From: Isurus oxyrinchus | Lineage: Eukaryota | Assembly: GCA_026770705.1 (NCBI GenBank) | Contig: JANJGN010001648.1 | Span: 1 to 64,000 of the forward strand | Length of the DNA: 64,000 nucleotides | Direction of reading: 5' to 3' | Part shown: positions 1-64,000 of the stretch, piece by piece | Layout of the letters: each line of letters begins with the position of its first letter | Position numbering within the stretch: position 1 is the first letter of the stretch | Program-made: the position numbers and the translations under genes | The notes under the pieces: generated by a model | Databases searched by the model: none | What the model was told of the DNA's origin: nothing | The model's input: only the letters and a program-made list of their open reading frames with translations

Positions 1-383
1 ACGACATGGTAAAACAAAGACTATATTGAGTGCATACGAGTGCCTGAAGTATACCGGCAGAGATTTCGGAATGTGAGAAAACCGCCTGGGCAAACTTCTA
101 TTGAGTTTGGAAGAGTTAAACAAAGTCATTTTGACGGGTAGATATGGGGCGTTAAAAACCGAGGCAGCCCCTTCCTTCTTAGAGAAGTGATTCTTTCGGA
201 AGAGATTCAAGATTCAACTCCTTCGGCCGTGGGAACTCATGAGGAGGGGCAGAGGGTTCCAATGGTAAGAGAAACAGCAGAGATAGCTGATGACTTTGAG
301 CTAATGCGTGGGGCTAAACCCTTTTTCCCATCACCCCTTTCTAGTTGGAAATGGACAGGAAGTGGGCAGGTGAATGTGAAGCT

Positions 384-630
384 TTAGCTGTCTTCTCAAA
401 TCAAATAACGAATGCTGCAACATCTCTCCCCTTCAGCTTTGGAAGAGCTGGTACAGATTTAAACATCTCCCCGCTGGGTCTGAAATTAAATCTTCTTTTC
501 ACCGTTAGAGCTTTCCTCAGAATACGAGGTCTCTATTTCACCTTGCGGCCTTTTAAGCCGGTATTCCCTTTCTCATTCCTTCTCTCCAGCCTTCACCTCT
601 CTGTTTATCCTTCCCTCTAGCTTGGAATTC
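384..630 (-). pseudogene. Inverted fragment of upstream gag coding sequence embedded within gag
   Basis: Reverse strand reads EKE*EREYRLKR...MFKSVPALPKLKGRDVAAFVI*FEKTAK, resembling the segment that precedes the SCAN-like region in Gmr1-type Gag (from recall). Confidence 0.65.
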
Positions 631-1639
631 CACTCAGGGAAGAGCAGGATTCACTGGAAGTTCCCAGGAAGTTCTTTGCTTTTTTTCAGAATATAAAGGA
701 AGGTGTTGAGGGTGGAAGTGACCTTCGAAAATTGAGGCGTTGTCATTGTAATATAGTGGGGCACACAAAGCCAGTGTGTTGGAGGTTGCGGGAAACATCT
801 GCGGGGATTATTTGGGTAGAAAAAAATCTCTGGGAGTAAAAGTATTATTGATTCTGAGGCTCAGACACAGGAGAAGCCAGTGTACAAGTAAAACAGGTAG
901 AATCAGTGATAGGTAAACAAGTGGGAATGTGTTCACAGTTTCATCAAGTGAGTTATGAGGAGCCGGTCACAGAAACGTTTACAGACCTTGTGTGTGAAGG
1001 GAACGTATACAGGGTGGAATAGGTCAAGTTGATAAACTTTTAAGAGATGGGGGGGGGGTCAGTCTATCCTTAATGTTGTGAGGTCGTGATATTTTTTATT
1101 CAGGCGTACTATTGCAGGAACAGGAACCCCATCAGTGGGGCTCATGGAGATGCTAAACCTTGTGGAAGGTAAATTTAGAGAGTAAGTGGATAACAGGGGT
1201 AGTGACTGTTGGGATGGTGGAAAAATTGCTCACTGCCGGGGTTCAATTTTATTCTGGGTAATGGTACAGCTGGATCGCCAATGTGGGTGATGCCTATGGT
1301 AGTTGAGCAGCCTGTAGAGGGGGCTTCAACGGAAGTGTTACAGGGAGCGCATCCTGGATTGTTGCCTGATTATGTGACAACCAGATCACAAGCTGATATG
1401 TCGAAACAAGAATAACAGGAAGTTCAAAAGCAGAAAGGACATGTTGAAATCCAATTAGCCGGCACTGTGTTTGATAACATTGTTCAGGAAGGGTGACTAG
1501 GACAATTCAGCTGAAGTGTTTAACTCAAGACAGTTAGTAGAGTTACAGAAAAAAGATTTGCACATACACTATTTTTATCAGACAGCTTACTCCAAAACAG
1601 AGGCAAAATGTATTCCAGAATTACCTTAAGGGTAATATT

Positions 1640-2530
1640 TTAATGAGAAAATGGAGGCCTTATTATGTTTCAGCAAATGAAAGCTGGAGGGAGGTACATC
1701 AGGTGGCTATCCCAATTGGGTATAGAAATGGGATTCTGAGAATCACTCATGAAGTTTCAATGGGGGGACACTTAGGAATTAGGAAAACAAGGGAGAAGAT
1801 ACAAAAAAACATTTTTATTGGCCTGGATTGCACAGTGATGTAGTCAAATCCTGTACAGCACGTCATACATGTCAGGTGATAGGGGAACCTCAAGCCCCTT
1901 TAATACCAATTCCAGCATTTGAAAAGCCTTTTACTGGGGCCATAATTGATTGTGTAGGACTCTCCCGAAGACTAAAACTGGAACTCAGTATGTCCCAACA
2001 ATAATGGATATATCTACCAGATTTCCTGAAGCAATACCTTTGAGAAACATTACAAAAAAAAAGGATTGTGGAAGAGTTAATTCATCTTTTCCAAGACATG
2101 ATTTACCGAAGGAAACACAATCAGATCAGGGGTCAAATTTTATGTGACAGCTGTTTGAGGAAGTAATGAACAATTTGGGGGTAAAACAATTTAAGTCATC
2201 AGCGTCTCATATGGGGAGAGAGAGTGGCATAGTGGTATTGTCACTGGGTTGGTAACCTTGGCAGACCCAGGGTAATTCTCTGGGTTCAAATCCCACCAAG
2301 GCAGATGGTAGAATTTGAATTCAATAAATGTCTGGAATTAAAAGTTACAACTCCGAATTTTATTGTTAGAGAGAAAGTACTAGTTCTGTTACCAGCACTG
2401 GGTGACTCATTAAAGGAAAGGGGGCCTTACAGGATGGAAGAGGAACTGAATGAAGTGAATTATTTAATAAATACACCAGGCTGAAGAAAAAAGTAGAGGG
2501 TGTGTGTCATGTACATACGCTTAACAAGTA
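1640..2530 (+). pseudogene. Integrase remnant (HHCC, partial DDE core, GPY/F), with part of the core deleted at the SINE insertion
   Basis: ORF fragments 1643-1843 and 1950-2147, plus GGGCCTTAC (GPY) at 2422-2430. Confidence 0.88.
2213..2344 (+). mobile_element. 5' part of a tRNA-derived SINE inserted in integrase
   Basis: Pol III A box TGGCATAGTGG (2225-2235) and B box GGTTCAAATCC (2283-2293). Integrase homology is broken across it. Confidence 0.8.
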
Positions 2531-3662
2531 CTTTGACAGGGAAGAGGACCGAAAGGAGATATTTGTGGTGGTAGATAATGAGAAAGAGTTAGAAATGCAG
2601 GATTCTGAAATTGATTTGCCTTTAATCCAATGGGATTATGAGGGGTTACTTGAAACCTTCAATGTAATATTGATTTACCTTCCAGACAAGTGTCAATGTG
2701 ATTTGGAAAAGCTACTGTGGTCACACAAAGCTATTTGTGGAAATAAATTGGGGAGGACAGATTTAGCTGGACGTGATGTGTCTGTAGAAGTCGCATCTTC
2801 AATAAGGGAACATCCTTATGGATTAAATCCAGCAAAATTATCACAAGTACGCAAAGGAATTGATTTCCTGCTTCAAAATTATATCACTGAGTCCAGTTGC
2901 AGTAACTGGAGTCCGCCTATTGAACTGGTACCGAAACCGGATGGAACACAAAGACTGTGTGTGGACTATCAAAAGGTGAATGTAGTGACATAAGAGGATT
3001 CATATCCTATACCATGGTTAGAGGATTGTATTGAGAAAGTGGGACAATCAAAATTTATCACAAGGTTTGACTTGCTGAGAGGACGCTGACAAGTACCACG
3101 TTGGAGAGAGCAAAGGAGATATCAGCTTTCATAACACCAAGTGGACTATATCAGCTTAAAGTCAATGCAATTTGGTCTGAAGCTTGCACCTGAAATACTT
3201 CAAAGGTGACGAACAAATTAATTGCGGGTCTAAGCAATCGCGCTGTTTATATTGATGACTTAATAGTTTTCAGTCAGACGTGCGAGGAGCACTTATAGCA
3301 TCCGGAAGGATTCATTTTTCGATTGCAAGAAACTAATTTGGTGATGAACTTGGCTACAAGTGAATATGCAAAAGCGTAAGTTATCTATCTGGACCGCACA
3401 ATTGGACGTGGTAGGGTGGTTCCAAGAGATGCAAAAAGTTAAGGATAGGGTGGATTTCCCAGTGCCTACAACAAAACAGGACGTTTTGAGATTTCTGGGC
3501 ATGAGTGGGTTTAACTGGAAGTTTGGGCCACTTTTAGCAGGAGTGGTTGTTCCACTGACTGAACAATTAACGAAGGATTTTCAGTGGACGCTGGAATGTC
3601 AGGAATCATTCGGTGGTTTGAAAACTGTGTGAACTCCGACACCAGCTTTGACAGTACCCGAG

Positions 3663-3870
3663 TTTTTTTATCCGTTCACAGGATGTGGGTTTCGCTGGCT
3701 GGGTCCAGCATTTATTGCCCATCCCTAATTGCCCCTTGAGAAGGTGGCGGTGAGCTGCTTTCTCGAACATCTCCATGTGGTGTAGGCACACCCACAGCGC
3801 TGTTAGAGGCGGGGGGGGAGGGGGGTGGTGGTGGGTGGTGGGGAGGGGGAGTTCCAGGGTTTTGGCCCAG
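3663..3870 (-). mobile_element. Short 5'-truncated LINE 3' tail (same family as 12121-15980) inserted in RNase H
   Basis: Closely similar to 12121-12290 (ttcacaggatgtgggt..cagcatttattgcccatc..ttgagaaggtgg), with an A-rich end and a G-rich expansion at 3808-3850. Confidence 0.88.
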
Positions 3871-4001
3871 TTACAGGAAGATGACAATTCAGTTGAAAAA
3901 CCGATAGGGTATTTTTCACAGAAGCTAATTGCACAACAGAGAATATACTCAACCATTGAAAAGGAGAAGTTGGGTTTGGTGCGAGCATTGCAGCATTTTG
4001 A

Positions 4002-4218
4002 AATCCGAAACAATCGCAAAAATTGCTGGGATGCACTCAGCAGGCCTGACAACATCTGAGCAGAGGAAGCCAGAGTTAAGGTTTCGAGTCCGTATGACGC
4101 TTCATCAGCAGATGAAGATGAATCCAGATGTTCCGATGAAGATGCTGTCAGACCTGCTGAGTCTCCCCAGCGATTGTCAGTTTTGTTTCCGGTTTCCAGA
4201 CTCCGCAGTATTTTGCTC
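4002..4218. mobile_element. Fold-back element, probably derived from Penelope-like element termini, with a degenerate hammerhead core
   Basis: Arms 4002-4057 and 4140-4196 are imperfect reverse complements (ctcagcaggcctgacaacatct / agatgctgtcagacctgctgag). Minus strand 4072-4108 reads CTGATGAAGCGTCATACGGACTCGAAACCTTA. Confidence 0.65.
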
Positions 4219-4590
4219 TGGTCGGAAACGGTTCTTTGTATAGAACGCAATCCTGAAAGGTTCCTGGACAAGTCCCAATTCAGATGTGTGAGGCTATTCA
4301 GGTGGAAGTTATTACTGCAACCTCTTAATCCACAGGTTATACATGTCGCTGGACAAGAAAATCTGATTGCAGATGATTTATCAAGAGTTGGGAGTTTAAA
4401 GGGAAGGTTGGAGTTTAAAAACCTGGACTCTGAACTGGAATGATTTCTGCTGATGTGAAGCATTTATATACCTGTTATGTTAAATGCATGCATCTGGTAA
4501 TGTGATACTGTAAGTATATAGATAAGTACAGGAGATAGTTTCAAATTGGTTAATAAAAATGAAGCCATCTTTTTAGATTATTACAGTTCA

Positions 4591-5480
4591 GTGAGGGGGT
4601 GTGTCAAGAAGATATAATGAGACGCAATTTTTTTGGAATTTATTGGTAAAACAGAGTAATCATGGGATGTATCGAAGTGCCCATCCACGTCTGTCTGGGT
4701 GTGAGGGAGAATTAATTGAATTAGTCTGGGTGCTTTGAGCTAAGAAGAGTGGCTAGGTTTGAAATGTTAATTAGGTAAACATGGGGAAGTTTAGAAACAT
4801 GGGTGCCAAGGGAAAGTTTGCATTTTGAAATAAACCAGACTGGATTGCTATCAAGGGAGGGGTGAAATATGTCACCTCGCCAGGTGAAGTTCAGAACAGT
4901 GTGTTCACTTTTCCCAAAGATTACTGGTAAAACTCAGTACTACGAGAGGTCTTTATTATCAGGGAGATAAAGTCCAAAGACAGAGTGAAACAATGGGGAT
5001 TTGCATTCAAAGAGGAAGATGTGTATAAAGTAGAAGCCAGGGCAGTTGGTTAGGGAAGGCATTTTTAAGAGCTTATAAGTGTGTGAAAAGCCTTCGGCAT
5101 CTATGGCTCAACCTGCTGTCTTCACGGGACTGGAGTTAAGAAAACTGACTTGGAAGTTGACATGTTCAGGGTATCATGTTTCATTGCCTGCGCCTCTTAG
5201 AATCGATGTGTCTTACAGTTGACTTAACGAAAGAATAACTGCTAGTTAGCTGAGTAGGGGATTTAGAAATTACTGCAGCAGTAATGTGTACATCGATGTA
5301 AGACCTCCAAAGTCAGTTTACTTAGTAATAAATGTTGAATCTAGTTCGGAAAAAACTAGGAAGATTTGCTGGTCATGCAACTGGAAATTAACACAGATTT
5401 GAGAATTATTTGTGAGAGTTGCTTCAAGTTTCCCTCTGGGATTCGAGCTGCTCAGCATTTAACATCCACCATGTCAACAC
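4591..5480 (+). repeat. Polypurine tract and probable 3' LTR
   Basis: GTGAGGGGGTG directly followed by TGTCAAG (4602), ~200 bp after pol. Contains ATTTGCAT (4999-5006), TATAAA (5024-5029) and AATAAA (5327-5332). The 3' CA end is not fixed because no second LTR is present. Confidence 0.6.
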
Positions 5481-5486
5481 ACAGCC

Positions 5487-7790
5487 TTTACACTGTCCCC
5501 ATCAAACACTCCCAGGACAGGTACAGCATGGAGTTAGATACAGAGTAAATCTCCCTCTACACTGCCCCCATCAAACACTCCCAGGACAGGTACAGCACGG
5601 GGTTAGATACAGAGTAAGTCTCCCTCTACACTGTCCTCATCAAACACTCCCAGGACAGGTACAGCACGGGATAAGATACAGAGTAAATCTCCCTCTACAC
5701 TGTCCCAATCAAACACTCCCAGGACAGTTACAGCACGGGGTTAGATACAGAGTAAAGCTCCGTCTACACCGTCCCCATCAAACACTCCCAGGACAGGTAC
5801 AGCAGGGGTTAGATACAGAGTAAATCTCCCTCTACACTGTCCCAATCAAACACTCCCAGGACAGGTACAGCACGGGGTTCGATACAGAGTAAATCTCCCT
5901 CTACAATGTCCTCATCAAACACTCCCAGGACAGGTACAGCACGGGGTTAGATACAGAGTAAATCTCCCTTTACACTGTCCCCATCAAACACTCCCAGGAC
6001 AGGTACAGCACGGGGTTAGATACAGAGTAAATCTCCCTCTACACTGTCCCCATCAAACACTCCCAGGACAGGTACAGCATGGGGTTAGATACAGAGTAAA
6101 GCTCCCTCCACACTGTCCCCATCAAACACTCCCAGGACAGGTACAGCACGGGGTAAGATACAGAGTAAATCTCCCTCTACACTGTTCCCATCAAACACTC
6201 CCGGACAGGTACAGCACGGGGTTAGATACAGAGTAAATCTCCCTCTACACTGTCCCCATCAAACACTCCCAGGACAGGTACAGCACAGGGTTAGATACAG
6301 AGTAAATCTCCCTCTACACTGTCCCCATCAAACACTCCCAGGACAGGTACAGCACGGGGTTAGATACAGAGTAAATCTCCCTCTACACTGTCCCCATCAA
6401 ACACTCCCAGGACAGGGACAGCACGGGGTTAGATACAGAGTAAATCTCCCTCTACACTGTCCTCATCAAACACTCCCAGGACAGGTACAGCACGGGGTTA
6501 GATACAGAGTAAATCTCCCTGTACACTGTCCTCATCAAACACTCCCAGGACTGGTACAGCACGGGGTTAGATACAGAGTAAATCTCCATCTACACTGTCC
6601 CCATCAAACACTCCCAGGACAGGTACAGCACGGGGTTAGATACAGAGTAAAGCTCCCTCTACACTGTCCCCATCAAACACTCCCAGGACAGGTACAGCAC
6701 GGGGTTAGATACAGAGTAAATCTCCCTGTACACTGTCCCCATCAAACACTCCCAGGACAGGTACAGCACGGGGTTAGATACAGAGTAAATCTCCCTCTAC
6801 ACTGTCCCCATCAAACACTCCCAGGACAGGTACAGCACGGGGTTAGATACAGAGTAAATCTCCCTGTACACTGTCCCCATCAAACACTCCCAGGACAGGT
6901 ACAGCACGGGGTTAGATACAGAGTAAATCTCCCTCTACACTGTCCCCATCAAACACTCCCAGGACAGGTACAGCACGGGGTTAGATACAGAGTAAATCTC
7001 CCTCTACACTGTCCCCATCAAACACTCCCAGAACAGGTACAGCACGGGGTTAGATACAGAGTAAAGCTCCCTCTACACTGTCCCCATCAAACACTCCCAG
7101 AACAGGTACAGCACGGGGTTAGATACAGAGTAACTCTCCCTCTACACTGTCCCCATCAAACACTCCCAGGACAGGTACAGCACGGGATTAGATATAGAGT
7201 AAATCTCCCTCTACACTGTCCCCATCAAACACTCCCAGGACAGGTACAGCACGGGGTGAGATACAGAGTAAAGCTCCCTCTACACTGTCCCCATCAAACA
7301 CTCCCAGGACAGGTACAGCACGGGGTTAGATACAGAGTAAATCTCCCTGTACACTGTCCCCATCAAACACTCCCAGGACAGGTACAGCACGGGGTTAGAT
7401 ACAGAGTAAATCTCCCTCTACACTGTCCCCATCAAACACTCCCAGGACAGGTACAGCACGGGGTTAGATACAGAGTAAATCTCCCTGTACACTGTCCCCA
7501 TCAAACACTCCCAGGACAGGTACAGCACGGGGTTAGATACAGAGTAAATCTCCCTCTACACTGTCCCCATCAAACACTCCCAGGACAGGTACAGCACGGG
7601 GTTAGATACAGAGTAAATCTCCCTCTACACTGTCCCCATCAAACACTCCCAGAACAGGTACAGCACGGGGTTAGATACAGAGTAAATCTCCCTCTACACT
7701 GTCCCCATCAAACACTCCCAGGACAGGTACAGCACGGGGTTAGATACAGAGTAACTCTCCCTCTACACTGTCCCCATCAAACACTCCCAC
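5487..7790. repeat. 69-bp tandem repeat array A, ~33 copies
   Basis: Unit ACACTGTCCCCATCAAACACTCCCAGGACAGGTACAGCACGGGGTTAGATACAGAGTAAATCTCCCTCT. Confidence 0.98.
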
Positions 7791-7907
7791 AACAGGACAT
7801 TCAGCTCTCAGCCAATTTCTCTTGTATTAATTTGTATTAAAGTGCTTTTAAAGATGTGCGTGAGTGCCTTGTATATGGTGAGGACAGGGACAAACTGCAC
7901 TGGGGTT

Positions 7908-8376
7908 GGAGGAGGGGGATCAGTGGGGAGGAGGGGGATCAGTGGGGAGGAGGGGGATCAGTGGGGAGGAGGGGGATCAGTGGGGAGGAGGGGGATCAGT
8001 GGGGAGGAGGGGGATCAGTGGGGAGGAGGGGGATCAGTGGGGAGGAGGGGGATCAGTGGGGAGGAGGGGGATCAGTGGGGAGGAGGGGGAGGAGGGGGAT
8101 CAGTGGGGAGGAGGGGGATCAGTGGGGAGGAGGGGGATCAGTGGGGAGGAGGGGGATCAGTGGGGAGGAGGGGGATCAGTGGGGAGGAGGGGGATCAGTG
8201 GGGAGGAGGGGGATCAGTGGGGAGGAGGGGGATCAGTGGGGAGGAGGGGGAGCAGTGGGGAGGAGGGGGATCAGTGGGGAGGAGGGGGATCAGTGGGGAG
8301 GAGGGGGATCAGTGGGGAGGAGGGGGATCAGTGGGGAGGAGGGGGATCAGTGGGGAGGAGGGGGATCAGTGGGGGG
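7908..8376. repeat. 19-bp G-rich minisatellite, ~24 copies
   Basis: Unit GGGGGATCAGTGGGGAGGA, almost invariant. Confidence 0.98.
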
Positions 8377-8596
8377 CAGTGAGTGGGTGTTTGGGGGCAG
8401 AGGGCGTACAGGAACGGGATGACATCCTACAGGCGGCGAGGCTCACACAGTCGAACAGCTGGATGCTTCACAAACTCCTGTCCCCCTCAAATCTTTCCCA
8501 TGGGATTGGGAATCCTTATGTTGCAATAAACTCAGTTGGAGAGGAGCCTGTTTTTAACGCTCGTCTTTGCTGCAGAGATTAAGTGTGCGGACCGAC

Positions 8597-9977
8597 CTGG
8601 AACTACAGCCCCAGGCTTTGCGGCCTGACTGAACTACAGCCCCAGGCTTTGCGGCCTGACTGAACTACAGCCCCAGGCTTTGCGGCCTGACTGAACTACA
8701 GCCCCAGGCTTTGCAGCCTGAATGAACTACAGCCCCAGGCTTTGAGGCCTGACCTGGAACTACAGCCCCAGGCTTTGAGGCCTGACTGAACCTAGGACTA
8801 TAGCGGCCTGCTTTAGGGCCTAACCCAGAACTGGAGCCCCAGGCTGTGCGGCCTAACTGAACTACAGCCCCAGGCTTTGCGGCCTGACTGAACTACAGCC
8901 CCAGGCTTTGCGGCCTGACTGAACTACAGCCCCAGGCTTTGCGGCCTGACTGAACTACATGCCCAGGCTTTGAGACCTGGCTGAACTACAGCCCCAGGCT
9001 TTGCGGCCTGACAGAACCACAGCCCCAGGCTTTGTGGCCTGACAGAATCACAGCCCCAGGCTTTGCGGCCTGACAGAACCACAGCCCCAGGCTTTGTGGC
9101 CTGACAGAATCACAGCCCCAGGCTTTGCGGCCTGACAGAACCACAGCCCCAGGCTTTGTGGCCTGACAGAATCACAGCCCCAGGCTTTGCGGCCTGACTG
9201 AACCACAGCCCCAGGCTTTGTGGCCTGACTGAACCACAGCCCCAGGCTTTGCGGCCTGACTGAACCATAGCCCCAGGCTTTGCGGCCTGACTGAACCACA
9301 GCCCCAGGCTTTGTGGCCTGACAGAACCACAGCCCCAGGCTTTGCAGCCTGACTGAACCACAGCCCCAGGCTTTGCGGCCTGACTGAACCACAGCCCCAG
9401 GCTTTGTGGCCTGACTGAACCACAGCCCCAGGCTTTGCGGCCTGACTGAACCATAGCCCCAGGCTTTGCGGCCTGACTGAACCACAGCCCCAGGCTTTGT
9501 GGCCTGACAGAACCACAGCCCCAGGCTTTGCGGCCTGACAGAACCACAGCCCCAGGCTGTGCGGCCTGACTGATCCACAGCCCCAGGCTTTGCGGCCTTA
9601 CTGAACTACAGCCCCAGGCTTTGCGGCCTGACTGAACCACAGCCCCAGGCTTTGCGGGCCTGACTGAACTACAGCCCCAGGCTTTGCGGGCCTGACTGAA
9701 CCACAGCCCCAGGCTTTGTGGCCTGACTGAACCACAGCCCCAGGCTTTGCGGGCCTGACTGAACCACAGCCCCAGGCTTTGCGGGCCTGACAGAACCACA
9801 GCCCCAGGCTTTGCGGGCCTGACTGAACTACAGCCCCAGGCTTTGCGGGCCTGACTGAACCACAGCCCCAGGCTTTGCGGGCCTGACTGAACTACAGCCC
9901 CAGGCTTTGCGGCCTGACTGAACTACAGCCCCAGGCTTTGCGGGCCTGACTGAACCACAGCCCCAGGCTTTGCGGCT
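8597..9977. repeat. 31/32-bp minisatellite, ~43 copies
   Basis: Unit AACTACAGCCCCAGGCTTTGCGGCCTGACTG. One 66-bp-type unit is embedded at ~8790-8857. Confidence 0.97.
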
Positions 9978-9981
9978 TGTG

Positions 9982-10510
9982 ACAAGAACACAAAATGAGG
10001 AGCAGAAGTAGGCCATTCGGCCCAGCGAGCCTGCTCCACCATTCATCAAGATCATAGCTGAACTGAGGGTGGTCTCTGCTCCAGCTTCCTGCCTGTCTCC
10101 CTCCCATCACCTGTGACTCTCTCGCCACTCTACCTCGATCTAAGTCAGCCTGGAGTATATTCCGTGACCCAGCTCCCACTGCTCTCCCAGAGAGAGGGAA
10201 CAGTTCCTCCTCACCTGCCCCTTAGAGCCTGATTCTCAAACCGTGCCCCCTCGTTCCAGTCTCTCACCCCCCCCCACTCCACCCCCTCCACTGAGTGGAA
10301 ACCCCCCCTCAGCATCCGCCCTGTCAGGTCCCCACGGGGATGCTGCACGCTTTCAGTAAGGTCACCCCTCATTCGACCAAGTCCAATGGATCCCGGGCCA
10401 ACCCAGCCCTTTCTTCACAAGACAGCCCCTTCGTCCCAGGATTCGGCCAAGTGACGCGTCTCGGAACTGTTTCCAATGCAAGTACCTCCTTCCTTAAATA
10501 AGGAGCCCCA
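9982..10510 (-). mobile_element. 5'-truncated, diverged CR1-type LINE 3' end
   Basis: Minus strand gives PYLRKEVLALETVPRRVTW.PGTKGLSCEER and RMRGDL (CR1 ORF2 C-terminus), then the tail TGAATGGTGGAGCAGGCTCGCTGGGCCGAATGGCCTACTTCTGCTCC. Confidence 0.85.
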
Positions 10511-11190
10511 GGCTGTGCGGCCTAACCTGGGACAATAGCGGCCTGCTTTAGGGCCTAACCCAGAACTGGAGCCCCAGGCTGTGCGGCCTAACCTGGGACT
10601 ATAGCGGCGTGCTTTAGGGCCTAACCCAGAGCTGGAGCCCCAGGCTGTGCGGCCTAACCTGGGACTATAGCGGCCTGCTTTAGGGCCTAACCCAGAACTG
10701 GAGCCCCAGGCTGTGCGGCCTAACCTGGGACTATAGCGGCGTGTTTTAGGGCCTAACCCAGAACTGGAGCCCCAGGCTGTGCGGCCTAACCTGGGACTAT
10801 AGCGGCCTGCTTTAGGGCCTAACCCAGAACTGGAGCCCCAGGCTGTGCGGCCTAACCGGGCACTATAGCGGCCTGCTTTAGGGCCTAACCCAGAACTGGA
10901 GCCCCAGGCTGTGCGGCCTAACCTGGGACTATAGCGGCCTGCTTTAGGGCCTAACCCAGAGCTGGAGCCCCAGGCTGTGCGGCCTAACCTAGGACAATAG
11001 CGGCCTGCTTTAGGGCCTAACCCAGAACTGGAGCCCCAGGCTGTGCGGCCTAACCTGGGACTATAGCAGCCTGCTTTAGGGCCTAACCCACAACTGGAGC
11101 CCCAGGCTGTGCGGCCTAACCTGGGACTATAGCGGCCTGCTTTAGGGCCTAACCCAGAACTGGAGCCCCAGGCTGTGCGGCCTAACCTGG
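10502..11190. repeat. 66-bp tandem repeat, ~10.5 copies (a dimer of ~33-bp subunits), with degenerate copies to ~11255
   Basis: Unit GGAGCCCCAGGCTGTGCGGCCTAACCTGGGACTATAGCGGCCTGCTTTAGGGCCTAACCCAGAACT. Confidence 0.97.
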
Positions 11191-11501
11191 AATGAGGGCC
11201 CAAGGGCGTGTGACCCAATGTGGAACTAGAGGCCCAGGCTGTGCGGCCTAAGGGCCGCAAGATTTGCAGCCTACCCTGGGCGAGCGCCCCACGCGGGATT
11301 GCAGCTGTTAAGCCCAGCAAAGTCATACCCTGGTTGCAACCTTCCAACCAGGAACCTTGCTCCATGTAGAACCTTTTGGGACAGACCTTCCTTCCAAACA
11401 ACGTGAAAGCATATGCGCTGCGGACGAAGGTCACTGGGGGTCATCTGACCAGCCCTGGGAACGCAGGAGGTGCCAATCTGTCTATTGAGGGCAAAAGGAA
11501 A

Positions 11502-11564
11502 CTGAAAGGTCTGGATAGAGCGGACGTTGGGAAGAGTTTCCATTAGTAGGAGAGACTAGGACCC
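11502..11564 (+). mobile_element. Tiny CR1 ORF2 fragment
   Basis: Translates LKGLDRADVGKSFPLVGETRT, similar to the CR1 C-terminal GLDRVD..FPLVGESRTRGH motif. Confidence 0.6.
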
Positions 11565-11596
11565 CATTGTCTCAACTCCCGGCGGGGTTAATACCC

Positions 11597-12021
11597 TCAA
11601 CAGTAACCCAGGTTGTGGCTGTTCCAACCTCGAACCGAGGGAGCCACGATGAGCCACGTGGTAGGGCAGCCTTGACGGTCTCCTCTGACCTCATGAAGAG
11701 TTGTGTGTAGAGCGAGAGACAGCAGCAGCAGCAGCCAAGGCAACAGCACCGACGCCTTTAGACCCAGAGGCTGTAACATCGCAAAGTCTCCCAGCCGGTT
11801 GCTTATCAGGCTCCGCAACACAGCAACCTGAGCTCCTGGTAACTGGGCTGCAGGCAACCCCAAGTCAGAGCTGCAGACCGTCCGTCTCTGACGGAGAATG
11901 CGGGAATCCACAGGGGCTGCTGCATTTACTCGAACTGCACGTCTGCAGTGAAGACAGCTCCTCCAGCGGGCCTGCGAAGGCACGTTCTCGAAAACAGAAC
12001 AGTCACTTCCTTGTTGGTAAC
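11597..12021 (-). other. Candidate exon in a unique island; phase-1 frame GYQQGSDCSVFENVPSQ...VLLPWLLLLLSLAL...GYC*
   Basis: Acceptor gcacttttacag|GTTACC at 12022. The frame is open from the acceptor to the stop at 11597, with an in-frame stop just upstream in the putative intron. No homology recognised; may be UTR. Confidence 0.25.
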
Positions 12022-12120
12022 CTGTAAAAGTGCACTATTCTCTATAACTGTACCCCTCTGGAGCAAGTATGTGTGAGGGAGAGCCGGGGAGTTCGATGTC
12101 AGGCTGAGCACGTCAACTGT

Positions 12121-15100
12121 TTCTATTCATTCACAGGATGTGGGTGTCGCTGGCCGGGCCCAGCATTTATTGCCCATCACTAATTGCCCCCCTTGAGAAG
12201 GTGGTGGTGAGCTGCCTTCTTCAGCCGCTGCGGTCCCCGTGTGGTGTAGGTACACCCACAGTGCTGTTAGGGAGGGAGTTCCAGGATTTTGTCCCTGTGG
12301 TGTAGGTACACCCACAGCGCTGTTAGGGAGGGAGTTCCAGGATTTTGTCCCTGTGGTGTAGGTACACCCACAGCGCTGTTAGGGAGGGAGTTCCAGGATT
12401 TTGTCCATGTGGTGTAGGTACACCCACAGCGCTGTTAGGGAGGGAGTTCCAGGATTTTGTCCGTGTGGTGTAGGTACACCCACAGTGCTGTTAGGGAGGG
12501 AGTTCCAGGATTTTGTCCCTGTGGTGTAGGTACACCCACCGTGCTGTTAGGGAGGGAGTTCCAGGATTTTGTCCCGTGTGGTGTAGGTACACCCACAGTG
12601 CTGTTAGGGAGGCAGTTCCAGGATTTTGTCCGTGTGGTGTAGGTACACCCACAGCGCTGTTAGGGAGGGAGTTCCAGGATTTTGTCCCTGTGGTGTAGGT
12701 ACACCCACAGCGCTGTTAGGGAGGCAGTTCCAGGATTTTGTCCCTGTGGTGAAGGTACACCCACAGTGCTGTTAGGGAGGGAGTTCCAGGATTTTGTCCC
12801 TGTGGTGTAGGTACACCCACAGTGCTGTTAGGGAGGCAGTTCCAGGATTTTGTCCCTGTGGTGAAGGTACACCCACAGCGCTGTTAGGGAGGGAGTTCCA
12901 GGATTTTGTCCCTGTGGTGTAGGTACACCCACGGTGCTGTTAGGGAGGGAGTTCCAGGATTTTGTCCATGTGGTGTAGGTACACCCACAGTGCTGTTATG
13001 GAGGGAGTTCCAGGATTTTGTCCCTGTGGTGTAGGTACACCCACAGTGCTGTTAGGGAGGGAGTTCCAGGATTTTGTCCGTGTGGTGTAGGTACACCCAC
13101 AGTGCTGTTAGGGAGGGAGTTCCAGGATTTTGTCCGTGTGGTGTAGGTACACCCACGGCGCTGTTAGGGAGGGAGTTCCAGGATTTTGTCCCCTGTGGTG
13201 TAGGTACACCCACGGCGCTGTTAGGGAGGGAGTTCCAGGATTTTGTCCCTGTGGTGTAGGTACACCCACAGTGCTGTTAGGGACGGAGTTCCAGGATTTT
13301 GTCCCTGTGGTGTAGGTACACCCACAGCGCTGTTAGGGAGGGAGTTCCAGGATTTTGTCCCTGTGGTGTAGGTACACCCACGGCGCTGTTAGGGAGGGAG
13401 TTCCAGGATTTTGTCCCGTGTGGTGTAGGTACACCCACAGTGCTGTTAGGGAGGGAGTTCCAGGATTTTGTCCCTGTGGTGTAGGTACACCCACAGTGCT
13501 GTTAGGGAGGGAGTTCCAGGATTTTGTCCATGTGGTGTAGGTACACCCACAGTGCTGTTAGGGAGGGAGTTCCAGGATTTTGTCCCCGTGTGGTGTAGGT
13601 ACACCCACAGTGCTGTTAGGGAGGGAGTTCCAGGATTTTGTCCCTGTGGTGTAGGTACACCCACAGTGCTGTTAGGGAGGGAGTTCCAGGATTTTGTCCG
13701 TGTGGTGTAGGTACACCCACGGCGCTGATAGGGAGGGAGTTCCAGGATTTTGTCCCCTGTGGTGTAGGTACACCCACGGCGCTGTTAGGGAGGGAGTTCC
13801 AGGATTTTGTCCCTGTGGTGTAGGTACACCCACAGCGCTGTTAGGGAGGGAGTTCCAGGATTTTGTCCCTGTGGTGTAGGTACACCCATGGTGCTGTTAG
13901 GGAGGGAGTTCCAGGATTTTGTCCCTGTGGTGTACGTACACCCACAGTGCTGTTAGGGAGGGAGTTCCAGGATTTTGTCCCTGTGGTGTAGGTACACCCA
14001 CAGTGCTGTTAGGGAGGGAGTTCCAGGATTTTGTCCATGTGGTGTAGGTACACCCACAGCGCTGTTAGGGAGGGAGTTCCAGGATTTTGTCCTTGTGGTG
14101 TAGGTACACCCACAGTGCTGTTAGGGAGGGAGTTCCAGGATTTTGTCCCCGTGTGGTGTAGGTACACCCACAGTGCTGTTAGGGAGGGAGTTCCAGGATT
14201 TTGTCCCTGTGGTGTAGGTACACCCACTGTGCTGTTAGGGAGGGAGTTCCAGGAATTTGTCCATGTGGTGTAGGGACACCCACAGCGCTGTTAGGGAGGG
14301 AGTTCCAGGATTTTGTCCCTGTGGTGTAGGTACACCCACAGCGCTGTTAGGGAGGGAGTTCCAGGATTTTGTCCGTGTGGTGTAGGTACACCCACAGTGC
14401 TGTTAGGGAGGGAGTTCCAGGATTTTGTCCCTGTGTGGTGTAGGTACACCCACCGTGCTGTTAGGGAGGGAGTTCCAGGATTTTGTCCGTGTGGTGTAGG
14501 TACACCCACGGCGCTGTTAGGGAGGGAGTTCCAGGATTTTGTCCCTGTGGTGTAGGTACACTCACAGCGCTGTTAGGGAGGGAGTTCCAGGATTTTGTCC
14601 GTGTGGTGTAGGTACACCCACAGTGCTGTTAGGGAGGGAGTTCCAGGATTTTGTCCGTGTGGTGTAGGTACACCCACGGCGCTGTTAGGGAGGGAGTTCC
14701 AGGATTTTGTCCCTGTGGTGTAGGTACACTCACAGCGCTGTTAGGGAGGGAGTTCCAGGATTTTGTCCCTGTGGTGTAGGTACACCCACAGCGCTGTTAG
14801 GGAGGGAGTTCCAGGATTTTGTCCATGTGGTGTAGGTACACCCACAGCGCTGTTAGGGAGGGAGTTCCAGGATTTTGTCCCTGTGGTGTAGGTACACCCA
14901 CAGCGCTGTTAGGGAGGGAGTTCCAGGATTTTGTCCCGTGTGGTGTAGGTACACCCACAGTGCTGTTAGCGAGGGAGTTCCAGGATTTTGTCCGTGTGGT
15001 GTAGGTACACCCACAGTGCTGTTAGGGAGGGAGTTCCAGGATTTTGTCCGTGTGGTGTAGGTACACCCACAGTGCTGTTAGGGAGGGAGTTCCAGGATTT

Positions 15101-15980
15101 TGACCCAGTGACAGTGAAGGAACGGTGATATATTTCCTAGTCAGGATGGTGAGTGACTTGGAGGGGAACTTCCAGGAGGTGGTGTTCCCATCTATCTGCT
15201 GCCCTTGTCCTTCTAGATGGTAGTGGTCGTGGGTTTGGAAGGTGCTGTCGAAGGAACCTTGGTGAGTTCCTGCAGTGCATCTTGTAGATGGTACACACAC
15301 TGCTGCTACTGTGTGTCGGTGGTGGAGGGAGTGAATGTTTGTGGATGGGGTGCCAGTCAAGCGGGGCTGCTTTGTCCTGGACGGTGTCGAGCTTCTTGAG
15401 TGTTGTGGGAGCTGCACTCACCCAGGCAAGTGGGGAGTATTCCATCACACTCCTGACTTGTGCCTTGTAGATGGTGGACAGACTTTGGGAAGTCAGGAGG
15501 TGAGTTACTCTCCACAGGATTCCCAGCCTCTGACCTGCTCTTGTAGCCACAGTATTTATATGGCTGGTCCCAGTTCAGTTTCTGGTCAATGGTAACCCCC
15601 AGGATGTTGATAGTGGGGGATTCAGTAATGGTGATGCCATTGAACATCAAGGGGCGGTGGTTAGATTCTCTCTTGTTGGGGATGGTCATTGCCTGACACT
15701 TGTGTGGTGTGAATGTTACTTGCCACTTGTCAGCCCAAGCCTGGATATTGTCCAGGTCTTGCTGCATTTGGACATGGACTGCTTCAGTATCTGAGGAGTG
15801 GTGAATGGTGCTGAACATTGTGCAACCATCAGCGAACATCCCCACTTCTGACCTTATGATGGAAGGAAGGTCATTGATGAAGCAGCTGGAGATGGCTGGG
15901 CCGAGGACACTACCCTGAGGAACTCCTGCAGTGATGTCCTGGAGATGAGATGACTGACCTCCAACAACCACAACCGTCTT
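12121..15980 (-). mobile_element. 5'-truncated CR1/L2-group LINE (RT C-terminal half and 3' tail), split by an internal 56-bp array
   Basis: GVPQGSVLGP, FINDLP, MFADG (catalytic DD mutated), QQDLDNIQAWADKWQVTF, YKAQVRSVMEYS, WNSLP. Frameshifted; tail ends at ~12121. Confidence 0.93.
12238..15101. repeat. 56-bp tandem array (~51 copies) derived from LINE sequence
   Basis: Unit GTGGTGTAGGTACACCCACAGTGCTGTTAGGGAGGGAGTTCCAGGATTTTGTCCCT. LINE sequence continues seamlessly on both sides. Confidence 0.98.
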
Positions 15981-16297
15981 TATTTAAACCCACAAAAACT
16001 TGCTGCTGGATTTGAAATTGTCCACTTGCTGGGGGATGAAGGAATGCAAACGCTCCTTCCATTCAAAGGGTTATTGATAAGGAAGAGCCTAGACGGGGGA
16101 TGAGGATCTCAGTGGTTCTCATCCTCCCACAACACAGCATCCCCAGGGCTAAAGCCCCAGGATTGGCAGAATAATAGGTGGATGAAGGGCTGACCTGTGA
16201 GCAGCCTGAAAGTGGGGAGTATCCGTCCCTCAGTGATGGTCAAATAACAATCAGACAGCACCACAGAAGGAGGCAAAGATTAAACTTGAGGAAATAC

Positions 16298-16328
16298 CAT
16301 GCCTGATAGTGACAACCAAGATCGGAGC
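16298..16328 (-). other. Candidate downstream exon of the FCER1G-like gene (APILVVTIRH+G), or start of a terminal exon
   Basis: Acceptor ttttaatctttctgtatcag|GCTCCG and a weak donor ATG|gtattt. A minus-strand AATAAA lies at 15979-15984. No recognisable homology. Confidence 0.25.
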
Positions 16329-16454
16329 CTGATACAGAAAGATTAAAACAAGCTGCTGTTCTCACACAAGACAAGAGCGTTGGGCCAAGATTAATGGCAT
16401 CTCAGAGAACGTGACTGCCAAACACAGAAAATAGCAGCTTTCAGTCAGCTGGTT

Positions 16455-19400
16455 CAGAGTAAATATCGCTCTACACTGTCCCCATCAAACACTCCCAGGA
16501 CAGGTACAGCACAGGGTTAGATACAGAGTAAAGCTCCCTCTACACTGTCCCCATCAAACACTCCCAGGACAGGTACAGCACGGGGTTAGATACAGAGTAA
16601 ATCTCCCTCTACACTGTCCCCATCAAACACTCCCAGGACAGGTACAGCACGGGGTTAGATACAGAGTAAATCTCCCTCTACACTGTCCCCATCAAACACT
16701 CCCAGGACAGGTACAGCACGGGGTTAGATACAGAGTAAATCTCCCTCTACACCGTCCCCATCAAACACTCCCAGGACAGGTACAGCACGGGGTTAGATAC
16801 AGAGTAAATCTCCCTCTACACCGTCCCCATCAAACACTCCCAGGACAGGTACAGCACGGGGTTAGATACAGAGTAAATCTCCCTCTACACTGTCCCCATC
16901 AAACACTCCCAGGACAGGTACAGCACGGTGTTACATACAGAGTAAATCTCCCTCTACACTGTCCCCATCAAACACTCCCAGGACAGGTACAGCACGGGGT
17001 TAGATACAGAGTAAATATCGCTCTACACTGTCCCCAACAAACACTGCCAGGACACATACAGCACGGGGTTAGATACAGAGTAAATCTCCCGCTACACTGT
17101 CCCCAACAAACACTCCCAGGACAGGTACAGCACGGGGTTCGATACAGAGTAAATCTCCCTCTACACTGTCCCCATCAAACACTCCCAGGACAGGTACAGC
17201 ACGGGGTTAGATACAGAGTAAATCTCCGTCTACACTGTCCCCATCAAACACACCCAGGACAGGTACAGCACGGGGTTAGATACAGAGTAAATCTCCGTCT
17301 ACACTGTCCCCATCAAACACTCCCAGGACAGGTACAGCACGGGGTTAGATACAGAGTAAAGCTCCATCTACACTGTCCCCATCAGACACTCACAGGACAG
17401 GTACAGCACAGGATTAGATACAGAGTAAATCTCCCTCTACACTGTCCCCATCAAACAATCCCAGGACAGGTACAGCAAGGTGTTAGATACAGAGTAAATC
17501 TCCCTCGACACTGTCCCCATCAAACACTCCCAGGATAGGTACAGCACGGGGTTAGATACAGAGTAAATCTCCATCTACACTGTCCCCATCAAACACTCCC
17601 AGGACACGTACAGCACGGGGTTAGATACAGAGTAAAGCTCCCTCTACACTGTCTCCATCCAACACTTCCAGGACAGGTACAGCACGGGGTTAGATACAGA
17701 GTAAATCTCCCTCTACACTGTCCCCATCAAACACTCCCAGGACAGGTACAGCACGGGGTTAGATACAGAGTAAATCTACCTCTACACTGTCCCCATCAAA
17801 CACTCCCAGGACAGGTACAGCACGGGGTTAGATACAGAGTAAATCTCCGTCTACACTGTCCCCATCAAACACTCCCAGGACAGGTACAGCACGGGGTTAG
17901 ATACAGAGTAAACCTCCATCTACACTGTCCCCATCAAACACTCCCAGGACAGGTACAGCACAGGATTAGATACAGAGTAAATCTCCCTCTACACTGTCCC
18001 CATCAGACACTCACAGGACAGGTACAGCACGGGGTTAGATACAGAGTAAATCTCCCTCTACACTGTCCCCATCAAACACTCCCAGGACAGGTACAGCACG
18101 GGGTTAGATACAGAGTAAATCTCCATCTACACTGTCCCCATCAAACACTCCCAGGACACGTACAGCACGGGGTTAGATACAGAGTAAAGCTCCCTCTACA
18201 CTGTCTCCATCCAACACTTCCAGGACAGGTACAGCACGGGGTTAGATACAGAATAAATCTCCCTCGACACTGTCCCCATCAAACACTCCCAGGACAGGTA
18301 CGGCACGGGGTTAGATACAGAGTAAATCTACCTCTACACTGTCCCCATCAAACACTCCCAGGACAGGTACAGCACGGGGTTAGATACAGAGTAAAGCACC
18401 CTCTACACTGTCCCCATCAAACACTCCCATGACAGGTACAGCACGGGGTTAGATACAGAGTAAATCTCCCTCTACATTGTCCCCATCAAATACTCCCAGG
18501 ACAGGTACAGAACAGAGTTAGATACAGAGTAATGCTCCCTCTACACTGTCCCCAAAAAACACTCCCAGGACAGGTACAGCACGGGGTTAGATACAGAGTA
18601 AATCTCCCTCTACACTGTCCCCATCAAACACTCCCAGGACAGGTACAGAACAGAGTTATATACAGAATAAATCTCCCTCTACACTGTCCCCATCAAACCC
18701 TCCCAGGACAGGTACAGCACAGGGTTAGATACAGAGTAAATCTCCCTTTACACTGCCCCATCAAACACTCCCAGGACAGGTACAGCACGGGGTTAGATAC
18801 AGAGTAAAGCTCCCCCTACAGTGTCCCCATCAAACACTCCCAGGACAGGTACAGCACGGGGTAAGATACAGAGTAAAGCTCCCCCTACAATGTCCCCATC
18901 AAACACTCCCAGGACAGGTACAGCACGGGTTTAGATACAGAGTAAAGCTCCCTCTACAGTGTCCCCATCAAACACTCCCAGGAGAGGTACAGCACAGTGT
19001 TAGATACAGAGTAAATCTCCCTCTACACTGTCACCTTCAAACACTCCCAGGACAGGTATAGCACCAGGTTAGATACAGAGTAAATCTCCCTCTACACTGT
19101 CCCCATCAAACACTCCCAGGACAGGTACAGCACGGGGTTAGATACAGAGTAAACCTCCCTCTACACTTTCCCCATCACACACTCGCAGGACAGGTACAGC
19201 ACAGAGTGAGATACAGAGTAAATCTCCCTCTACACTGTCCCCATCAAACACTCCCAGGACAGGTACAGCACGGGGTTAGATACAGAGTAAATCTCCCTCT
19301 ACACTGCCCCCATCAAACACTCCCAGGACAGGTACAGCACGGGGTTAGATACAGAGTAAATCTCCCTCTACACTGTCCCCATCAAACACTCCCAGGACAG

Positions 19401-22400
19401 GTACAGCACGGGGTTAGATACAGAATAAATCTCCCTCTACACTGTCCCCATCAAACACTCCCAGGACAGGTACAGCATGGGGTTAGATACAGAGTCAATC
19501 TCCCTCTACACTGACCACATCAAACACTCCCAGCACAGGTACAGCACGGGGTTAGATACAGAGTAAATCTCCCTCTACACTGACCACAGCAAACACTCCC
19601 AGGACAGGTACAGCACGGGGTTAGATACAGAGTAAATCTCCCTCTACACTGTCCCCATCAAACACTCCCAGGACAGGTACAGCACGGGGTTAGATACAGA
19701 GTAAATCTCCCTCTACACTGACCACAGCAAACACACCCAGGACAGGTACAGCACCGGGTTAGATACAGAGTAAAGCTCCCTCTACACTGTCCCCATCAAA
19801 CACTCCCAGGACAGGTACAGCACGGGGTTAGATACAGAGTAAATCTCCCTCTACACTGACCACATCAAACACTCCCAGCACAGGTACAGCACGGGGTTAG
19901 ATACAGAGTAAATCTCCCTCTACACTGACCACAGCAAACACTCCCAGGACAGGTACAGCACGGGGTTAGATACAGAGTAAATCTCCCTCTACACTGTCCC
20001 CATCAAACACTCCCAGGACAGGTACAGCACGGGGTTAGATACAGAGTAAATCTCCCTCTACACTGACCACAGCAAACACACCCAGGACAGGTACAGCACC
20101 GGGTTAGATACAGAGTAAATCTCCCTATACACTGTCCCCATCAAACACTCCCAGGACAGGTACAGCACGGGATTATATACAGAGTAAAGCTCCCTCTACA
20201 CTGTCCCCATCAAACACTCCCAGGACAGGGACAGCACGGGGTTAGATACAGAGTAAAGCTCCCTCTACACTGTACCCATCAAACACTCCCAGGACAGGTA
20301 CAGCACAGGGTTAGATACGGAGTAAATCTCCCTCTACACTGTCCCCATCAAACACTCCCAGGACAGGTACAGCACGGGGTTAGGTACACAGTAAATCTCC
20401 CTCTACACTGTCCCCATCAAACACTCCCAGGACAGGTACAGCACGGGGTTAGGTACACAGTAAATCTCCCTCTACACTGTCCCCATCAAACACTCCCAGG
20501 ACAGGTACAGCATGGGTTTAGATACAGAGTAAATCTCCCTCTACACTGTCCCCATCAAACACTCCCAGGACAGGTACAGCACGGGGTTAGATACAGAGTA
20601 AATCTCCCTCTACACTGTCCCCATCAAACACTCCCAGGACAGGTACAGCACGGGGTTAGATACAGAGTAAATCTCCCTCTACACTGTCCCCATCAAACAC
20701 TCCCAGGACAGGTACAGCACGGGGTTAGACACAGAGTAAATCTCCCTCTACACTGTCCCCATCAAACACTCCCAGGACAGGTACAGCACGGGGTTAGACA
20801 CAGAGTAAAGCTCCCTCTAAACTGTCCCCATCAAACACTCCCAGGACAGGTACAGCACGGGGTTAGACACAGAGTAAAGCTCCCTCTACACTGTCCCCAT
20901 CAAACACTCCCAGGACAGGTACAGCACGGGGTGAGATACAGAGTAAATCTCCCTCTACACTGTCCCCATCAAACACTCCCAGGACGGGTACAGCACGGGG
21001 TTAGATACAGAGTAAATCTCCCTCTACACTGTCCCCATCAAACACTCCCAGGACAGGTACAGCACGGGGTGAGATACAGAGTAAATCTCCCTCTACACTG
21101 TCCCCATCAAACACTCCCAGGACGGGTACAGCACGGGGTTAGATACAGAGTAAATCTCCCTCTACACTGTCCCCATCAAACACTCCCAGGACAGGTACAG
21201 CACGGGGTTAGATACAGAGTAAATCTCCCTCTACACTGTCCCCATCAAACACTCCCAGGACAGGTACAGCACGGGGTTAGATACAGAGTAAATCTCCCTC
21301 TACACTGTCCCCATCAAACACTCCCAGGACAGGTACAGCACGGGGTTAGATACAGAGTAAATCTCCCTCTACACTGTCCCCATCAAACATTCCCAGGACA
21401 GGTACAGCACAGGATTAGATACAGAGTAAATCTCCCTCTACACTGTCCCCATCAATCATTCCCAGGACAGGTACAGCATGGGTTTAGATACAGAGTAAAT
21501 CTCCCTCTACACTGTCCCCATCAAACACTCCCAGGACAGGTACAGCACGGGGTTAGATACAGAGTAAATCTCCCTCTACACTGTCCCCATCAAACACTCC
21601 CAGGACAGGTACAGCACGGAGTTAGATACAGAGTAAATCTCTCTCTACACTGTCCCCATCAAACACTCCCAGGACAGGTACAGCACAGGGTTAGATACAG
21701 AGTAAATCTCCCTCTACACTGTCCCCATCAAACACTCCCAGGACAGGTAAAGCACGGGGTTAGATACAGAGTAAATCTCCCTCTACACTGATCCCATCAA
21801 ACACTCCCAGGACAGGTAAAGCACGGGGTTTGATACAGTGTAAATCTCCCTCTACACTGTCCTCATCAAACACTCCCAGGACAGGTACAGCACGGGGTTA
21901 GATACAGAGTAAAGCTCCCTCTACACTGTCCCCATCAAACACTCCCAGGACAGGTACAGCACGGGGTTAGATACAGTGTAAATCTCTCTCTACACTGTCC
22001 CCATCAAACACTCCCAGGACAGGTACAGCACGGGGTTAGATACAGAGTAAATCTCCCTCTACACTGTCCCCATCAAACACTCCCAGGACAGGTACAGCAC
22101 GGGGTTAGATACAGAGTAAATCTCGCTCTACACTTTCCCAATCAAACATTCCCAGGACAGGTACAGCACGGGGTTAGATACAGAGTAAATCACCATCTCC
22201 ACTGTCCCCATCAAAGACGCCCAGGACAGGTACAGCATGGGGTTAGATACAGAGTAAATCTCCCTCTACACTGTCCCCATCAAACACTCCCAGGACAGGT
22301 ACAGCACGGGGTTAGATACAGAGTAAATCTCCCACTACACTGTCCACATCATACACTCCCAGGACAGGTACAGCACCAGGTTAGATACAGAGTAAATCTA

Positions 22401-24355
22401 CCTCTACACTGTCCCTAATAAACAATCCCAGGACAGGTACAGCACGGGGTTAGATACAGAGTAAATCTCCCTCTACACTGTCCCCATCAAACACTCCCAG
22501 GACAGGTACAGCACGGGGTTAGATACAGAGTAAATCTACCTCTACACTGTCCCTAATAAACAATCCCAGGACAGGTACAGCACGGGGTTAGATACAGAGT
22601 AAATCTACCTCTACACTGTCCCTAATAAACAATCCCAGGACAGGTACAGCACGGGGTTAGATACAGAGTAAATCTCCCTCTGCACTGACCCTAATAAACA
22701 CTCCCAGGACAGGTACAGCACGGGGTTAGATACAGAGTAAATCTCCCTCTACACTGTCCCTAATAAACAATCCCAGGACAGGTACAGCACGGGGTTAGAT
22801 ACAGAGTAAATCTCCCTCTGCACTGACCCTAATAAACACTCCCAGGACAGGTACAGCACGGGGTTAGATACAGAGTAAATCTCCCTCTACACTGCCCCAT
22901 CAAACACTCCCAGGACAGGTACAGCACGGGGTTAGATACAGAGTAAATCTACCTCTACACTGTCCCCATCAAACATTCCCAGGACAGGTACAGTACGGGG
23001 TTAGGTACAGAGTAAATCTCCCTTTACACTGTCCCCATCAAACACTCCCAGGACAGGTACAGCACGGGGTTAGATACAGAGTAAATCTACCTCTACACTG
23101 TCCCCATCAAACACTCCCAGGACAGGTACAGCACGGGGTTAGATACAGTGTAAATCTCCCTCTACACTGTCCCCATCAAACACTCCCAGAACAGGTACAG
23201 CACGGGGTTAGATACAGAGTAAATCTCCCTCTACACTGTCCCCATCAAACATTCCCAGGACAGGTACAGTACGGGGTTAGGTACAGAGTAAATCTCCCTT
23301 TACACTGTCCCCATCAAACACTCCCAGGACAGGTACAGCACGGGGTTAGATACAGAGTAAAGCTCCCTCTACACTGTCCCCATCAAACGCTCCCAGGACA
23401 GGTAGTGCACGGGGTTAGATACAGAGTAAATCTCCCTCTACACTGTCCCCATCAAACACTCCCAGGACAGGTACAGCACGGGGTTAGATACAGAGTAAAT
23501 CTCCCTCTACACTGTCCCCATCAAACACTCCCAGGACAGGTACAGCACGGGGTTAGATACAGAGTAAATCTCCCTCTACACTGTCCCCATCAAACACTCC
23601 CAGGACAGGTACAGCACGGGGTTAGATACAGAGTAAATCTCCCTCTACACTGTCCACATCAAATACTCCCAGGACAGGTACAGCACGGGGTTAGATACAG
23701 AGTAAATCTCCCTCTACACTGTCCCCATCAAACACTCCCAGGACAGGTACAGCACTGGGTTAGATACAGAGTAAAGCTCCCTCTCCACTGTCCCCATCAA
23801 TCACTCCCAGGACAGGTACAGCACGGGGTTAGATACAGAGTAAATCTCCCTCTACACTGTCCCCATCAAACACTCCCAGGACAGGTACATCACGGGGTTA
23901 GATACAGAGTAAATCTCCCTTTACACTGTCCCCAATAAACACTCCCAGGACAGGTACAGCACGGGGTTAGATACAGAGTAAAGCTCCCTCTACACTGTCC
24001 CCATCAAACACTCCCAGGACAGGTACAGCACGGGGTTAGATACAGAGTAAATCTCCCTCTACACTGTCCCCATCAAACACTCCCAGGACAGGTACAGCAC
24101 GGGGTTAGATACAGAGTAAATCTCCCTCTACACTGTCCACATCAAATACTCCCAGGACAGGTACAGCACGGGGTTAGATACAGAGTAATATCCCTCTACA
24201 CTGTCCCCATCAAACACTCCCAGGACAGGTACAGCACGGGGTTAGATACAGAGTAAATCTCCCTCTACACTGTCCCCATCAAACACTGCCAGGACAGGTA
24301 CAGCACGGGGTTAGATACAGAGTAAATCTCCCTCTACACTGACCACAGCAAACAC
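16455..24355. repeat. 69-bp tandem repeat array B, ~114 copies
   Basis: Same unit and orientation as array A, with local variant clusters (ctgaccacagc ~19500-20080; ccctaataaacaatc ~22410-22840). Confidence 0.98.
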
Positions 24356-24432
24356 ACAAAACAGTTTTTAAGAGCATTGCTCTCTTTAGGGTTTCAGGGA
24401 AATTAAGTCTTCATGTTTAAGTTTCTACTCAC

Positions 24433-24507
24433 TGGCATTTCCTTCCGAGATTCCACTTTCCCAGACTTCAGTTCATGGTAAACATCCTTCTGGTTACCTC
24501 GAATTTC
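24433..24507 (-). CDS. FCER1G: FCER1G-like cytoplasmic exon: EIRGNQKDVYHELKSGKVESRKEMP, completes ITAM YEEI-x7-YHEL
   Basis: Minus strand: catttttcag|GAAATTCGA...ATGCCA|gtgagt. 75 nt, phase 0-0, open. If the donor is not used, the frame continues VSRNLNMKT to TAA at 24403-24405. Confidence 0.85.
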
Positions 24508-24534
24508 CTGAAAAATGTACACAGTTTTTTGGCA

Positions 24535-25268
24535 TTAACCCTCTCACCCACCTCTCCCCATTTACACACAATGAGCAGCCTGTTCCCTATCGGAGGGGGA
24601 TTAACCCTCTCACCCACCTCTCCCCATTTACACACACCGGGCAGCCTGTTCCCTATCGGAGGGGGATTAACCCTCTCACCCACCTCTCCCCATTTACACA
24701 CACCGGGCAGCCTGTTCCCTAGTCGATGGGGATTAACCCTCTCACTCACCTCTCCCCATTTACACACACCGGGCAACCTGTTCCCTATTGGAGGGGGATG
24801 TACACTCTAACACACATCTCCACATTTACACACACCGGGCAGCCTGTTCCTTATCGGAGGGGGATTAACCCTCTCACCCACGTATCCCCATTTACACACA
24901 CCGGGCAGCCTGTTCCCCATCGGAGTGGGATTTAACCTCATACCAACCTCTCCCCTTTTACACACACTGGGCAGTCTGTTCCCTTTCGGAGTGGGATTAT
25001 CCCTCTCACCCACCTCTCCCCATTTACACACACCGGGCAGCCTGTTCCCTATCGGAGGGGGATTAACCCTCTCACCCACCTCTCCCCATTTACACACAAT
25101 GGGCAGCCTGTTCCCTATCGGAGGGGGATTAACCCTCTCACCCACCTCTCCCCATTTACACACAGCCTGTTCCCTATCGGAGGGGGATTAACCCTCTCAC
25201 CCACCTCTCCCCATTTACACACACCGGGCAGCCTGTTCCCTATCGGAGGGGGATTAACCCTCTCACCC
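24535..25268. repeat. 66-bp intronic minisatellite, ~11 copies
   Basis: Unit TTAACCCTCTCACCCACCTCTCCCCATTTACACACACCGGGCAGCCTGTTCCCTATCGGAGGGGGA. Confidence 0.97.
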
Positions 25269-25274
25269 AATGGT

Positions 25275-25476
25275 GCCTTCTCTCCTGGAGCAGGGGAGAT
25301 TGAGAGGGGATTCAATCAAGTTGTTTTAAAGGTGGGAGAGTTTCCATCGCTTGCAGGTGGAGAAGCGGTCCCCGGCGGTAGGAGGGTCGGTAACCAGAGG
25401 GTCACAGGTTGAGGAGAATCAGGGTAAAGGACCAGGAGGGCCCGACGAGGACCAGGGCAGATGTCTTCACCCAGCG
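25275..25476 (+). mobile_element. Old CR1 ORF2 C-terminal fragment
   Basis: Degenerate FSPGAGEIER/RLRGDSIK, GGSVTRG(H) and FTQR motifs. Confidence 0.6.
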
Positions 25477-25719
25477 TCAGACGTTACGTTGCACGGGGAG
25501 TGCGGATTTGAATTGAGGGGAGGGATGTTTGTATCTGGGACGTGGAGAGTGGTAGTATTGCTGCCGGTGACAGGCATTGGTCAGTTTCTTGCCTGTATCC
25601 CGATATTGGAACTTCGAGTCACCTCTACAACACAGAGTCCGAATCCTCGCACTCCCCCACCAAACCCTCCAACCCCTCCCCCCCCCACCCCCCCCAACAA
25701 AGCATCGGAATTTCCATAC

Positions 25720-25764
25720 CTCATACACGGAGGGTTGGCCAGAAGCTTTCTTACGCATCTGTAA
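25720..25764 (-). CDS. FCER1G: FCER1G-like cytoplasmic exon (exon 3 equivalent): LQMRKKASGQPSVYE, supplies the first ITAM tyrosine
   Basis: Minus strand: polypyrimidine tract cttttctttacaccttattcag|TTACAGATGCGT...GTGTATGAG|gtatgg. 45 nt, phase 0-0, open. Resembles human exon 3 IQVRKAAITSYE. Confidence 0.85.
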
Positions 25765-26007
25765 CTGAATAAGGTGTAAAGAAAAGAATGAGTCAAGGTC
25801 AGCGCGTGAGGCACAAACCCTCTCTCTCCTCCATCACTTCTCCGAACTCTTTTTCAAAAGACACACGTTCTCCGCCCCACCCCCACCCCCCACCCCCCCG
25901 TTGACCTAGTGGCTTCAAGCTGAGTCTTGGCAAACCTGCTCTGAATTATCTCCAAAATTAGGGGGTGCCCTCACTCCCAAACAGCGGAGAGCGTCTACTG
26001 AATCCCA

Positions 26008-27622
26008 CTGATGTTAACCCCTCTCCCCCCAGCACCCTGTGTTACTGACTGTATCTCTACTGATGTTAATCCAGCTCCCTCACACTGTCACTCAGTAAAC
26101 ACTCTCCCCCCAGCACCCTGTGTTACTGACTGTATATCTACTGATGTTAATCCAGCTCTCTCACACTGTCACTCAGTAACCCCTCTCCCCCAGCACCGTG
26201 TTACTGACTGTATCTCTACTGATGTTAATCCAGCTCCCTCACACTGTCACTCAGTAACCCCTCTCCCCCAGCACGCTGTGTTACTGACTGTATCTCTACT
26301 GATGTTAATCCAGCTCCCTCACACTGTCACTCAGTAACCCCTATCCCCCAGCACACTGTGTAACTGACTGTATCTCTACTGATGTTAATCCAACTCCCTC
26401 ACACTGTCACTCAGTAACCCCTCTCCCCCCAGCACCCTGTGTTACTGACTGTATCTCTACTGATGTTAATCCAGCTCCCTCGCACTGTCACTCAGTAACC
26501 CCTCTCCCCCAGCGCCCTGTGTTACTGACTGTATCTCTACTGATGTTAATCCAGCTCCCTCACACTGTCACTCAGTAACCCCTCTCTCCCCAGCACCCTG
26601 TGTTACTGACTGTATCTCTACTGATGTTAATCCAGCTCCCTCACACTGTCACTCAGTAACCCCTCTCCCCCCAGCTCCCTGTGTTACTGTCTGTATCTCT
26701 ACTGATGTTAATCCAGCTCCCTCACACTGTCACTCAGTAACCCATCTCCCCCCAGCACCCTGTGTTACTGTCTGTATCTCTACTGATGTTAATCCAGCTC
26801 CCTCACACTGTCACTCAGTAACCCCTCTCCCCCCAGCACCCTGTGTTACTGACTGTATCTCTACTGATGTTAATCCAGCTCCCTCACACTGTCACTCAGT
26901 AACCCCTCTCCCCCAGCACCCTGTGTTACTGACTGTATCTCTACTGATGTTAATCCAGCTCCCTCACACTGTCACTCAGTAACCCCTCTCCCCCAACACC
27001 CTGTGTTACTGACTGTATCTCTATTGATGTTAATCCAGATACCTCACACTGTCACTCAGTAACCCCTCTTCCGCCAGCAATCTGTGTTACTGACTGTATC
27101 TCTACTGATGTTAATCCAGATACCTCACACTGTCTCTCAGTAACCCCTCTCCCCCAACGCCCTGTGTTACTGACTGTATCTCTACTGATGTTAATCCAGC
27201 TCCCTCACACTGTCACTCAGTAACCTGTCTCCCCCCAGCACCCTGTGTTACTGACTGTATCTCTACTGATGTTAACCCAGCTCCCTCACACTGTCACTCA
27301 GTAAACCCTCTCCCCCAGCGCCCTGTGTTACTGACTGTATCTCTACTGATGTTAATCCAGCTCTCTCACACTGTCACTCAGTAACCCCTCTCCCCCCAGC
27401 ACCCTGTGTTACTGACTGTATCTCTACTGATGTTAATCCAGCTCTCTCACACTGTCACTCAGTAACCCCTCTCCCCCAGCGCCCTGTGTTACTGACTGTA
27501 TCTCTACTGATGTTAATCCAGCTCCCTCACACTGTCACTCAGTAACCCCTCTCCCCCCAGCACCCTGTGTTACTGACTGTATCTCTACTGATGTTAATCC
27601 AGCTCCCTCACTCAGTCACCCC
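26008..27622. repeat. 80-82-bp intronic minisatellite, ~20 copies
   Basis: Unit CTGATGTTAATCCAGCTCCCTCACACTGTCACTCAGTAACCCCTCTCCCCCCAGCACCCTGTGTTACTGACTGTATCTCTA. Confidence 0.97.
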
Positions 27623-27634
27623 TCTAGCCCTTAC

Positions 27635-27726
27635 CTTCAGGCGACAGTAGAGAGCAGTTAAAACAATTCCATAGACGAACAGGGCAGCATCCAAGACATA
27701 ACAGACTTCTGGTGGCTGGAGCGCTT
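27635..27726 (-). CDS. FCER1G: FcR-gamma (FCER1G)-like adaptor, exon with short ectodomain and transmembrane helix (exon 2 equivalent): xALQPPEVCYVLDAALFVYGIVLTALYCRLK
   Basis: Minus strand reads ...cccctctcccctaatccag|AAGCGCTCC...CGCCTGAAG|gtaagg. The exon is 92 nt, phase 1 to phase 0. The peptide matches the FcR-gamma TM signature (human [31 protein letters not shown]), including the dimerisation Cys, TM Asp and YCRLK. Confidence 0.93.
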
Positions 27727-27889
27727 CTGGATTAGGGGAGAGGGGAGTTATTAAGACAAGTTCCATTGCCTATTCAGCCCCAATGACAGTGCCTCCAGCA
27801 TCTCCTGGCCCCGCTCACAGCCTGCCCTGCCTTCTGGGATCGAGCCGAGTGTCTGGCTTTGCCCTATGAGAGGACAGATAATGCACACA

Positions 27890-28035
27890 CCACATCGCTG
27901 TGGGTCTGAATCAGTCCTGGGCCAGAGTCGAGTGCCAAGGCTCCTGACACTGGTGGATTCTAATAACTTACCACTCTGATCACCATCAGCACCACCGAGA
28001 ATACCTTTTCATTCCAGGTTGGGTGAATAAATTGT
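27890..28035 (-). mobile_element. Degraded SINE fragment, probably the same family as 2213-2344
   Basis: Reverse strand CTGGAATGAAAAG matches CTGGAATTAAAAG at 2332-2344. The remainder is assigned from recalled similarity only. Confidence 0.4.
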
Positions 28036-28199
28036 TCACGTTTGCGAGCATGGACAATTATACTCCTTGTGTCTCAGTCTCCCCCGGTCTCGCTCTCTCA
28101 CACTGGTTATCTGTCCTTCTCTCTCTCCCCTTCTCTCACTCTCTCTGACTCCTAGTTTCCGTCTCTCACAGTGTCACATTCAGCCTCATGCTCTGACTG

Positions 28200-31100
28200 T
28201 CCCCTTCTCTCTCTGTGTACATCTCTCCCTCTGTCACATTTTGCTCTCTCTGTGTACATCTCTCCCTCTGTCACATTTTACTCTCTCTGTGTACATCTCT
28301 CCCTCTCTCTCTGTCACCTTTTACTCTCTCTGTGTACATCTCTCCCTCTCTCTGTCACCTTTTACTCTCTGTGTACATCTCTCCCTCTCTCTCTGTCACC
28401 TTTTACTCTCTGTGTACATCTCTCCCTCTCTCTGTCACCTTTTACTCTCTCTGTACATCTCTCCCTCTCTCTGTCACCTTTTACTCTCTCTGTACATCTC
28501 TCCCTCTCTCTCTCTGTCACCTTTTACTATCTCTCTGTGTACATCTCTCCCTTTCTCTGTTACAGTTTACTCTCTCTCAGTGTACATCTCTTCCTCTCTC
28601 TGTCACCTTTTACTCTCTCTGTGTACATCTCACTCTCTCTCTGTCACCTTTTACTCTCTGTGTACATCTCTCCCTCTCTCTGTCACCTTTTACTCTCTCT
28701 GCACATCTCTCCCTCTCTCTGTCACCTTTTACTCTCTGTGTACATCTCTCCCTCTCTCTCTCTGCCACCTTTTACTCTCTCTGTACATCTCTCCCTCTCT
28801 CTCTCTGTCACCTTTTACTCTCTCTCTGTGTACATCTCTCCCTCTCTCTGTTACAGTTTACTCTCTCTCTGTGTACATCTCTCCCTCTCTCTGTCACCTT
28901 TTACTCTCTGTGTACATCCCTCCCTCTCTTTGTCACCTTTTACTCTCTCTCTGTGTACATCTCTCCCTCTCTCTGTTACAGTTTACTCTCTCTCTGTGTA
29001 CATCTCTCCCTCTCTCTGTTACAGTTTACTCTCTCTGTGTACATCTCTTCCTCTCTCTGTCACCTTTTACTCTCTCTCTGTGTACATCTCTTCCTCTCTC
29101 TGTCACCTTTTACTCTCTCTGTGTACATCTCTCCCTCTCTCTGTCACCTTTTACTCTCTCTCTGTACATCTCTCCCTCTCTCTGTCACCTTTTACTCTCT
29201 CTGTGTAAATCTCTCTCTCTCTCTGTCACCTTTTACTCTCTGTGTACATCTCTCCCTCTCTCTCTCTGTCACCTTTTACTCTCTCTGTACATCTCTCCCT
29301 CTCTCTCTCTGTCACATTTTACTCTCACTCTGTGTACATCTCTCCCTCTCTCTGTTACAGTTTACTCTCTCTCTGTGTGCATCTCTCCCTCTCTCTGTTA
29401 CAGTTTACTCTCTCTCTGTGTACATCTCTCCCTCTCTCTGTTACAGTTTACTCTCTCTCTGTGTACATCTCTCCCTCTCTCTCTGTCACCTTTTACTCTC
29501 TGTGTACATCTCTCCCTCTCTCTGTCACCTTTTACTCTTTCTCTGTGTACATCTCTCCCTCTCTCTCTCTGTCACCTTTTACTCTCTCTGTGTACATCTC
29601 TCCCTCTCTCTGTCACCTTTTACTCTCTCTGTGTACATCTCTCCCTCTCTCTCTCTGTCACCTTTTACTCTCTGTGTACATCTCTCTCTCTCTCTGTCAC
29701 CTTTTACGCTCTCAGTGTACATCTCTCCCTGTCTCTCTCTGTCACCTTTTACTCTCTGTGTACATCTCTCCCTCTCTCTGTCACCTTTTACTCTCTCTGT
29801 ACATCTCTCCCTCTCTCTCTCTGTCACCTTTTACTCTCTCTGTGTACATCTCTCCCTCACTCTGTCACCTTTTACTCTCTCTGTGTACATCTCTCCCTCT
29901 CTCTGTCACCTTATACTCTCTCTGTGTACATCTCTCCCTCTCTCTCTCTGTCACCTTTTACTCTCTGTGTACATCTCTCCCTCTCTCTCTCTGTCACCTT
30001 TTACTCTCTGTGTACATCTCTCCCTCTCTCTGTCACCTTTTACTCTCTCTGTACATCTCTCCCTCTCTCTGTCATCTTTTACTCTCTCTCTCTGTGTACA
30101 TCTCTCCCTCTCTCTGTCACCTTTTACTCTCTCTCTGTGTACATCTCTCCCTCTCTCTCTGTCACCTTTTACTCTCTCTGTGTACATCTTTCCCTCTCTC
30201 TCTCTGTCACCTTTGACTCTCTGTGTACATCTCTCCCTCTCTCTCTCTGTCACCCTTTACTCTCTTTGTGTACATCTCTCCCTCTCTCTCTCTGTCACAT
30301 TTTAGTCTCTCTGTGTACATCTCTCCCTCTCTCTCTCCCTGTCACCTTTTACTCTCTCTCTGTGTACATCTCTGCCTCTCTCTCTCTCTGTCACCTTTAA
30401 CTCTCTGTGTACATCTCTCCCTCTCTCTCTCTGTCACATTTTACTCTCTCTCTGTGTACATCTCTCCCTCTCTCTGTTACAGTTTACTCTCTCTCTGTGT
30501 ACATCTCTCCCTCTCTCTGTCACCTTTTACTCTTTCTCTGTGTACATCTCTCCCTCTCTCTCTCTGTCACCTTTTACTCTCTCTGTGTACATCTCTCTCT
30601 CTCTCTCTGTCACCTTTTACGCTCTCAGTGTACATCTCTCCCTGTCTCTCTCTGTCACCTTTTACTCTCTGTGTACATCTCTCCCTCTCTCTGTCACCTT
30701 TTACTCTCTGTGTACATCTCTCCCTCTCTCTCTCTGTAACCTTTTACTCTCTCTGTGTACATCGCTCCCTCTCTCTCTCTGTCACCTTTTACTCTCTGTG
30801 TACATCTCTCCCTCACTCTGTCACCTTTTACTCTCTGTGTGTACATCTCTCCCTCTCTCTGTCACCTTATACTCTCTCTGTGTACATCTCTCCCTCTCTC
30901 TCTCTGTCACCTTTTACTCTCTGTGTACATCTCTCCCTCTCTCTCTCTGTCACCTTTTACTCTCTGTGTACATCTCTCCCTCTCTCTCTGTCACCTTTTA
31001 CTCTCTGTGTAGATCTCTCCCTCTCTCTCTCTGTCACCTTTTACTCTCTGTGTACATCTCTCCCTCTCTCTGTCACCTTTTACTCTCTCTGCACATCTCT

Positions 31101-34100
31101 CCCTCTCTCTGTCACCTTATACTCTCTCTGTGTACATCTCTCCCTCTCTCTCTCTGTCACCTTTTACTCTCTCTGTGTACATCGCTCCCTCTCTCGCTCT
31201 GTCACCTTTTACTCTCTTTGTGTACATCTCTCCCTCTCTCTCTCTGTCACCTTTTACTCTCTCTCTGTGTACATCTCTCCCTCTCTCTCTCTGTCACATT
31301 TTACTCTCTCTGTGTACATCTCTCTCTCTCTCTCTCCCTGTCACCTTTTACTCTCTCTCTGTGTACATCTCTCCCTCTCTCTCTCTGTCACCTTTTACTC
31401 TCTGTGTACATCTCTCCCTCTCTCTCTCTGTCACCTTATACTCTCTGTGTACATCTCTCCCTCTCTCTGTCACCTTTTACTCTCTGTTTACATCTCTCCT
31501 TCTCTCTGTCACCTTTTACTCTCTGTGTACATCTCTCCCTCTCTCTGTCACCTTTTACTCTCTCTCTGTACATCTCTCCCTCTCTCTCTCTGTCACCTTT
31601 TACTCACTCTGTGTACATCTCTCCCTCTCTCTGTCACCTTTTACTCTCTCTCTGTACATCTCTCCCTCTCTCTCTCTGTCACCTTTTACTCTCTCTGTGT
31701 ACATCTCTCCTTCTCTCTCTCTGTCACCTTTTACTCTCTGTGTACATCTCTCCCTCTCTCTGTCACCTTTTACTCTCTGTTTACATCTCTCCCTCTCTCT
31801 GTCACCTTTTACTCTCTCTCTGTGTACATCTCTCCCTCTCTCTCTCTGTCACCTTTTACTCTCTGTGTACATCTCTCCCTCTCTCTGTCACCTTTTACTC
31901 TCTGTTTACATCTCTACCTCTCTCTGTCACCTTTTACTCTCTCTGTGTACATCTCTCCCTCTCTCTCTCTGTCACCTTTTACTCTCTCTGTGTACATCTC
32001 TCCCTCTCTCTCTCTGTCACCTTTTACTCTCTCTGTGTACATCTCTCCCTCTCTCTCTCTCTGTCACTTTTTACTCTCTCTCTGTGTACATCTCTCCCTC
32101 TCTATCACTGTCACCTTTTACTCTCTCTCTGTGTACATCTCTCCCTCTCTCTCTCTGTCACCTTTTACTCTCTGTGTGTACATCTCTCCCTCTCACTCTG
32201 TCACCTTTTATTCACTCTCTGTGTACATCTCTCCCTCTCTCTCTCTGTCACCTTTTACTCTCTGTGTACATCTCTCCCTCTCTCTGTCACCTTTTACTCT
32301 CTGTGTACATCTCTCCCTCTCTCTCTCTGTCACCTTTTACTCTCTCTGTGTACATCTCTCCCTCTCTCTCTCTGTCACCTTTTACTCTCTCTGTGTACAT
32401 CTCTCCCTCTCTCTCTCTGTCACCTTTTACTCTCTCTGTGTACATCTCTCCCTCTCTCTCTCTCTGTCACTTTTTACTCTCTCTCTGTGTACATCTCTCC
32501 CTCTCTATCACTGTCACCTTTTACTCTCTCTCTGTGTACATCTCTCCCTCTCTCTCTCTGTCACCTTTTACTCTCTGTGTGTACATCTCTCCCTCTCACT
32601 CTGTCACCTTTTATTCACTCTCTGTGTACATCTCTCCCTCTCTCTCTCTGTCACCTTTTACTCTCTGTGTACATCTCTCCCTCTCTCTCTCTGTCACCTT
32701 TTACTCTCTCTGTGTACATCCCTCTCTCTCTCTCTCTGTCACCTTTTACTCTCTGTGTACATCCCTCCCTCTCTCTCTCTGTCACATTTTACTCTCTCTG
32801 TGTACATCTCTCTCTCTCTCTCTCCCTGTCACCTTTTACTCTCTCTCTGTGTACATCTCTCCCTCTCTCTCTCTGTCACCTTTTACTCTCTGTGTACATC
32901 TCTCCCTCTCTCTCTCTGTCACCTTATACTCTCTGTGTACATCTCTCCCTCTCTCTGTCACCTTTTACTCTCTGTTTACATCTCTCCCTCTCTCTGTCAC
33001 CTTTTACTCTCTGTGTACATCTCTCCCTCTCTCTGTCACCTTTTACTCTCTCTGTGTACATCTCTCCCTCTCTCTCTCTGTCACCTTTTACTCTCTGTGT
33101 ACATCTCTCCCTCTCTCTCTCTGTCACCTTTTACTCACTCTGTGTACATCTCTCCCTCTCTCTGTCACCTTTTACTCTCTCTCTGTACATCTCTCCCTCT
33201 CTCTCTCTGTCACCTTTTACTCTCTCTGTGTACATCTCTCCTTCTCTCTCTCTGTCACCTTTTACTCTCTGTGTACATCTCTCCCTCTCTCTGTCACCTT
33301 TTACTCTCTGTGTACATCTCTCCCTCTCTCTGTCACCTTTTACTTTCTGTGTACATCTCTCCCTCTCTCTGTCACCTTTTACTCTCTCTCTGTGTACATC
33401 TCTCCCTCTCTCTGTCACCTTTTACTCTCTCTGTGTACATCTCTCCCTCTCTCTCTCTGTCACCTTTTACTGTCTCTGTGTACATCTCTCCCTCTCTCTC
33501 TGTCACCTTTTACTCTCTCTGTGTACATCTCTCCCTCTCTCTCTCTCTGTCACTTTTTACTCTCTCTCTGTGTACATCTCTCCCTCTCTATCTCTGTCAC
33601 CTTTTACTCTCTTTCTGTTTACATCTCTCCCTCTCTCTCTCTGTCACCTTTTACTCTCTGTGTGTACATCTCTCCCTCTCACTCTGTCACCTTTTATTCA
33701 CTCTCTGTGTACATCTCTCCCTCTCTCTCTCTGTCACCTTTTACTCTCTGTGTACATCTCTCCCTCTCTCTGTCACCTTTTACTCTCTGTGTACATCTCT
33801 CCCTCTCTCTCTCTGTCACCTTTTACTCTCTGTGTACATCTCTCCCTCTCTCTCTCTGTCACCTTTTACTCTCTCTGTGTACATCCCTCTCTCTCTCTCT
33901 GTCACCTTTTACTCTCTGTGTACATCCCTCCCTCTCTCTCTCTGTCACCTTTTACTCTCTGTGTACATCTCTCCCTCTCTCTCTCTGTCACCTTTTACTC
34001 TCTGTGTACATCTCTCCCTCTCTCTCTCTGTCACCTTATACTCTCTGTGTACATCTCTCCCTCTCTCTGTCACCTTTTACTCTCTGTTTACATCTCTCCC

Positions 34101-37100
34101 TCTCTCTGTCACCTTTTACTCTCTGTGTACATCTCTCCCTCTCTCTGTCACCTATTACTCTCTCTGTGTACATCTCTCCCTCTCTCTCCCTGTCACCTTT
34201 TACTCTCTGTGTACATCTCTCCCTCTCTCTCTCTGTCACCTTTTACTCACTCTGTGTACATCTCTCCCTCTCTCTGTCACCTTTTAATCTCTCTCTGTAC
34301 ATCTCTCCCTCTCTCTCTCTGTCACCTTTTACTCTCTCTGTGTACATCTCTCCTTCTCTCTGTCACCTTTTACTCTCTGTGTACATCTCTCCCTCTCTCT
34401 GTCACCTTTTACTCTCTCTCTGTACATCTCTCCCTCTCTCTCTCTGTCACCTTTTACTCACTCTGTGTACATCTCTCCCTCTCTCTGTCACCTTTTACTC
34501 TCTCTCTGTACATCTCTCCCTCTCTCTCTCTGTCACCTTTTACTCTCTCTGTGTACATCTCTCCTTCTCTCTCTCTGTCACCTTTTACTCTCTGTGTACA
34601 TCTCTCCCTCTCTCTGTCACCTTTTACTCTCTGTTTACATCTCTCCCTCTCTCTGTCACCTTTTACTCTCTCTCTGTGTACATCTCTCCCTCTCTCTCTC
34701 TGTCACCTTTTACTCTCTGTGTACATCTCTCCCTCTCTCTGTCACCTTTTACTCTCTGTTTACATCTCTACCTCTCTCTGTCACCTTTTACTCTCTCTGT
34801 GTACATCTCTCCCTCTCTCTCTCTGTCACCTTTTACTCTCTCTGTGTACATCTCTCCCTCTCTCTCTCTCTGTCACTTTTTACTCTCTCTCTGTGTACAT
34901 CTCTCCCTCTCTATCACTGTCACCTTTTACTCTCTCTCTGTGTACATCTCTCCCTCTCTCTCTCTGTCACCTTTTACTCTCTGTGTGTACATCTCTCCCT
35001 CTCACTCTGTCACCTTTTATTCACTCTCTGTGTACATCTCTCCCTCTCTCTCTCTGTCACCTTTTACTCTCTGTGTACATCTCTCCCTCTCTCTGTCACC
35101 TTTTACTCTCTGTGTACATCTCTCCCTCTCTCTCTCTGTCACCTTTTACTCTCTCTGTGTACATCTCTCCCTCTCTCTCTCTGTCACCTTTTACTCTCTC
35201 TGTGTACATCTCTCCCTCTCTCTCTCTGTCACCTTTTACTCTCTCTGTGTACATCTCTCCCTCTCTCTCTCTCTGTCACTTTTTACTCTCTCTCTGTGTA
35301 CATCTCTCCCTCTCTATCACTGTCACCTTTTACTCTCTCTCTGTGTACATCTCTCCCTCTCTCTCTCTGTCACCTTTTACTCACTGTGTGTACATCTCTC
35401 CCTCTCACTCTGTCACCTTTTATTCACTCTCTGTGTACATCTCTCCCTCTCTCTCTCTGTCACCTTTTACTCTCTGTGTACATCTCTCCCTCTCTCTCTC
35501 TGTCACCTTTTACTCTCTCTGTGTACATCCCTCTCTCTCTCTCTCTGTCACCTTTTACTCTCTGTGTACATCCCTCCCTCTCTCTCTCTGTCACATTTTA
35601 CTCTCTCTGTGTACATCTCTCTCTCTCTCTCTCCCTGTCACCTTTTACTCTCTCTCTGTGTACATCTCTCCCTCTCTCTCTCTGTCACCTTTTACTCTCT
35701 GTGTACATCTCTCCCTCTCTCTCTCTGTCACCTTATACTCTCTGTGTACATCTCTCCCTCTCTCTGTCACCTTTTACTCTCTGTTTACATCTCTCCCTCT
35801 CTCTGTCACCTTTTACTCTCTGTGTACATCTCTCCCTCTCTCTGTCACCTTTTACTCTCTCTGTGTACATCTCTCCCTCTCTCTCTCTGTCACCTTTTAC
35901 TCTCTGTGTACATCTCTCCCTCTCTCTCTCTGTCACCTTTTACTCACTCTGTGTACATCTCTCCCTCTCTCTGTCACCTTTTACTCTCTCTCTGTACATC
36001 TCTCCCTCTCTCTCTCTGTCACCTTTTACTCTCTCTGTGTACATCTCTCCTTCTCTCTCTCTGTCACCTTTTACTCTCTGTGTACATCTCTCCCTCTCTC
36101 TGTCACCTTTTACTCTCTGTGTACATCTCTCCCTCTCTCTGTCACCTTTTACTTTCTGTGTACATCTCTCCCTCTCTCTGTCACCTTTTACTCTCTCTCT
36201 GTGTACATCTCTCCCTCTCTCTGTCACCTTTTACTCTCTCTGTGTACATCTCTCCCTCTCTCTCTCTGTCACCTTTTACTGTCTCTGTGTACATCTCTCC
36301 CTCTCTCTCTGTCACCTTTTACTCTCTCTGTGTACATCTCTCCCTCTCTCTCTCTCTGTCACTTTTTACTCTCTCTCTGTGTACATCTCTCCCTCTCTAT
36401 CTCTGTCACCTTTTACTCTCTTTCTGTTTACATCTCTCCCTCTCTCTCTCTGTCACCTTTTACTCTCTGTGTGTACATCTCTCCCTCTCACTCTGTCACC
36501 TTTTATTCACTCTCTGTGTACATCTCTCCCTCTCTCTCTCTGTCACCTTTTACTCTCTGTGTACATCTCTCCCTCTCTCTGTCACCTTTTACTCTCTGTG
36601 TACATCTCTCCCTCTCTCTCTCTGTCACCTTTTACTCTCTGTGTACATCTCTCCCTCTCTCTCTCTGTCACCTTTTACTCTCTCTGTGTACATCCCTCTC
36701 TCTCTCTCTGTCACCTTTTACTCTCTGTGTACATCCCTCCCTCTCTCTCTCTGTCACCTTTTACTCTCTGTGTACATCTCTCCCTCTCTCTCTCTGTCAC
36801 CTTTTACTCTCTGTGTACATCTCTCCCTCTCTCTCTCTGTCACCTTATACTCTCTGTGTACATCTCTCCCTCTCTCTGTCACCTTTTACTCTCTGTTTAC
36901 ATCTCTCCCTCTCTCTGTCACCTTTTACTCTCTGTGTACATCTCTCCCTCTCTCTGTCACCTTTTAATCTCTCTGTGTACATCTCTCCCTCTCTCTCCCT
37001 GTCACCTTTTACTCTCTGTGTACATCTCTCCCTCTCTCTCTCTGTCACCTTTTACTCACTCTGTGTACATCTCTCCCTCTCTCTGTCACCTTTTAATCTC

Positions 37101-40100
37101 TCTCTGTACATCTCTCCCTCTCTCTCTCTGTCACCTTTTACTCTCTCTGTGTACATCTCTCCTTCTCTCTCTCTGTCACCTTTTACTCTCTGTGTACATC
37201 TCTCCCTCTCTCTGTCACATTTTACTCTCTGTTTACATCTCTCCCTCTCTCTGTCACCTTTTACTCTCTCTCTGTGTACATCTCTCCCTCTCTCTGTCAC
37301 CTTTTACTCTCTCTGTGTACATCTCTCCCTCTCTCTCTCTGTCACCTTTTACTCTCTCTGTGTACATCTCTCCCTCTCTCTCTCTGTCACCTTTTACTCT
37401 CTCTGTGTACATCTCTCCTTCTCTCTCTCTGTCACCTTTTACTCTCTGTGTACATCTCTCCCTCTCTCTGTCACATTTTACTCTCTGTTTACATCTCTCC
37501 CTCTCTCTGTCACCTTTTACTCTCTCTCTGTGTACATCTCTCCCTCTCTCTGTCACCTTTTACTCTCTCTGTGTACATCTCTCCCTCTCTCTCTCTGTCA
37601 CCTTTTACTCTCTCTGTGTACATCTCTCCCTCTCTCTCTCTGTCACCTTTTACTCTCTCTGTGTACATCTCTCCCTCTCTCTCTCTCTGTCACTTTTTAC
37701 TCTCTCTCTGTGTACATCTCTCCCTCTCTATCACTGTCACCTTTTACTCTCTCTCTGTGTACATCTCTCCCTCTCTCTCTCTGTCACCTTTTACTCTCTG
37801 TGTGTACATCTCTCCCTCTCACTCTGTCACCTTTTATTCACTCTCTGTGTACATCTCTCCCTCTCTCTCTCTTTCACCTTTTACTCTCTGTGTACATCTC
37901 TCCCTCACTCTGTCACCTTTTACTCTCTGTGTACATCTCTCCCTCTCTCTCTCTGTCACCTTTTACTCTCTCTGTGTACATCCCTCTCTCTCTCTCTCTG
38001 TCACATTTTACTCTCTCTGTGTACATCTCTCTCTCTCTCTCTCCCTGTCACCTTTTACTCTCTCTCTGTGTACATCTCTCCCTCTCTCTCTCTGTCACCT
38101 TTTACTCTCTGTGTACATCTCTCCCTCTCTCTCTCTGTCACCTTATACTCTCTGTGTACATCTCTCCCTCTCTCTGTCACCTTTTACTCTCTGTTTACAT
38201 CTCTCCCTCTCTCTGTCACCTTTTACTCTCTGTGTACATCTCTCCCTCTCTCTGTCACCTTTAACTCTCTCTGTGTACATCTCTCCCTCTCTCTCTCTGT
38301 CACCATTTACTCTCTGTGTACATCTCTCCCTCTCTCTCTCTGTCACCTTTTACTCACTCTGTGTACATCTCTCCATCTCTCTGTCACCTTTTACTCTCTC
38401 TCTGTATATCTCTCCCTCTCTCTCTCTGTCACCTTTTACTCTCTCTGTGTACATCTCTCCTTCTCTCTCTCTGTCACCTTTTACTCTCTGTGTACATCTC
38501 TCCCTCTCTCTGTCACCTTTTACTCTCTGTTTACATCTCTCCCTCTCTCTGTCACCTTTTACTCTCTCTCTGTGTACATCTCTCCCTCTCTCTGTCACCT
38601 TTTACTCTCTCTGTGTACATCTCTCCCTCTCTCTCTCTGTCACCTTTTACTGTCTCTGTGTACATCTCTCCCTCTCTCTCTCTGTCACCTTTTACTCTCT
38701 CTGTGTACATCTCTCCCTCTCTCTCTCTCTGTCACTTTTTACTCTCTCTCTGTGTACATCTCTCCCTCTCTATCTCTGTCACCTTTTACTTCCTCTCTGT
38801 GTACATCTCTCCCTCTCTCTCTCTGTCACCTTTTACTCTCTGTGTGTACATCTCTCCCTCTCACTCTGTCACCTTTTATTCACTCTCTGTGTACATCTCT
38901 CCCTCTCTCTCTCTGTCACCTTTTACTCTCTGTGTACATCTCTCCCTCTCTCTGTCACCTTTTACTCTCTGTGTACATCTCTCCCTCTCTCTCTCTGTCA
39001 CCTTTTACTCTCTGTGTACATCTCTCCCTCTCTCTCTCTGTCACCTTATACTCTCTGTGTACATCTCTCCCTCTCTCTGTCACCTTTTACTCTCTGATTA
39101 CATCTCTCCCTCTCTCTGTCACCTTTTACTCTCTGTGTACATCTCTCCCTCTCTCTGTCACCTTTTACTCTCTCTGTGTACATCTCTCCCTCTCTCTCTC
39201 TGCCACCTTTTACTCTCTGTGTACATCTCTCCCTCTCTCTCTCTGTCACCTTTTACTCTCTCTGTGTACATCTCTCCCTCTCTCTCTCTGTCACCTTTTA
39301 CTGTCTCTGTGTACATCACTCCCTCTCTCTCTCTGTCACCTTTTACTCTCTGTGTACATATCTCCCTCTCTCTCTCTGTCACCTTTTACTCTCTCTGTAC
39401 ATCTCTCCCTCTCTCTCTCTGTCACCTTTTACTCTCCGTGTACATCTCTCCCTCTCTCTGTCACCTTTTACTCTCTCTCTGTGTACATCTCTCCCTCTCT
39501 CTGTCACCTTTTACTCTCTCTGTGTACATCTCTCCCTCTCTCTCTCTGTCACCTTTTACTGTCTCTGTGTACATCTCTCCCTCTCTCTCTCTGTCACCTT
39601 TTACTCTCTCTGTGTACATCTCTCCCTCTCTCTCTCTCTGTCACTTTTTACTCTCTCTCTGTGTACATCTCTCCCTCTCTATCTCTGTCACCTTTTACTC
39701 TCTCTCTGTGTACATCTCTCCCTCTCTCTCTCTGTCACCTTTTACTCTCTGTGTGTACATCTCTCCCTCTCACTCTGTCACCATTTATTCACTCTCTGTG
39801 TACATCTCTCCCTCTCTCTCTCTGTCACCTTTTACTCTCTGTGTACATCTCTCCCTCTCTCTGTCACCTTTTACTCTCTGTGTACATCTCTCCCTCTCTC
39901 TCTCTCTGTCACCTTTTACTCTCTGTGTACATCTCTCCCTCTCTCTCTGTTACCTTTTACTCTCTCTCTGTACATCTCTCCCTCTCTCTCTCTGTCACCT
40001 TTTACTCTCTGTGTACATCTCTCCCTCTCTCTGTCACCTTTTACTCTCTGTTTACATCTCTTCCTCTCTCTGTCACCTTTTACTCTCTCTCTGTGTACAT

Positions 40101-43100
40101 CTCTCCCTCTCTCTGTCACCTTTTACTCTCTCTGTGTACATCTCTCCCTCTCTCTCTCTGTCACCTTTTACTCTCTCTGTGTACATCTCTCCCTCTCTCT
40201 CTCTGTCACCTTTTACTCTCTCTGTGTACATCTCTCCCTCTCTCTCTCTCTGTCACTTTTTACTCTCTCTCTGTGTACATCTCTCCCTCTCTATCACTGT
40301 CACCTTTTGCTCTCTCTCTGTGTACATCTCTCCCTCTCTCTCTCTGTCACCTTTTACTCTCTGTGTACATCTCTCCCTCTCTCTGTCACCTTTTACTCTC
40401 TGTGTACATCTCTCCCTCTCTCTCTCTGTCACCTTTTACTCTCTCTGTGTACATCCCTCTCTCTCTCTCTCTGTCACCTTTTACTCTCTGTGTACATCTC
40501 TCCCTCTCTCTCTCTGTCACATTTTACTCTCTCTGTGTACATCTCTCTCTCTCTCTCTCCCTGTCACCTTTTACTCTCTCTCTGTGTACATCTCTCCCTC
40601 TCTCTCTCTGTCACCTTTTACTCTCTGTGTACATCTCTCCCTCTCTCTCTCTGTCACCTTATACTCTCTGTGTACATCTCTCCCTCTCTCTGTCACCTTT
40701 TACTCTCTGTTTACATCTCTCCCTCTCTCTGTCACCTTTTACTCTCTGTGTACATCTCTCCCTCTCTCTGTCACCTTTTACTCTCTCTGTGTACATCTCT
40801 CCCTCTCTCTCTCTGTCACCTTTTACTCTCTGTGTACATCTCTCCCTCTCTCTCTCTGTCACCTTTTACTCACTCTGTGTACATCTCTCCCTCTCTCTGT
40901 CACCTTTTACTCTCTCTCTGTACATCTCTCCCTCTCTCTCTCTGTCACCTTTTACTCTCTCTGTGTACATCTCTCCTTCTCTCTCTCTGTCACCTTTTAC
41001 TCTCTGTGTACATCTCTCCCTCTCTCTGTCACCTTTTACTCTCTGTTTACATCTCTCCCTCTCTCTGTCACCTTTTACTCTCTCTCTGTGTACATCTCTC
41101 CCTCTCTCTGTCACCTTTTACTCTCTCTGTGTACATCTCTCCCTCTCTCTCTCTGTCACCTTTTACTGTCTCTGTGTACATCTCTCCCTCTCTCTCTCTG
41201 TCACCTTTTACTCTCTCTGTGTACATCTCTCCCTCTCTCTCTCTCTGTCACTTTTTACTCTCTCTCTGTGTACATCTCTCCCTCTCTATCTCTGTCACCT
41301 TTTACTCTCTCTCTGTGTACATCTCTCCCTCTATCTCTCTGTCACCTTTTACTCTCTGTGTGTACATCTCTCCCTCTCACTCTGTCACCTTTTATTCACT
41401 CTCTGTGTACATCTCTCCCTCTCTCTCTCTGTCACCTTTTACTCTCTGTGTACATCTCTCCCTCTCTCTGTCACCTTTTACTCTCTGTGTACATCTCTCC
41501 CTCTCTCTCTCTGTCACCTTTTACTCTCTCTGTGTACATCCCTCTCTCTCTCTCTCTGTCACCTTTTACTCTCTGTGTACATCCCTCCCTCTCTCTCTCT
41601 GTCACCTTTTACTCTCTGTGTACATCTCTCTCTCTCTCTGTCACCTTTTACTCACTCTGTGTGTACATCTCTCCCTCTCTCTCTCTGTCACCTTTTACTC
41701 TCGGAATACATCTCTCCCTCTCTCTGTCACCTTTTACTCTCTGTGTACATCTCTCCCTCTCTCTCTCTGTCACCTTTTACTCTCTGTGTACATCTCTCCC
41801 TCTCTCTCTCTGTCACCTTTTACTCTCTCTCTGTGTACATCTCTCCCTCTCTCTGCCACCTTTTACACTCTGTGTACATCTCTCCCTCTCTCTGTCACCT
41901 TTACTCTCTCTGTGTACATCTCTCTCTCTCTCTCTCTGTCACCTTTTACTCTCTGTGTGTACATCTCTCCCTCTCTCTGTCACCTTTTACTCTCTGTGTA
42001 CATATCTCCCTCTCTCTCTCTGTCACCTTTTATTCTCTGTGTACATCTCTCCCTCTCGCTCTCTGTCACCTTTTACTCTCTCTGTGTACATCTCTCCCTC
42101 TCTCTGTCACCTTTTATTCTCTCTGTGTATATCTCTCCCTCTCTCTCTGTCACCTTTTACTCTCTCTGTGTACATCTCTCCCTCTCTCTCTCTGTCACCT
42201 TTTACTCTCTGTGTACATGTCTCCCTCTCTCTCTCTGTCACCTTTTACTCTCTCTGTGTACATCTCTCCCTCTCTCTCTCTGTCACCTTTTACTCTCTGT
42301 GTACATCTCTCCCTCTCTCTCTCTGTCACCTTTTACTCTCTCTGTGTACATCTCTCCCTCCCTCTGTCTGTCACCTTTTACTCTCTGTGTACATCTCTCC
42401 CTCTCTCTCTGTCACCTTTTACTCTCTGTGTACATCTCTCCCTCTCTCTGTCACCTTTTACTCTCTCTGTGTACATCTCTCCCTATCTCTCTGTCACCTT
42501 TTACTCTCTGTGTACATCTCTCCCTCTCTCTCTTTGTCACCTTTAACTCTCTGTGTACATCTCTCCCTTTCTCTGTCACCTTTTACTCTCTGTGTACATC
42601 TCTCCCTCTCTCTCTGTCACCTTTTACTCTCTCTGTGTACATCTCTCCCTCTCTCTCTCTGTCACCTTTTACTCTCTGTGTACATCTCTCCCTCTCTCTG
42701 TCACCTTTTACTCTCTGTGTACATCTCTCCCTCTCTCTGTCACCTTTTACTCTCTCTCTGTGTACATCTCTCCCTCTCTCTCTCTGTCACCTTTTACTCT
42801 CTGTGTACATCTCTCCCTCTCTCTGTCACCTTTTACTCTCTGTGTACATCTCTCCCTCTCTCTGTCACCTTTTACTCTCTGTGTACATCTCTCCCTCTCT
42901 CTCTCTGTCTCCTTTTCCTCTCTCTCTGTGTACATCTCTCCCTCTCTCTCTCTGTCACCTTTTACTCTCTCTCTGTACATCTCTCCCTCTCTCTCTCTGT
43001 CACCTTTTACTCTCTCTGTGTACATCTCTCTCTCTCTCTGTCACCTTTTACTCTCTCTCTGTGCACATCTCTCCCTCTCTCTCTCTGTCGCCTTTGACTC

Positions 43101-46100
43101 TCTGTGTACATCTCTCCCTCTCCCTCTCTGTCACCTTTTACTCTCTGTGTACATCTCTCACTCTCTCTTTCACCTTTTACTCTCTCTCTGTGTACATCTC
43201 TCCATCTCTCTGTCACCTTTTACTCTCTGTGTACATCTCTCCCTCTCTCTGTCACCTTTTACTCTCTCTGTGTACATCTCTCCCTCTCTCTCTGTCACCT
43301 TTTACTCTCTCTGTGTACATCATTCCCCCTCTCTGTCACCTTTTAATCTCTGTGTACATCTCTCCCTCTCTCTGTCACCTTTTACTCTCTGTGTACATCT
43401 CTCCCTCTCTCTCTCTGTCTCCTTTTCCTCTCTCTCTGTGTACATCTCTCCCTCTCTCTCTCTGTCACCTTTTACTCACTCTGTGTACATCTCTCCCTCT
43501 CTCTCTGTCACCTTTTACACTCTCTGTGTACATCTCTCCCTCTCTCTCTCTGTCACCTTTTACTCTCTGTGTACATCTCTCCCTCTCTCTCTCTGTCACC
43601 ATTTACTCTCTGTTTACATCTCTCCCTCTCTCTGTCACCTTTTACACTCTCTCTGTGTACATCTCTCCCTCTCTCTCTCTGTCACCTTTTACTCTCTCTC
43701 TGTACATCTCTCCCTCTCTCTCTCTGTCACCTTTTACTCTCTGTGTACATCTCTCCCTCTCTCTGTCACCTTTTACTCTCTGTGTACATCTCTCCCTCTC
43801 TCTCTCTGTCACCTTTTACTCTCTCTGTGTACATCCCTCTCTCTCTCTCTCTGTCACCTTTTACTCTCTGTGTACATCCCTCCCTCTCTCTCTCTGTCAC
43901 CTTTTACTCTCTGTGTACATCTCTCTCTCTCTCTCTGTCACCTTTTACTCACTCTGTGTGTACATCTCTCCCTCTCTCTCTCTGTCACCTTTTACTCTCT
44001 CTCTGTGTACATCTCTCCCTCTCTCTGTCACCTTTTACACTCTGTGTACATCTCTCTCTCTCTCTGTCACCTTTTACTCTCTGTGTGTACATCTCTCCCT
44101 CTCTCTGTCACCTTTTACTCTCTGTGTACATCTCTCCCTCTCCCTCTCTCTGTCACCTTTTACTCTCTGTGTACATCTCTCCCTCTCTCTGTCACCTTTT
44201 ACTCTCTGTGTACATCACTCCCTCTCTCTCTCTGTCACCTTTTACTCTCTGTGTACATATCTCCCTCTCTCTCTCTGTCACCTTTTACTCTCTGTGTACA
44301 TCTCTCCCTCTCTCTCTCTGTCACCTTTTACTCTCTCTGTGTACATCTCTCTCTCTCTCTCTCTGTCACCTTTTATTCTCTCTGTGTATATCTCTCCCTC
44401 TCTCTCTCTGTCACCTTTTACTCTCTCTGTGTACATCTCTCCCTCTCTCTCTCTGTCACCTTTTACTCTCTGTGTACATCTCTCCCTCTCTCTCTCTGTC
44501 ACCTTTTACTCTCTCTGTGTACATCTCTCCCTCCCTCTGTCTGTCACCTTTTACTCTCTGTGTACATCTCTCCCTCTCTCTCTCTGTCACCTTTTACTCT
44601 CTGTGTACATCTCTCCCTCTCTCTGTCACCTTTTACTCTCTCTGTGTACATCTCTCCCTATCTCTCTGTCACCTTTTACTCTCTGTGTACATCTCTCCCT
44701 CTCTCTCTTTGTCACCTTTAAATCTCTGTGTACATCTCTCCCTTTCTCTGTCACCTTGTACTCTCTGTGTACATCTCTCCCTCTCTCTCTGTCACCTTTT
44801 ACTCTCTCTGTGTACATCTCTCCCTCTCTCTCTCTGTCACCTTTTACTCTCTGTGTACATCTCTCCCTCTCTCTGTCACCTTTTACTCTCTGTGTACATC
44901 TCTCCCTCTCTCTGTCACCTTTTACTCTCTCTCTGTGTACATCTCTCCCTCTCTCTCTCTGTCACCTTTTACTCTCTGTGTACATCTCTCCCTCTCTCTG
45001 TCACCTTTTACTCTCTGTGTACATCTCTCCCTCTCTCTGTCACCTTTTACTCTCTGTGTACATCTCTCCCTCTCTCTCTCTGTCTCCTTTTCCTCTCTCT
45101 CTGTGTACATCTCTCCCTCTCTCTCTCTGTCACCTTTTACTCTCTCTCTGTACATCTCTCCCTCTCTCTCTCTGTCACCTTTTACTCTCTCTGTGTACAT
45201 CTCTCTCTCTCTCTGTCACCTTTTACTCTCTCTCTGTGCACATCTCTCCCTCTCTCTCTCTGTCGCCTTTGACTCTCTGTGTACATCTCTCCCTCTCCCT
45301 CTCTGTCACCTTTTACTCTCTGTGTACATCTCTCACTCTCTCTTTCACCTTTTACTCTCTCTCTGTGTACATCTCTCCATCTCTCTGTCACCTTTTAGTC
45401 TCTGTGTACATCTCTCCCTCTCTCTGTCACCTTTTACTCTCTCTGTGTACATCTCTCCCTCTCTCTCTGTCACCTTTTACTCTCTCTGTGTACATCATTC
45501 CCCCTCTCTGTCACCTTTTAATCTCTGTGTACATCTCTCCCTCTCTCTGTCACCTTTTACTCTCTGTGTACATCTCTCCCTCTCTCTCTCTGTCTCCTGT
45601 TCCTCTCTCTCTGTGTACATCTCTCCCTCTCTCTCTCTGTCACCTTTTACTCACTCTGTGTACATCTCTCCCTCTCTCTCTGTCACCTTTTACTGTCTCT
45701 GTGTACATCTCTCCCTCTCTCTCTCTGTCACCTTTTACTCTCTGTGTACATCTCTCCCTCTCTCTCTCTGTCACCATTTACTCTCTGTTTACATCTCTCC
45801 CTCTCTCTGTCACCTTTTACACTCTCTCTGTGTACATCTCTCCCTCTCTCTCTCTGTCACCTTTTACTCTCTCTCTGTACATCTCTCCCTCTCTCTCTCT
45901 GTCACCTTTTACTCTCTGTGTACATCTCTCCCTCTCTCTGTCACCTTTTACTCTCTGTGTACATCTCTCCCTCTCTCTCTCTGTCACCTTTTACTCTCTC
46001 TGTGTACATCCCTCTCTCTCTCTCTCTGTCACCTTTTACTCTCTGTGTACATCCCTCCCTCTCTCTCTCTGTCAACTTTTACTCTCTGTGTACATCTCTC

Positions 46101-49100
46101 TCTCTCTCACTGTCACCTTTTACTCACTCTGTGTGTACATCTCTCCCTCTCTCTCTCTGTCACCTTTTACTCTCGGAATACATCTCTCCCTCTCTCTGTC
46201 ACCTTTTACTCTCTGTGTACATCTCTCCCTCTCTCTCTCTGTCACCTTTTACTCTCTGTGTACATCTCTCCCTCTCTCTCTCTGTCACCTTTTACTCTCT
46301 CTCTGTGTACATCTCTCCCTCTCTCTGTCACCTTTTACACTCTGTGTACATCTCTCCCTCTCTCTGTCACCTTTTACTCTCTCTGTGTACATCTCTCTCT
46401 CTCTCTCTCTGTCACCTTTTACTCTCTGTGTGTACATCTCTCCCTCTCTCTGTCACCTTTTACTCTTGTGTACATCTCTCCCTCTCCCTCTCTCTGTCAC
46501 CTTTTACTCTCTGTGTACATCTCTCCCTCTCTCTGTCACCTTTTACTCACTCTGTGTATATCGCTCCCTCTCTCTGTCACCTTTTACTCTCTGTGTACAT
46601 CACTCCCTCTCTCTCTCTGTCACCTTTTACTCTCTGTGTACATATCTCCCTCTCTCTCTCTGTCACCTTTTACTCTCTGTGTACATCTCTCCCTCTCTCT
46701 CTCTGTCACCTTTTACTCTCTCTGTGTACATCTCTCTCTCTCTCTCTCTGTCACCTTTTATTCTCTCTGTGTATATCTCTCCCTCTCTCTCTGTCACCTT
46801 TTACTCTCTCTGTGTACATCTCTCCCTCTCTCTCTCTGTCACATTTTACTCTCTGTGTACATCTCTCCCTCTCTCTCTCTGTCACCTTTTACTCTCTCTG
46901 TGTATATCTCTCCCTCTCTCTCTCTGTCACCTTTTACTCTCTGTGTACATCTCTCCCTCTCTCTCTCTGTCACCTTTTACTCTCTCTGTGTACATCTCTC
47001 CCTCCCTCTCTCTGTCACCTTTTACTCTCTGTGTACATCTCTCCCTCTCTCTCTCTGTCACCTTTTACTCTCTGTGTACATCTCTCCCTCTCTCTGTCAC
47101 CTTTTACTCTCTCTGTGTACATCTCTCCCTATCTCTCTGTCACCTTTTACTCTCTGTGTACATCTCTCCCTCTCTCTCTTTGTCACCTTTAACTCTCTGT
47201 GTACATCTCTCCCTTTCCCTGTCACCTTTTAATCTCTGTGTACATCTCTCCCTCTCTCTCTGTCACCTTTTACTCTCTCTGTGTACATCTCTCCCTCTCT
47301 CTCTCTGTCACCTTTTACTCTTTGTGTACATCTCTCCCTCTCTCTGTCACCTTTTACTCTCTGTGTACATCTCTCCCTCTCTCTGTCACCTTTTACTCTC
47401 TCTCGGTGTACATCTCTCCCTCTCTCTCTCTGTCACCTTTTACTCTCTGTGTACATCTCTCCCTCTCTCTGTCACCTTTTACTCTCTCTGTGTACATCTC
47501 TCCCTCTCTCTCTCAGTCACCTTTTACTCTCAGTGTACATCTCTCCCTCTCTCTGTCACCTTTTACTCTCTCTGTGTACATCTCTCCCTCTCTCTCTCTG
47601 TCACCTTTTACTCTCTGTGTACATCTCTCCCTCTCTCTGTCACCTTTTACTCTCTGTGTACATCTCTCCCTCTCTCTGTCACCTTTTACTCTCTGTGTAC
47701 ATCTCTCCCTCTCTCTCTCTGTCTCCTTTTCCTCTCTCTCTGTGTACATCTCTCCCTCTCTCTCTCTGTCACCTTTTACTCTCTCTCTGTACATCTCTCC
47801 CTCTCTCTCTCTGTCACCTTTTACTCTCTGTGTACATCCCTCCCTCTCTCTCTCTGTCACCTTTTACTCTCTGTGTACATCTCTCTCTCTCTCTGTCACC
47901 TTTTACTCACTCTGTGTGTACATCTCTCCCTCTCCCTCTCTGTCACCTTTTACTCTCTGTGTACATCTCTCACTCTCTCTTTCACCTTTTACTCTCTCTC
48001 TGTGTACATCTCTCCATCTCTCTGTCAACTTTTACTCTCTGTGTACATCTCTCCCCCTCTCTGTCACCTTTTACTCTCTCTGTGTACATCTCTCCCTCTC
48101 TCTCTGTCACCTTTTACTCTCTCTGTGTACATCATTCCCTCTCTCTGTCAACTTTTACTCTCTGTGTACATCTCTCCCTCTCTCTGTCACCTTTTACTCT
48201 CTGTGTACATCTCTCCCTCTCTCTCTCTGTCTCCTTTTCCTCTCTCTCTGTGTACATCTCTCCCTCTCTCTCTCTGTCACCTTTTACTCACTCTGTGTAC
48301 TTCTCTCCCTCTCTCTCTGTCACCTTTTACTCTCTCTGTGTACATCTCTCCCTCTCTCTCTCTGTCACCTTTTACTCTCTGTGTACATCTCTCCCTCTCT
48401 CTCTCTGTCACCATTTACTCTCTGTGTACATCTCTCCCTCTCTCTGTCACCTTTTACACTCTCTCTGTGTACATCTCTCCCTCTCTCTCTCTGTCACCTT
48501 TTACTCTCTCTCTGTACATCTCTCCCTCTCTCTCTCTGTCACCTTTTACTCTCTCTCTGTGCACATCTCTCCCTCTCTCTCTCTGTCGCCTTTTACTCTC
48601 TGTGTACATCTCTCCCTCTCCCTCTCTGTCAACTTTTACTCTCTGTGTACATCTCTCCCTCTCTCTGTCACCTTTTACTCTCTCTCTGTGTACATCTCTC
48701 CATCTCTCTGTCACCTTTTACTCTCTGTGTGTACATCTCTCCCTCGCTCTGTCACCTTTTACTCTCTGTGTACATCTCTCCCTCTCTCTCTCTGTCACCT
48801 TTTACTCACTGTGTACATCTCTCCCTCTCTCTCTGTCACCTTTTACTCTCTGTGTACATCTCTCCCTCTCTCTGTCACCTTTTACTCACTCTGTGTATAT
48901 CTCTCCCTCTCTCTGTCACCTTTTACTCTCTGTGTACATCCCTCCCTCTCTCTGTCACCTTTTACACTTTCTGTGTACATCTCTCCCTCTCTCTCTCTGT
49001 CACCTTTTACCCTCTGTGTACATCTCTCCCTCTCTCTCTGTCACCTTTTACTCTCTCTGTGTACATCTCTCCCTCTCTCTGTCACCTTTTACTCTCTCTG

Positions 49101-52100
49101 TGTATATCTCTCCCTCTCTCTCTGTCACCTTTTACTCTCTCTGTGTACATCTCTCCCTCTCTCTCTCTGTCACCTTTTACTCTCTCTCTGTGTACATCTC
49201 TCCCTCTCTCTCTCTGTCACCTTTTACTCTCTCTCTGTGTACATCTCTCCCTCTCTCTCGCTGTCACCTTTTATTCTCTGTGTACATCTCTCCCTCTCTC
49301 TCTCTGTCACCTTTTACTCTCTCTCTGTGTACATCTCTCCCTCTCTCTCTCTGTCACCTTTTACTCTCTGTGTACATCTCTCCCTCTCTCTCTCTGTCAC
49401 ATTTTACTCTCTCTGTGTACATCTCTCCCTCCCTCTCTCTGTCACCTTTTACTCTCTGTGTACATCTCTCCCTCTCTCTGTCACCTTTAACTCTCTCTGT
49501 GTACATCTCTCCCTCTCTCTGTCACCTTTTACTCTCTCTCTGTGTACATCTCTCCCTCTCTCTCTCTGTCACCTTTTACTCTCTCTGTGTACATCTCTCC
49601 CTCTCTCTCTCTGTCAACTTTTACTCTCTGTGTACATCTCTCCCTCTCTCTGTCACCTTTTACTCTCTGTGTACATCTCTCCCTCTCTCTCTGTCACCTT
49701 TTACTCTCTCTGTGTACATCTCTCACTCTCTCTGTCACCTTTTACTCTCTGTGTACATCTCTCCCTCTCTGTCTCTGACACCTTTTACTCTCTCTGTGTA
49801 CATCTCTCCCTCTCTCTGTCACCTTTTACTCTCTGTGTACATCTCTCCCTCTCTGTCTCTGACACCTTTTACTCTCTGTGTACATCTCTCCCTCTCTCTC
49901 TCTGTCACCTTTTACTCTCTGTGTACATCTCTCCCTCTCTCTCTGTCACCTTTTACTCTCTGTGTACATCTCTCCCTCTCTCTGTCACCTTTTACTCACT
50001 CTGTGTATATCTCTCCCTCTCTCTGTCACCTTTTACTCTCTGTGTACATCCCTCCCTCTCTCTGTCACCTTTTACACTTTCTGTGTACATCTCTCCCTCT
50101 CTCTCTCTGTCACCTTTTACCCTCTGTGTACATCTCTCCCTCTCTCTCTGTCACCTTTTACTCTCTCTGTGTACATCTCTCCCTCTCTCTGTCACCTTTT
50201 ACTCTCTCTGTGTATATCTCTCCCTCTCTCTCTGTCACCTTTTACTCTCTCTGTGTACATCTCTCCCTCTCTCTCTCTGTCACCTTTTACTCTCTCTCTG
50301 TGTACATCTCTCCCTCTCTCTCTCTGTCACCTTTTACTCTCTCTCTGTGTACATCTCTCCCTCTCTCTCGCTGTCACCTTTTACTCTCTGTGTACATCTC
50401 TCCCTCTCTCTCTCTGTCACCTTTTACTCTCTCTCTGTGTACATCTCTCCCTCTCTCTCTCTGTCACCTTTTACTCTCTGTGTACATCTCTCCCTCTCTC
50501 TCTCTGTCACATTTTACTCTCTCTGTGTACATCTCTCCCTCCCTCTCTCTGTCACCTTTTACTCTCTGTGTACATCTCTCCCTCTCTCTGTCACCTTTAA
50601 CTCTCTCTGTGTACATCTCTCCCTCTCTCTGTCACCTTTTACTCTCTCTCTGTGTACATCTCTCCCTCTCTCTCTCTGTCACCTTTTACTCTCTCTGTGT
50701 ACATCTCTCCCTCTCTCTCTCTGTCAACTTTTACTCTCTGTGTACATCTCTCCCTCTCTCTGTCACCTTTTACTCTCTGTGTACATCTCTCCCTCTCTCT
50801 CTGTCACCTTTTACTCTCTCTGTGTACATCTCTCCCTCTCTCTGTCACCTTTTACTCTCTGTGTACATCTCTCCCTCTCTGTCTCTGACACCTTTTACTC
50901 TCTCTGTGTACATCTCTCCCTCTCTCTGTCACCTTTTACTCTCTGTGTACATCTCTCCCTCTCTGTCTCTGACACCTTTTACTCTCTCTGTGTACATCTC
51001 TCCCTCTCTCTGTCACCTTTTACTCTCTGTGTACATCTCTCCCTCTCTGTCTCTGACACCTTTACTCTCTCTGTGTACATCTCTCCCCCCCTCTCTCTGT
51101 CACCTTTTACTCTCTGTGTACATCACTCCCTCTCTCTCTTTGTCAACTTTTACTCTCTGTGTACATCTCTCCCTCTCTCTCTCTGTCACCTTTTACTCTC
51201 TCTGCGTACATCTCTCCCTCTCTCTCTCTGTCACCTTTTACTCTCTGTGTACATCTCCCCCTCTCTCTGTCACCTTTTACTCTCTGTGTACATCTCTCCC
51301 GCTCTCTGTCACCTTTTACTCTCTGTGTACATCTCTCCCTCTCTCTGTCACCTTTTACTCTCTGTGTACATCTCTCCCTCTCTCTGTCACCTTTTACTCT
51401 CTCTGTGTACATCACTCTCTCTCTCTGTCACCTTTTACTCTCTCTGTGTACATCTCTCCCTCTCTCTGTCACCTTTTACTCTCTCTGTGTACATCACTCT
51501 CTCTCTCTGTCACCTTTTACTCTCTCTCTGTGTACATCTCTCCCTCTCTCTCTCTGTCACCTTTTACTCTCTGTGTGTACATCTCTCCCTCTCTCTCTCT
51601 GTCTCCTTTTACTCTCTCTCTGTGTACATCTCTCCCTCTCTCTCTCTGTCACCTTTTGCTCACTCTGTGTACATCCCTCCCTCTCTCTGTCACCTTTTAC
51701 TCTCTGTGTACATCTCTCCCTCTCTCTCTCTGTCACCTTTTACTCTCTCTCTGTGTACATCTCTCCCTCTCTCTGTCACCTTTTACTCTCTCTGTGTACA
51801 TCTCTCTCTCTCTCTCTCTGTCACCTTTTACTCTCTGTGTGTACATCTCTCCCTCTCTCTGTCACCTTTTACTCTCTGTGTACATCTCTCCCTCTCCCTC
51901 TCTCTGTCACCTTTTACTCTCTGTGTACATCTCTCCCTCTCTCTCTCTGTCACCTTTTACTCTCTGTGTACATCTCTCCCTCTCTCTCTCTGTCACCTTT
52001 TACTCTCTGTGTACATCTCTCCCTCTCTCTCTCTGTCACCTTTTACTCTCTCTCTGTGTACATATCTCCCTCTCTCTGTCACCTTTTACACTCTGTGTAC

Positions 52101-55100
52101 ATCTCTCCCTCTCTCTGTCACCTTTTACTCTCTCTGTGTACATCTCTCTCTCTCTCTCTCTGTCACCTTTTACTCTCTGTGTGTACATCTCTCCCTCTCT
52201 CTGTCACCATTTACTCTCTGTGTACATCTCTCCCTCTCCCTCTCTCTGTCACCTTTTACTCTCTGTGTACATCTCTCCCTCTCTCTCTGTCACCTTTTAC
52301 TCTCTCTCTGTACATCTCTCCCTCTCTCTCTCTGTCACCTTTTACTCTCTTTGTACATCTCTCCCTCTCTCTGTCACCTTTTACTCTCTCTGTGTACATC
52401 TCTCCCTCTCCCTGTCACCTTTTACTCTCTGTGTACATCTCTCCCTCTCTCTCTCTGTCCCCTTTTACTCTCTCTCTGTGTACATCTCTCCCTCTCTCTG
52501 TCACCTTTTACTCTCTGTGTACATCTCTCCCTCTCTCTGTCACCTTTTACTCTCTCTGTGTACATCTCTCCCTCTCTCTCTCTGTCACCTTTTACTCTCT
52601 GTGTGCATCTCTCCCTCTCTCTGTCATCTTTTACACTCTCTGTGTACATCTCTCCCTCTCTCTCTCTGTCACCTTTTACTCTCTGTGTACATCTCTCCCT
52701 CTCCCTCTCTCTGTCACCTTTTACTCTCTGTGTACATCTCTCCCTCTCTCTCTCACCTTTGACTCTCTGTGTACATCTCTCCCTCTCTCTGTCACCTTTG
52801 ACGCTCTGTGTACATCTCTCCCTCTCTCTGTCACCTTTTACTCTCTGTGTACATCTCTCCCTCTCTCTCTGTCACCTTTTACTCTCTCTCTCTGTACATC
52901 TCTCCCTCTCTCTCTCTGTCAACTTTTACTCTCTGTGTACATCTCTCCCTCTCTCTCTCTGTCACCTTTTACAGTCTGTGTACATCTCTCCCTCTCTCTG
53001 TCACCTTTTACTCTCTGTGTACATCTCTCCCTCACTCTGTCACCTTTTACTCTGTGTGTACATCTCTCCCTCTTTCTCTCTGTCACCTTTTACTCTCTGT
53101 GTACATCTCTCCCTCTCTATGTCACCTTTTACTCTCTGTGTGTACATCTCTCCCTCTCTCTCTCTGTCACCTTTTAGTCTCTGTGTACATCTCTCCCTCT
53201 CTCTGTCACCTTTTAATCTCTCTCTGTGTACATCTCACCCTCTCTCTCTGTCACCTTTTACTCTCTGAGTACATCTCTTCCTCTCTCTCTCTGTCACCTT
53301 TTACTCTCTGTGTACATCTCTCCCTCTCTCTCTCTGTCAACTTTTACTCTCTGTGTACATCTCTCCCTCTCTCTGTCACCTTTTACTCTCTCTGTGTACA
53401 TCTCTCCCTCTCTCTGTCACCTTCTACTCTCTGTGTACATCTCTCCCTCTCTCTCTCTGTCACCTTTTACTCTCTGCGTACATCTCTCCCTCTCTCTGTC
53501 ACCTTTAACTCTCTCTCTGTATACATCTCTCCCTCTCTCTCTCTGTCACCTTTTACTCTCTCTGTGTACATCTCTCCCTCTCTCTCTCTGTCACCTTTTA
53601 CTCTCTGTGTACATCTCTCCCTCTCTCTGTCACCTTTTACTCTCTCTGTGTACATCTCTCCCTCTCTCTCTGTCACCTTTTACTCTCTGTGTACATCTCT
53701 CCCTCTCTCTCTCTGTCACCATTTACTCTCTGTGTACATCTCTCCCTCTCTCTGTCACCTAAAACTCTCTCTCTGTGTACTTCTCTCCCTCTCTCTCTCT
53801 GTCAACTTTTACTCTCTGTGTACATCTCTCCCTCTCTCTCTGTCACCTTTTAATCTCTCTCTCTGTGCATCTCTCCCTCTCACTCTCTGTCACCTTTTAC
53901 TCTCTGTGTACATCTCTCTCTCTCTCTCTGTCACCTTTTCCTGTCTCTGTGTACATCTCTCCCTCTCTCTGTCAACTTTCACTCTCTGTGTGTACATCTC
54001 TCCCTCTCTCGGTCACCTTTTACTCTCTGTGTACATCTCTCCCTCTCCCTCTCTCTGTCACCTTTTAGTCTCTGTCTACATCTCTCCCTCTCTCTCTATC
54101 ACCTTCTATTCTCTCTCTGTGTACATATCTCCCTCTCTCTCTGTCACCTTTTACTCTCTCTGTGTACATCTCTCCCTCTCTCTCTCTGTCACCTTTTACT
54201 CTTTGTGTACATCTCTCCCTCTCTCTCTCTGTCACCTTTTACTCTCTGTGTACATCTCTCCCTCTCTCTGTCACCTTTTACTCTCTCTGTGTACATCTCT
54301 CACTCTCTCTCTGTCACCTTTTACTCTCTCTGTGTACATGTCTCCCTCTCTCTCTCTGTCACCTTTTACTCTCTGTGTACATCTCTCCCTCTCTCTCTCT
54401 GTCACCATTTACTCTCTGTGTACATCTCTCCCTCTCTCTGTCACCTTTTACACTCTCTCTGTGCACATCTCTCCCTCTCTCTCTCTGTCACCTTTTACTC
54501 TCTCTCTGTACATCTCTCCCTCTCTCTCTCTGTCACCTTTTACTCTCTCTGTGTACATCTCTCTCTCTCTCTGTCACCTTTTACTCTCTCTCTGTGTACA
54601 TCTCTCCCTCTCCCTCTCTGTCACCTTTTACTCGCTGTGTACATCTCTCCCTCTCTCTTTCACCTTTTACTCTCTCTCTGTGTACATCTCTCCATCTCTC
54701 TGTCACCTTTTACTCTCTGTGTGTACATCTCTCCCTCTCTCTCTCTGTCACCTTTTACTCTCTGTGTACATCTCTCCCTCCCTCTGTCACCTTTTACTCT
54801 CTGTGTACATCTCTCCCTCTCTCTCTCTGTCACATTTAACTCTCTGTGTACATCTCTCCCTCGCTCTGTCACCTTTTACTCTCTGTGTACATCTCTCCCT
54901 CTCTCTCTCTGTCACCTTTTACTCTCTGTGTACATCTCTCCCTCTCTCTCTGTCACCTTTTACTCTCTGTGTACATCTCTCCCTCTCTCTGTCACATTTT
55001 ACTCACTCTATGTATATCTCTCCCTCTCTCTGTCACCTTTTACTCTCTGTGTACATCACTCCCTCTCTCTGTCTGTCACCTTTTACTCTCTGTGTACATA

Positions 55101-58100
55101 TCTCCCTCTCTCTGTCAACTTTTACTCTCTCTCTGTACATCTCTCCCTCTCTCTCTCTGTCACCTTTCAATCTCTGTGTACATCTCTCCCTCTCTCTCTC
55201 TGTCACCTTTTACTCTCTCTGTGTACATCTCTCCCTCTCTCTGTCACCTTTTACTCTCTCTGTGTATATCTCTCCCTCTCTCTCTGTCACCTTTTACTCT
55301 CTCTGTGAACATCTCTCCCTCTCTCTCATTCTTTCACCTTTTACTCTCTGTGTTCATCTCTCGCTCTCTCTCTGTCACCTTTTACTCTCTCTGTACATCT
55401 CTCCCTCTCTCTGTCACCTTTTACTCTCTGTGTACATCTCTCCCTCTCTCTGTCACCTTTTACTCTCTGTGTACATCTCTCCCTCTCTCTGTCACCTTTT
55501 ACTCTCTCTGTACATCTCTCCCTCTCTCTCTCTGTCACCTTTTACTCTCTGTGTACATCTCTCCCTCTCTCTGTCACCTTTTACTCTCTGAGTACATCTC
55601 TCCCTCTCTCTGTCACCTTTTACTCTCTGTGTTCATCTCTCCCTCTCTCTCTCTGTCACCTTTTACTCTCTCTGTGTACATCTCTCCCTCTCTCTCTCTG
55701 TCACCTTTTACTCTCTCTCTGTTTACATCTCTCCCTCTCTCTCTATGTCACCTTTTACTCTCTGTGTACATCTCTCCCTCTCTCTCTGTCACCTTTTACT
55801 CTCTGGGTGCATCTCTCCCTCTCTCTGTCACCTTTTACTCTCTGTGTACATCTCTCCCTCTCTCTCTCTGTCACCTTTTACTCTCTGTGTCCATCTCTCC
55901 CTCTCTCTCTCTGTCACCTTTTACTCTCTGTGTACATCTCTCCCTCTCTCTCTCTGTCACCTTTTACTCTCTGTGTACATCTCTCCCTCTCTCTCTCTGT
56001 CACCTTTTACTCTCTGTGTACATCTCTCCCTCTCTCTCTCTGTCACCTTTTACTCTCTCTGTGTACAACTCTCCCTCTCTCTGTCACCTTTTACTCTCTC
56101 TGTGTACATCTCTCCCTCTCTCTCTCTGTCACCTTTACTCTCTCTGTGTACATCGCTCCCTCTCTCTGTCACCTTTTACTCTCTCTGTGTACATCTCTCC
56201 CTCTCTCTCTCTGTCACCTTTTACTCTCGCTGTGTACATCTCTCCCTCTCTCTCTCTGTCACCTTTTACTCTCTCTGTGTACATCTCTCGCTCTCTCTCT
56301 CTCTGTCACCTTTTACTCTCTCTGTGTACATCTCTCCCTCTCTCTGTCACCTTTTACTCTCTCTGTGTATATCTCTCCCTCTCTCTCTGTCACCTTTTAC
56401 TCTCACTGTGTACATCTCTCCCTCTCTCTCTCTGTCACCTTTTATTGTCTCTGTGTACATCTCTCCCTCTCTCTCTCTGTCACCTTTTACTCTCTGTCTA
56501 CATCTCTCCCTCTCTCTCTCTGTCACCTTTTACTCTCTGTGTACATCTCTCCCTCTCTCTCTGTCACCTTTTACTCTTGTGTACATCTCTCCCTCTCTCT
56601 CTCTGTCACCATTTACTCTCTCTGTACATCTCTCCCTCTCTCTCTGTCACCTTTTACTCTCTCTCTGTGTACATCTCTCCCTCTCTGTCACCTTTTACTC
56701 TCTGTGTACATCTCTCTCTCTCTCTCTCTGTCACCTTTTACTCTCTGTGTACATCTCTCCCTCTCTCTGTCACCTTTTACTCTCTCTCTGTACATCTCTC
56801 CCTCTCTCTCTCTGTCAGCCTTTTACTCTCTGTGTACATCTCTTTCTCTCTCTGTCACCTTTTACTCTCTCTGTACATCTCTCCCTCTCTCTGTCACCTT
56901 TTACTCTCTCTCTGTGTACATCTCTCCCTCTCTGTCACCTTTTACTCTCTGTGTACATCTCTCTCTCTCTCTCTCTGTCACCTTTTACTCTCTGTGTACA
57001 TCTCTCCCTCTCTCTGTCACCTTTTACTCTCTGTGTACATCTCTCCCTCTCTCTCTCTGTCACCTTTTACTCTCTCTGTGTACATCTCTCCCTCTCTCTG
57101 TCACATTTAACTCTCTGTGTACATCTCTCCCTCTCTCTCTCTGTCAGCCTTTTACTCTCTGTGTACATCTCTCTCTCTCTCTGTCACCTTTTAGTCTCTC
57201 TGTACATCTCTCCCTCTCTCTCTCTGTCACCTTTTACTCTCTGTGTACATCACTCCCTACCTCTCTCTGTCACCTTTTACTCTCTGTGTACATCTCTCCC
57301 TCTCTCTCTCTGTCACCTTTTACTGTCTGTGTACATCTCTCCCTCTCTCTGTCACCTTTTACTCTCTGTATACATCTCTCCCTCTCTCTCTCTGTCACCT
57401 TTTACTCTCTCTGTGTACATCTCTCGCTCTCTCTCTGTCACCTTTTACTCTCTGTGTACATCCCTCTCTCTCTCTGTCACCTTTTACTCTCTCTGTACAT
57501 CTCTCCCTCTCTCTCATTCTTTCACCTTTTACTCTCTGTGTTCATCTCTCGCTCTCTCTCTGTCACCTTTTACTCTCTCTGTACATCTCTCCCTCTCTCT
57601 GTCACCTTTTACTCTCTGTGTACATCTCTCCCTCTCTCTGTCACCTTTTACTCTCTGTGTACATCTCTCCCTCTCTCTGTCACCTTTTACTCTCTCTGTA
57701 CATCTCTCCCTCTCTCTCTCTGTCACCTTTTACTCTCTGTGTACATCTCTCCCTCTCTCTGTCACCTTTTACTCTCTGAGTACATCTCTCCCTCTCTCTG
57801 TCACCTTTTACTCTCTGTGTTCATCTCTCCCTCTCTCTCTCTGTCACCTTTTACTCTCTCTGTGTACATCTCTCCCTCTCTCTCTCTGTCACCTTTTACT
57901 CTCTCTCTGTTTACATCTCTCCCTCTCTCTCTATGTCACCTTTTACTCTCTGTGTACATCTCTCCCTCTCTCTCTGTCACCTTTTACTCTCTGGGTGCAT
58001 CTCTCCCTCTCTCTGTCACCTTTTACTCTCTGTGTACATCTCTCCCTCTCTCTCTCTGTCACCTTTTACTCTCTGTGTCCATCTCTCCCTCTCTCTCTCT

Positions 58101-61100
58101 GTCACCTTTTACTCTCTGTGTACATCTCTCCCTCTCTCTCTCTGTCACCTTTTACTCTCTGTGTACATCTCTCCCTCTCTCTCTCTGTCACCTTTTACTC
58201 TCTGTGTACATCTCTCCCTCTCTCTCTCTGTCACCTTTTACTCTCTCTGTGTACAACTCTCCCTCTCTCTGTCACCTTTTACTCTCTCTGTGTACATCTC
58301 TCCCTCTCTCTCTCTGTCACCTTTTACTCTCTCTGTGTACATCGCTCCCTCTCTCTGTCACCTTTTACTCTCTCTGTGTACATCTCTCCCTCTCTCTCTC
58401 TGTCACCTTTTACTCTCGCTGTGTACATCTCTCCCTCTCTCTCTCTGTCACCTTTTACTCTCTCTGTGTACATCTCTCGCTCTCTCTCTCTCTGTCACCT
58501 TTTACTCTCTCTGTGTACATCTCTCCCTCTCTCTGTCACCTTTTACTCTCTCTGTGTATATCTCTCCCTCTCTCTCTGTCACCTTTTACTCTCACTGTGT
58601 ACATCTCTCCCTCTCTCTCTCTGTCACCTTTTATTGTCTCTGTGTACATCTCTCCCTCTCTCTCTCTGTCACCTTTTACTCTCTGTCTACATCTCTCCCT
58701 CTCTCTCTCTGTCACCTTTTACTCTCTGTGTACATCTCTCCCTCTCTCTCTGTCACCTTTTACTCTTGTGTACATCTCTCCCTCTCTCTCTCTGTCACCA
58801 TTTACTCTCTCTGTACATCTCTCCCTCTCTCTCTGTCACCTTTTACTCTCTCTCTGTGTACATCTCTCCCTCTCTGTCACCTTTTACTCTCTGTGTACAT
58901 CTCTCCCTCTCTCTCTCTGTCACCTTTTACTCTCTGTGTACATCTCTCCCTCTCTCTGTCACCTTTTACTCTCTCTCTGTACATCTCTCCCTCTCTCTCT
59001 CTGTCAGCCTTTTACTCTCTGTCTACATCTCTTTCTCTCTCTGTCACCTTTTACTCTCTCTGTACATCTCTCCCTCTCTCTGTCACTTTTTACTCTCTCT
59101 CTGTGTACATCTCTCCCTCTCTCTCACCTTTTAATCTCTGTGTACATCTCTCTCTCTCTCTCTCTGTCACCTTTTACTCTCTGTGTACATCTCTCCCTCT
59201 CTCTGTCACCTTTTACTCTCTGTGTACATCTCTCCCTCTCTCTCTCTGTCACCTTTTACTCTCTCTGTGTACATCTCTCCCTCTCTCTGTCACATTTAAC
59301 TCTCTGTGTACATCTCTCCCTCTCTCTCTCTGTCAGCCTTTTACTCTCTGTGTACATCTCTCCCTCTCTCTCTGTCACCTTTTACTCTTGTGTACATCTC
59401 TCCCTCTCTCTCTCTGTCACCATTTACTCTCTCTGTACATCTCTCCCTCTCTCTGTCACCTTTTAGTCTGTCTCTGTGTACATCTCTCCCTCTCTGTCAC
59501 CTTTTACTCTCTGTGTACATCTCTCCCTCTCTCTGTCACCTTTTACTCTCTGTGTACATCTCTCCCTCTCTCTGTCACCTTTTACTCTCTGTGTTCATCT
59601 CTCCCTCTCTCTCTCTGTCACCTTTTACTCTCTCTGTGTACATCTCTCCCTCTCTCTCTCTGTCACCTTTTACTCTCTCTCTGTGTACATCTCTCCCTCT
59701 CTCTCTATGTCACCTTTTACTCACTGTGTACATCTCTCCCTCTCTCTCTGTCACCTTTTACTCTCTGGGTGCATCTCTCCCTCTCTCTGTCACCTTTTAC
59801 TCTCTGTTTACATCTCTCCCTCTCTCTCTCTGTCACCTTTTACTCTCTGTGTCCATCTCTCCCTCTCTCTCTCTGTCACCTTTTACTCTCTGTGTACATC
59901 TCTCCCTCTCTCTCTCTGTCACCTTTTACTCTCTGTGTACATCTCTCCCTCTCTCTCTCTGTCACCTTTTACTCTCTGTGTACATCTCTCCCTCTCTCTC
60001 TCTGTCACCTTTTACTCTCTCTGTGTACAAATCTCCCTCTCTCTGTCACCTTTTACTCTCTCTGTGTACATCTCTCCCTCTCTCTCTCTGTCACCTTTTA
60101 CTCTCTCTGTGTACATCGCTCCCTCTCTCTGTCACCTTTTACTCTCTCTGTGTACATCTCTCCCTCTCTCTCTCTGTCACCTTTTACTCTCGCTGTGTAC
60201 ATCTCTCCCTCTCTCTCTCTGTCACCTTTTACTCTCTCTGTGTACATCTCTCGCTCTCTCTCTCTCTGTCACCTTTTACTCTCTCTGTGTACATCTCTCC
60301 CTCTCTCTGTCACCTTTTACTCTCTCTGTGTATATCTCTCCCTCTCTCTCTGTCACCTTTTACTCTCTCTGTGTACATCTCTCCCTCTCTCTCTCTGTCA
60401 CCTTTTATTCTCTCTGTGTACATCTCTCCCTCTCTCTCTCTGTCACCTTTTACTCTCTGTCTACATCTCTCCCTCTCTCTCTCTGTCACCTTTTACTCTC
60501 TGTGTACATCTCTCCCTCTCTCTCTGTCACCTTTTACTCTTGTGTACATCTCTCCCTCTCTCTCTCTGTCACCATTTACTCTCTCTGTACATCTCTCCCT
60601 CTCTCTCTGTCACCTTTTACTCTCTCTCTGTGTACATCTCTCCCTCTCTGTCACCTTTTACTCTCTGTGTACATCTCTCTCTCTCTCTCTCTGTCACCTT
60701 TTACTCTCTGTGTACATCTCTCCCTCTCTCTGTCACCTTTTACTCTCTCTCTGTACATCTCTCCCTCTCTCTCTCTGTCAGCCTTTTACTCTCTGTGTAC
60801 ATCTCTTTCTCTCTCTGTCACCTTTTACTCTCTCTGTACATCTCTCCCTCTCTCTGTCACTTTTTACTCTCTCTCTGTGTACATCTCTCCCTCTCTCTCA
60901 CCTTTTACTCTCTGTGTACATCTCTCTCTCTCTCTCTCTGTCACCTTTTACTCTCTGTGTACATCTCTCCCTCTCTCTGTCACCTTTTACTCTCTGTGTA
61001 CATCTCTCCCTCTCTCTCTCTGTCACCTTTTACTCTCTCTGTGTACATCTCTCCCTCTCTCTGTCACATTTTACTCACTGTGTACATCTCTCCCTCTCTC

Positions 61101-64000
61101 TCTCTGTCAGCCTTTTACTCTCTGTGTACATCTCTCCCTCTCTCTCTGTCACCTTTTACTCTTGTGTACATCTCTCCCTCTCTCTCTCTGTCACCATTTA
61201 CTCTCTCTGTACATCTCTCCCTCTCTCTCTGTCACCTTTTACTCTCTCTCTGTGTACATCTCTCCCTCTCTGTCACCTTTTACTCTCTGTGTACATCTCT
61301 CCCTCTCTCTGTCACCTTTTACTCTCTGTGTACATCTCTCCCTCTCTCTCTCTGTCACCTTTTACTCTCTCTGTGTACATCTCTCCCTCTCTCTGTCACA
61401 TTTAACTCTCTGTGTACATCTCTCCCTCTCTCTCTCTGTCAGCCTTTTACTCTCTGTGTACATCTCTCCCTCTCTCTCTGTCACCTTTTACTCTTGTGTA
61501 CATCTCTCCCTCTCTCTCTCTGTCACCATTTACTCTCTCTGTACATCTCTCCCTCTCTCTCTGTCACCTTTTACTCTCTCTCTGTGTACATCTCTCCCTC
61601 TCTGTCACCTTTTACTCTCTGTGTACATCTCTCTCTCTCTCTCTCTGTCACCTTTTACTCTCTGTGTACATCTCTCCCTCTCTCTGTCACCTTTTACTCT
61701 CTCTCTGTACATCTCTCCCTCTCTCTCTCTGTCAGCCTTTTACTCTCTGTGTACATCTCTTTCTCTCTCTGTCACCTTTTACTCTCTCTGTACATCTCTC
61801 CCTCTCTCTGTCACCTTTTACTCTCTCTCTGTGTACATCTCTCCCTCTCTGTCACCTTTTACTCTCTGTGTACATCTCTCTCTCTCTCTCTCTCTGTCAC
61901 CTTTTACTCTCTGTGTACATCTCTCCCTCTCTCTGTCACCTTTTACTCTCTCTCTGTACATCTCTCCCTCTCTCTCTCTGTCAACCTTTTACTCTCTGTG
62001 TACATCTCTCTCTCTCTCTGTCACCTTTTAGTCTCTCTGTACATCTCTCCCTCTCTCTGTCACATTTTACTCTCTCTCCGTGTACATCTCTCCCTATCTC
62101 TCTCTCTGTCACCTTTTACTCTCTGTGTACATCTCTCCCTCTCTCTGTCACCTTTTACTCTCTGTGTACATCTCTCCCTCTCTCTCTCTGTCACCTTTTA
62201 CTCTCTCTGTGTACATCTCTCGCTGTCTCTCTGTCACCTTTTACTCTCTGTGTACATCCCTCTCTCTCTCTGTCACCTTTTAGTCTCTCTGTACATCTCT
62301 CCCTCTCTCTCTCTGTCACCTTTTACTCTCTGTGTACATCTCTCGCTCTCTCTGTGTCACCTTTTACTCTCTCTGTGTACATCTCTCCCTCTCTCTCTCT
62401 GTCACCTTTTATTCTCTGTGTACATCTCTCCCTCTCTCTGTCACCTTTTACTCTCTGTGTACATCTCTCCCTCTCTCTCTCTGTCACCTTTTACTCTCTG
62501 TGTACATCTCTCCCTCTCTCTGTCACCTTTTACTCTCTGTGTACATCTCTCCCTCTCTCTCTCTGTCACCTTTTACTCTCTCTGTGTACATCTCTCCCTC
62601 TCTCTGTCACATTTTAGTCTCTCTGTACATCTCTCCCTCTCTCTCTCTGTCACCTTTTACTCTCTGTGTACATCACTCCCTCTCTCTCTCTGTCACCTTT
62701 TACTCTCTGTGTACATCTCTCTCGCTCTCTCTCTGTCACCTTTTACTCTCTGTGTACATCCCTCTCTCTCTCTGTCACCTTTTACTCTCTCTGTACATCT
62801 CTCCCTCTCTCTCTCTTTCACCTTTTACTCTCTGTGTTCATCTCTCGCTCTCTCTCTGTCACCTTTTACTCTCTGTGTACATCTCTCCCTATCTCTCTCT
62901 GTCACCTTTTACTCTCTGTGTACATCTCTCCCTCTCTCTCTCTGTCACCTTTTACTCTCTCTGTGTACATCTCTCCCTCTCTCTGTCACCTTTTACTCTC
63001 TCTGTACATCTCTCCCTCTCTCTCTCTGTCACCTTTTACTTTCTGTGTACATCTCTCTCTCTCTCTCTCTGTCACCTTTTACTCTCTCTGTGTACATCGC
63101 TCCCTCTCTCTGTCACCTTTTACTCTCTCTGTGTACATCTCTCCCTCTCTCTCTCTGTCACCTTTTACTCTCTCTGTGTACATCTCTCGCTCTCTCTCTC
63201 TGTCACCTTTTACTCTCTCTGTGTACATCTCTCCCTCTCTCTGTCACCTTTTACTCTCTCTGTGTATATCTCTCCCTCTCTCTCTGTCACCTTTTACTCT
63301 CTCTGTGTACATCTCTCCCTCTCTCTCTCTGTCACCTTTTATTCTCTCTGTGTACATCTCTCCCTCTCTCTCTCTGTCACATTTTACTCTCTCTGTGTAC
63401 ATCTCTCTCTCTCTCTCTCCCTGTCACCTTTTACTCTCTCTCTGTGTACATCACTCCCTCTCTCTCTCTGTCACCTTTTACTCTCTGTGTACATCTCTCC
63501 CTCTCTCTCTCTGTCACCTTTTACTCTCTGTGTACATCTCTCCCTCTCTCTGTCACCTTTTACTCTCTGTATAGATCTCTCCCTCTCTCTCTCTGTCACC
63601 TTTTACTCTCTCTGTGTACATCTCTCGCTCTCTCTCTGTCACCTTTTACTCTCTGTGTACATCCCTCTCTCTCTCTGTCACCTTTTACTCTCTCTGTACA
63701 TCTCTCCCTCTCTCTCTCTTTCACCTTTTACTCTCTGTGTTCATCTCTCGCTCTCTCTCTGTCACCTTTTACTCTCTCTGTACATCTCTCTCTCTCTCTG
63801 TCACCTTTTACTCTCTCTGTGTACATCTCTCCCTCTCTCTGTCACCTTTTACTCTCTGTGTACATCTCTCCCTCTCTCTGTCACCTTTTACTCTCTGTGT
63901 ACATCTCTCCCTCTCTCTGTCACCTTTAACTCTCTCTGTACATCTCTCCCTCTCTCTGTCACCTTTTACTCTCTGTGTACATCTCTCCCTCTCTCTGTCA
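28200..64000. repeat. Giant CT-rich compound satellite, ~37-49-bp unit, roughly 850 copies, running off the window end
   Basis: Unit GTGTACATCTCTCCCT(CT)nGTCACCTTTTA(CT)n with two variable CT tracts. Confidence 0.99.

Follow-up and report, generated by a model that had tools for sequence, protein, structure and literature searches.

A probable shark FCER1G orthologue whose predicted gamma chain carries two ITAMs

FcR-gamma is the signalling chain common to many activating immune receptors. A form with two ITAMs has been described in Xenopus, where the gene has six exons and where, in PMC4536121 (2015), this build is termed unique to Xenopus; the paper cites Guselnikov et al. 2003 for the two-ITAM FcR-gamma of Xenopus laevis and Xenopus tropicalis. 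As to cartilaginous fish, PMC4016189 and PMC5742104 have them without FcR-gamma and place the first appearance of the chain in bony fish. Sharks have and express FcR-gamma, which corrects both papers on this point. In the literature covered, no paper on chondrichthyan FcR-gamma or its second ITAM was found; most subscription journals were outside that coverage, and unpublished status is not proven. For the specialist the result is a useful correction more than a surprise, as the proteins are already in automatic annotation.

The locus was examined in a window of 64 kb (the whole stretch of DNA analysed), in which the following features of FCER1G are found.

27726-27635, minus strand: exon 2 of FCER1G, encoding a short extracellular stalk and the transmembrane (TM) segment (Pfam PF11628, spliced contigs)
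25764-25720, minus strand: exon 3, 45 nt, phase 0/0, peptide LQMRKKASGQPSVYE (translation, RNA joints)
24507-24433, minus strand: exon 4, a 75-nt phase-0/0 cassette exon, peptide EIRGNQKDVYHELKSGKVESRKEMP (translation, contigs)
24431-24432, minus strand: GT of the splice donor CCA|GTGAGT used after exon 4 (contigs stop at 24433)
24403-24432, minus strand: start of intron 4, a potential read-through VSRNLNMKT followed by TAA (unused in the contigs seen)

Exon 2 begins within a codon, of which it holds 2 nt, continues with 30 full codons (27724-27635) that include the conserved Cys and the membrane Asp, and matches Pfam PF11628 with an E value of 2.4e-15 (56.4 bits). It is bordered by the acceptor ...TCCAG| and the donor AAG|GTAAGG, and its region (27635-27729) is covered by spliced contigs. 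The Y-E at the end of exon 3 is the first half of the extra ITAM, while exon 4 holds the second half plus a linker; the motif YE|EI-x7-YHEL is accordingly interrupted by a phase-0 intron, with the border 25720/24507 given by the RNA joints. In the family alignment, exon 4 corresponds to columns 88-112, a segment that the skip isoforms P0141 and P0134 lack. Translation past the exon 4 donor gives PVSRNLNMKT and then TAA at 24405-24403.

Splicing of these exons was read from contigs in three of four public runs (two samples from two studies), which measure 738 nt (X1), 367 nt (X2) and 763 nt (X3); the run type, RNA, was guessed only, and run X3 was flagged 'probably DNA'. All three contigs carry the joints 24506/7->25719/20 and 25764->27635, with CT..AC ends that are GT..AG on the minus strand, and the piece 24433-24506 has no differing letter in X1 and X3. 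Thus, exons 2, 3 and 4 are joined to one another in RNA, and the donor after exon 4 is a real, used splice site. What the initial annotation drew here is real as to its exons, its ITAM-like motif and its GT donor, and contigs from these three runs join the exons the way they had first been drawn; the extra phase-0 donor proved to be a working splice site and not the end of the coding region, since the contigs leave there. Past 24433, X1 and X3 run on for 378 nt in sequence that is absent from 24300-24432, and X2 extends 8 nt past the donor, encoding K-E, the start of KEEGIYT in P0131, an FCER1G-like protein of Carcharodon carcharias (116 aa). No contig reads into 24432-24356. On the other side, the overhang upstream of exon 2 encodes LVFLLQVIP, identical to residues 7-15 of P0131, and represents the signal-peptide exon, which a phase-1 intron separates from exon 2. 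The two unique intronic bins within 27732-27995 had a depth of zero in all four runs, while the depth of the spliced contigs was 30-450. Skipping of exon 4 was not among the joints listed, which is not evidence of its absence.

Comparison of the window exons with P0131 found 69 of 70 residues equal (30/30 in exon 2, 15/15 in exon 3 and 24/25 in exon 4), an agreement well outside what chance would give. In P0131 the cassette is followed by KEEGIYT and then by the canonical GL...TYESL ITAM. It is this second shark ITAM that the PDB sequence search aligns with the canonical one of mammalian FcR-gamma. The canonical YTGL-x7-YE[ST]L exons are not in the window DNA, and their support comes from the contigs (378 nt further on, with eight letters read as K-E) and from P0131. 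Because exons 2-4 and the donor are spliced and the peptides are near-identical to those of the two-ITAM P0131, the shark chain is read as one with two ITAMs. We put at about 0.9 the probability that the window holds exons 2-4 of the shark FCER1G orthologue, encoding an Fc-receptor common gamma chain with two ITAMs.

Searches with the TM exon and with P0131 agree with this assignment to FCER1G. Scanned by HMMER against 1.84 billion representatives, the TM exon gave 129 matches at E<=0.001, among which every match checked by name was FcR-gamma, a gamma-like protein or an ITAM-bearing subunit, and none had a zeta-like three-ITAM tail; a word search with the open frame of the TM exon (52 aa) returned no candidate. 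With P0131 as query, the PDB sequence search ranked FcR-gamma chains (64-67.5 bits, E ~1e-17) above CD3-zeta (51 bits, E ~1e-12), and FcR-gamma and zeta chains were its only matches apart from weak noise. The likeness to DAP12 or CD3-epsilon that had been proposed for the motif found no echo here: exon 4 matched no PDB sequence at E<=10, nor did P0131 match any DAP12 or CD3-epsilon chain at that threshold. Across 24 aligned family members, C25, D29 and 15 further columns are invariant. In a tree of 39 proteins, built with the cassette columns dropped and with zeta and DAP12 rows absent, all FcR-gamma proteins, including ten chondrichthyan rows, were split from teleost fcer1g-like proteins (100/98). 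The trait changes counted on this tree, three, are uninformative, as the tree leaves 17 of its 36 inner branches open and so lacks a resolved backbone.

The extra motif formed by exons 3 and 4, YEEI-x7-YHEL, satisfies the minimal ITAM consensus YxxL/I-x6-8-YxxL/I. Judged from sequence, the predicted chain thus has two ITAMs, this membrane-proximal one and the canonical YTGL-x7-YESL. The initial annotation had seen in the tail an additional ITAM-like motif that is absent from mammalian FcR-gamma, and this observation stands; the canonical ITAM is probably not lacking, as P0131, equal at 69 of 70 residues, has one downstream of the cassette. The pattern Y..[LIV]-x7-Y..[LIV] is kept in the extra motif by 9 of 11 cassette-bearing chondrichthyan proteins, the exceptions lying in the first module (YEQM in Narcine and YGIE in Callorhinchus). 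Three residues ahead of the first Tyr, the classical consensus quoted in PMC4536121 has D/E/N, which the extra motif does not have there. Pfam PF02189 (ITAM) had no match on exon 4 alone, and in six two-ITAM proteins it left the first motif unreported and gave only the C-terminal ITAM, scored at 12.8-27.1 bits (cut-off 22.2); the canonical shark ITAM is also below that cut-off.

The rest of the gene was sought across the window. With five two-ITAM proteins as queries, tblastn found exons 5 and 6 nowhere in 1-24432; a pattern search of the window's minus strand for peptides resembling GIYT or TYE[ST]L returned satellite-derived chance matches only, and a scan below 28300 for a full ITAM in one frame gave a single match, on the plus strand and interrupted by a stop codon. 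With up to three mismatches allowed, the part of the RNA contig that derives from exon 1 matches nothing in the window. Exon 1 is outside the 64-kb window, and so, probably, are the 21-nt micro-exon and the last exon. The earlier claim of 'no micro-exon' is not borne out: the contigs exit at the donor, the 8 nt of X2 encode the K-E of KEEGIYT, and the micro-exon probably lies beyond the window. The introns hold four satellite arrays, all reported by Tandem Repeats Finder.

16455-24355, strand not given: 69-bp satellite, 114.6 copies, in intron 4
24534-25269, strand not given: 66-bp satellite, 11.3 copies, most of intron 3
26015-27619, strand not given: 81-bp satellite, 20 copies, most of intron 2
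28223-63996, strand not given: 43-bp satellite, 839 copies, at least 35.8 kb, within intron 1

The 69-bp array begins 78 nt into intron 4 and is part of the >24 kb that separate exon 4 from the missing micro-exon, and exon 1 is located beyond the 43-bp array. FCER1G is very long here solely because satellite arrays fill its introns. For annotation the lesson is that exons of 45, 75 and 21 nt, with tens of kb of satellite between them, can hide a complete gene.

To place the cassette among vertebrates, FcR-gamma proteins of other species were compared. Of the 12 chondrichthyan FcR-gamma proteins retrieved, 11 have the 25-codon cassette, as do two caecilians and three frog genera; sharks, skates/rays, caecilians and Bombina all have it at this length (the amphibian set comprised Bombina, Aquarana, Rana, Microcaecilia and Geotrypetes and contained no Xenopus sequences). 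The 34 database matches include one such protein per shark species. Since amphibians and all but one of the 12 chondrichthyan proteins share the build, and each shark species gave one protein, the locus is not the lineage-specific paralogue that had been supposed. Two conditions that would speak against the paralogue had been named in the initial annotation, a structure common to all chondrichthyan orthologues and a cDNA ending at TAA 24403; the structure is indeed shared by chondrichthyan orthologues, while the ending was not borne out. One-ITAM isoforms without exon 4 are annotated in catshark and caecilian. The shark and amphibian cassettes agree in length and in position and may be homologous. 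At the 22 non-core positions of the cassette, shark and amphibian sequences (eight chondrichthyan against three amphibian rows, Xenopus not included) scored 8.0, where shuffling gave -8.4 on average (sd 5.3; P value=0.0024), a similarity part of which may reflect general ITAM composition. An exon 3-type Y-E ending also occurs in several one-ITAM proteins of tetrapods and lobe-finned fish.

The shared cassette suggests, at the level of sequence, that the two-ITAM form may be ancestral, and the two-ITAM build is probably old among jawed vertebrates. A fuller scenario, to which we give about even odds, is that a six-exon two-ITAM FcR-gamma was ancestral for jawed vertebrates and was kept in chimaeras, sharks, rays and amphibians; that the exon 3 Y-E of coelacanth, lungfish, reptiles and some mammals is the orphaned half of a lost ITAM; that FcR-gamma and CD3-zeta derive from a multi-ITAM adaptor; and that splicing of the cassette switches between one- and two-ITAM chains. 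Should it be true, two printed statements would be overturned (the lack of FcR-gamma in cartilaginous fish and the restriction of the second ITAM to Xenopus). A cassette common to chondrichthyans and amphibians turns a "Xenopus oddity" into a testable hypothesis on an ancestral adaptor and repeated loss of an ITAM.

Three other explanations of the locus were weighed. The one first proposed, a lineage-specific paralogue or FcR-gamma/zeta intermediate with the divergent ITAM only, no micro-exon and a message that perhaps ends at TAA 24403, draws on the absence of the micro-exon and the canonical ITAM from the window and on the in-frame stop 10 codons past the donor. An annotated Bombina protein, P0009, does end just past the cassette, and a first-ITAM-only isoform is therefore conceivable as a minor form. 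As the main form it is already largely refuted and we regard it as very improbable: three of three spliced contigs leave at the donor with 24356-24432 uncovered, the overhang encodes K-E as in KEEGIYT, the 69 of 70 equal residues belong to a protein with both ITAMs, no poly(A) signal (AATAAA or ATTAAA) occurs within 233 nt past the exon 4 donor, and the build recurs in 11 of 12 chondrichthyan proteins, with one protein per shark species.

Alternatively, exons 2-4 could be a partial or dead duplicate stranded among satellites, with the RNA contigs coming from a complete copy elsewhere in the genome. The lack of exons 1, 5 and 6 from 64 kb would fit such a copy, and contigs could not distinguish near-identical copies; yet none of the three exons has lost its open frame or its AG/GT sites, exons 2 and 4 agree letter for letter with X3, as exon 4 does with X1, introns swollen by satellites account for the missing exons just as well, and protein databases give one such protein per shark species, which makes a duplicate unlikely. 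That the spliced contigs reflect a processed retrocopy in genomic DNA rather than RNA, which would leave splicing of the locus undemonstrated, gains some room from the guessed run kinds and from the 'probably DNA' flag of X3. Zero intronic depth beside a spliced depth of 30-450 would not be expected, however, had these been DNA runs with the depth needed to assemble a retrocopy present once. The runs are also small, with contigs totalling 58-160 million letters, and we find this explanation scarcely credible.

As a shark FCER1G orthologue, the gene would encode a small disulphide-linked transmembrane adaptor. From knowledge of the family, the membrane Asp would pair the dimer with activating receptors that bear a basic membrane residue, the ITAM tyrosines would be phosphorylated by Src-family kinases, and Syk-family kinases would dock on them; with two ITAMs per chain, each dimer would thus offer four docking sites instead of two. 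Skipping of exon 4 would yield an in-frame one-ITAM chain, because the exon has 75 nt and phase 0 on both sides.

Among known systems, the shark gene resembles Xenopus FcR-gamma, as presented in PMC4536121, in that an additional exon, placed after the membrane-proximal one and ahead of those for the canonical ITAM, makes a second ITAM, in that this extra ITAM is itself split across two exons within its first Tyr module, and in sharing the same type of TM segment and, as predicted from P0131, of canonical C-terminal ITAM; unlike what the paper claims for Xenopus only, the cassette is found across chondrichthyans. As in mammalian FCER1G, the membrane-proximal exon begins with [LI]Q[MV]RK, and chains of the solved Fc-epsilon-RI complexes align with the TM exon across residues 7-54 (52-55 bits). 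The mammalian gene, by contrast, has five exons and one ITAM, not two, because the 75-nt cassette of the shark is absent. Teleost FcR-gamma-like (fcer1gl) belongs to the same family and is likewise a small adaptor, itself with one ITAM, but it forms a branch (100/98) apart from FcR-gamma proper, sharks included, and its TM segment reads ...DGILIVYG... With CD3-zeta (CD247), the shark chain shares the Pfam PF11628 TM family and the presence of multiple ITAMs per chain. HMMER aligns shark residues 52-111 (ITAM1-ITAM2) with human zeta 102-160 (ITAMs 2-3) with a 2-residue gap; as evidence that the tail is homologous to zeta this colinear alignment was rejected, since it is not significant (12.5 bits, i-Evalue 1). 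Overall, the shark chain scores 51 bits against CD3-zeta, below the 67 bits against FcR-gamma, and unlike zeta, with three ITAMs on a tail of ~110 residues, the shark orthologue has two on a tail of 69. The FcR-gamma/zeta intermediate of the initial annotation thus survives in ITAM number, two being between the one of mammalian FcR-gamma and the three of CD3-zeta, while the gene itself is an FCER1G orthologue and no zeta hybrid.

Three exons of FCER1G were read on the gene strand in the window, each preceded by a polypyrimidine/AG acceptor.

Exons in the window
27726-27635, minus strand: exon 2, the transmembrane (TM) exon; two bases of a split codon plus 30 codons
25764-25720, minus strand: exon 3; translation LQMRKKASGQPSVYE
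24507-24433, minus strand: exon 4, the cassette exon; translation EIRGNQKDVYHELKSGKVESRKEMP

The donors of exons 2, 3 and 4 are AAG/GTAAGG, GAG/GTATGG and CCA/GTGAGT, respectively. If the exon 4 donor is disregarded, ten further in-frame codons lead to a TAA at 24405-24403. This is the end coordinate of the initial annotation, whose coordinates, peptides, intron phases and exon 4 donor are therefore correct, as direct translation and splice-site reading bore out. An additional AG occurs 6 nt into exon 3 (TTACAG/ATG; 25758-25764), use of which would drop L-Q in frame.

Eleven small runs, of a kind guessed to be RNA, were recovered by a sequencing-run search; they contain 5-10% of the words of 24360-25800, and four of them were aligned to 24300-28250. 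In three of the four (X1 and X2 from one sample, X3 from another sample and study, all from the same organism), exons 4, 3 and 2 were joined in a single contig each; the fourth, X6, from a different organism, gave satellite matches only. The contigs of X1, X2 and X3 were, respectively, 738, 367 and 763 nt long, at depths of 309, 450 and 31. Their joints, 24506/7 to 25719/20 (1212 nt skipped) and 25764 to 27635 (1870 nt skipped), are both bounded by CT..AC on the plus strand, that is, GT..AG on the gene strand, with the upstream acceptor of exon 3 (25764) being the one used. The aligned pieces end precisely with the final base of exon 4 (24433), beyond which the X1 and X3 contigs continue for 378 nt that lie off 24300-24432, and the X2 contig carries an 8-nt loose end whose reverse complement starts with K-E codons. 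Since the contigs stop at 24433 and go on elsewhere, the exon 4 donor is in use. A 144-nt overhang was found 5′ of exon 2, and its last 30 letters, which encode LVFLLQVIP, match nothing in the window even with three mismatches allowed. Exon 1 and the exons downstream of exon 4 lie outside the window.

Three other accounts of these data were weighed. Read-through of the donor, with a first-ITAM-only chain as the main product, is contradicted by all three spliced contigs: each leaves at the donor, and read-through to the TAA at 24403 was seen in none of these contigs, which are unable to reveal rare isoforms. Furthermore, neither AATAAA nor ATTAAA is present within 233 nt of the donor. The run types were guessed, and X3 bears the flag ‘probably DNA’, yet a processed retrocopy in DNA runs is an unlikely source of the spliced contigs, as none of the four runs has any depth at two unique intronic bins (27732-27995), against a deep spliced contig, a pattern that fits RNA and not genomic DNA. 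In the last account, the window holds a partial duplicate left among satellites and the RNA stems from a different copy. This would agree with the absence of exons 1, 5 and 6 from the window; the intact exons and splice sites, and the X3 RNA that matches without differences, speak against it, and it is given very little weight.

The gene in the window is the shark FCER1G orthologue, most probably of the two-ITAM FcR-gamma kind already described. The TM exon matched the zeta/gamma transmembrane family (Pfam PF11628; E 2.4e-15). A word-based protein search with the short exon frame found no match, and a full HMMER scan with the 30-codon exon recovered 129 representatives at E<=0.001, among which the top match (P0001; 118 aa) is 97% identical across the exon; a word search seeded with it yielded 34 named proteins. 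The FcR-gamma-like protein of Carcharodon carcharias (P0131; 116 aa) is identical to window exons 2, 3 and 4 at 30/30, 15/15 and 24/25 residues, respectively, and past ...KEMP it proceeds with KEEGIYT and then GLDGRQLDTYESLQPQKFSKPE. With a single differing residue, the source of the window is the great white shark or a near relative. KEEGIYT is a unit of 7 residues that corresponds to the 21-nt micro-exon, and the canonical FcR-gamma ITAM comes next to it. A counterpart of the micro-exon reported missing by the initial annotation is thus present in P0131, and the K-E encoded by the X2 overhang agrees with it.

Among solved-structure sequences, P0131 matched FcR-gamma chains of Fc-epsilon-RI complexes at 64-67.5 bits (E about 1e-17), the mammalian ITAM pairing with the second shark ITAM, and CD3-zeta at a lower 51 bits (E about 1e-12). 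Chains of CD3-epsilon or DAP12 were absent there at E<=10, and exon 4 alone had no match; the proposed likeness of the ITAM to DAP12 or CD3-epsilon found no support in these searches. A zeta-like three-ITAM tail was present in 0 of the 129 representatives, and the gene is not a gamma/zeta hybrid. A maximum-likelihood tree was built for 39 named family members over 94 columns, without zeta or DAP12 rows and without the cassette columns, because fewer than half of the rows had residues in these. A 100/98 branch set all FcR-gamma, including 10 chondrichthyan rows, apart from two teleost fcer1g-like proteins; the chondrichthyans grouped together in 78% of bootstrap trees, the rest of the backbone being unresolved.

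Twelve chondrichthyan proteins were retrieved from twelve species: Scyliorhinus canicula, S. torazame, Mustelus asterias, Carcharodon, Stegostoma, Hemiscyllium and Rhincodon, together with Narcine, Mobula, Hypanus, Leucoraja and the chimaera Callorhinchus. The cassette is present in 11 of the twelve; in the remaining one, the S. torazame protein labelled isoform X2, exactly the cassette segment is gone and ...YE is joined to QEEGIYT. The extra motif Y..[LIV]-x7-Y..[LIV] is kept in nine of the 11, the first module reading YEQM in Narcine and YGIE in Callorhinchus. The two-ITAM arrangement also occurs in caecilians (Microcaecilia and Geotrypetes, isoform X2 of the latter skipping precisely 25 residues) and frogs (Bombina, Aquarana and Rana). 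With such a spread, the gene is not a lineage-specific paralogue; the initial annotation was largely right in its observation and only partly so in its inference. One-ITAM proteins were found in coelacanth, lungfish, sturgeon, teleosts, reptiles, birds and monotremes, and in many of those from lobe-finned fish and tetrapods the membrane-proximal exon ends in Y-E or a near variant.

In the family alignment, 8 of 10 chondrichthyan and 3 of 4 amphibian two-ITAM rows have a cassette of 25 residues. These eight and three were compared at 22 positions, with the three core ITAM positions set aside; their BLOSUM62 sum averaged 8.0, versus −8.4 (s.d. 5.3) in 20,000 position shuffles (P value=0.0024). 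This similarity supports common descent of the shark and amphibian cassettes, and falls short of proof because residues beside ITAM tyrosines are generally biased. A testable idea is that the ancestral chain had two ITAMs, with the Y-E that closes exon 3 in other vertebrates as a relic.

Several individual proteins depart from these arrangements. In the FcR-gamma of Crotalus tigris (P0092), the ..G[IV]YT micro-exon segment is absent and the exon 3 end ..LYE joins ELKDQQSHPYDTL directly, so that its sole ITAM seems to take the exon 3 Y-E as first half; a colubrid protein (P0041) has the usual ..IYE/KVEGIYT/GL. Two annotated products of Bombina bombina (P0009 and P0162) share one 90% cluster: a 117-aa form with both ITAMs and an 89-aa ‘gamma-like’ form that ends three residues past the cassette, a first-ITAM-only chain of the type once imagined for the shark. 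The Rhincodon typus protein P0135 runs from ..KEEGIYT into VRVVTIQ... for 50 further residues, most likely an annotation error that reads into the intron past the micro-exon, as V-R fits a GT[AG]AG donor.

The introns are nearly all satellite, and tandem repeat makes up well over half of the window.

Repeats and retroelement fragments in the window
1643-1840, plus strand: integrase zinc-binding domain, retroelement fragment (PF17921; E 2.8e-06)
5485-7796: 69-bp array, 33.5 copies, downstream of exon 4; same satellite as at 16455-24355
7908-8374: 19-bp array, between the two 69-bp arrays
8600-9976: 31-bp array, between the two 69-bp arrays
10502-11190: 66-bp array, between the two 69-bp arrays
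12240-15110: 56-bp array, between the two 69-bp arrays
15360-15971, minus strand: reverse-transcriptase fragment, retroelement (PF00078; E 3.1e-13)
16455-24355: 69-bp array, 114.6 copies, starting 78 nt past exon 4
24534-25269: 66-bp array, filling intron 3
26015-27619: 81-bp array, filling intron 2
28223-63996: 43-bp array, 839 copies, 87% matches, at least 35.8 kb, inside intron 1 to the window end

The 43-bp array starts about 500 nt upstream of exon 2, and its strand asymmetry is extreme (GC skew about −0.69, AT skew about −0.63). Both retroelement fragments lie within the long intron that follows exon 4.

The data show how the exons are arranged and spliced, that the encoded residues nearly equal those of an annotated two-ITAM FcR-gamma, and that both tyrosine modules are conserved. 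A mode of action can be proposed from established knowledge of the family, restated in part in the introduction of PMC4536121. The chain would dimerise by a disulphide via the Cys ahead of the membrane segment, and the membrane Asp would pair with a basic membrane-segment residue of the activating receptors that bind ligand. Upon receptor clustering, the ITAM tyrosines would be phosphorylated and bound by Syk-family kinases through their tandem SH2 domains. The first motif is a putative ITAM: the Pfam ITAM profile reported it in 0 of six two-ITAM proteins, and it lacks an acidic or Asn residue three positions ahead of the first Tyr. The 75-nt, phase-0/0 cassette could be skipped in frame to give a one-ITAM form, and such skip isoforms are annotated (P0134 and P0141).

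No paper on a chondrichthyan FcR-gamma or its second ITAM was found, in a search with most subscription journals and supplements outside its coverage. According to PMC4016189 (2014) and PMC5742104 (2017), cartilaginous fish had yielded no FcR-gamma chain and the chain arose with bony fish; the retrieved chondrichthyan proteins and the spliced contigs contradict this. The modest interest of the shark gene lies in this correction of a printed claim, in the occurrence of the ‘Xenopus-unique’ cassette build in chimaeras, sharks, rays, caecilians and frogs, and in the idea of two ancestral ITAMs. With two ITAMs per chain, the shark dimer would have four docking units, whereas the mammalian FcR-gamma dimer has two. 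FcR-gamma genes have five exons in mammals and teleosts and six in both X. laevis genes (Guselnikov et al. 2015, PMC4536121), and the X. laevis build is exactly that of the shark.

Follow-up and report, generated by a model that had tools for sequence, protein, structure and literature searches.

Three very short open segments on the minus strand, lying among satellite arrays in a 64,000-nt stretch of DNA (here called the window), raise the question of whether they are exons of one spliced gene and, if so, of which gene. The original prediction joined them into a functional FcR-gamma-like ITAM adaptor of a cartilaginous fish, and that identification is supported by transcript contigs, by Pfam and PDB scores, and by a 99% identical RefSeq protein. 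We are highly confident that three of the six exons of a lamnid shark FCER1G (Fc receptor common gamma chain) orthologue, exons 2, 3, and 4, lie in this stretch, the shark being the great white or a very close relative. Exon 1, for the signal peptide, and exons 5 and 6, for the classical ITAM, lie outside the window. The gene model as first drawn was therefore right in its exons and joints but incomplete, holding only exons 2 to 4 of the six.

Table 1. Exons of the shark FCER1G orthologue in the 64-kb window, with their splice borders, and the introns or intron parts around them
Feature	Positions	Strand	Acceptor AG	Donor GT	Description
Exon 2	27635..27726	minus	27728-27727	27634-27633	Ectodomain with putative dimerising Cys, membrane segment with Asp, LYCRLK stop-transfer motif; starts in phase 1
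Exon 3	25720..25764	minus	25766-25765	25719-25718	45 nt; juxtamembrane LQMRKKA and the opening YE of the extra ITAM's first tyrosine module
Exon 4	24433..24507	minus	24509-24508	24432-24431	75 nt, phase 0 to 0, cassette type; remainder of the membrane-proximal ITAM (..EI-x7-YHEL) and linker
Intron 1, 3' part	27727..64000	minus			>36.3 kb; 496 nt unique, then 43-bp satellite at 28223-63996, ~839 copies
Intron 2	25765..27634	minus			1870 nt; mostly 81-bp satellite at 26015-27619, 20 copies
Intron 3	24508..25719	minus			1212 nt; contains 66-bp satellite at 24534-25269, 11 copies
Intron 4, 5' part	1..24432	minus			>24.4 kb; 69-bp satellite (16455-24355, 5485-7796), other minisatellites, LINE reverse-transcriptase fragment

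Reading of the sequence places AG and GT at the borders of all three exons (Table 1), and translation through exons 2, 3, and 4 is open, with zero stops, in agreement with the three minus-strand exons proposed at the outset. The start of exon 2 is in phase 1, and the remaining junctions of exons 2 to 4 are in phase 0. The satellite arrays said to flank these tiny exons are real (the 81-bp and 66-bp units of Table 1). No neighboring genes were found in the window, whose contents are otherwise satellites and a LINE fragment; a search for open reading frames in positions 1 to 16500 recovered only the reverse-transcriptase fragment, and Rfam gave no match in positions 1 to 28300.

Transcript evidence was taken from assembled contigs of public runs (n = 4 runs, from 4 studies and 2 organisms), the RNA label of these runs being a guess. 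Contigs of all four runs carry the exact joints predicted for the three exons, 25764/27635 (skipping 1,870 nt) and 24507/25720 (skipping 1,212 nt), both GT..AG when read on the minus strand, and the exon 2 pieces cover 27635-27729 in each of the four. In run X1, the listed exon pieces differ from the window at zero letters and the unique intron bins are at depth zero, so that these pieces derive from RNA and not from a retrocopy in DNA. In exon 4, 2 to 3 letters depart from the window in the X2 and X3 contigs, and the contigs of run X7, from the second organism, show 4 exon differences, three of them synonymous on codon reading. The three exons are real, spliced, and transcribed.

The gene is an ordinary one and is known already, in that a near-identical great white shark protein has been annotated. 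The name given to this Carcharodon carcharias RefSeq protein (XP_041036563.1, here P0144; 116 amino acids) is [quoted passage not shown] Of the 70 residues encoded by the window exons, 69 agree with P0144, which has the same two-ITAM layout, with exon 3 identical to its residues 48 to 62 in the alignment. The single difference is a Ser in the window (codon 24465-24463) where RefSeq has Pro, and both residues occur in public contigs. The ends of the transcripts also match P0144 in its signal peptide and second ITAM: the 5' loose end of the contigs reads ..NLVFLLQVIPA-E, identical to residues 6 to 17, and their 3' end beyond 24433, past exon 4, reads KEEGIYTGLD, identical to P0144. For family searches, P0144 served as the full-length proxy, and the window exons were searched one by one.

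Exon 2 alone, with 30 residues, matches the Pfam family PF11628 (TCR_zetazeta) at 55.6 bits (E value, 4.2e-15; cut-off, 25 bits), well outside what chance would give. Against the PDB, the whole of exon 2 aligns with residues 18 to 47 of human FcR-gamma at 41.7 bits, compared with 35.2 bits for CD3-zeta, and the full-length proxy scores 67.5 bits with FcR-gamma and 51.3 bits with CD3-zeta. Exon 4 alone has neither a Pfam nor a PDB match. The original prediction expected best matches within the FCER1G/CD247 family, and exon 2 indeed scores highest with FcR-gamma, with the FCER1G-like RefSeq protein agreeing at the 69 residues given above. In a search of 1.84 billion protein representatives, LYC[RHK]xK is present in 127 of 129 matches, the other two being proteins of about 950 to 1000 amino acids. 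The very short ectodomain in exon 2 carries its Cys within PPEVCYVLD, which also supplies the membrane Asp, and the C, Y, L, and D of C-Y-x-L-D are nearly invariant in the alignment. Across exons 2 and 3, the stop-transfer and juxtamembrane sequence is of the gamma type, LYCRLK-[IL]Q[VM]RK. The Cys, the Asp, LYCRLK, and [IL]Q[VM]RK are all common to human and mouse FcR-gamma (FCER1G; PDB 8ywa, 8zgs, and 8k7t), and so, going by P0144, would be the C-terminal YTGL-x7-YE[TS]L ITAM.

The matching Pfam family nonetheless bears the name of CD3 zeta, and the gene could be read as CD3 zeta (CD247) itself, a signalling chain of the T-cell receptor, or as a zeta-like paralogue. CD3 zeta shares the membrane-segment family, is a disulfide-linked dimer, and has multiple ITAMs split over two exons with similar spacing; the shark chain likewise has more than one ITAM, and its two show a colinear but weak alignment (12.5 bits) to the human zeta ITAM2 and ITAM3. 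In Chiloscyllium punctatum the NCBI model bears the name "CD3 zeta chain-like," and a language-model feature search, treated as a lead only, put clusters auto-named CD3 zeta first (0.94) and FcR-gamma-like clusters second (0.92), a lean that is outweighed by the alignment scores. FcR-gamma outscores zeta both with exon 2 alone and with the full-length proxy, and all 127 of the nearest small proteins are gamma-type. The juxtamembrane sequence LYCRLK-LQMRKKA resembles that of gamma (LYCRLK-IQVRKAA) and not that of zeta (LFLRVK-FSRSAD; LFLRVKF against LYCRLKL at the membrane border), the C-terminal ITAM, as seen in P0144, is of the gamma type (GIYTGL...TYESL), and the length is 116 amino acids, compared with about 164 and three ITAMs in zeta. 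FCER1G or FCER1G-like is, moreover, the name on 10 of the 11 listed elasmobranch models. We consider a CD3 zeta identity very unlikely and retain FCER1G.

Neither contig-end patterns (20 to 30 nt, up to 3 mismatches) nor a very permissive tblastn search with six FcR-gamma proteins located exons 1, 5, or 6 in the 64-kb window, and the 5' loose end of the contigs has no placement anywhere in it. Because exon 1 and exons 5 and 6 lie outside the window, intron 1 must exceed 36 kb and intron 4 must exceed 24 kb; both are largely satellite. Continuity of the locus consequently rests on the transcripts and the orthologue. One candidate for exon 1, a little upstream of exon 2, was a short hydrophobic frame followed by a donor, gtg|gtaagt, near 27976/27975. 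It was ruled out, being in the wrong phase, having an in-frame stop in its ATG frame, and being used by no contig. An ending after exon 4 was likewise rejected: read-through of the exon 4 donor would stop the protein 11 codons on, and all four contigs splice onward. That the window copy is instead a non-functional duplicate or haplotig fragment with three exons, the transcripts coming from another, complete copy, might be argued from the absent exons and from the exon 4 differences of the X2 and X3 contigs, but the X1 pieces match the window without difference and use the same splice sites, none of the three exons is damaged or lacks its canonical sites, and very long satellite-filled introns suffice to explain the absent exons; we regard this reading as very unlikely.

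The FCER1G orthologue of the window departs from its best-known relatives in exon number. Mammal and teleost FCER1G has five exons; the extra 75-nt exon (24507-24433) brings the shark gene to six, as in Xenopus, and since amphibian FCER1G shares the six exons, we treat this form as a variant within the orthologue group. The extra ITAM, YEEI-x7-YHEL, crosses the exon 3/exon 4 junction, agrees with the consensus YxxL/I-x6-8-YxxL/I, and has its junction confirmed by the contigs. The ITAM of the original prediction was to that extent correct, but it is the additional, membrane-proximal one and not the ITAM shared with mammalian FcR-gamma. The classical ITAM (YTGL-x7-YESL) is not encoded in the window and is assigned to exons 5 and 6. 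The Pfam ITAM profile PF02189 matches neither exon 4 nor the first motif of P0144; this profile has 20 positions and is weak even on the classical C-terminal ITAM of P0144, which scores 14 bits against a cut-off of 22.2 although the full motif G[IV]YTGL-x7-YE[TS]L is present. In the alignment of 13 two-ITAM sequences, every one keeps the tyrosines of both ITAMs (13/13).

A two-ITAM FcR-gamma is found in all sampled elasmobranchs and amphibians. In Xenopus laevis, FcR-gamma has six exons instead of five, and the extra exon contributes a second ITAM with a border inside its first tyrosine module, as here. It has been described by Guselnikov et al. (2003 and 2015, PMC4536121), and the 2015 paper calls this form unique to X. 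laevis. Exon 4 of the shark gene may correspond to this "additional exon." The extra-exon likeness is weak: a profile of the amphibian exon 4 scores the shark exon 4 at 2.9 bits, and since about 5% of shuffles reach that score, sequence alone does not establish homology of the two exons. The first module of the extra ITAM is YEEI in sharks and YE[HQP]L in most amphibians. Mammalian FcR-gamma, with 86 amino acids, five exons, and one ITAM, has a YE(K) remnant at the position where the first shark ITAM starts.

A catshark, a caecilian, and a newt have annotated isoforms without exon 4, a 75-nt in-frame cassette, so the chain may alternate between a one-ITAM and a two-ITAM form through splicing. 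With a slight preference over its alternatives, we propose that the two-ITAM, six-exon FcR-gamma was ancestral in jawed vertebrates and has been kept in the sampled sharks, rays, and three amphibian orders; that it was lost several times (in ray-finned fishes, coelacanth, lungfish, and amniotes) through loss of the in-frame cassette exon 4, leaving the human YE(K) remnant; and that exon 4 skipping acts as a regulated one-ITAM/two-ITAM switch.

The product, about 116 residues long, would be a small adaptor with type I membrane topology. On the model of mammalian FcR-gamma, we infer that in this species two chains would join through the Cys just outside the membrane and that the membrane Asp would pair with a basic membrane residue of ligand-binding activating receptors. 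Clustering of these receptors would lead to phosphorylation of the tyrosines in the ITAMs by Src-family kinases, and the tandem SH2 domains of a Syk-family kinase would then dock there. In contrast to its counterparts in mammals and teleosts, the shark chain would offer two such sites, YEEI-x7-YHEL (exons 3/4) and YTGL-x7-YESL (exons 5/6), and their number may be set by regulated skipping of exon 4.

The gene had been called hidden, which is not the case, since the NCBI annotation has FCER1G in at least 11 elasmobranchs; there are FCER1G models in Scyliorhinus, Mustelus, Stegostoma, Hemiscyllium, Rhincodon, Narcine, Mobula, Hypanus, and Leucoraja. The accompanying worry that annotation easily loses such a gene holds in part, in that the basking shark and Chiloscyllium punctatum models are misbuilt and misnamed. 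Satellite-filled introns spread this 116-residue protein across more than 64 kb, which explains why these two models are without the signal-peptide exon and carry wrong names.

The gene itself is routine: the adaptor is well known, and this orthologue has already been predicted in many elasmobranch genomes. A 2014 survey reported no FcR gamma chain in cartilaginous fishes (PMC4016189), and a 2026 review cites that survey for the lack of the Fc receptor family in this group; our literature search on shark FcR-gamma found no paper describing one. The transcribed and spliced copies, which by the run labels come from two shark organisms, contradict the survey: cartilaginous fishes have an FcR gamma chain. 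The presence of the extra-ITAM exon in sharks bears on the evolution of the gamma/zeta adaptors and provides a natural contrast between one-ITAM and two-ITAM chains.

The window carries exons 2 to 4 of a six-exon FcR-gamma gene, as is evident from both the FCER1G-like protein of the great white shark Carcharodon carcharias (P0144; XP_041036563.1, 116 aa) and the ends of contigs assembled from public sequencing runs. The original prediction of a three-exon ITAM adaptor gene was thus right about these exons but covered only the middle of the gene. Its three peptides are exact, stop-free minus-strand translations of 27724-27635, 25764-25720, and 24507-24433, and the two leading bases of exon 2 complete a split codon. 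With exons 1, 5, and 6 outside the window, intron 1 must exceed 36.3 kb and intron 4 must exceed 24.4 kb. Two RefSeq models of the same gene, from Cetorhinus maximus (P0264; XP_078391581.1) and Chiloscyllium punctatum (P0265; XP_072420861.1), are without the signal-peptide exon. The former, named "uncharacterized," starts inside what is intron 1 of the window, and its N terminus (..ELVLISPLSPHPE) resembles the translation of the window's intron; the latter is named "CD3 zeta chain-like."

Exons of the gene, repeats, and other elements in the window
Feature	Position	Strand	Description
Exon 1	outside window		signal peptide
Exon 2	27726-27635	-	AG/GT flanks; 27724-27635 stop free
Exon 3	25764-25720	-	AG/GT flanks; stop free
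Exon 4	24507-24433	-	AG/GT flanks; stop free
21-nt exon	outside window		encodes KEEGIYT; inferred from mammalian and Xenopus structure
Last exon	outside window		GLD...YESL...stop
43-bp satellite, ~839 copies	28223-63996		≥35.8 kb, reaches window end; nearly all of visible intron 1
81-bp unit, ×20	26015-27619		between exons 2 and 3
66-bp unit, ×11	24534-25269		between exons 3 and 4
69-bp satellite	5485-7796 (33 copies); 16455-24355 (115 copies)		intron 4
Minisatellite, 19/9-bp units	7908-8374		
Minisatellite, 31-bp unit	8600-9976		
Minisatellite, 66-bp unit	10502-11190		
Minisatellite, 56-bp unit	12240-15110		
LINE fragment	15360-15971	-	open frame, C-terminal half of RT; Pfam RVT_1, E = 3e-13; intron 4

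A search of public runs with the unique stretch 27600-28222 found seven small runs, each holding 7 to 10% of the sampled words, approximately the amount expected from exon 2 alone. Four runs from four studies, three labeled organism A and one (X7) organism B, were compared with 24300-28222, and each yielded one contig (511 to 763 nt; the X7 record lies outside the listed pieces). The predicted junctions are present in the contigs of all four, joining 25764 to 27635 and 24507 to 25720, and the skipped introns have GT..AG borders when read on the minus strand. This spliced form derives from RNA and not from a DNA retrocopy, because depth over the unique intron bins is zero in run X1; the RNA label of the runs is itself a guess. 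The X1 contig has zero differing letters in the listed exon pieces and uses the window's own splice sites, which makes it unlikely that the window holds a dead partial copy. Past exon 4, the contig ends in 30 letters that encode KEEGIYTGLD, and upstream of exon 2 it reads ..NLVFLLQVIPA, followed by a codon split as G/AA; both loose ends were sought across the 64-kb window, and neither was found. Codon 24465-24463 is Ser (TCT) in the window and X1 and Pro (CCT) in X2, X3, X7, and P0144, which could reflect a polymorphism, a second gene copy, or a species difference. The organism B contig shows four differences within the exons; by codon reading, three of them leave the amino acid unchanged.

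At exon 3, paired acceptor AGs lie 6 nt apart (attcag/ttacag/, 25759-25766, minus strand); use of the second would remove the first two residues (LQ) in frame, and the contigs use the first only. A strong donor-like gtg/gtaagt follows a short hydrophobic frame at 27961-28020 (minus strand), 250 nt upstream of exon 2; as a signal-peptide exon, this candidate has the wrong phase and is used by no contig.

Exon 2 alone matches the Pfam zeta/gamma membrane-segment family TCR_zetazeta (PF11628; E = 4.2e-15). When 1.84 billion representatives were scanned in full with HMMER, 129 matches resulted, headed by an FCER1G-like protein of Scyliorhinus canicula; the gamma-type LYC[RHK]xK motif is found in 127 of them, and the other two are proteins of ~950 to 1,000 aa without it. 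P0144 agrees with the window at every residue of exons 2 and 3 and differs by one residue in exon 4, and four residues over exons 2 to 4 are different in the basking shark protein; the source of the window is therefore a lamnid shark, either the great white or a species very closely related to it. An Atlas feature search leans toward CD3 zeta (CD247), as does one NCBI name, but this assignment is unlikely in view of the alignment scores (among PDB sequences, exon 2 matches human FcR-gamma residues 18 to 47 over its whole length at 41.7 bits, against 35.2 bits for CD3 zeta), the juxtamembrane motif, the chain length, and the C-terminal ITAM type. The predicted functional FcR-gamma-like adaptor gene is real, transcribed, and correctly spliced. 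It is not "hidden," as had been proposed, since word-indexed searches returned FCER1G models in at least 11 elasmobranchs.

The predicted ITAM, YEEI-x7-YHEL, is present over exons 3 and 4 but is an extra, membrane-proximal one rather than the classical FcR-gamma ITAM, which is located in exons 5 and 6. P0144 aligns with human FcR-gamma in two blocks (7-54 and 87-111), and the segment between them, comprising the end of exon 3 and exon 4, is an insert relative to the human protein. Judging from the family, the chain would form a disulfide-linked homodimer whose membrane Asp would anchor it to activating receptors; Src-family kinases would phosphorylate the ITAM tyrosines, which a Syk-family kinase would then bind. 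With two ITAMs on each chain, a dimer would offer four docking sites. In addition, YEEI is the motif that the SH2 domains of Src-family kinases prefer.

The introns between exons 2 and 4 consist mostly of tandem repeats, which make up ~80% of the 64-kb window. Besides the 69-bp satellite and the LINE fragment, intron 4 also contains the other minisatellites. The 43-bp satellite shows extreme strand asymmetry (plus-strand GC skew, ~-0.69; AT skew, ~-0.63). Contigs matching the edge of the 69-bp satellite (24300-24430) reach summed depths of 70,000 to 177,000 in all four public runs, and this repeat is therefore very abundant in those libraries. An ATG-started open reading frame of 285 aa at 3606-4463 (minus strand) had no match in a Pfam search and is possibly a decayed mobile element.

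The FcR-gamma genes of Xenopus laevis have six exons rather than five, the additional exon giving rise to a second ITAM with an exon border inside the first tyrosine module, a layout described as unique to that species (Guselnikov et al. 2015, PMC4536121). This organization is shared by the shark gene. Among the retrieved sequences, two ITAMs occur in all sharks and rays sampled, with the exception of one misbuilt whale shark model, and also in frogs, salamanders, and caecilians; lungfish, coelacanth, reedfish, sturgeon, teleosts, and amniotes have a single ITAM. In several one-ITAM groups, exon 3 still ends in a YE(K/T) remnant, and isoforms annotated for Scyliorhinus torazame, Geotrypetes, and Lissotriton are missing exactly exon 4. 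Shark and amphibian exon 4 resemble each other weakly in sequence, ~5% of shuffles attaining the observed score. The distribution of one- and two-ITAM forms suggests, without proving it, an ancestral two-ITAM state. The FcR gamma chain has been stated to be absent from cartilaginous fish (Akula et al. 2014, PMC4016189), which the shark transcripts contradict. The gene itself is ordinary and already annotated, and the only mildly new point is the presence of a two-ITAM, six-exon FcR-gamma in elasmobranchs.
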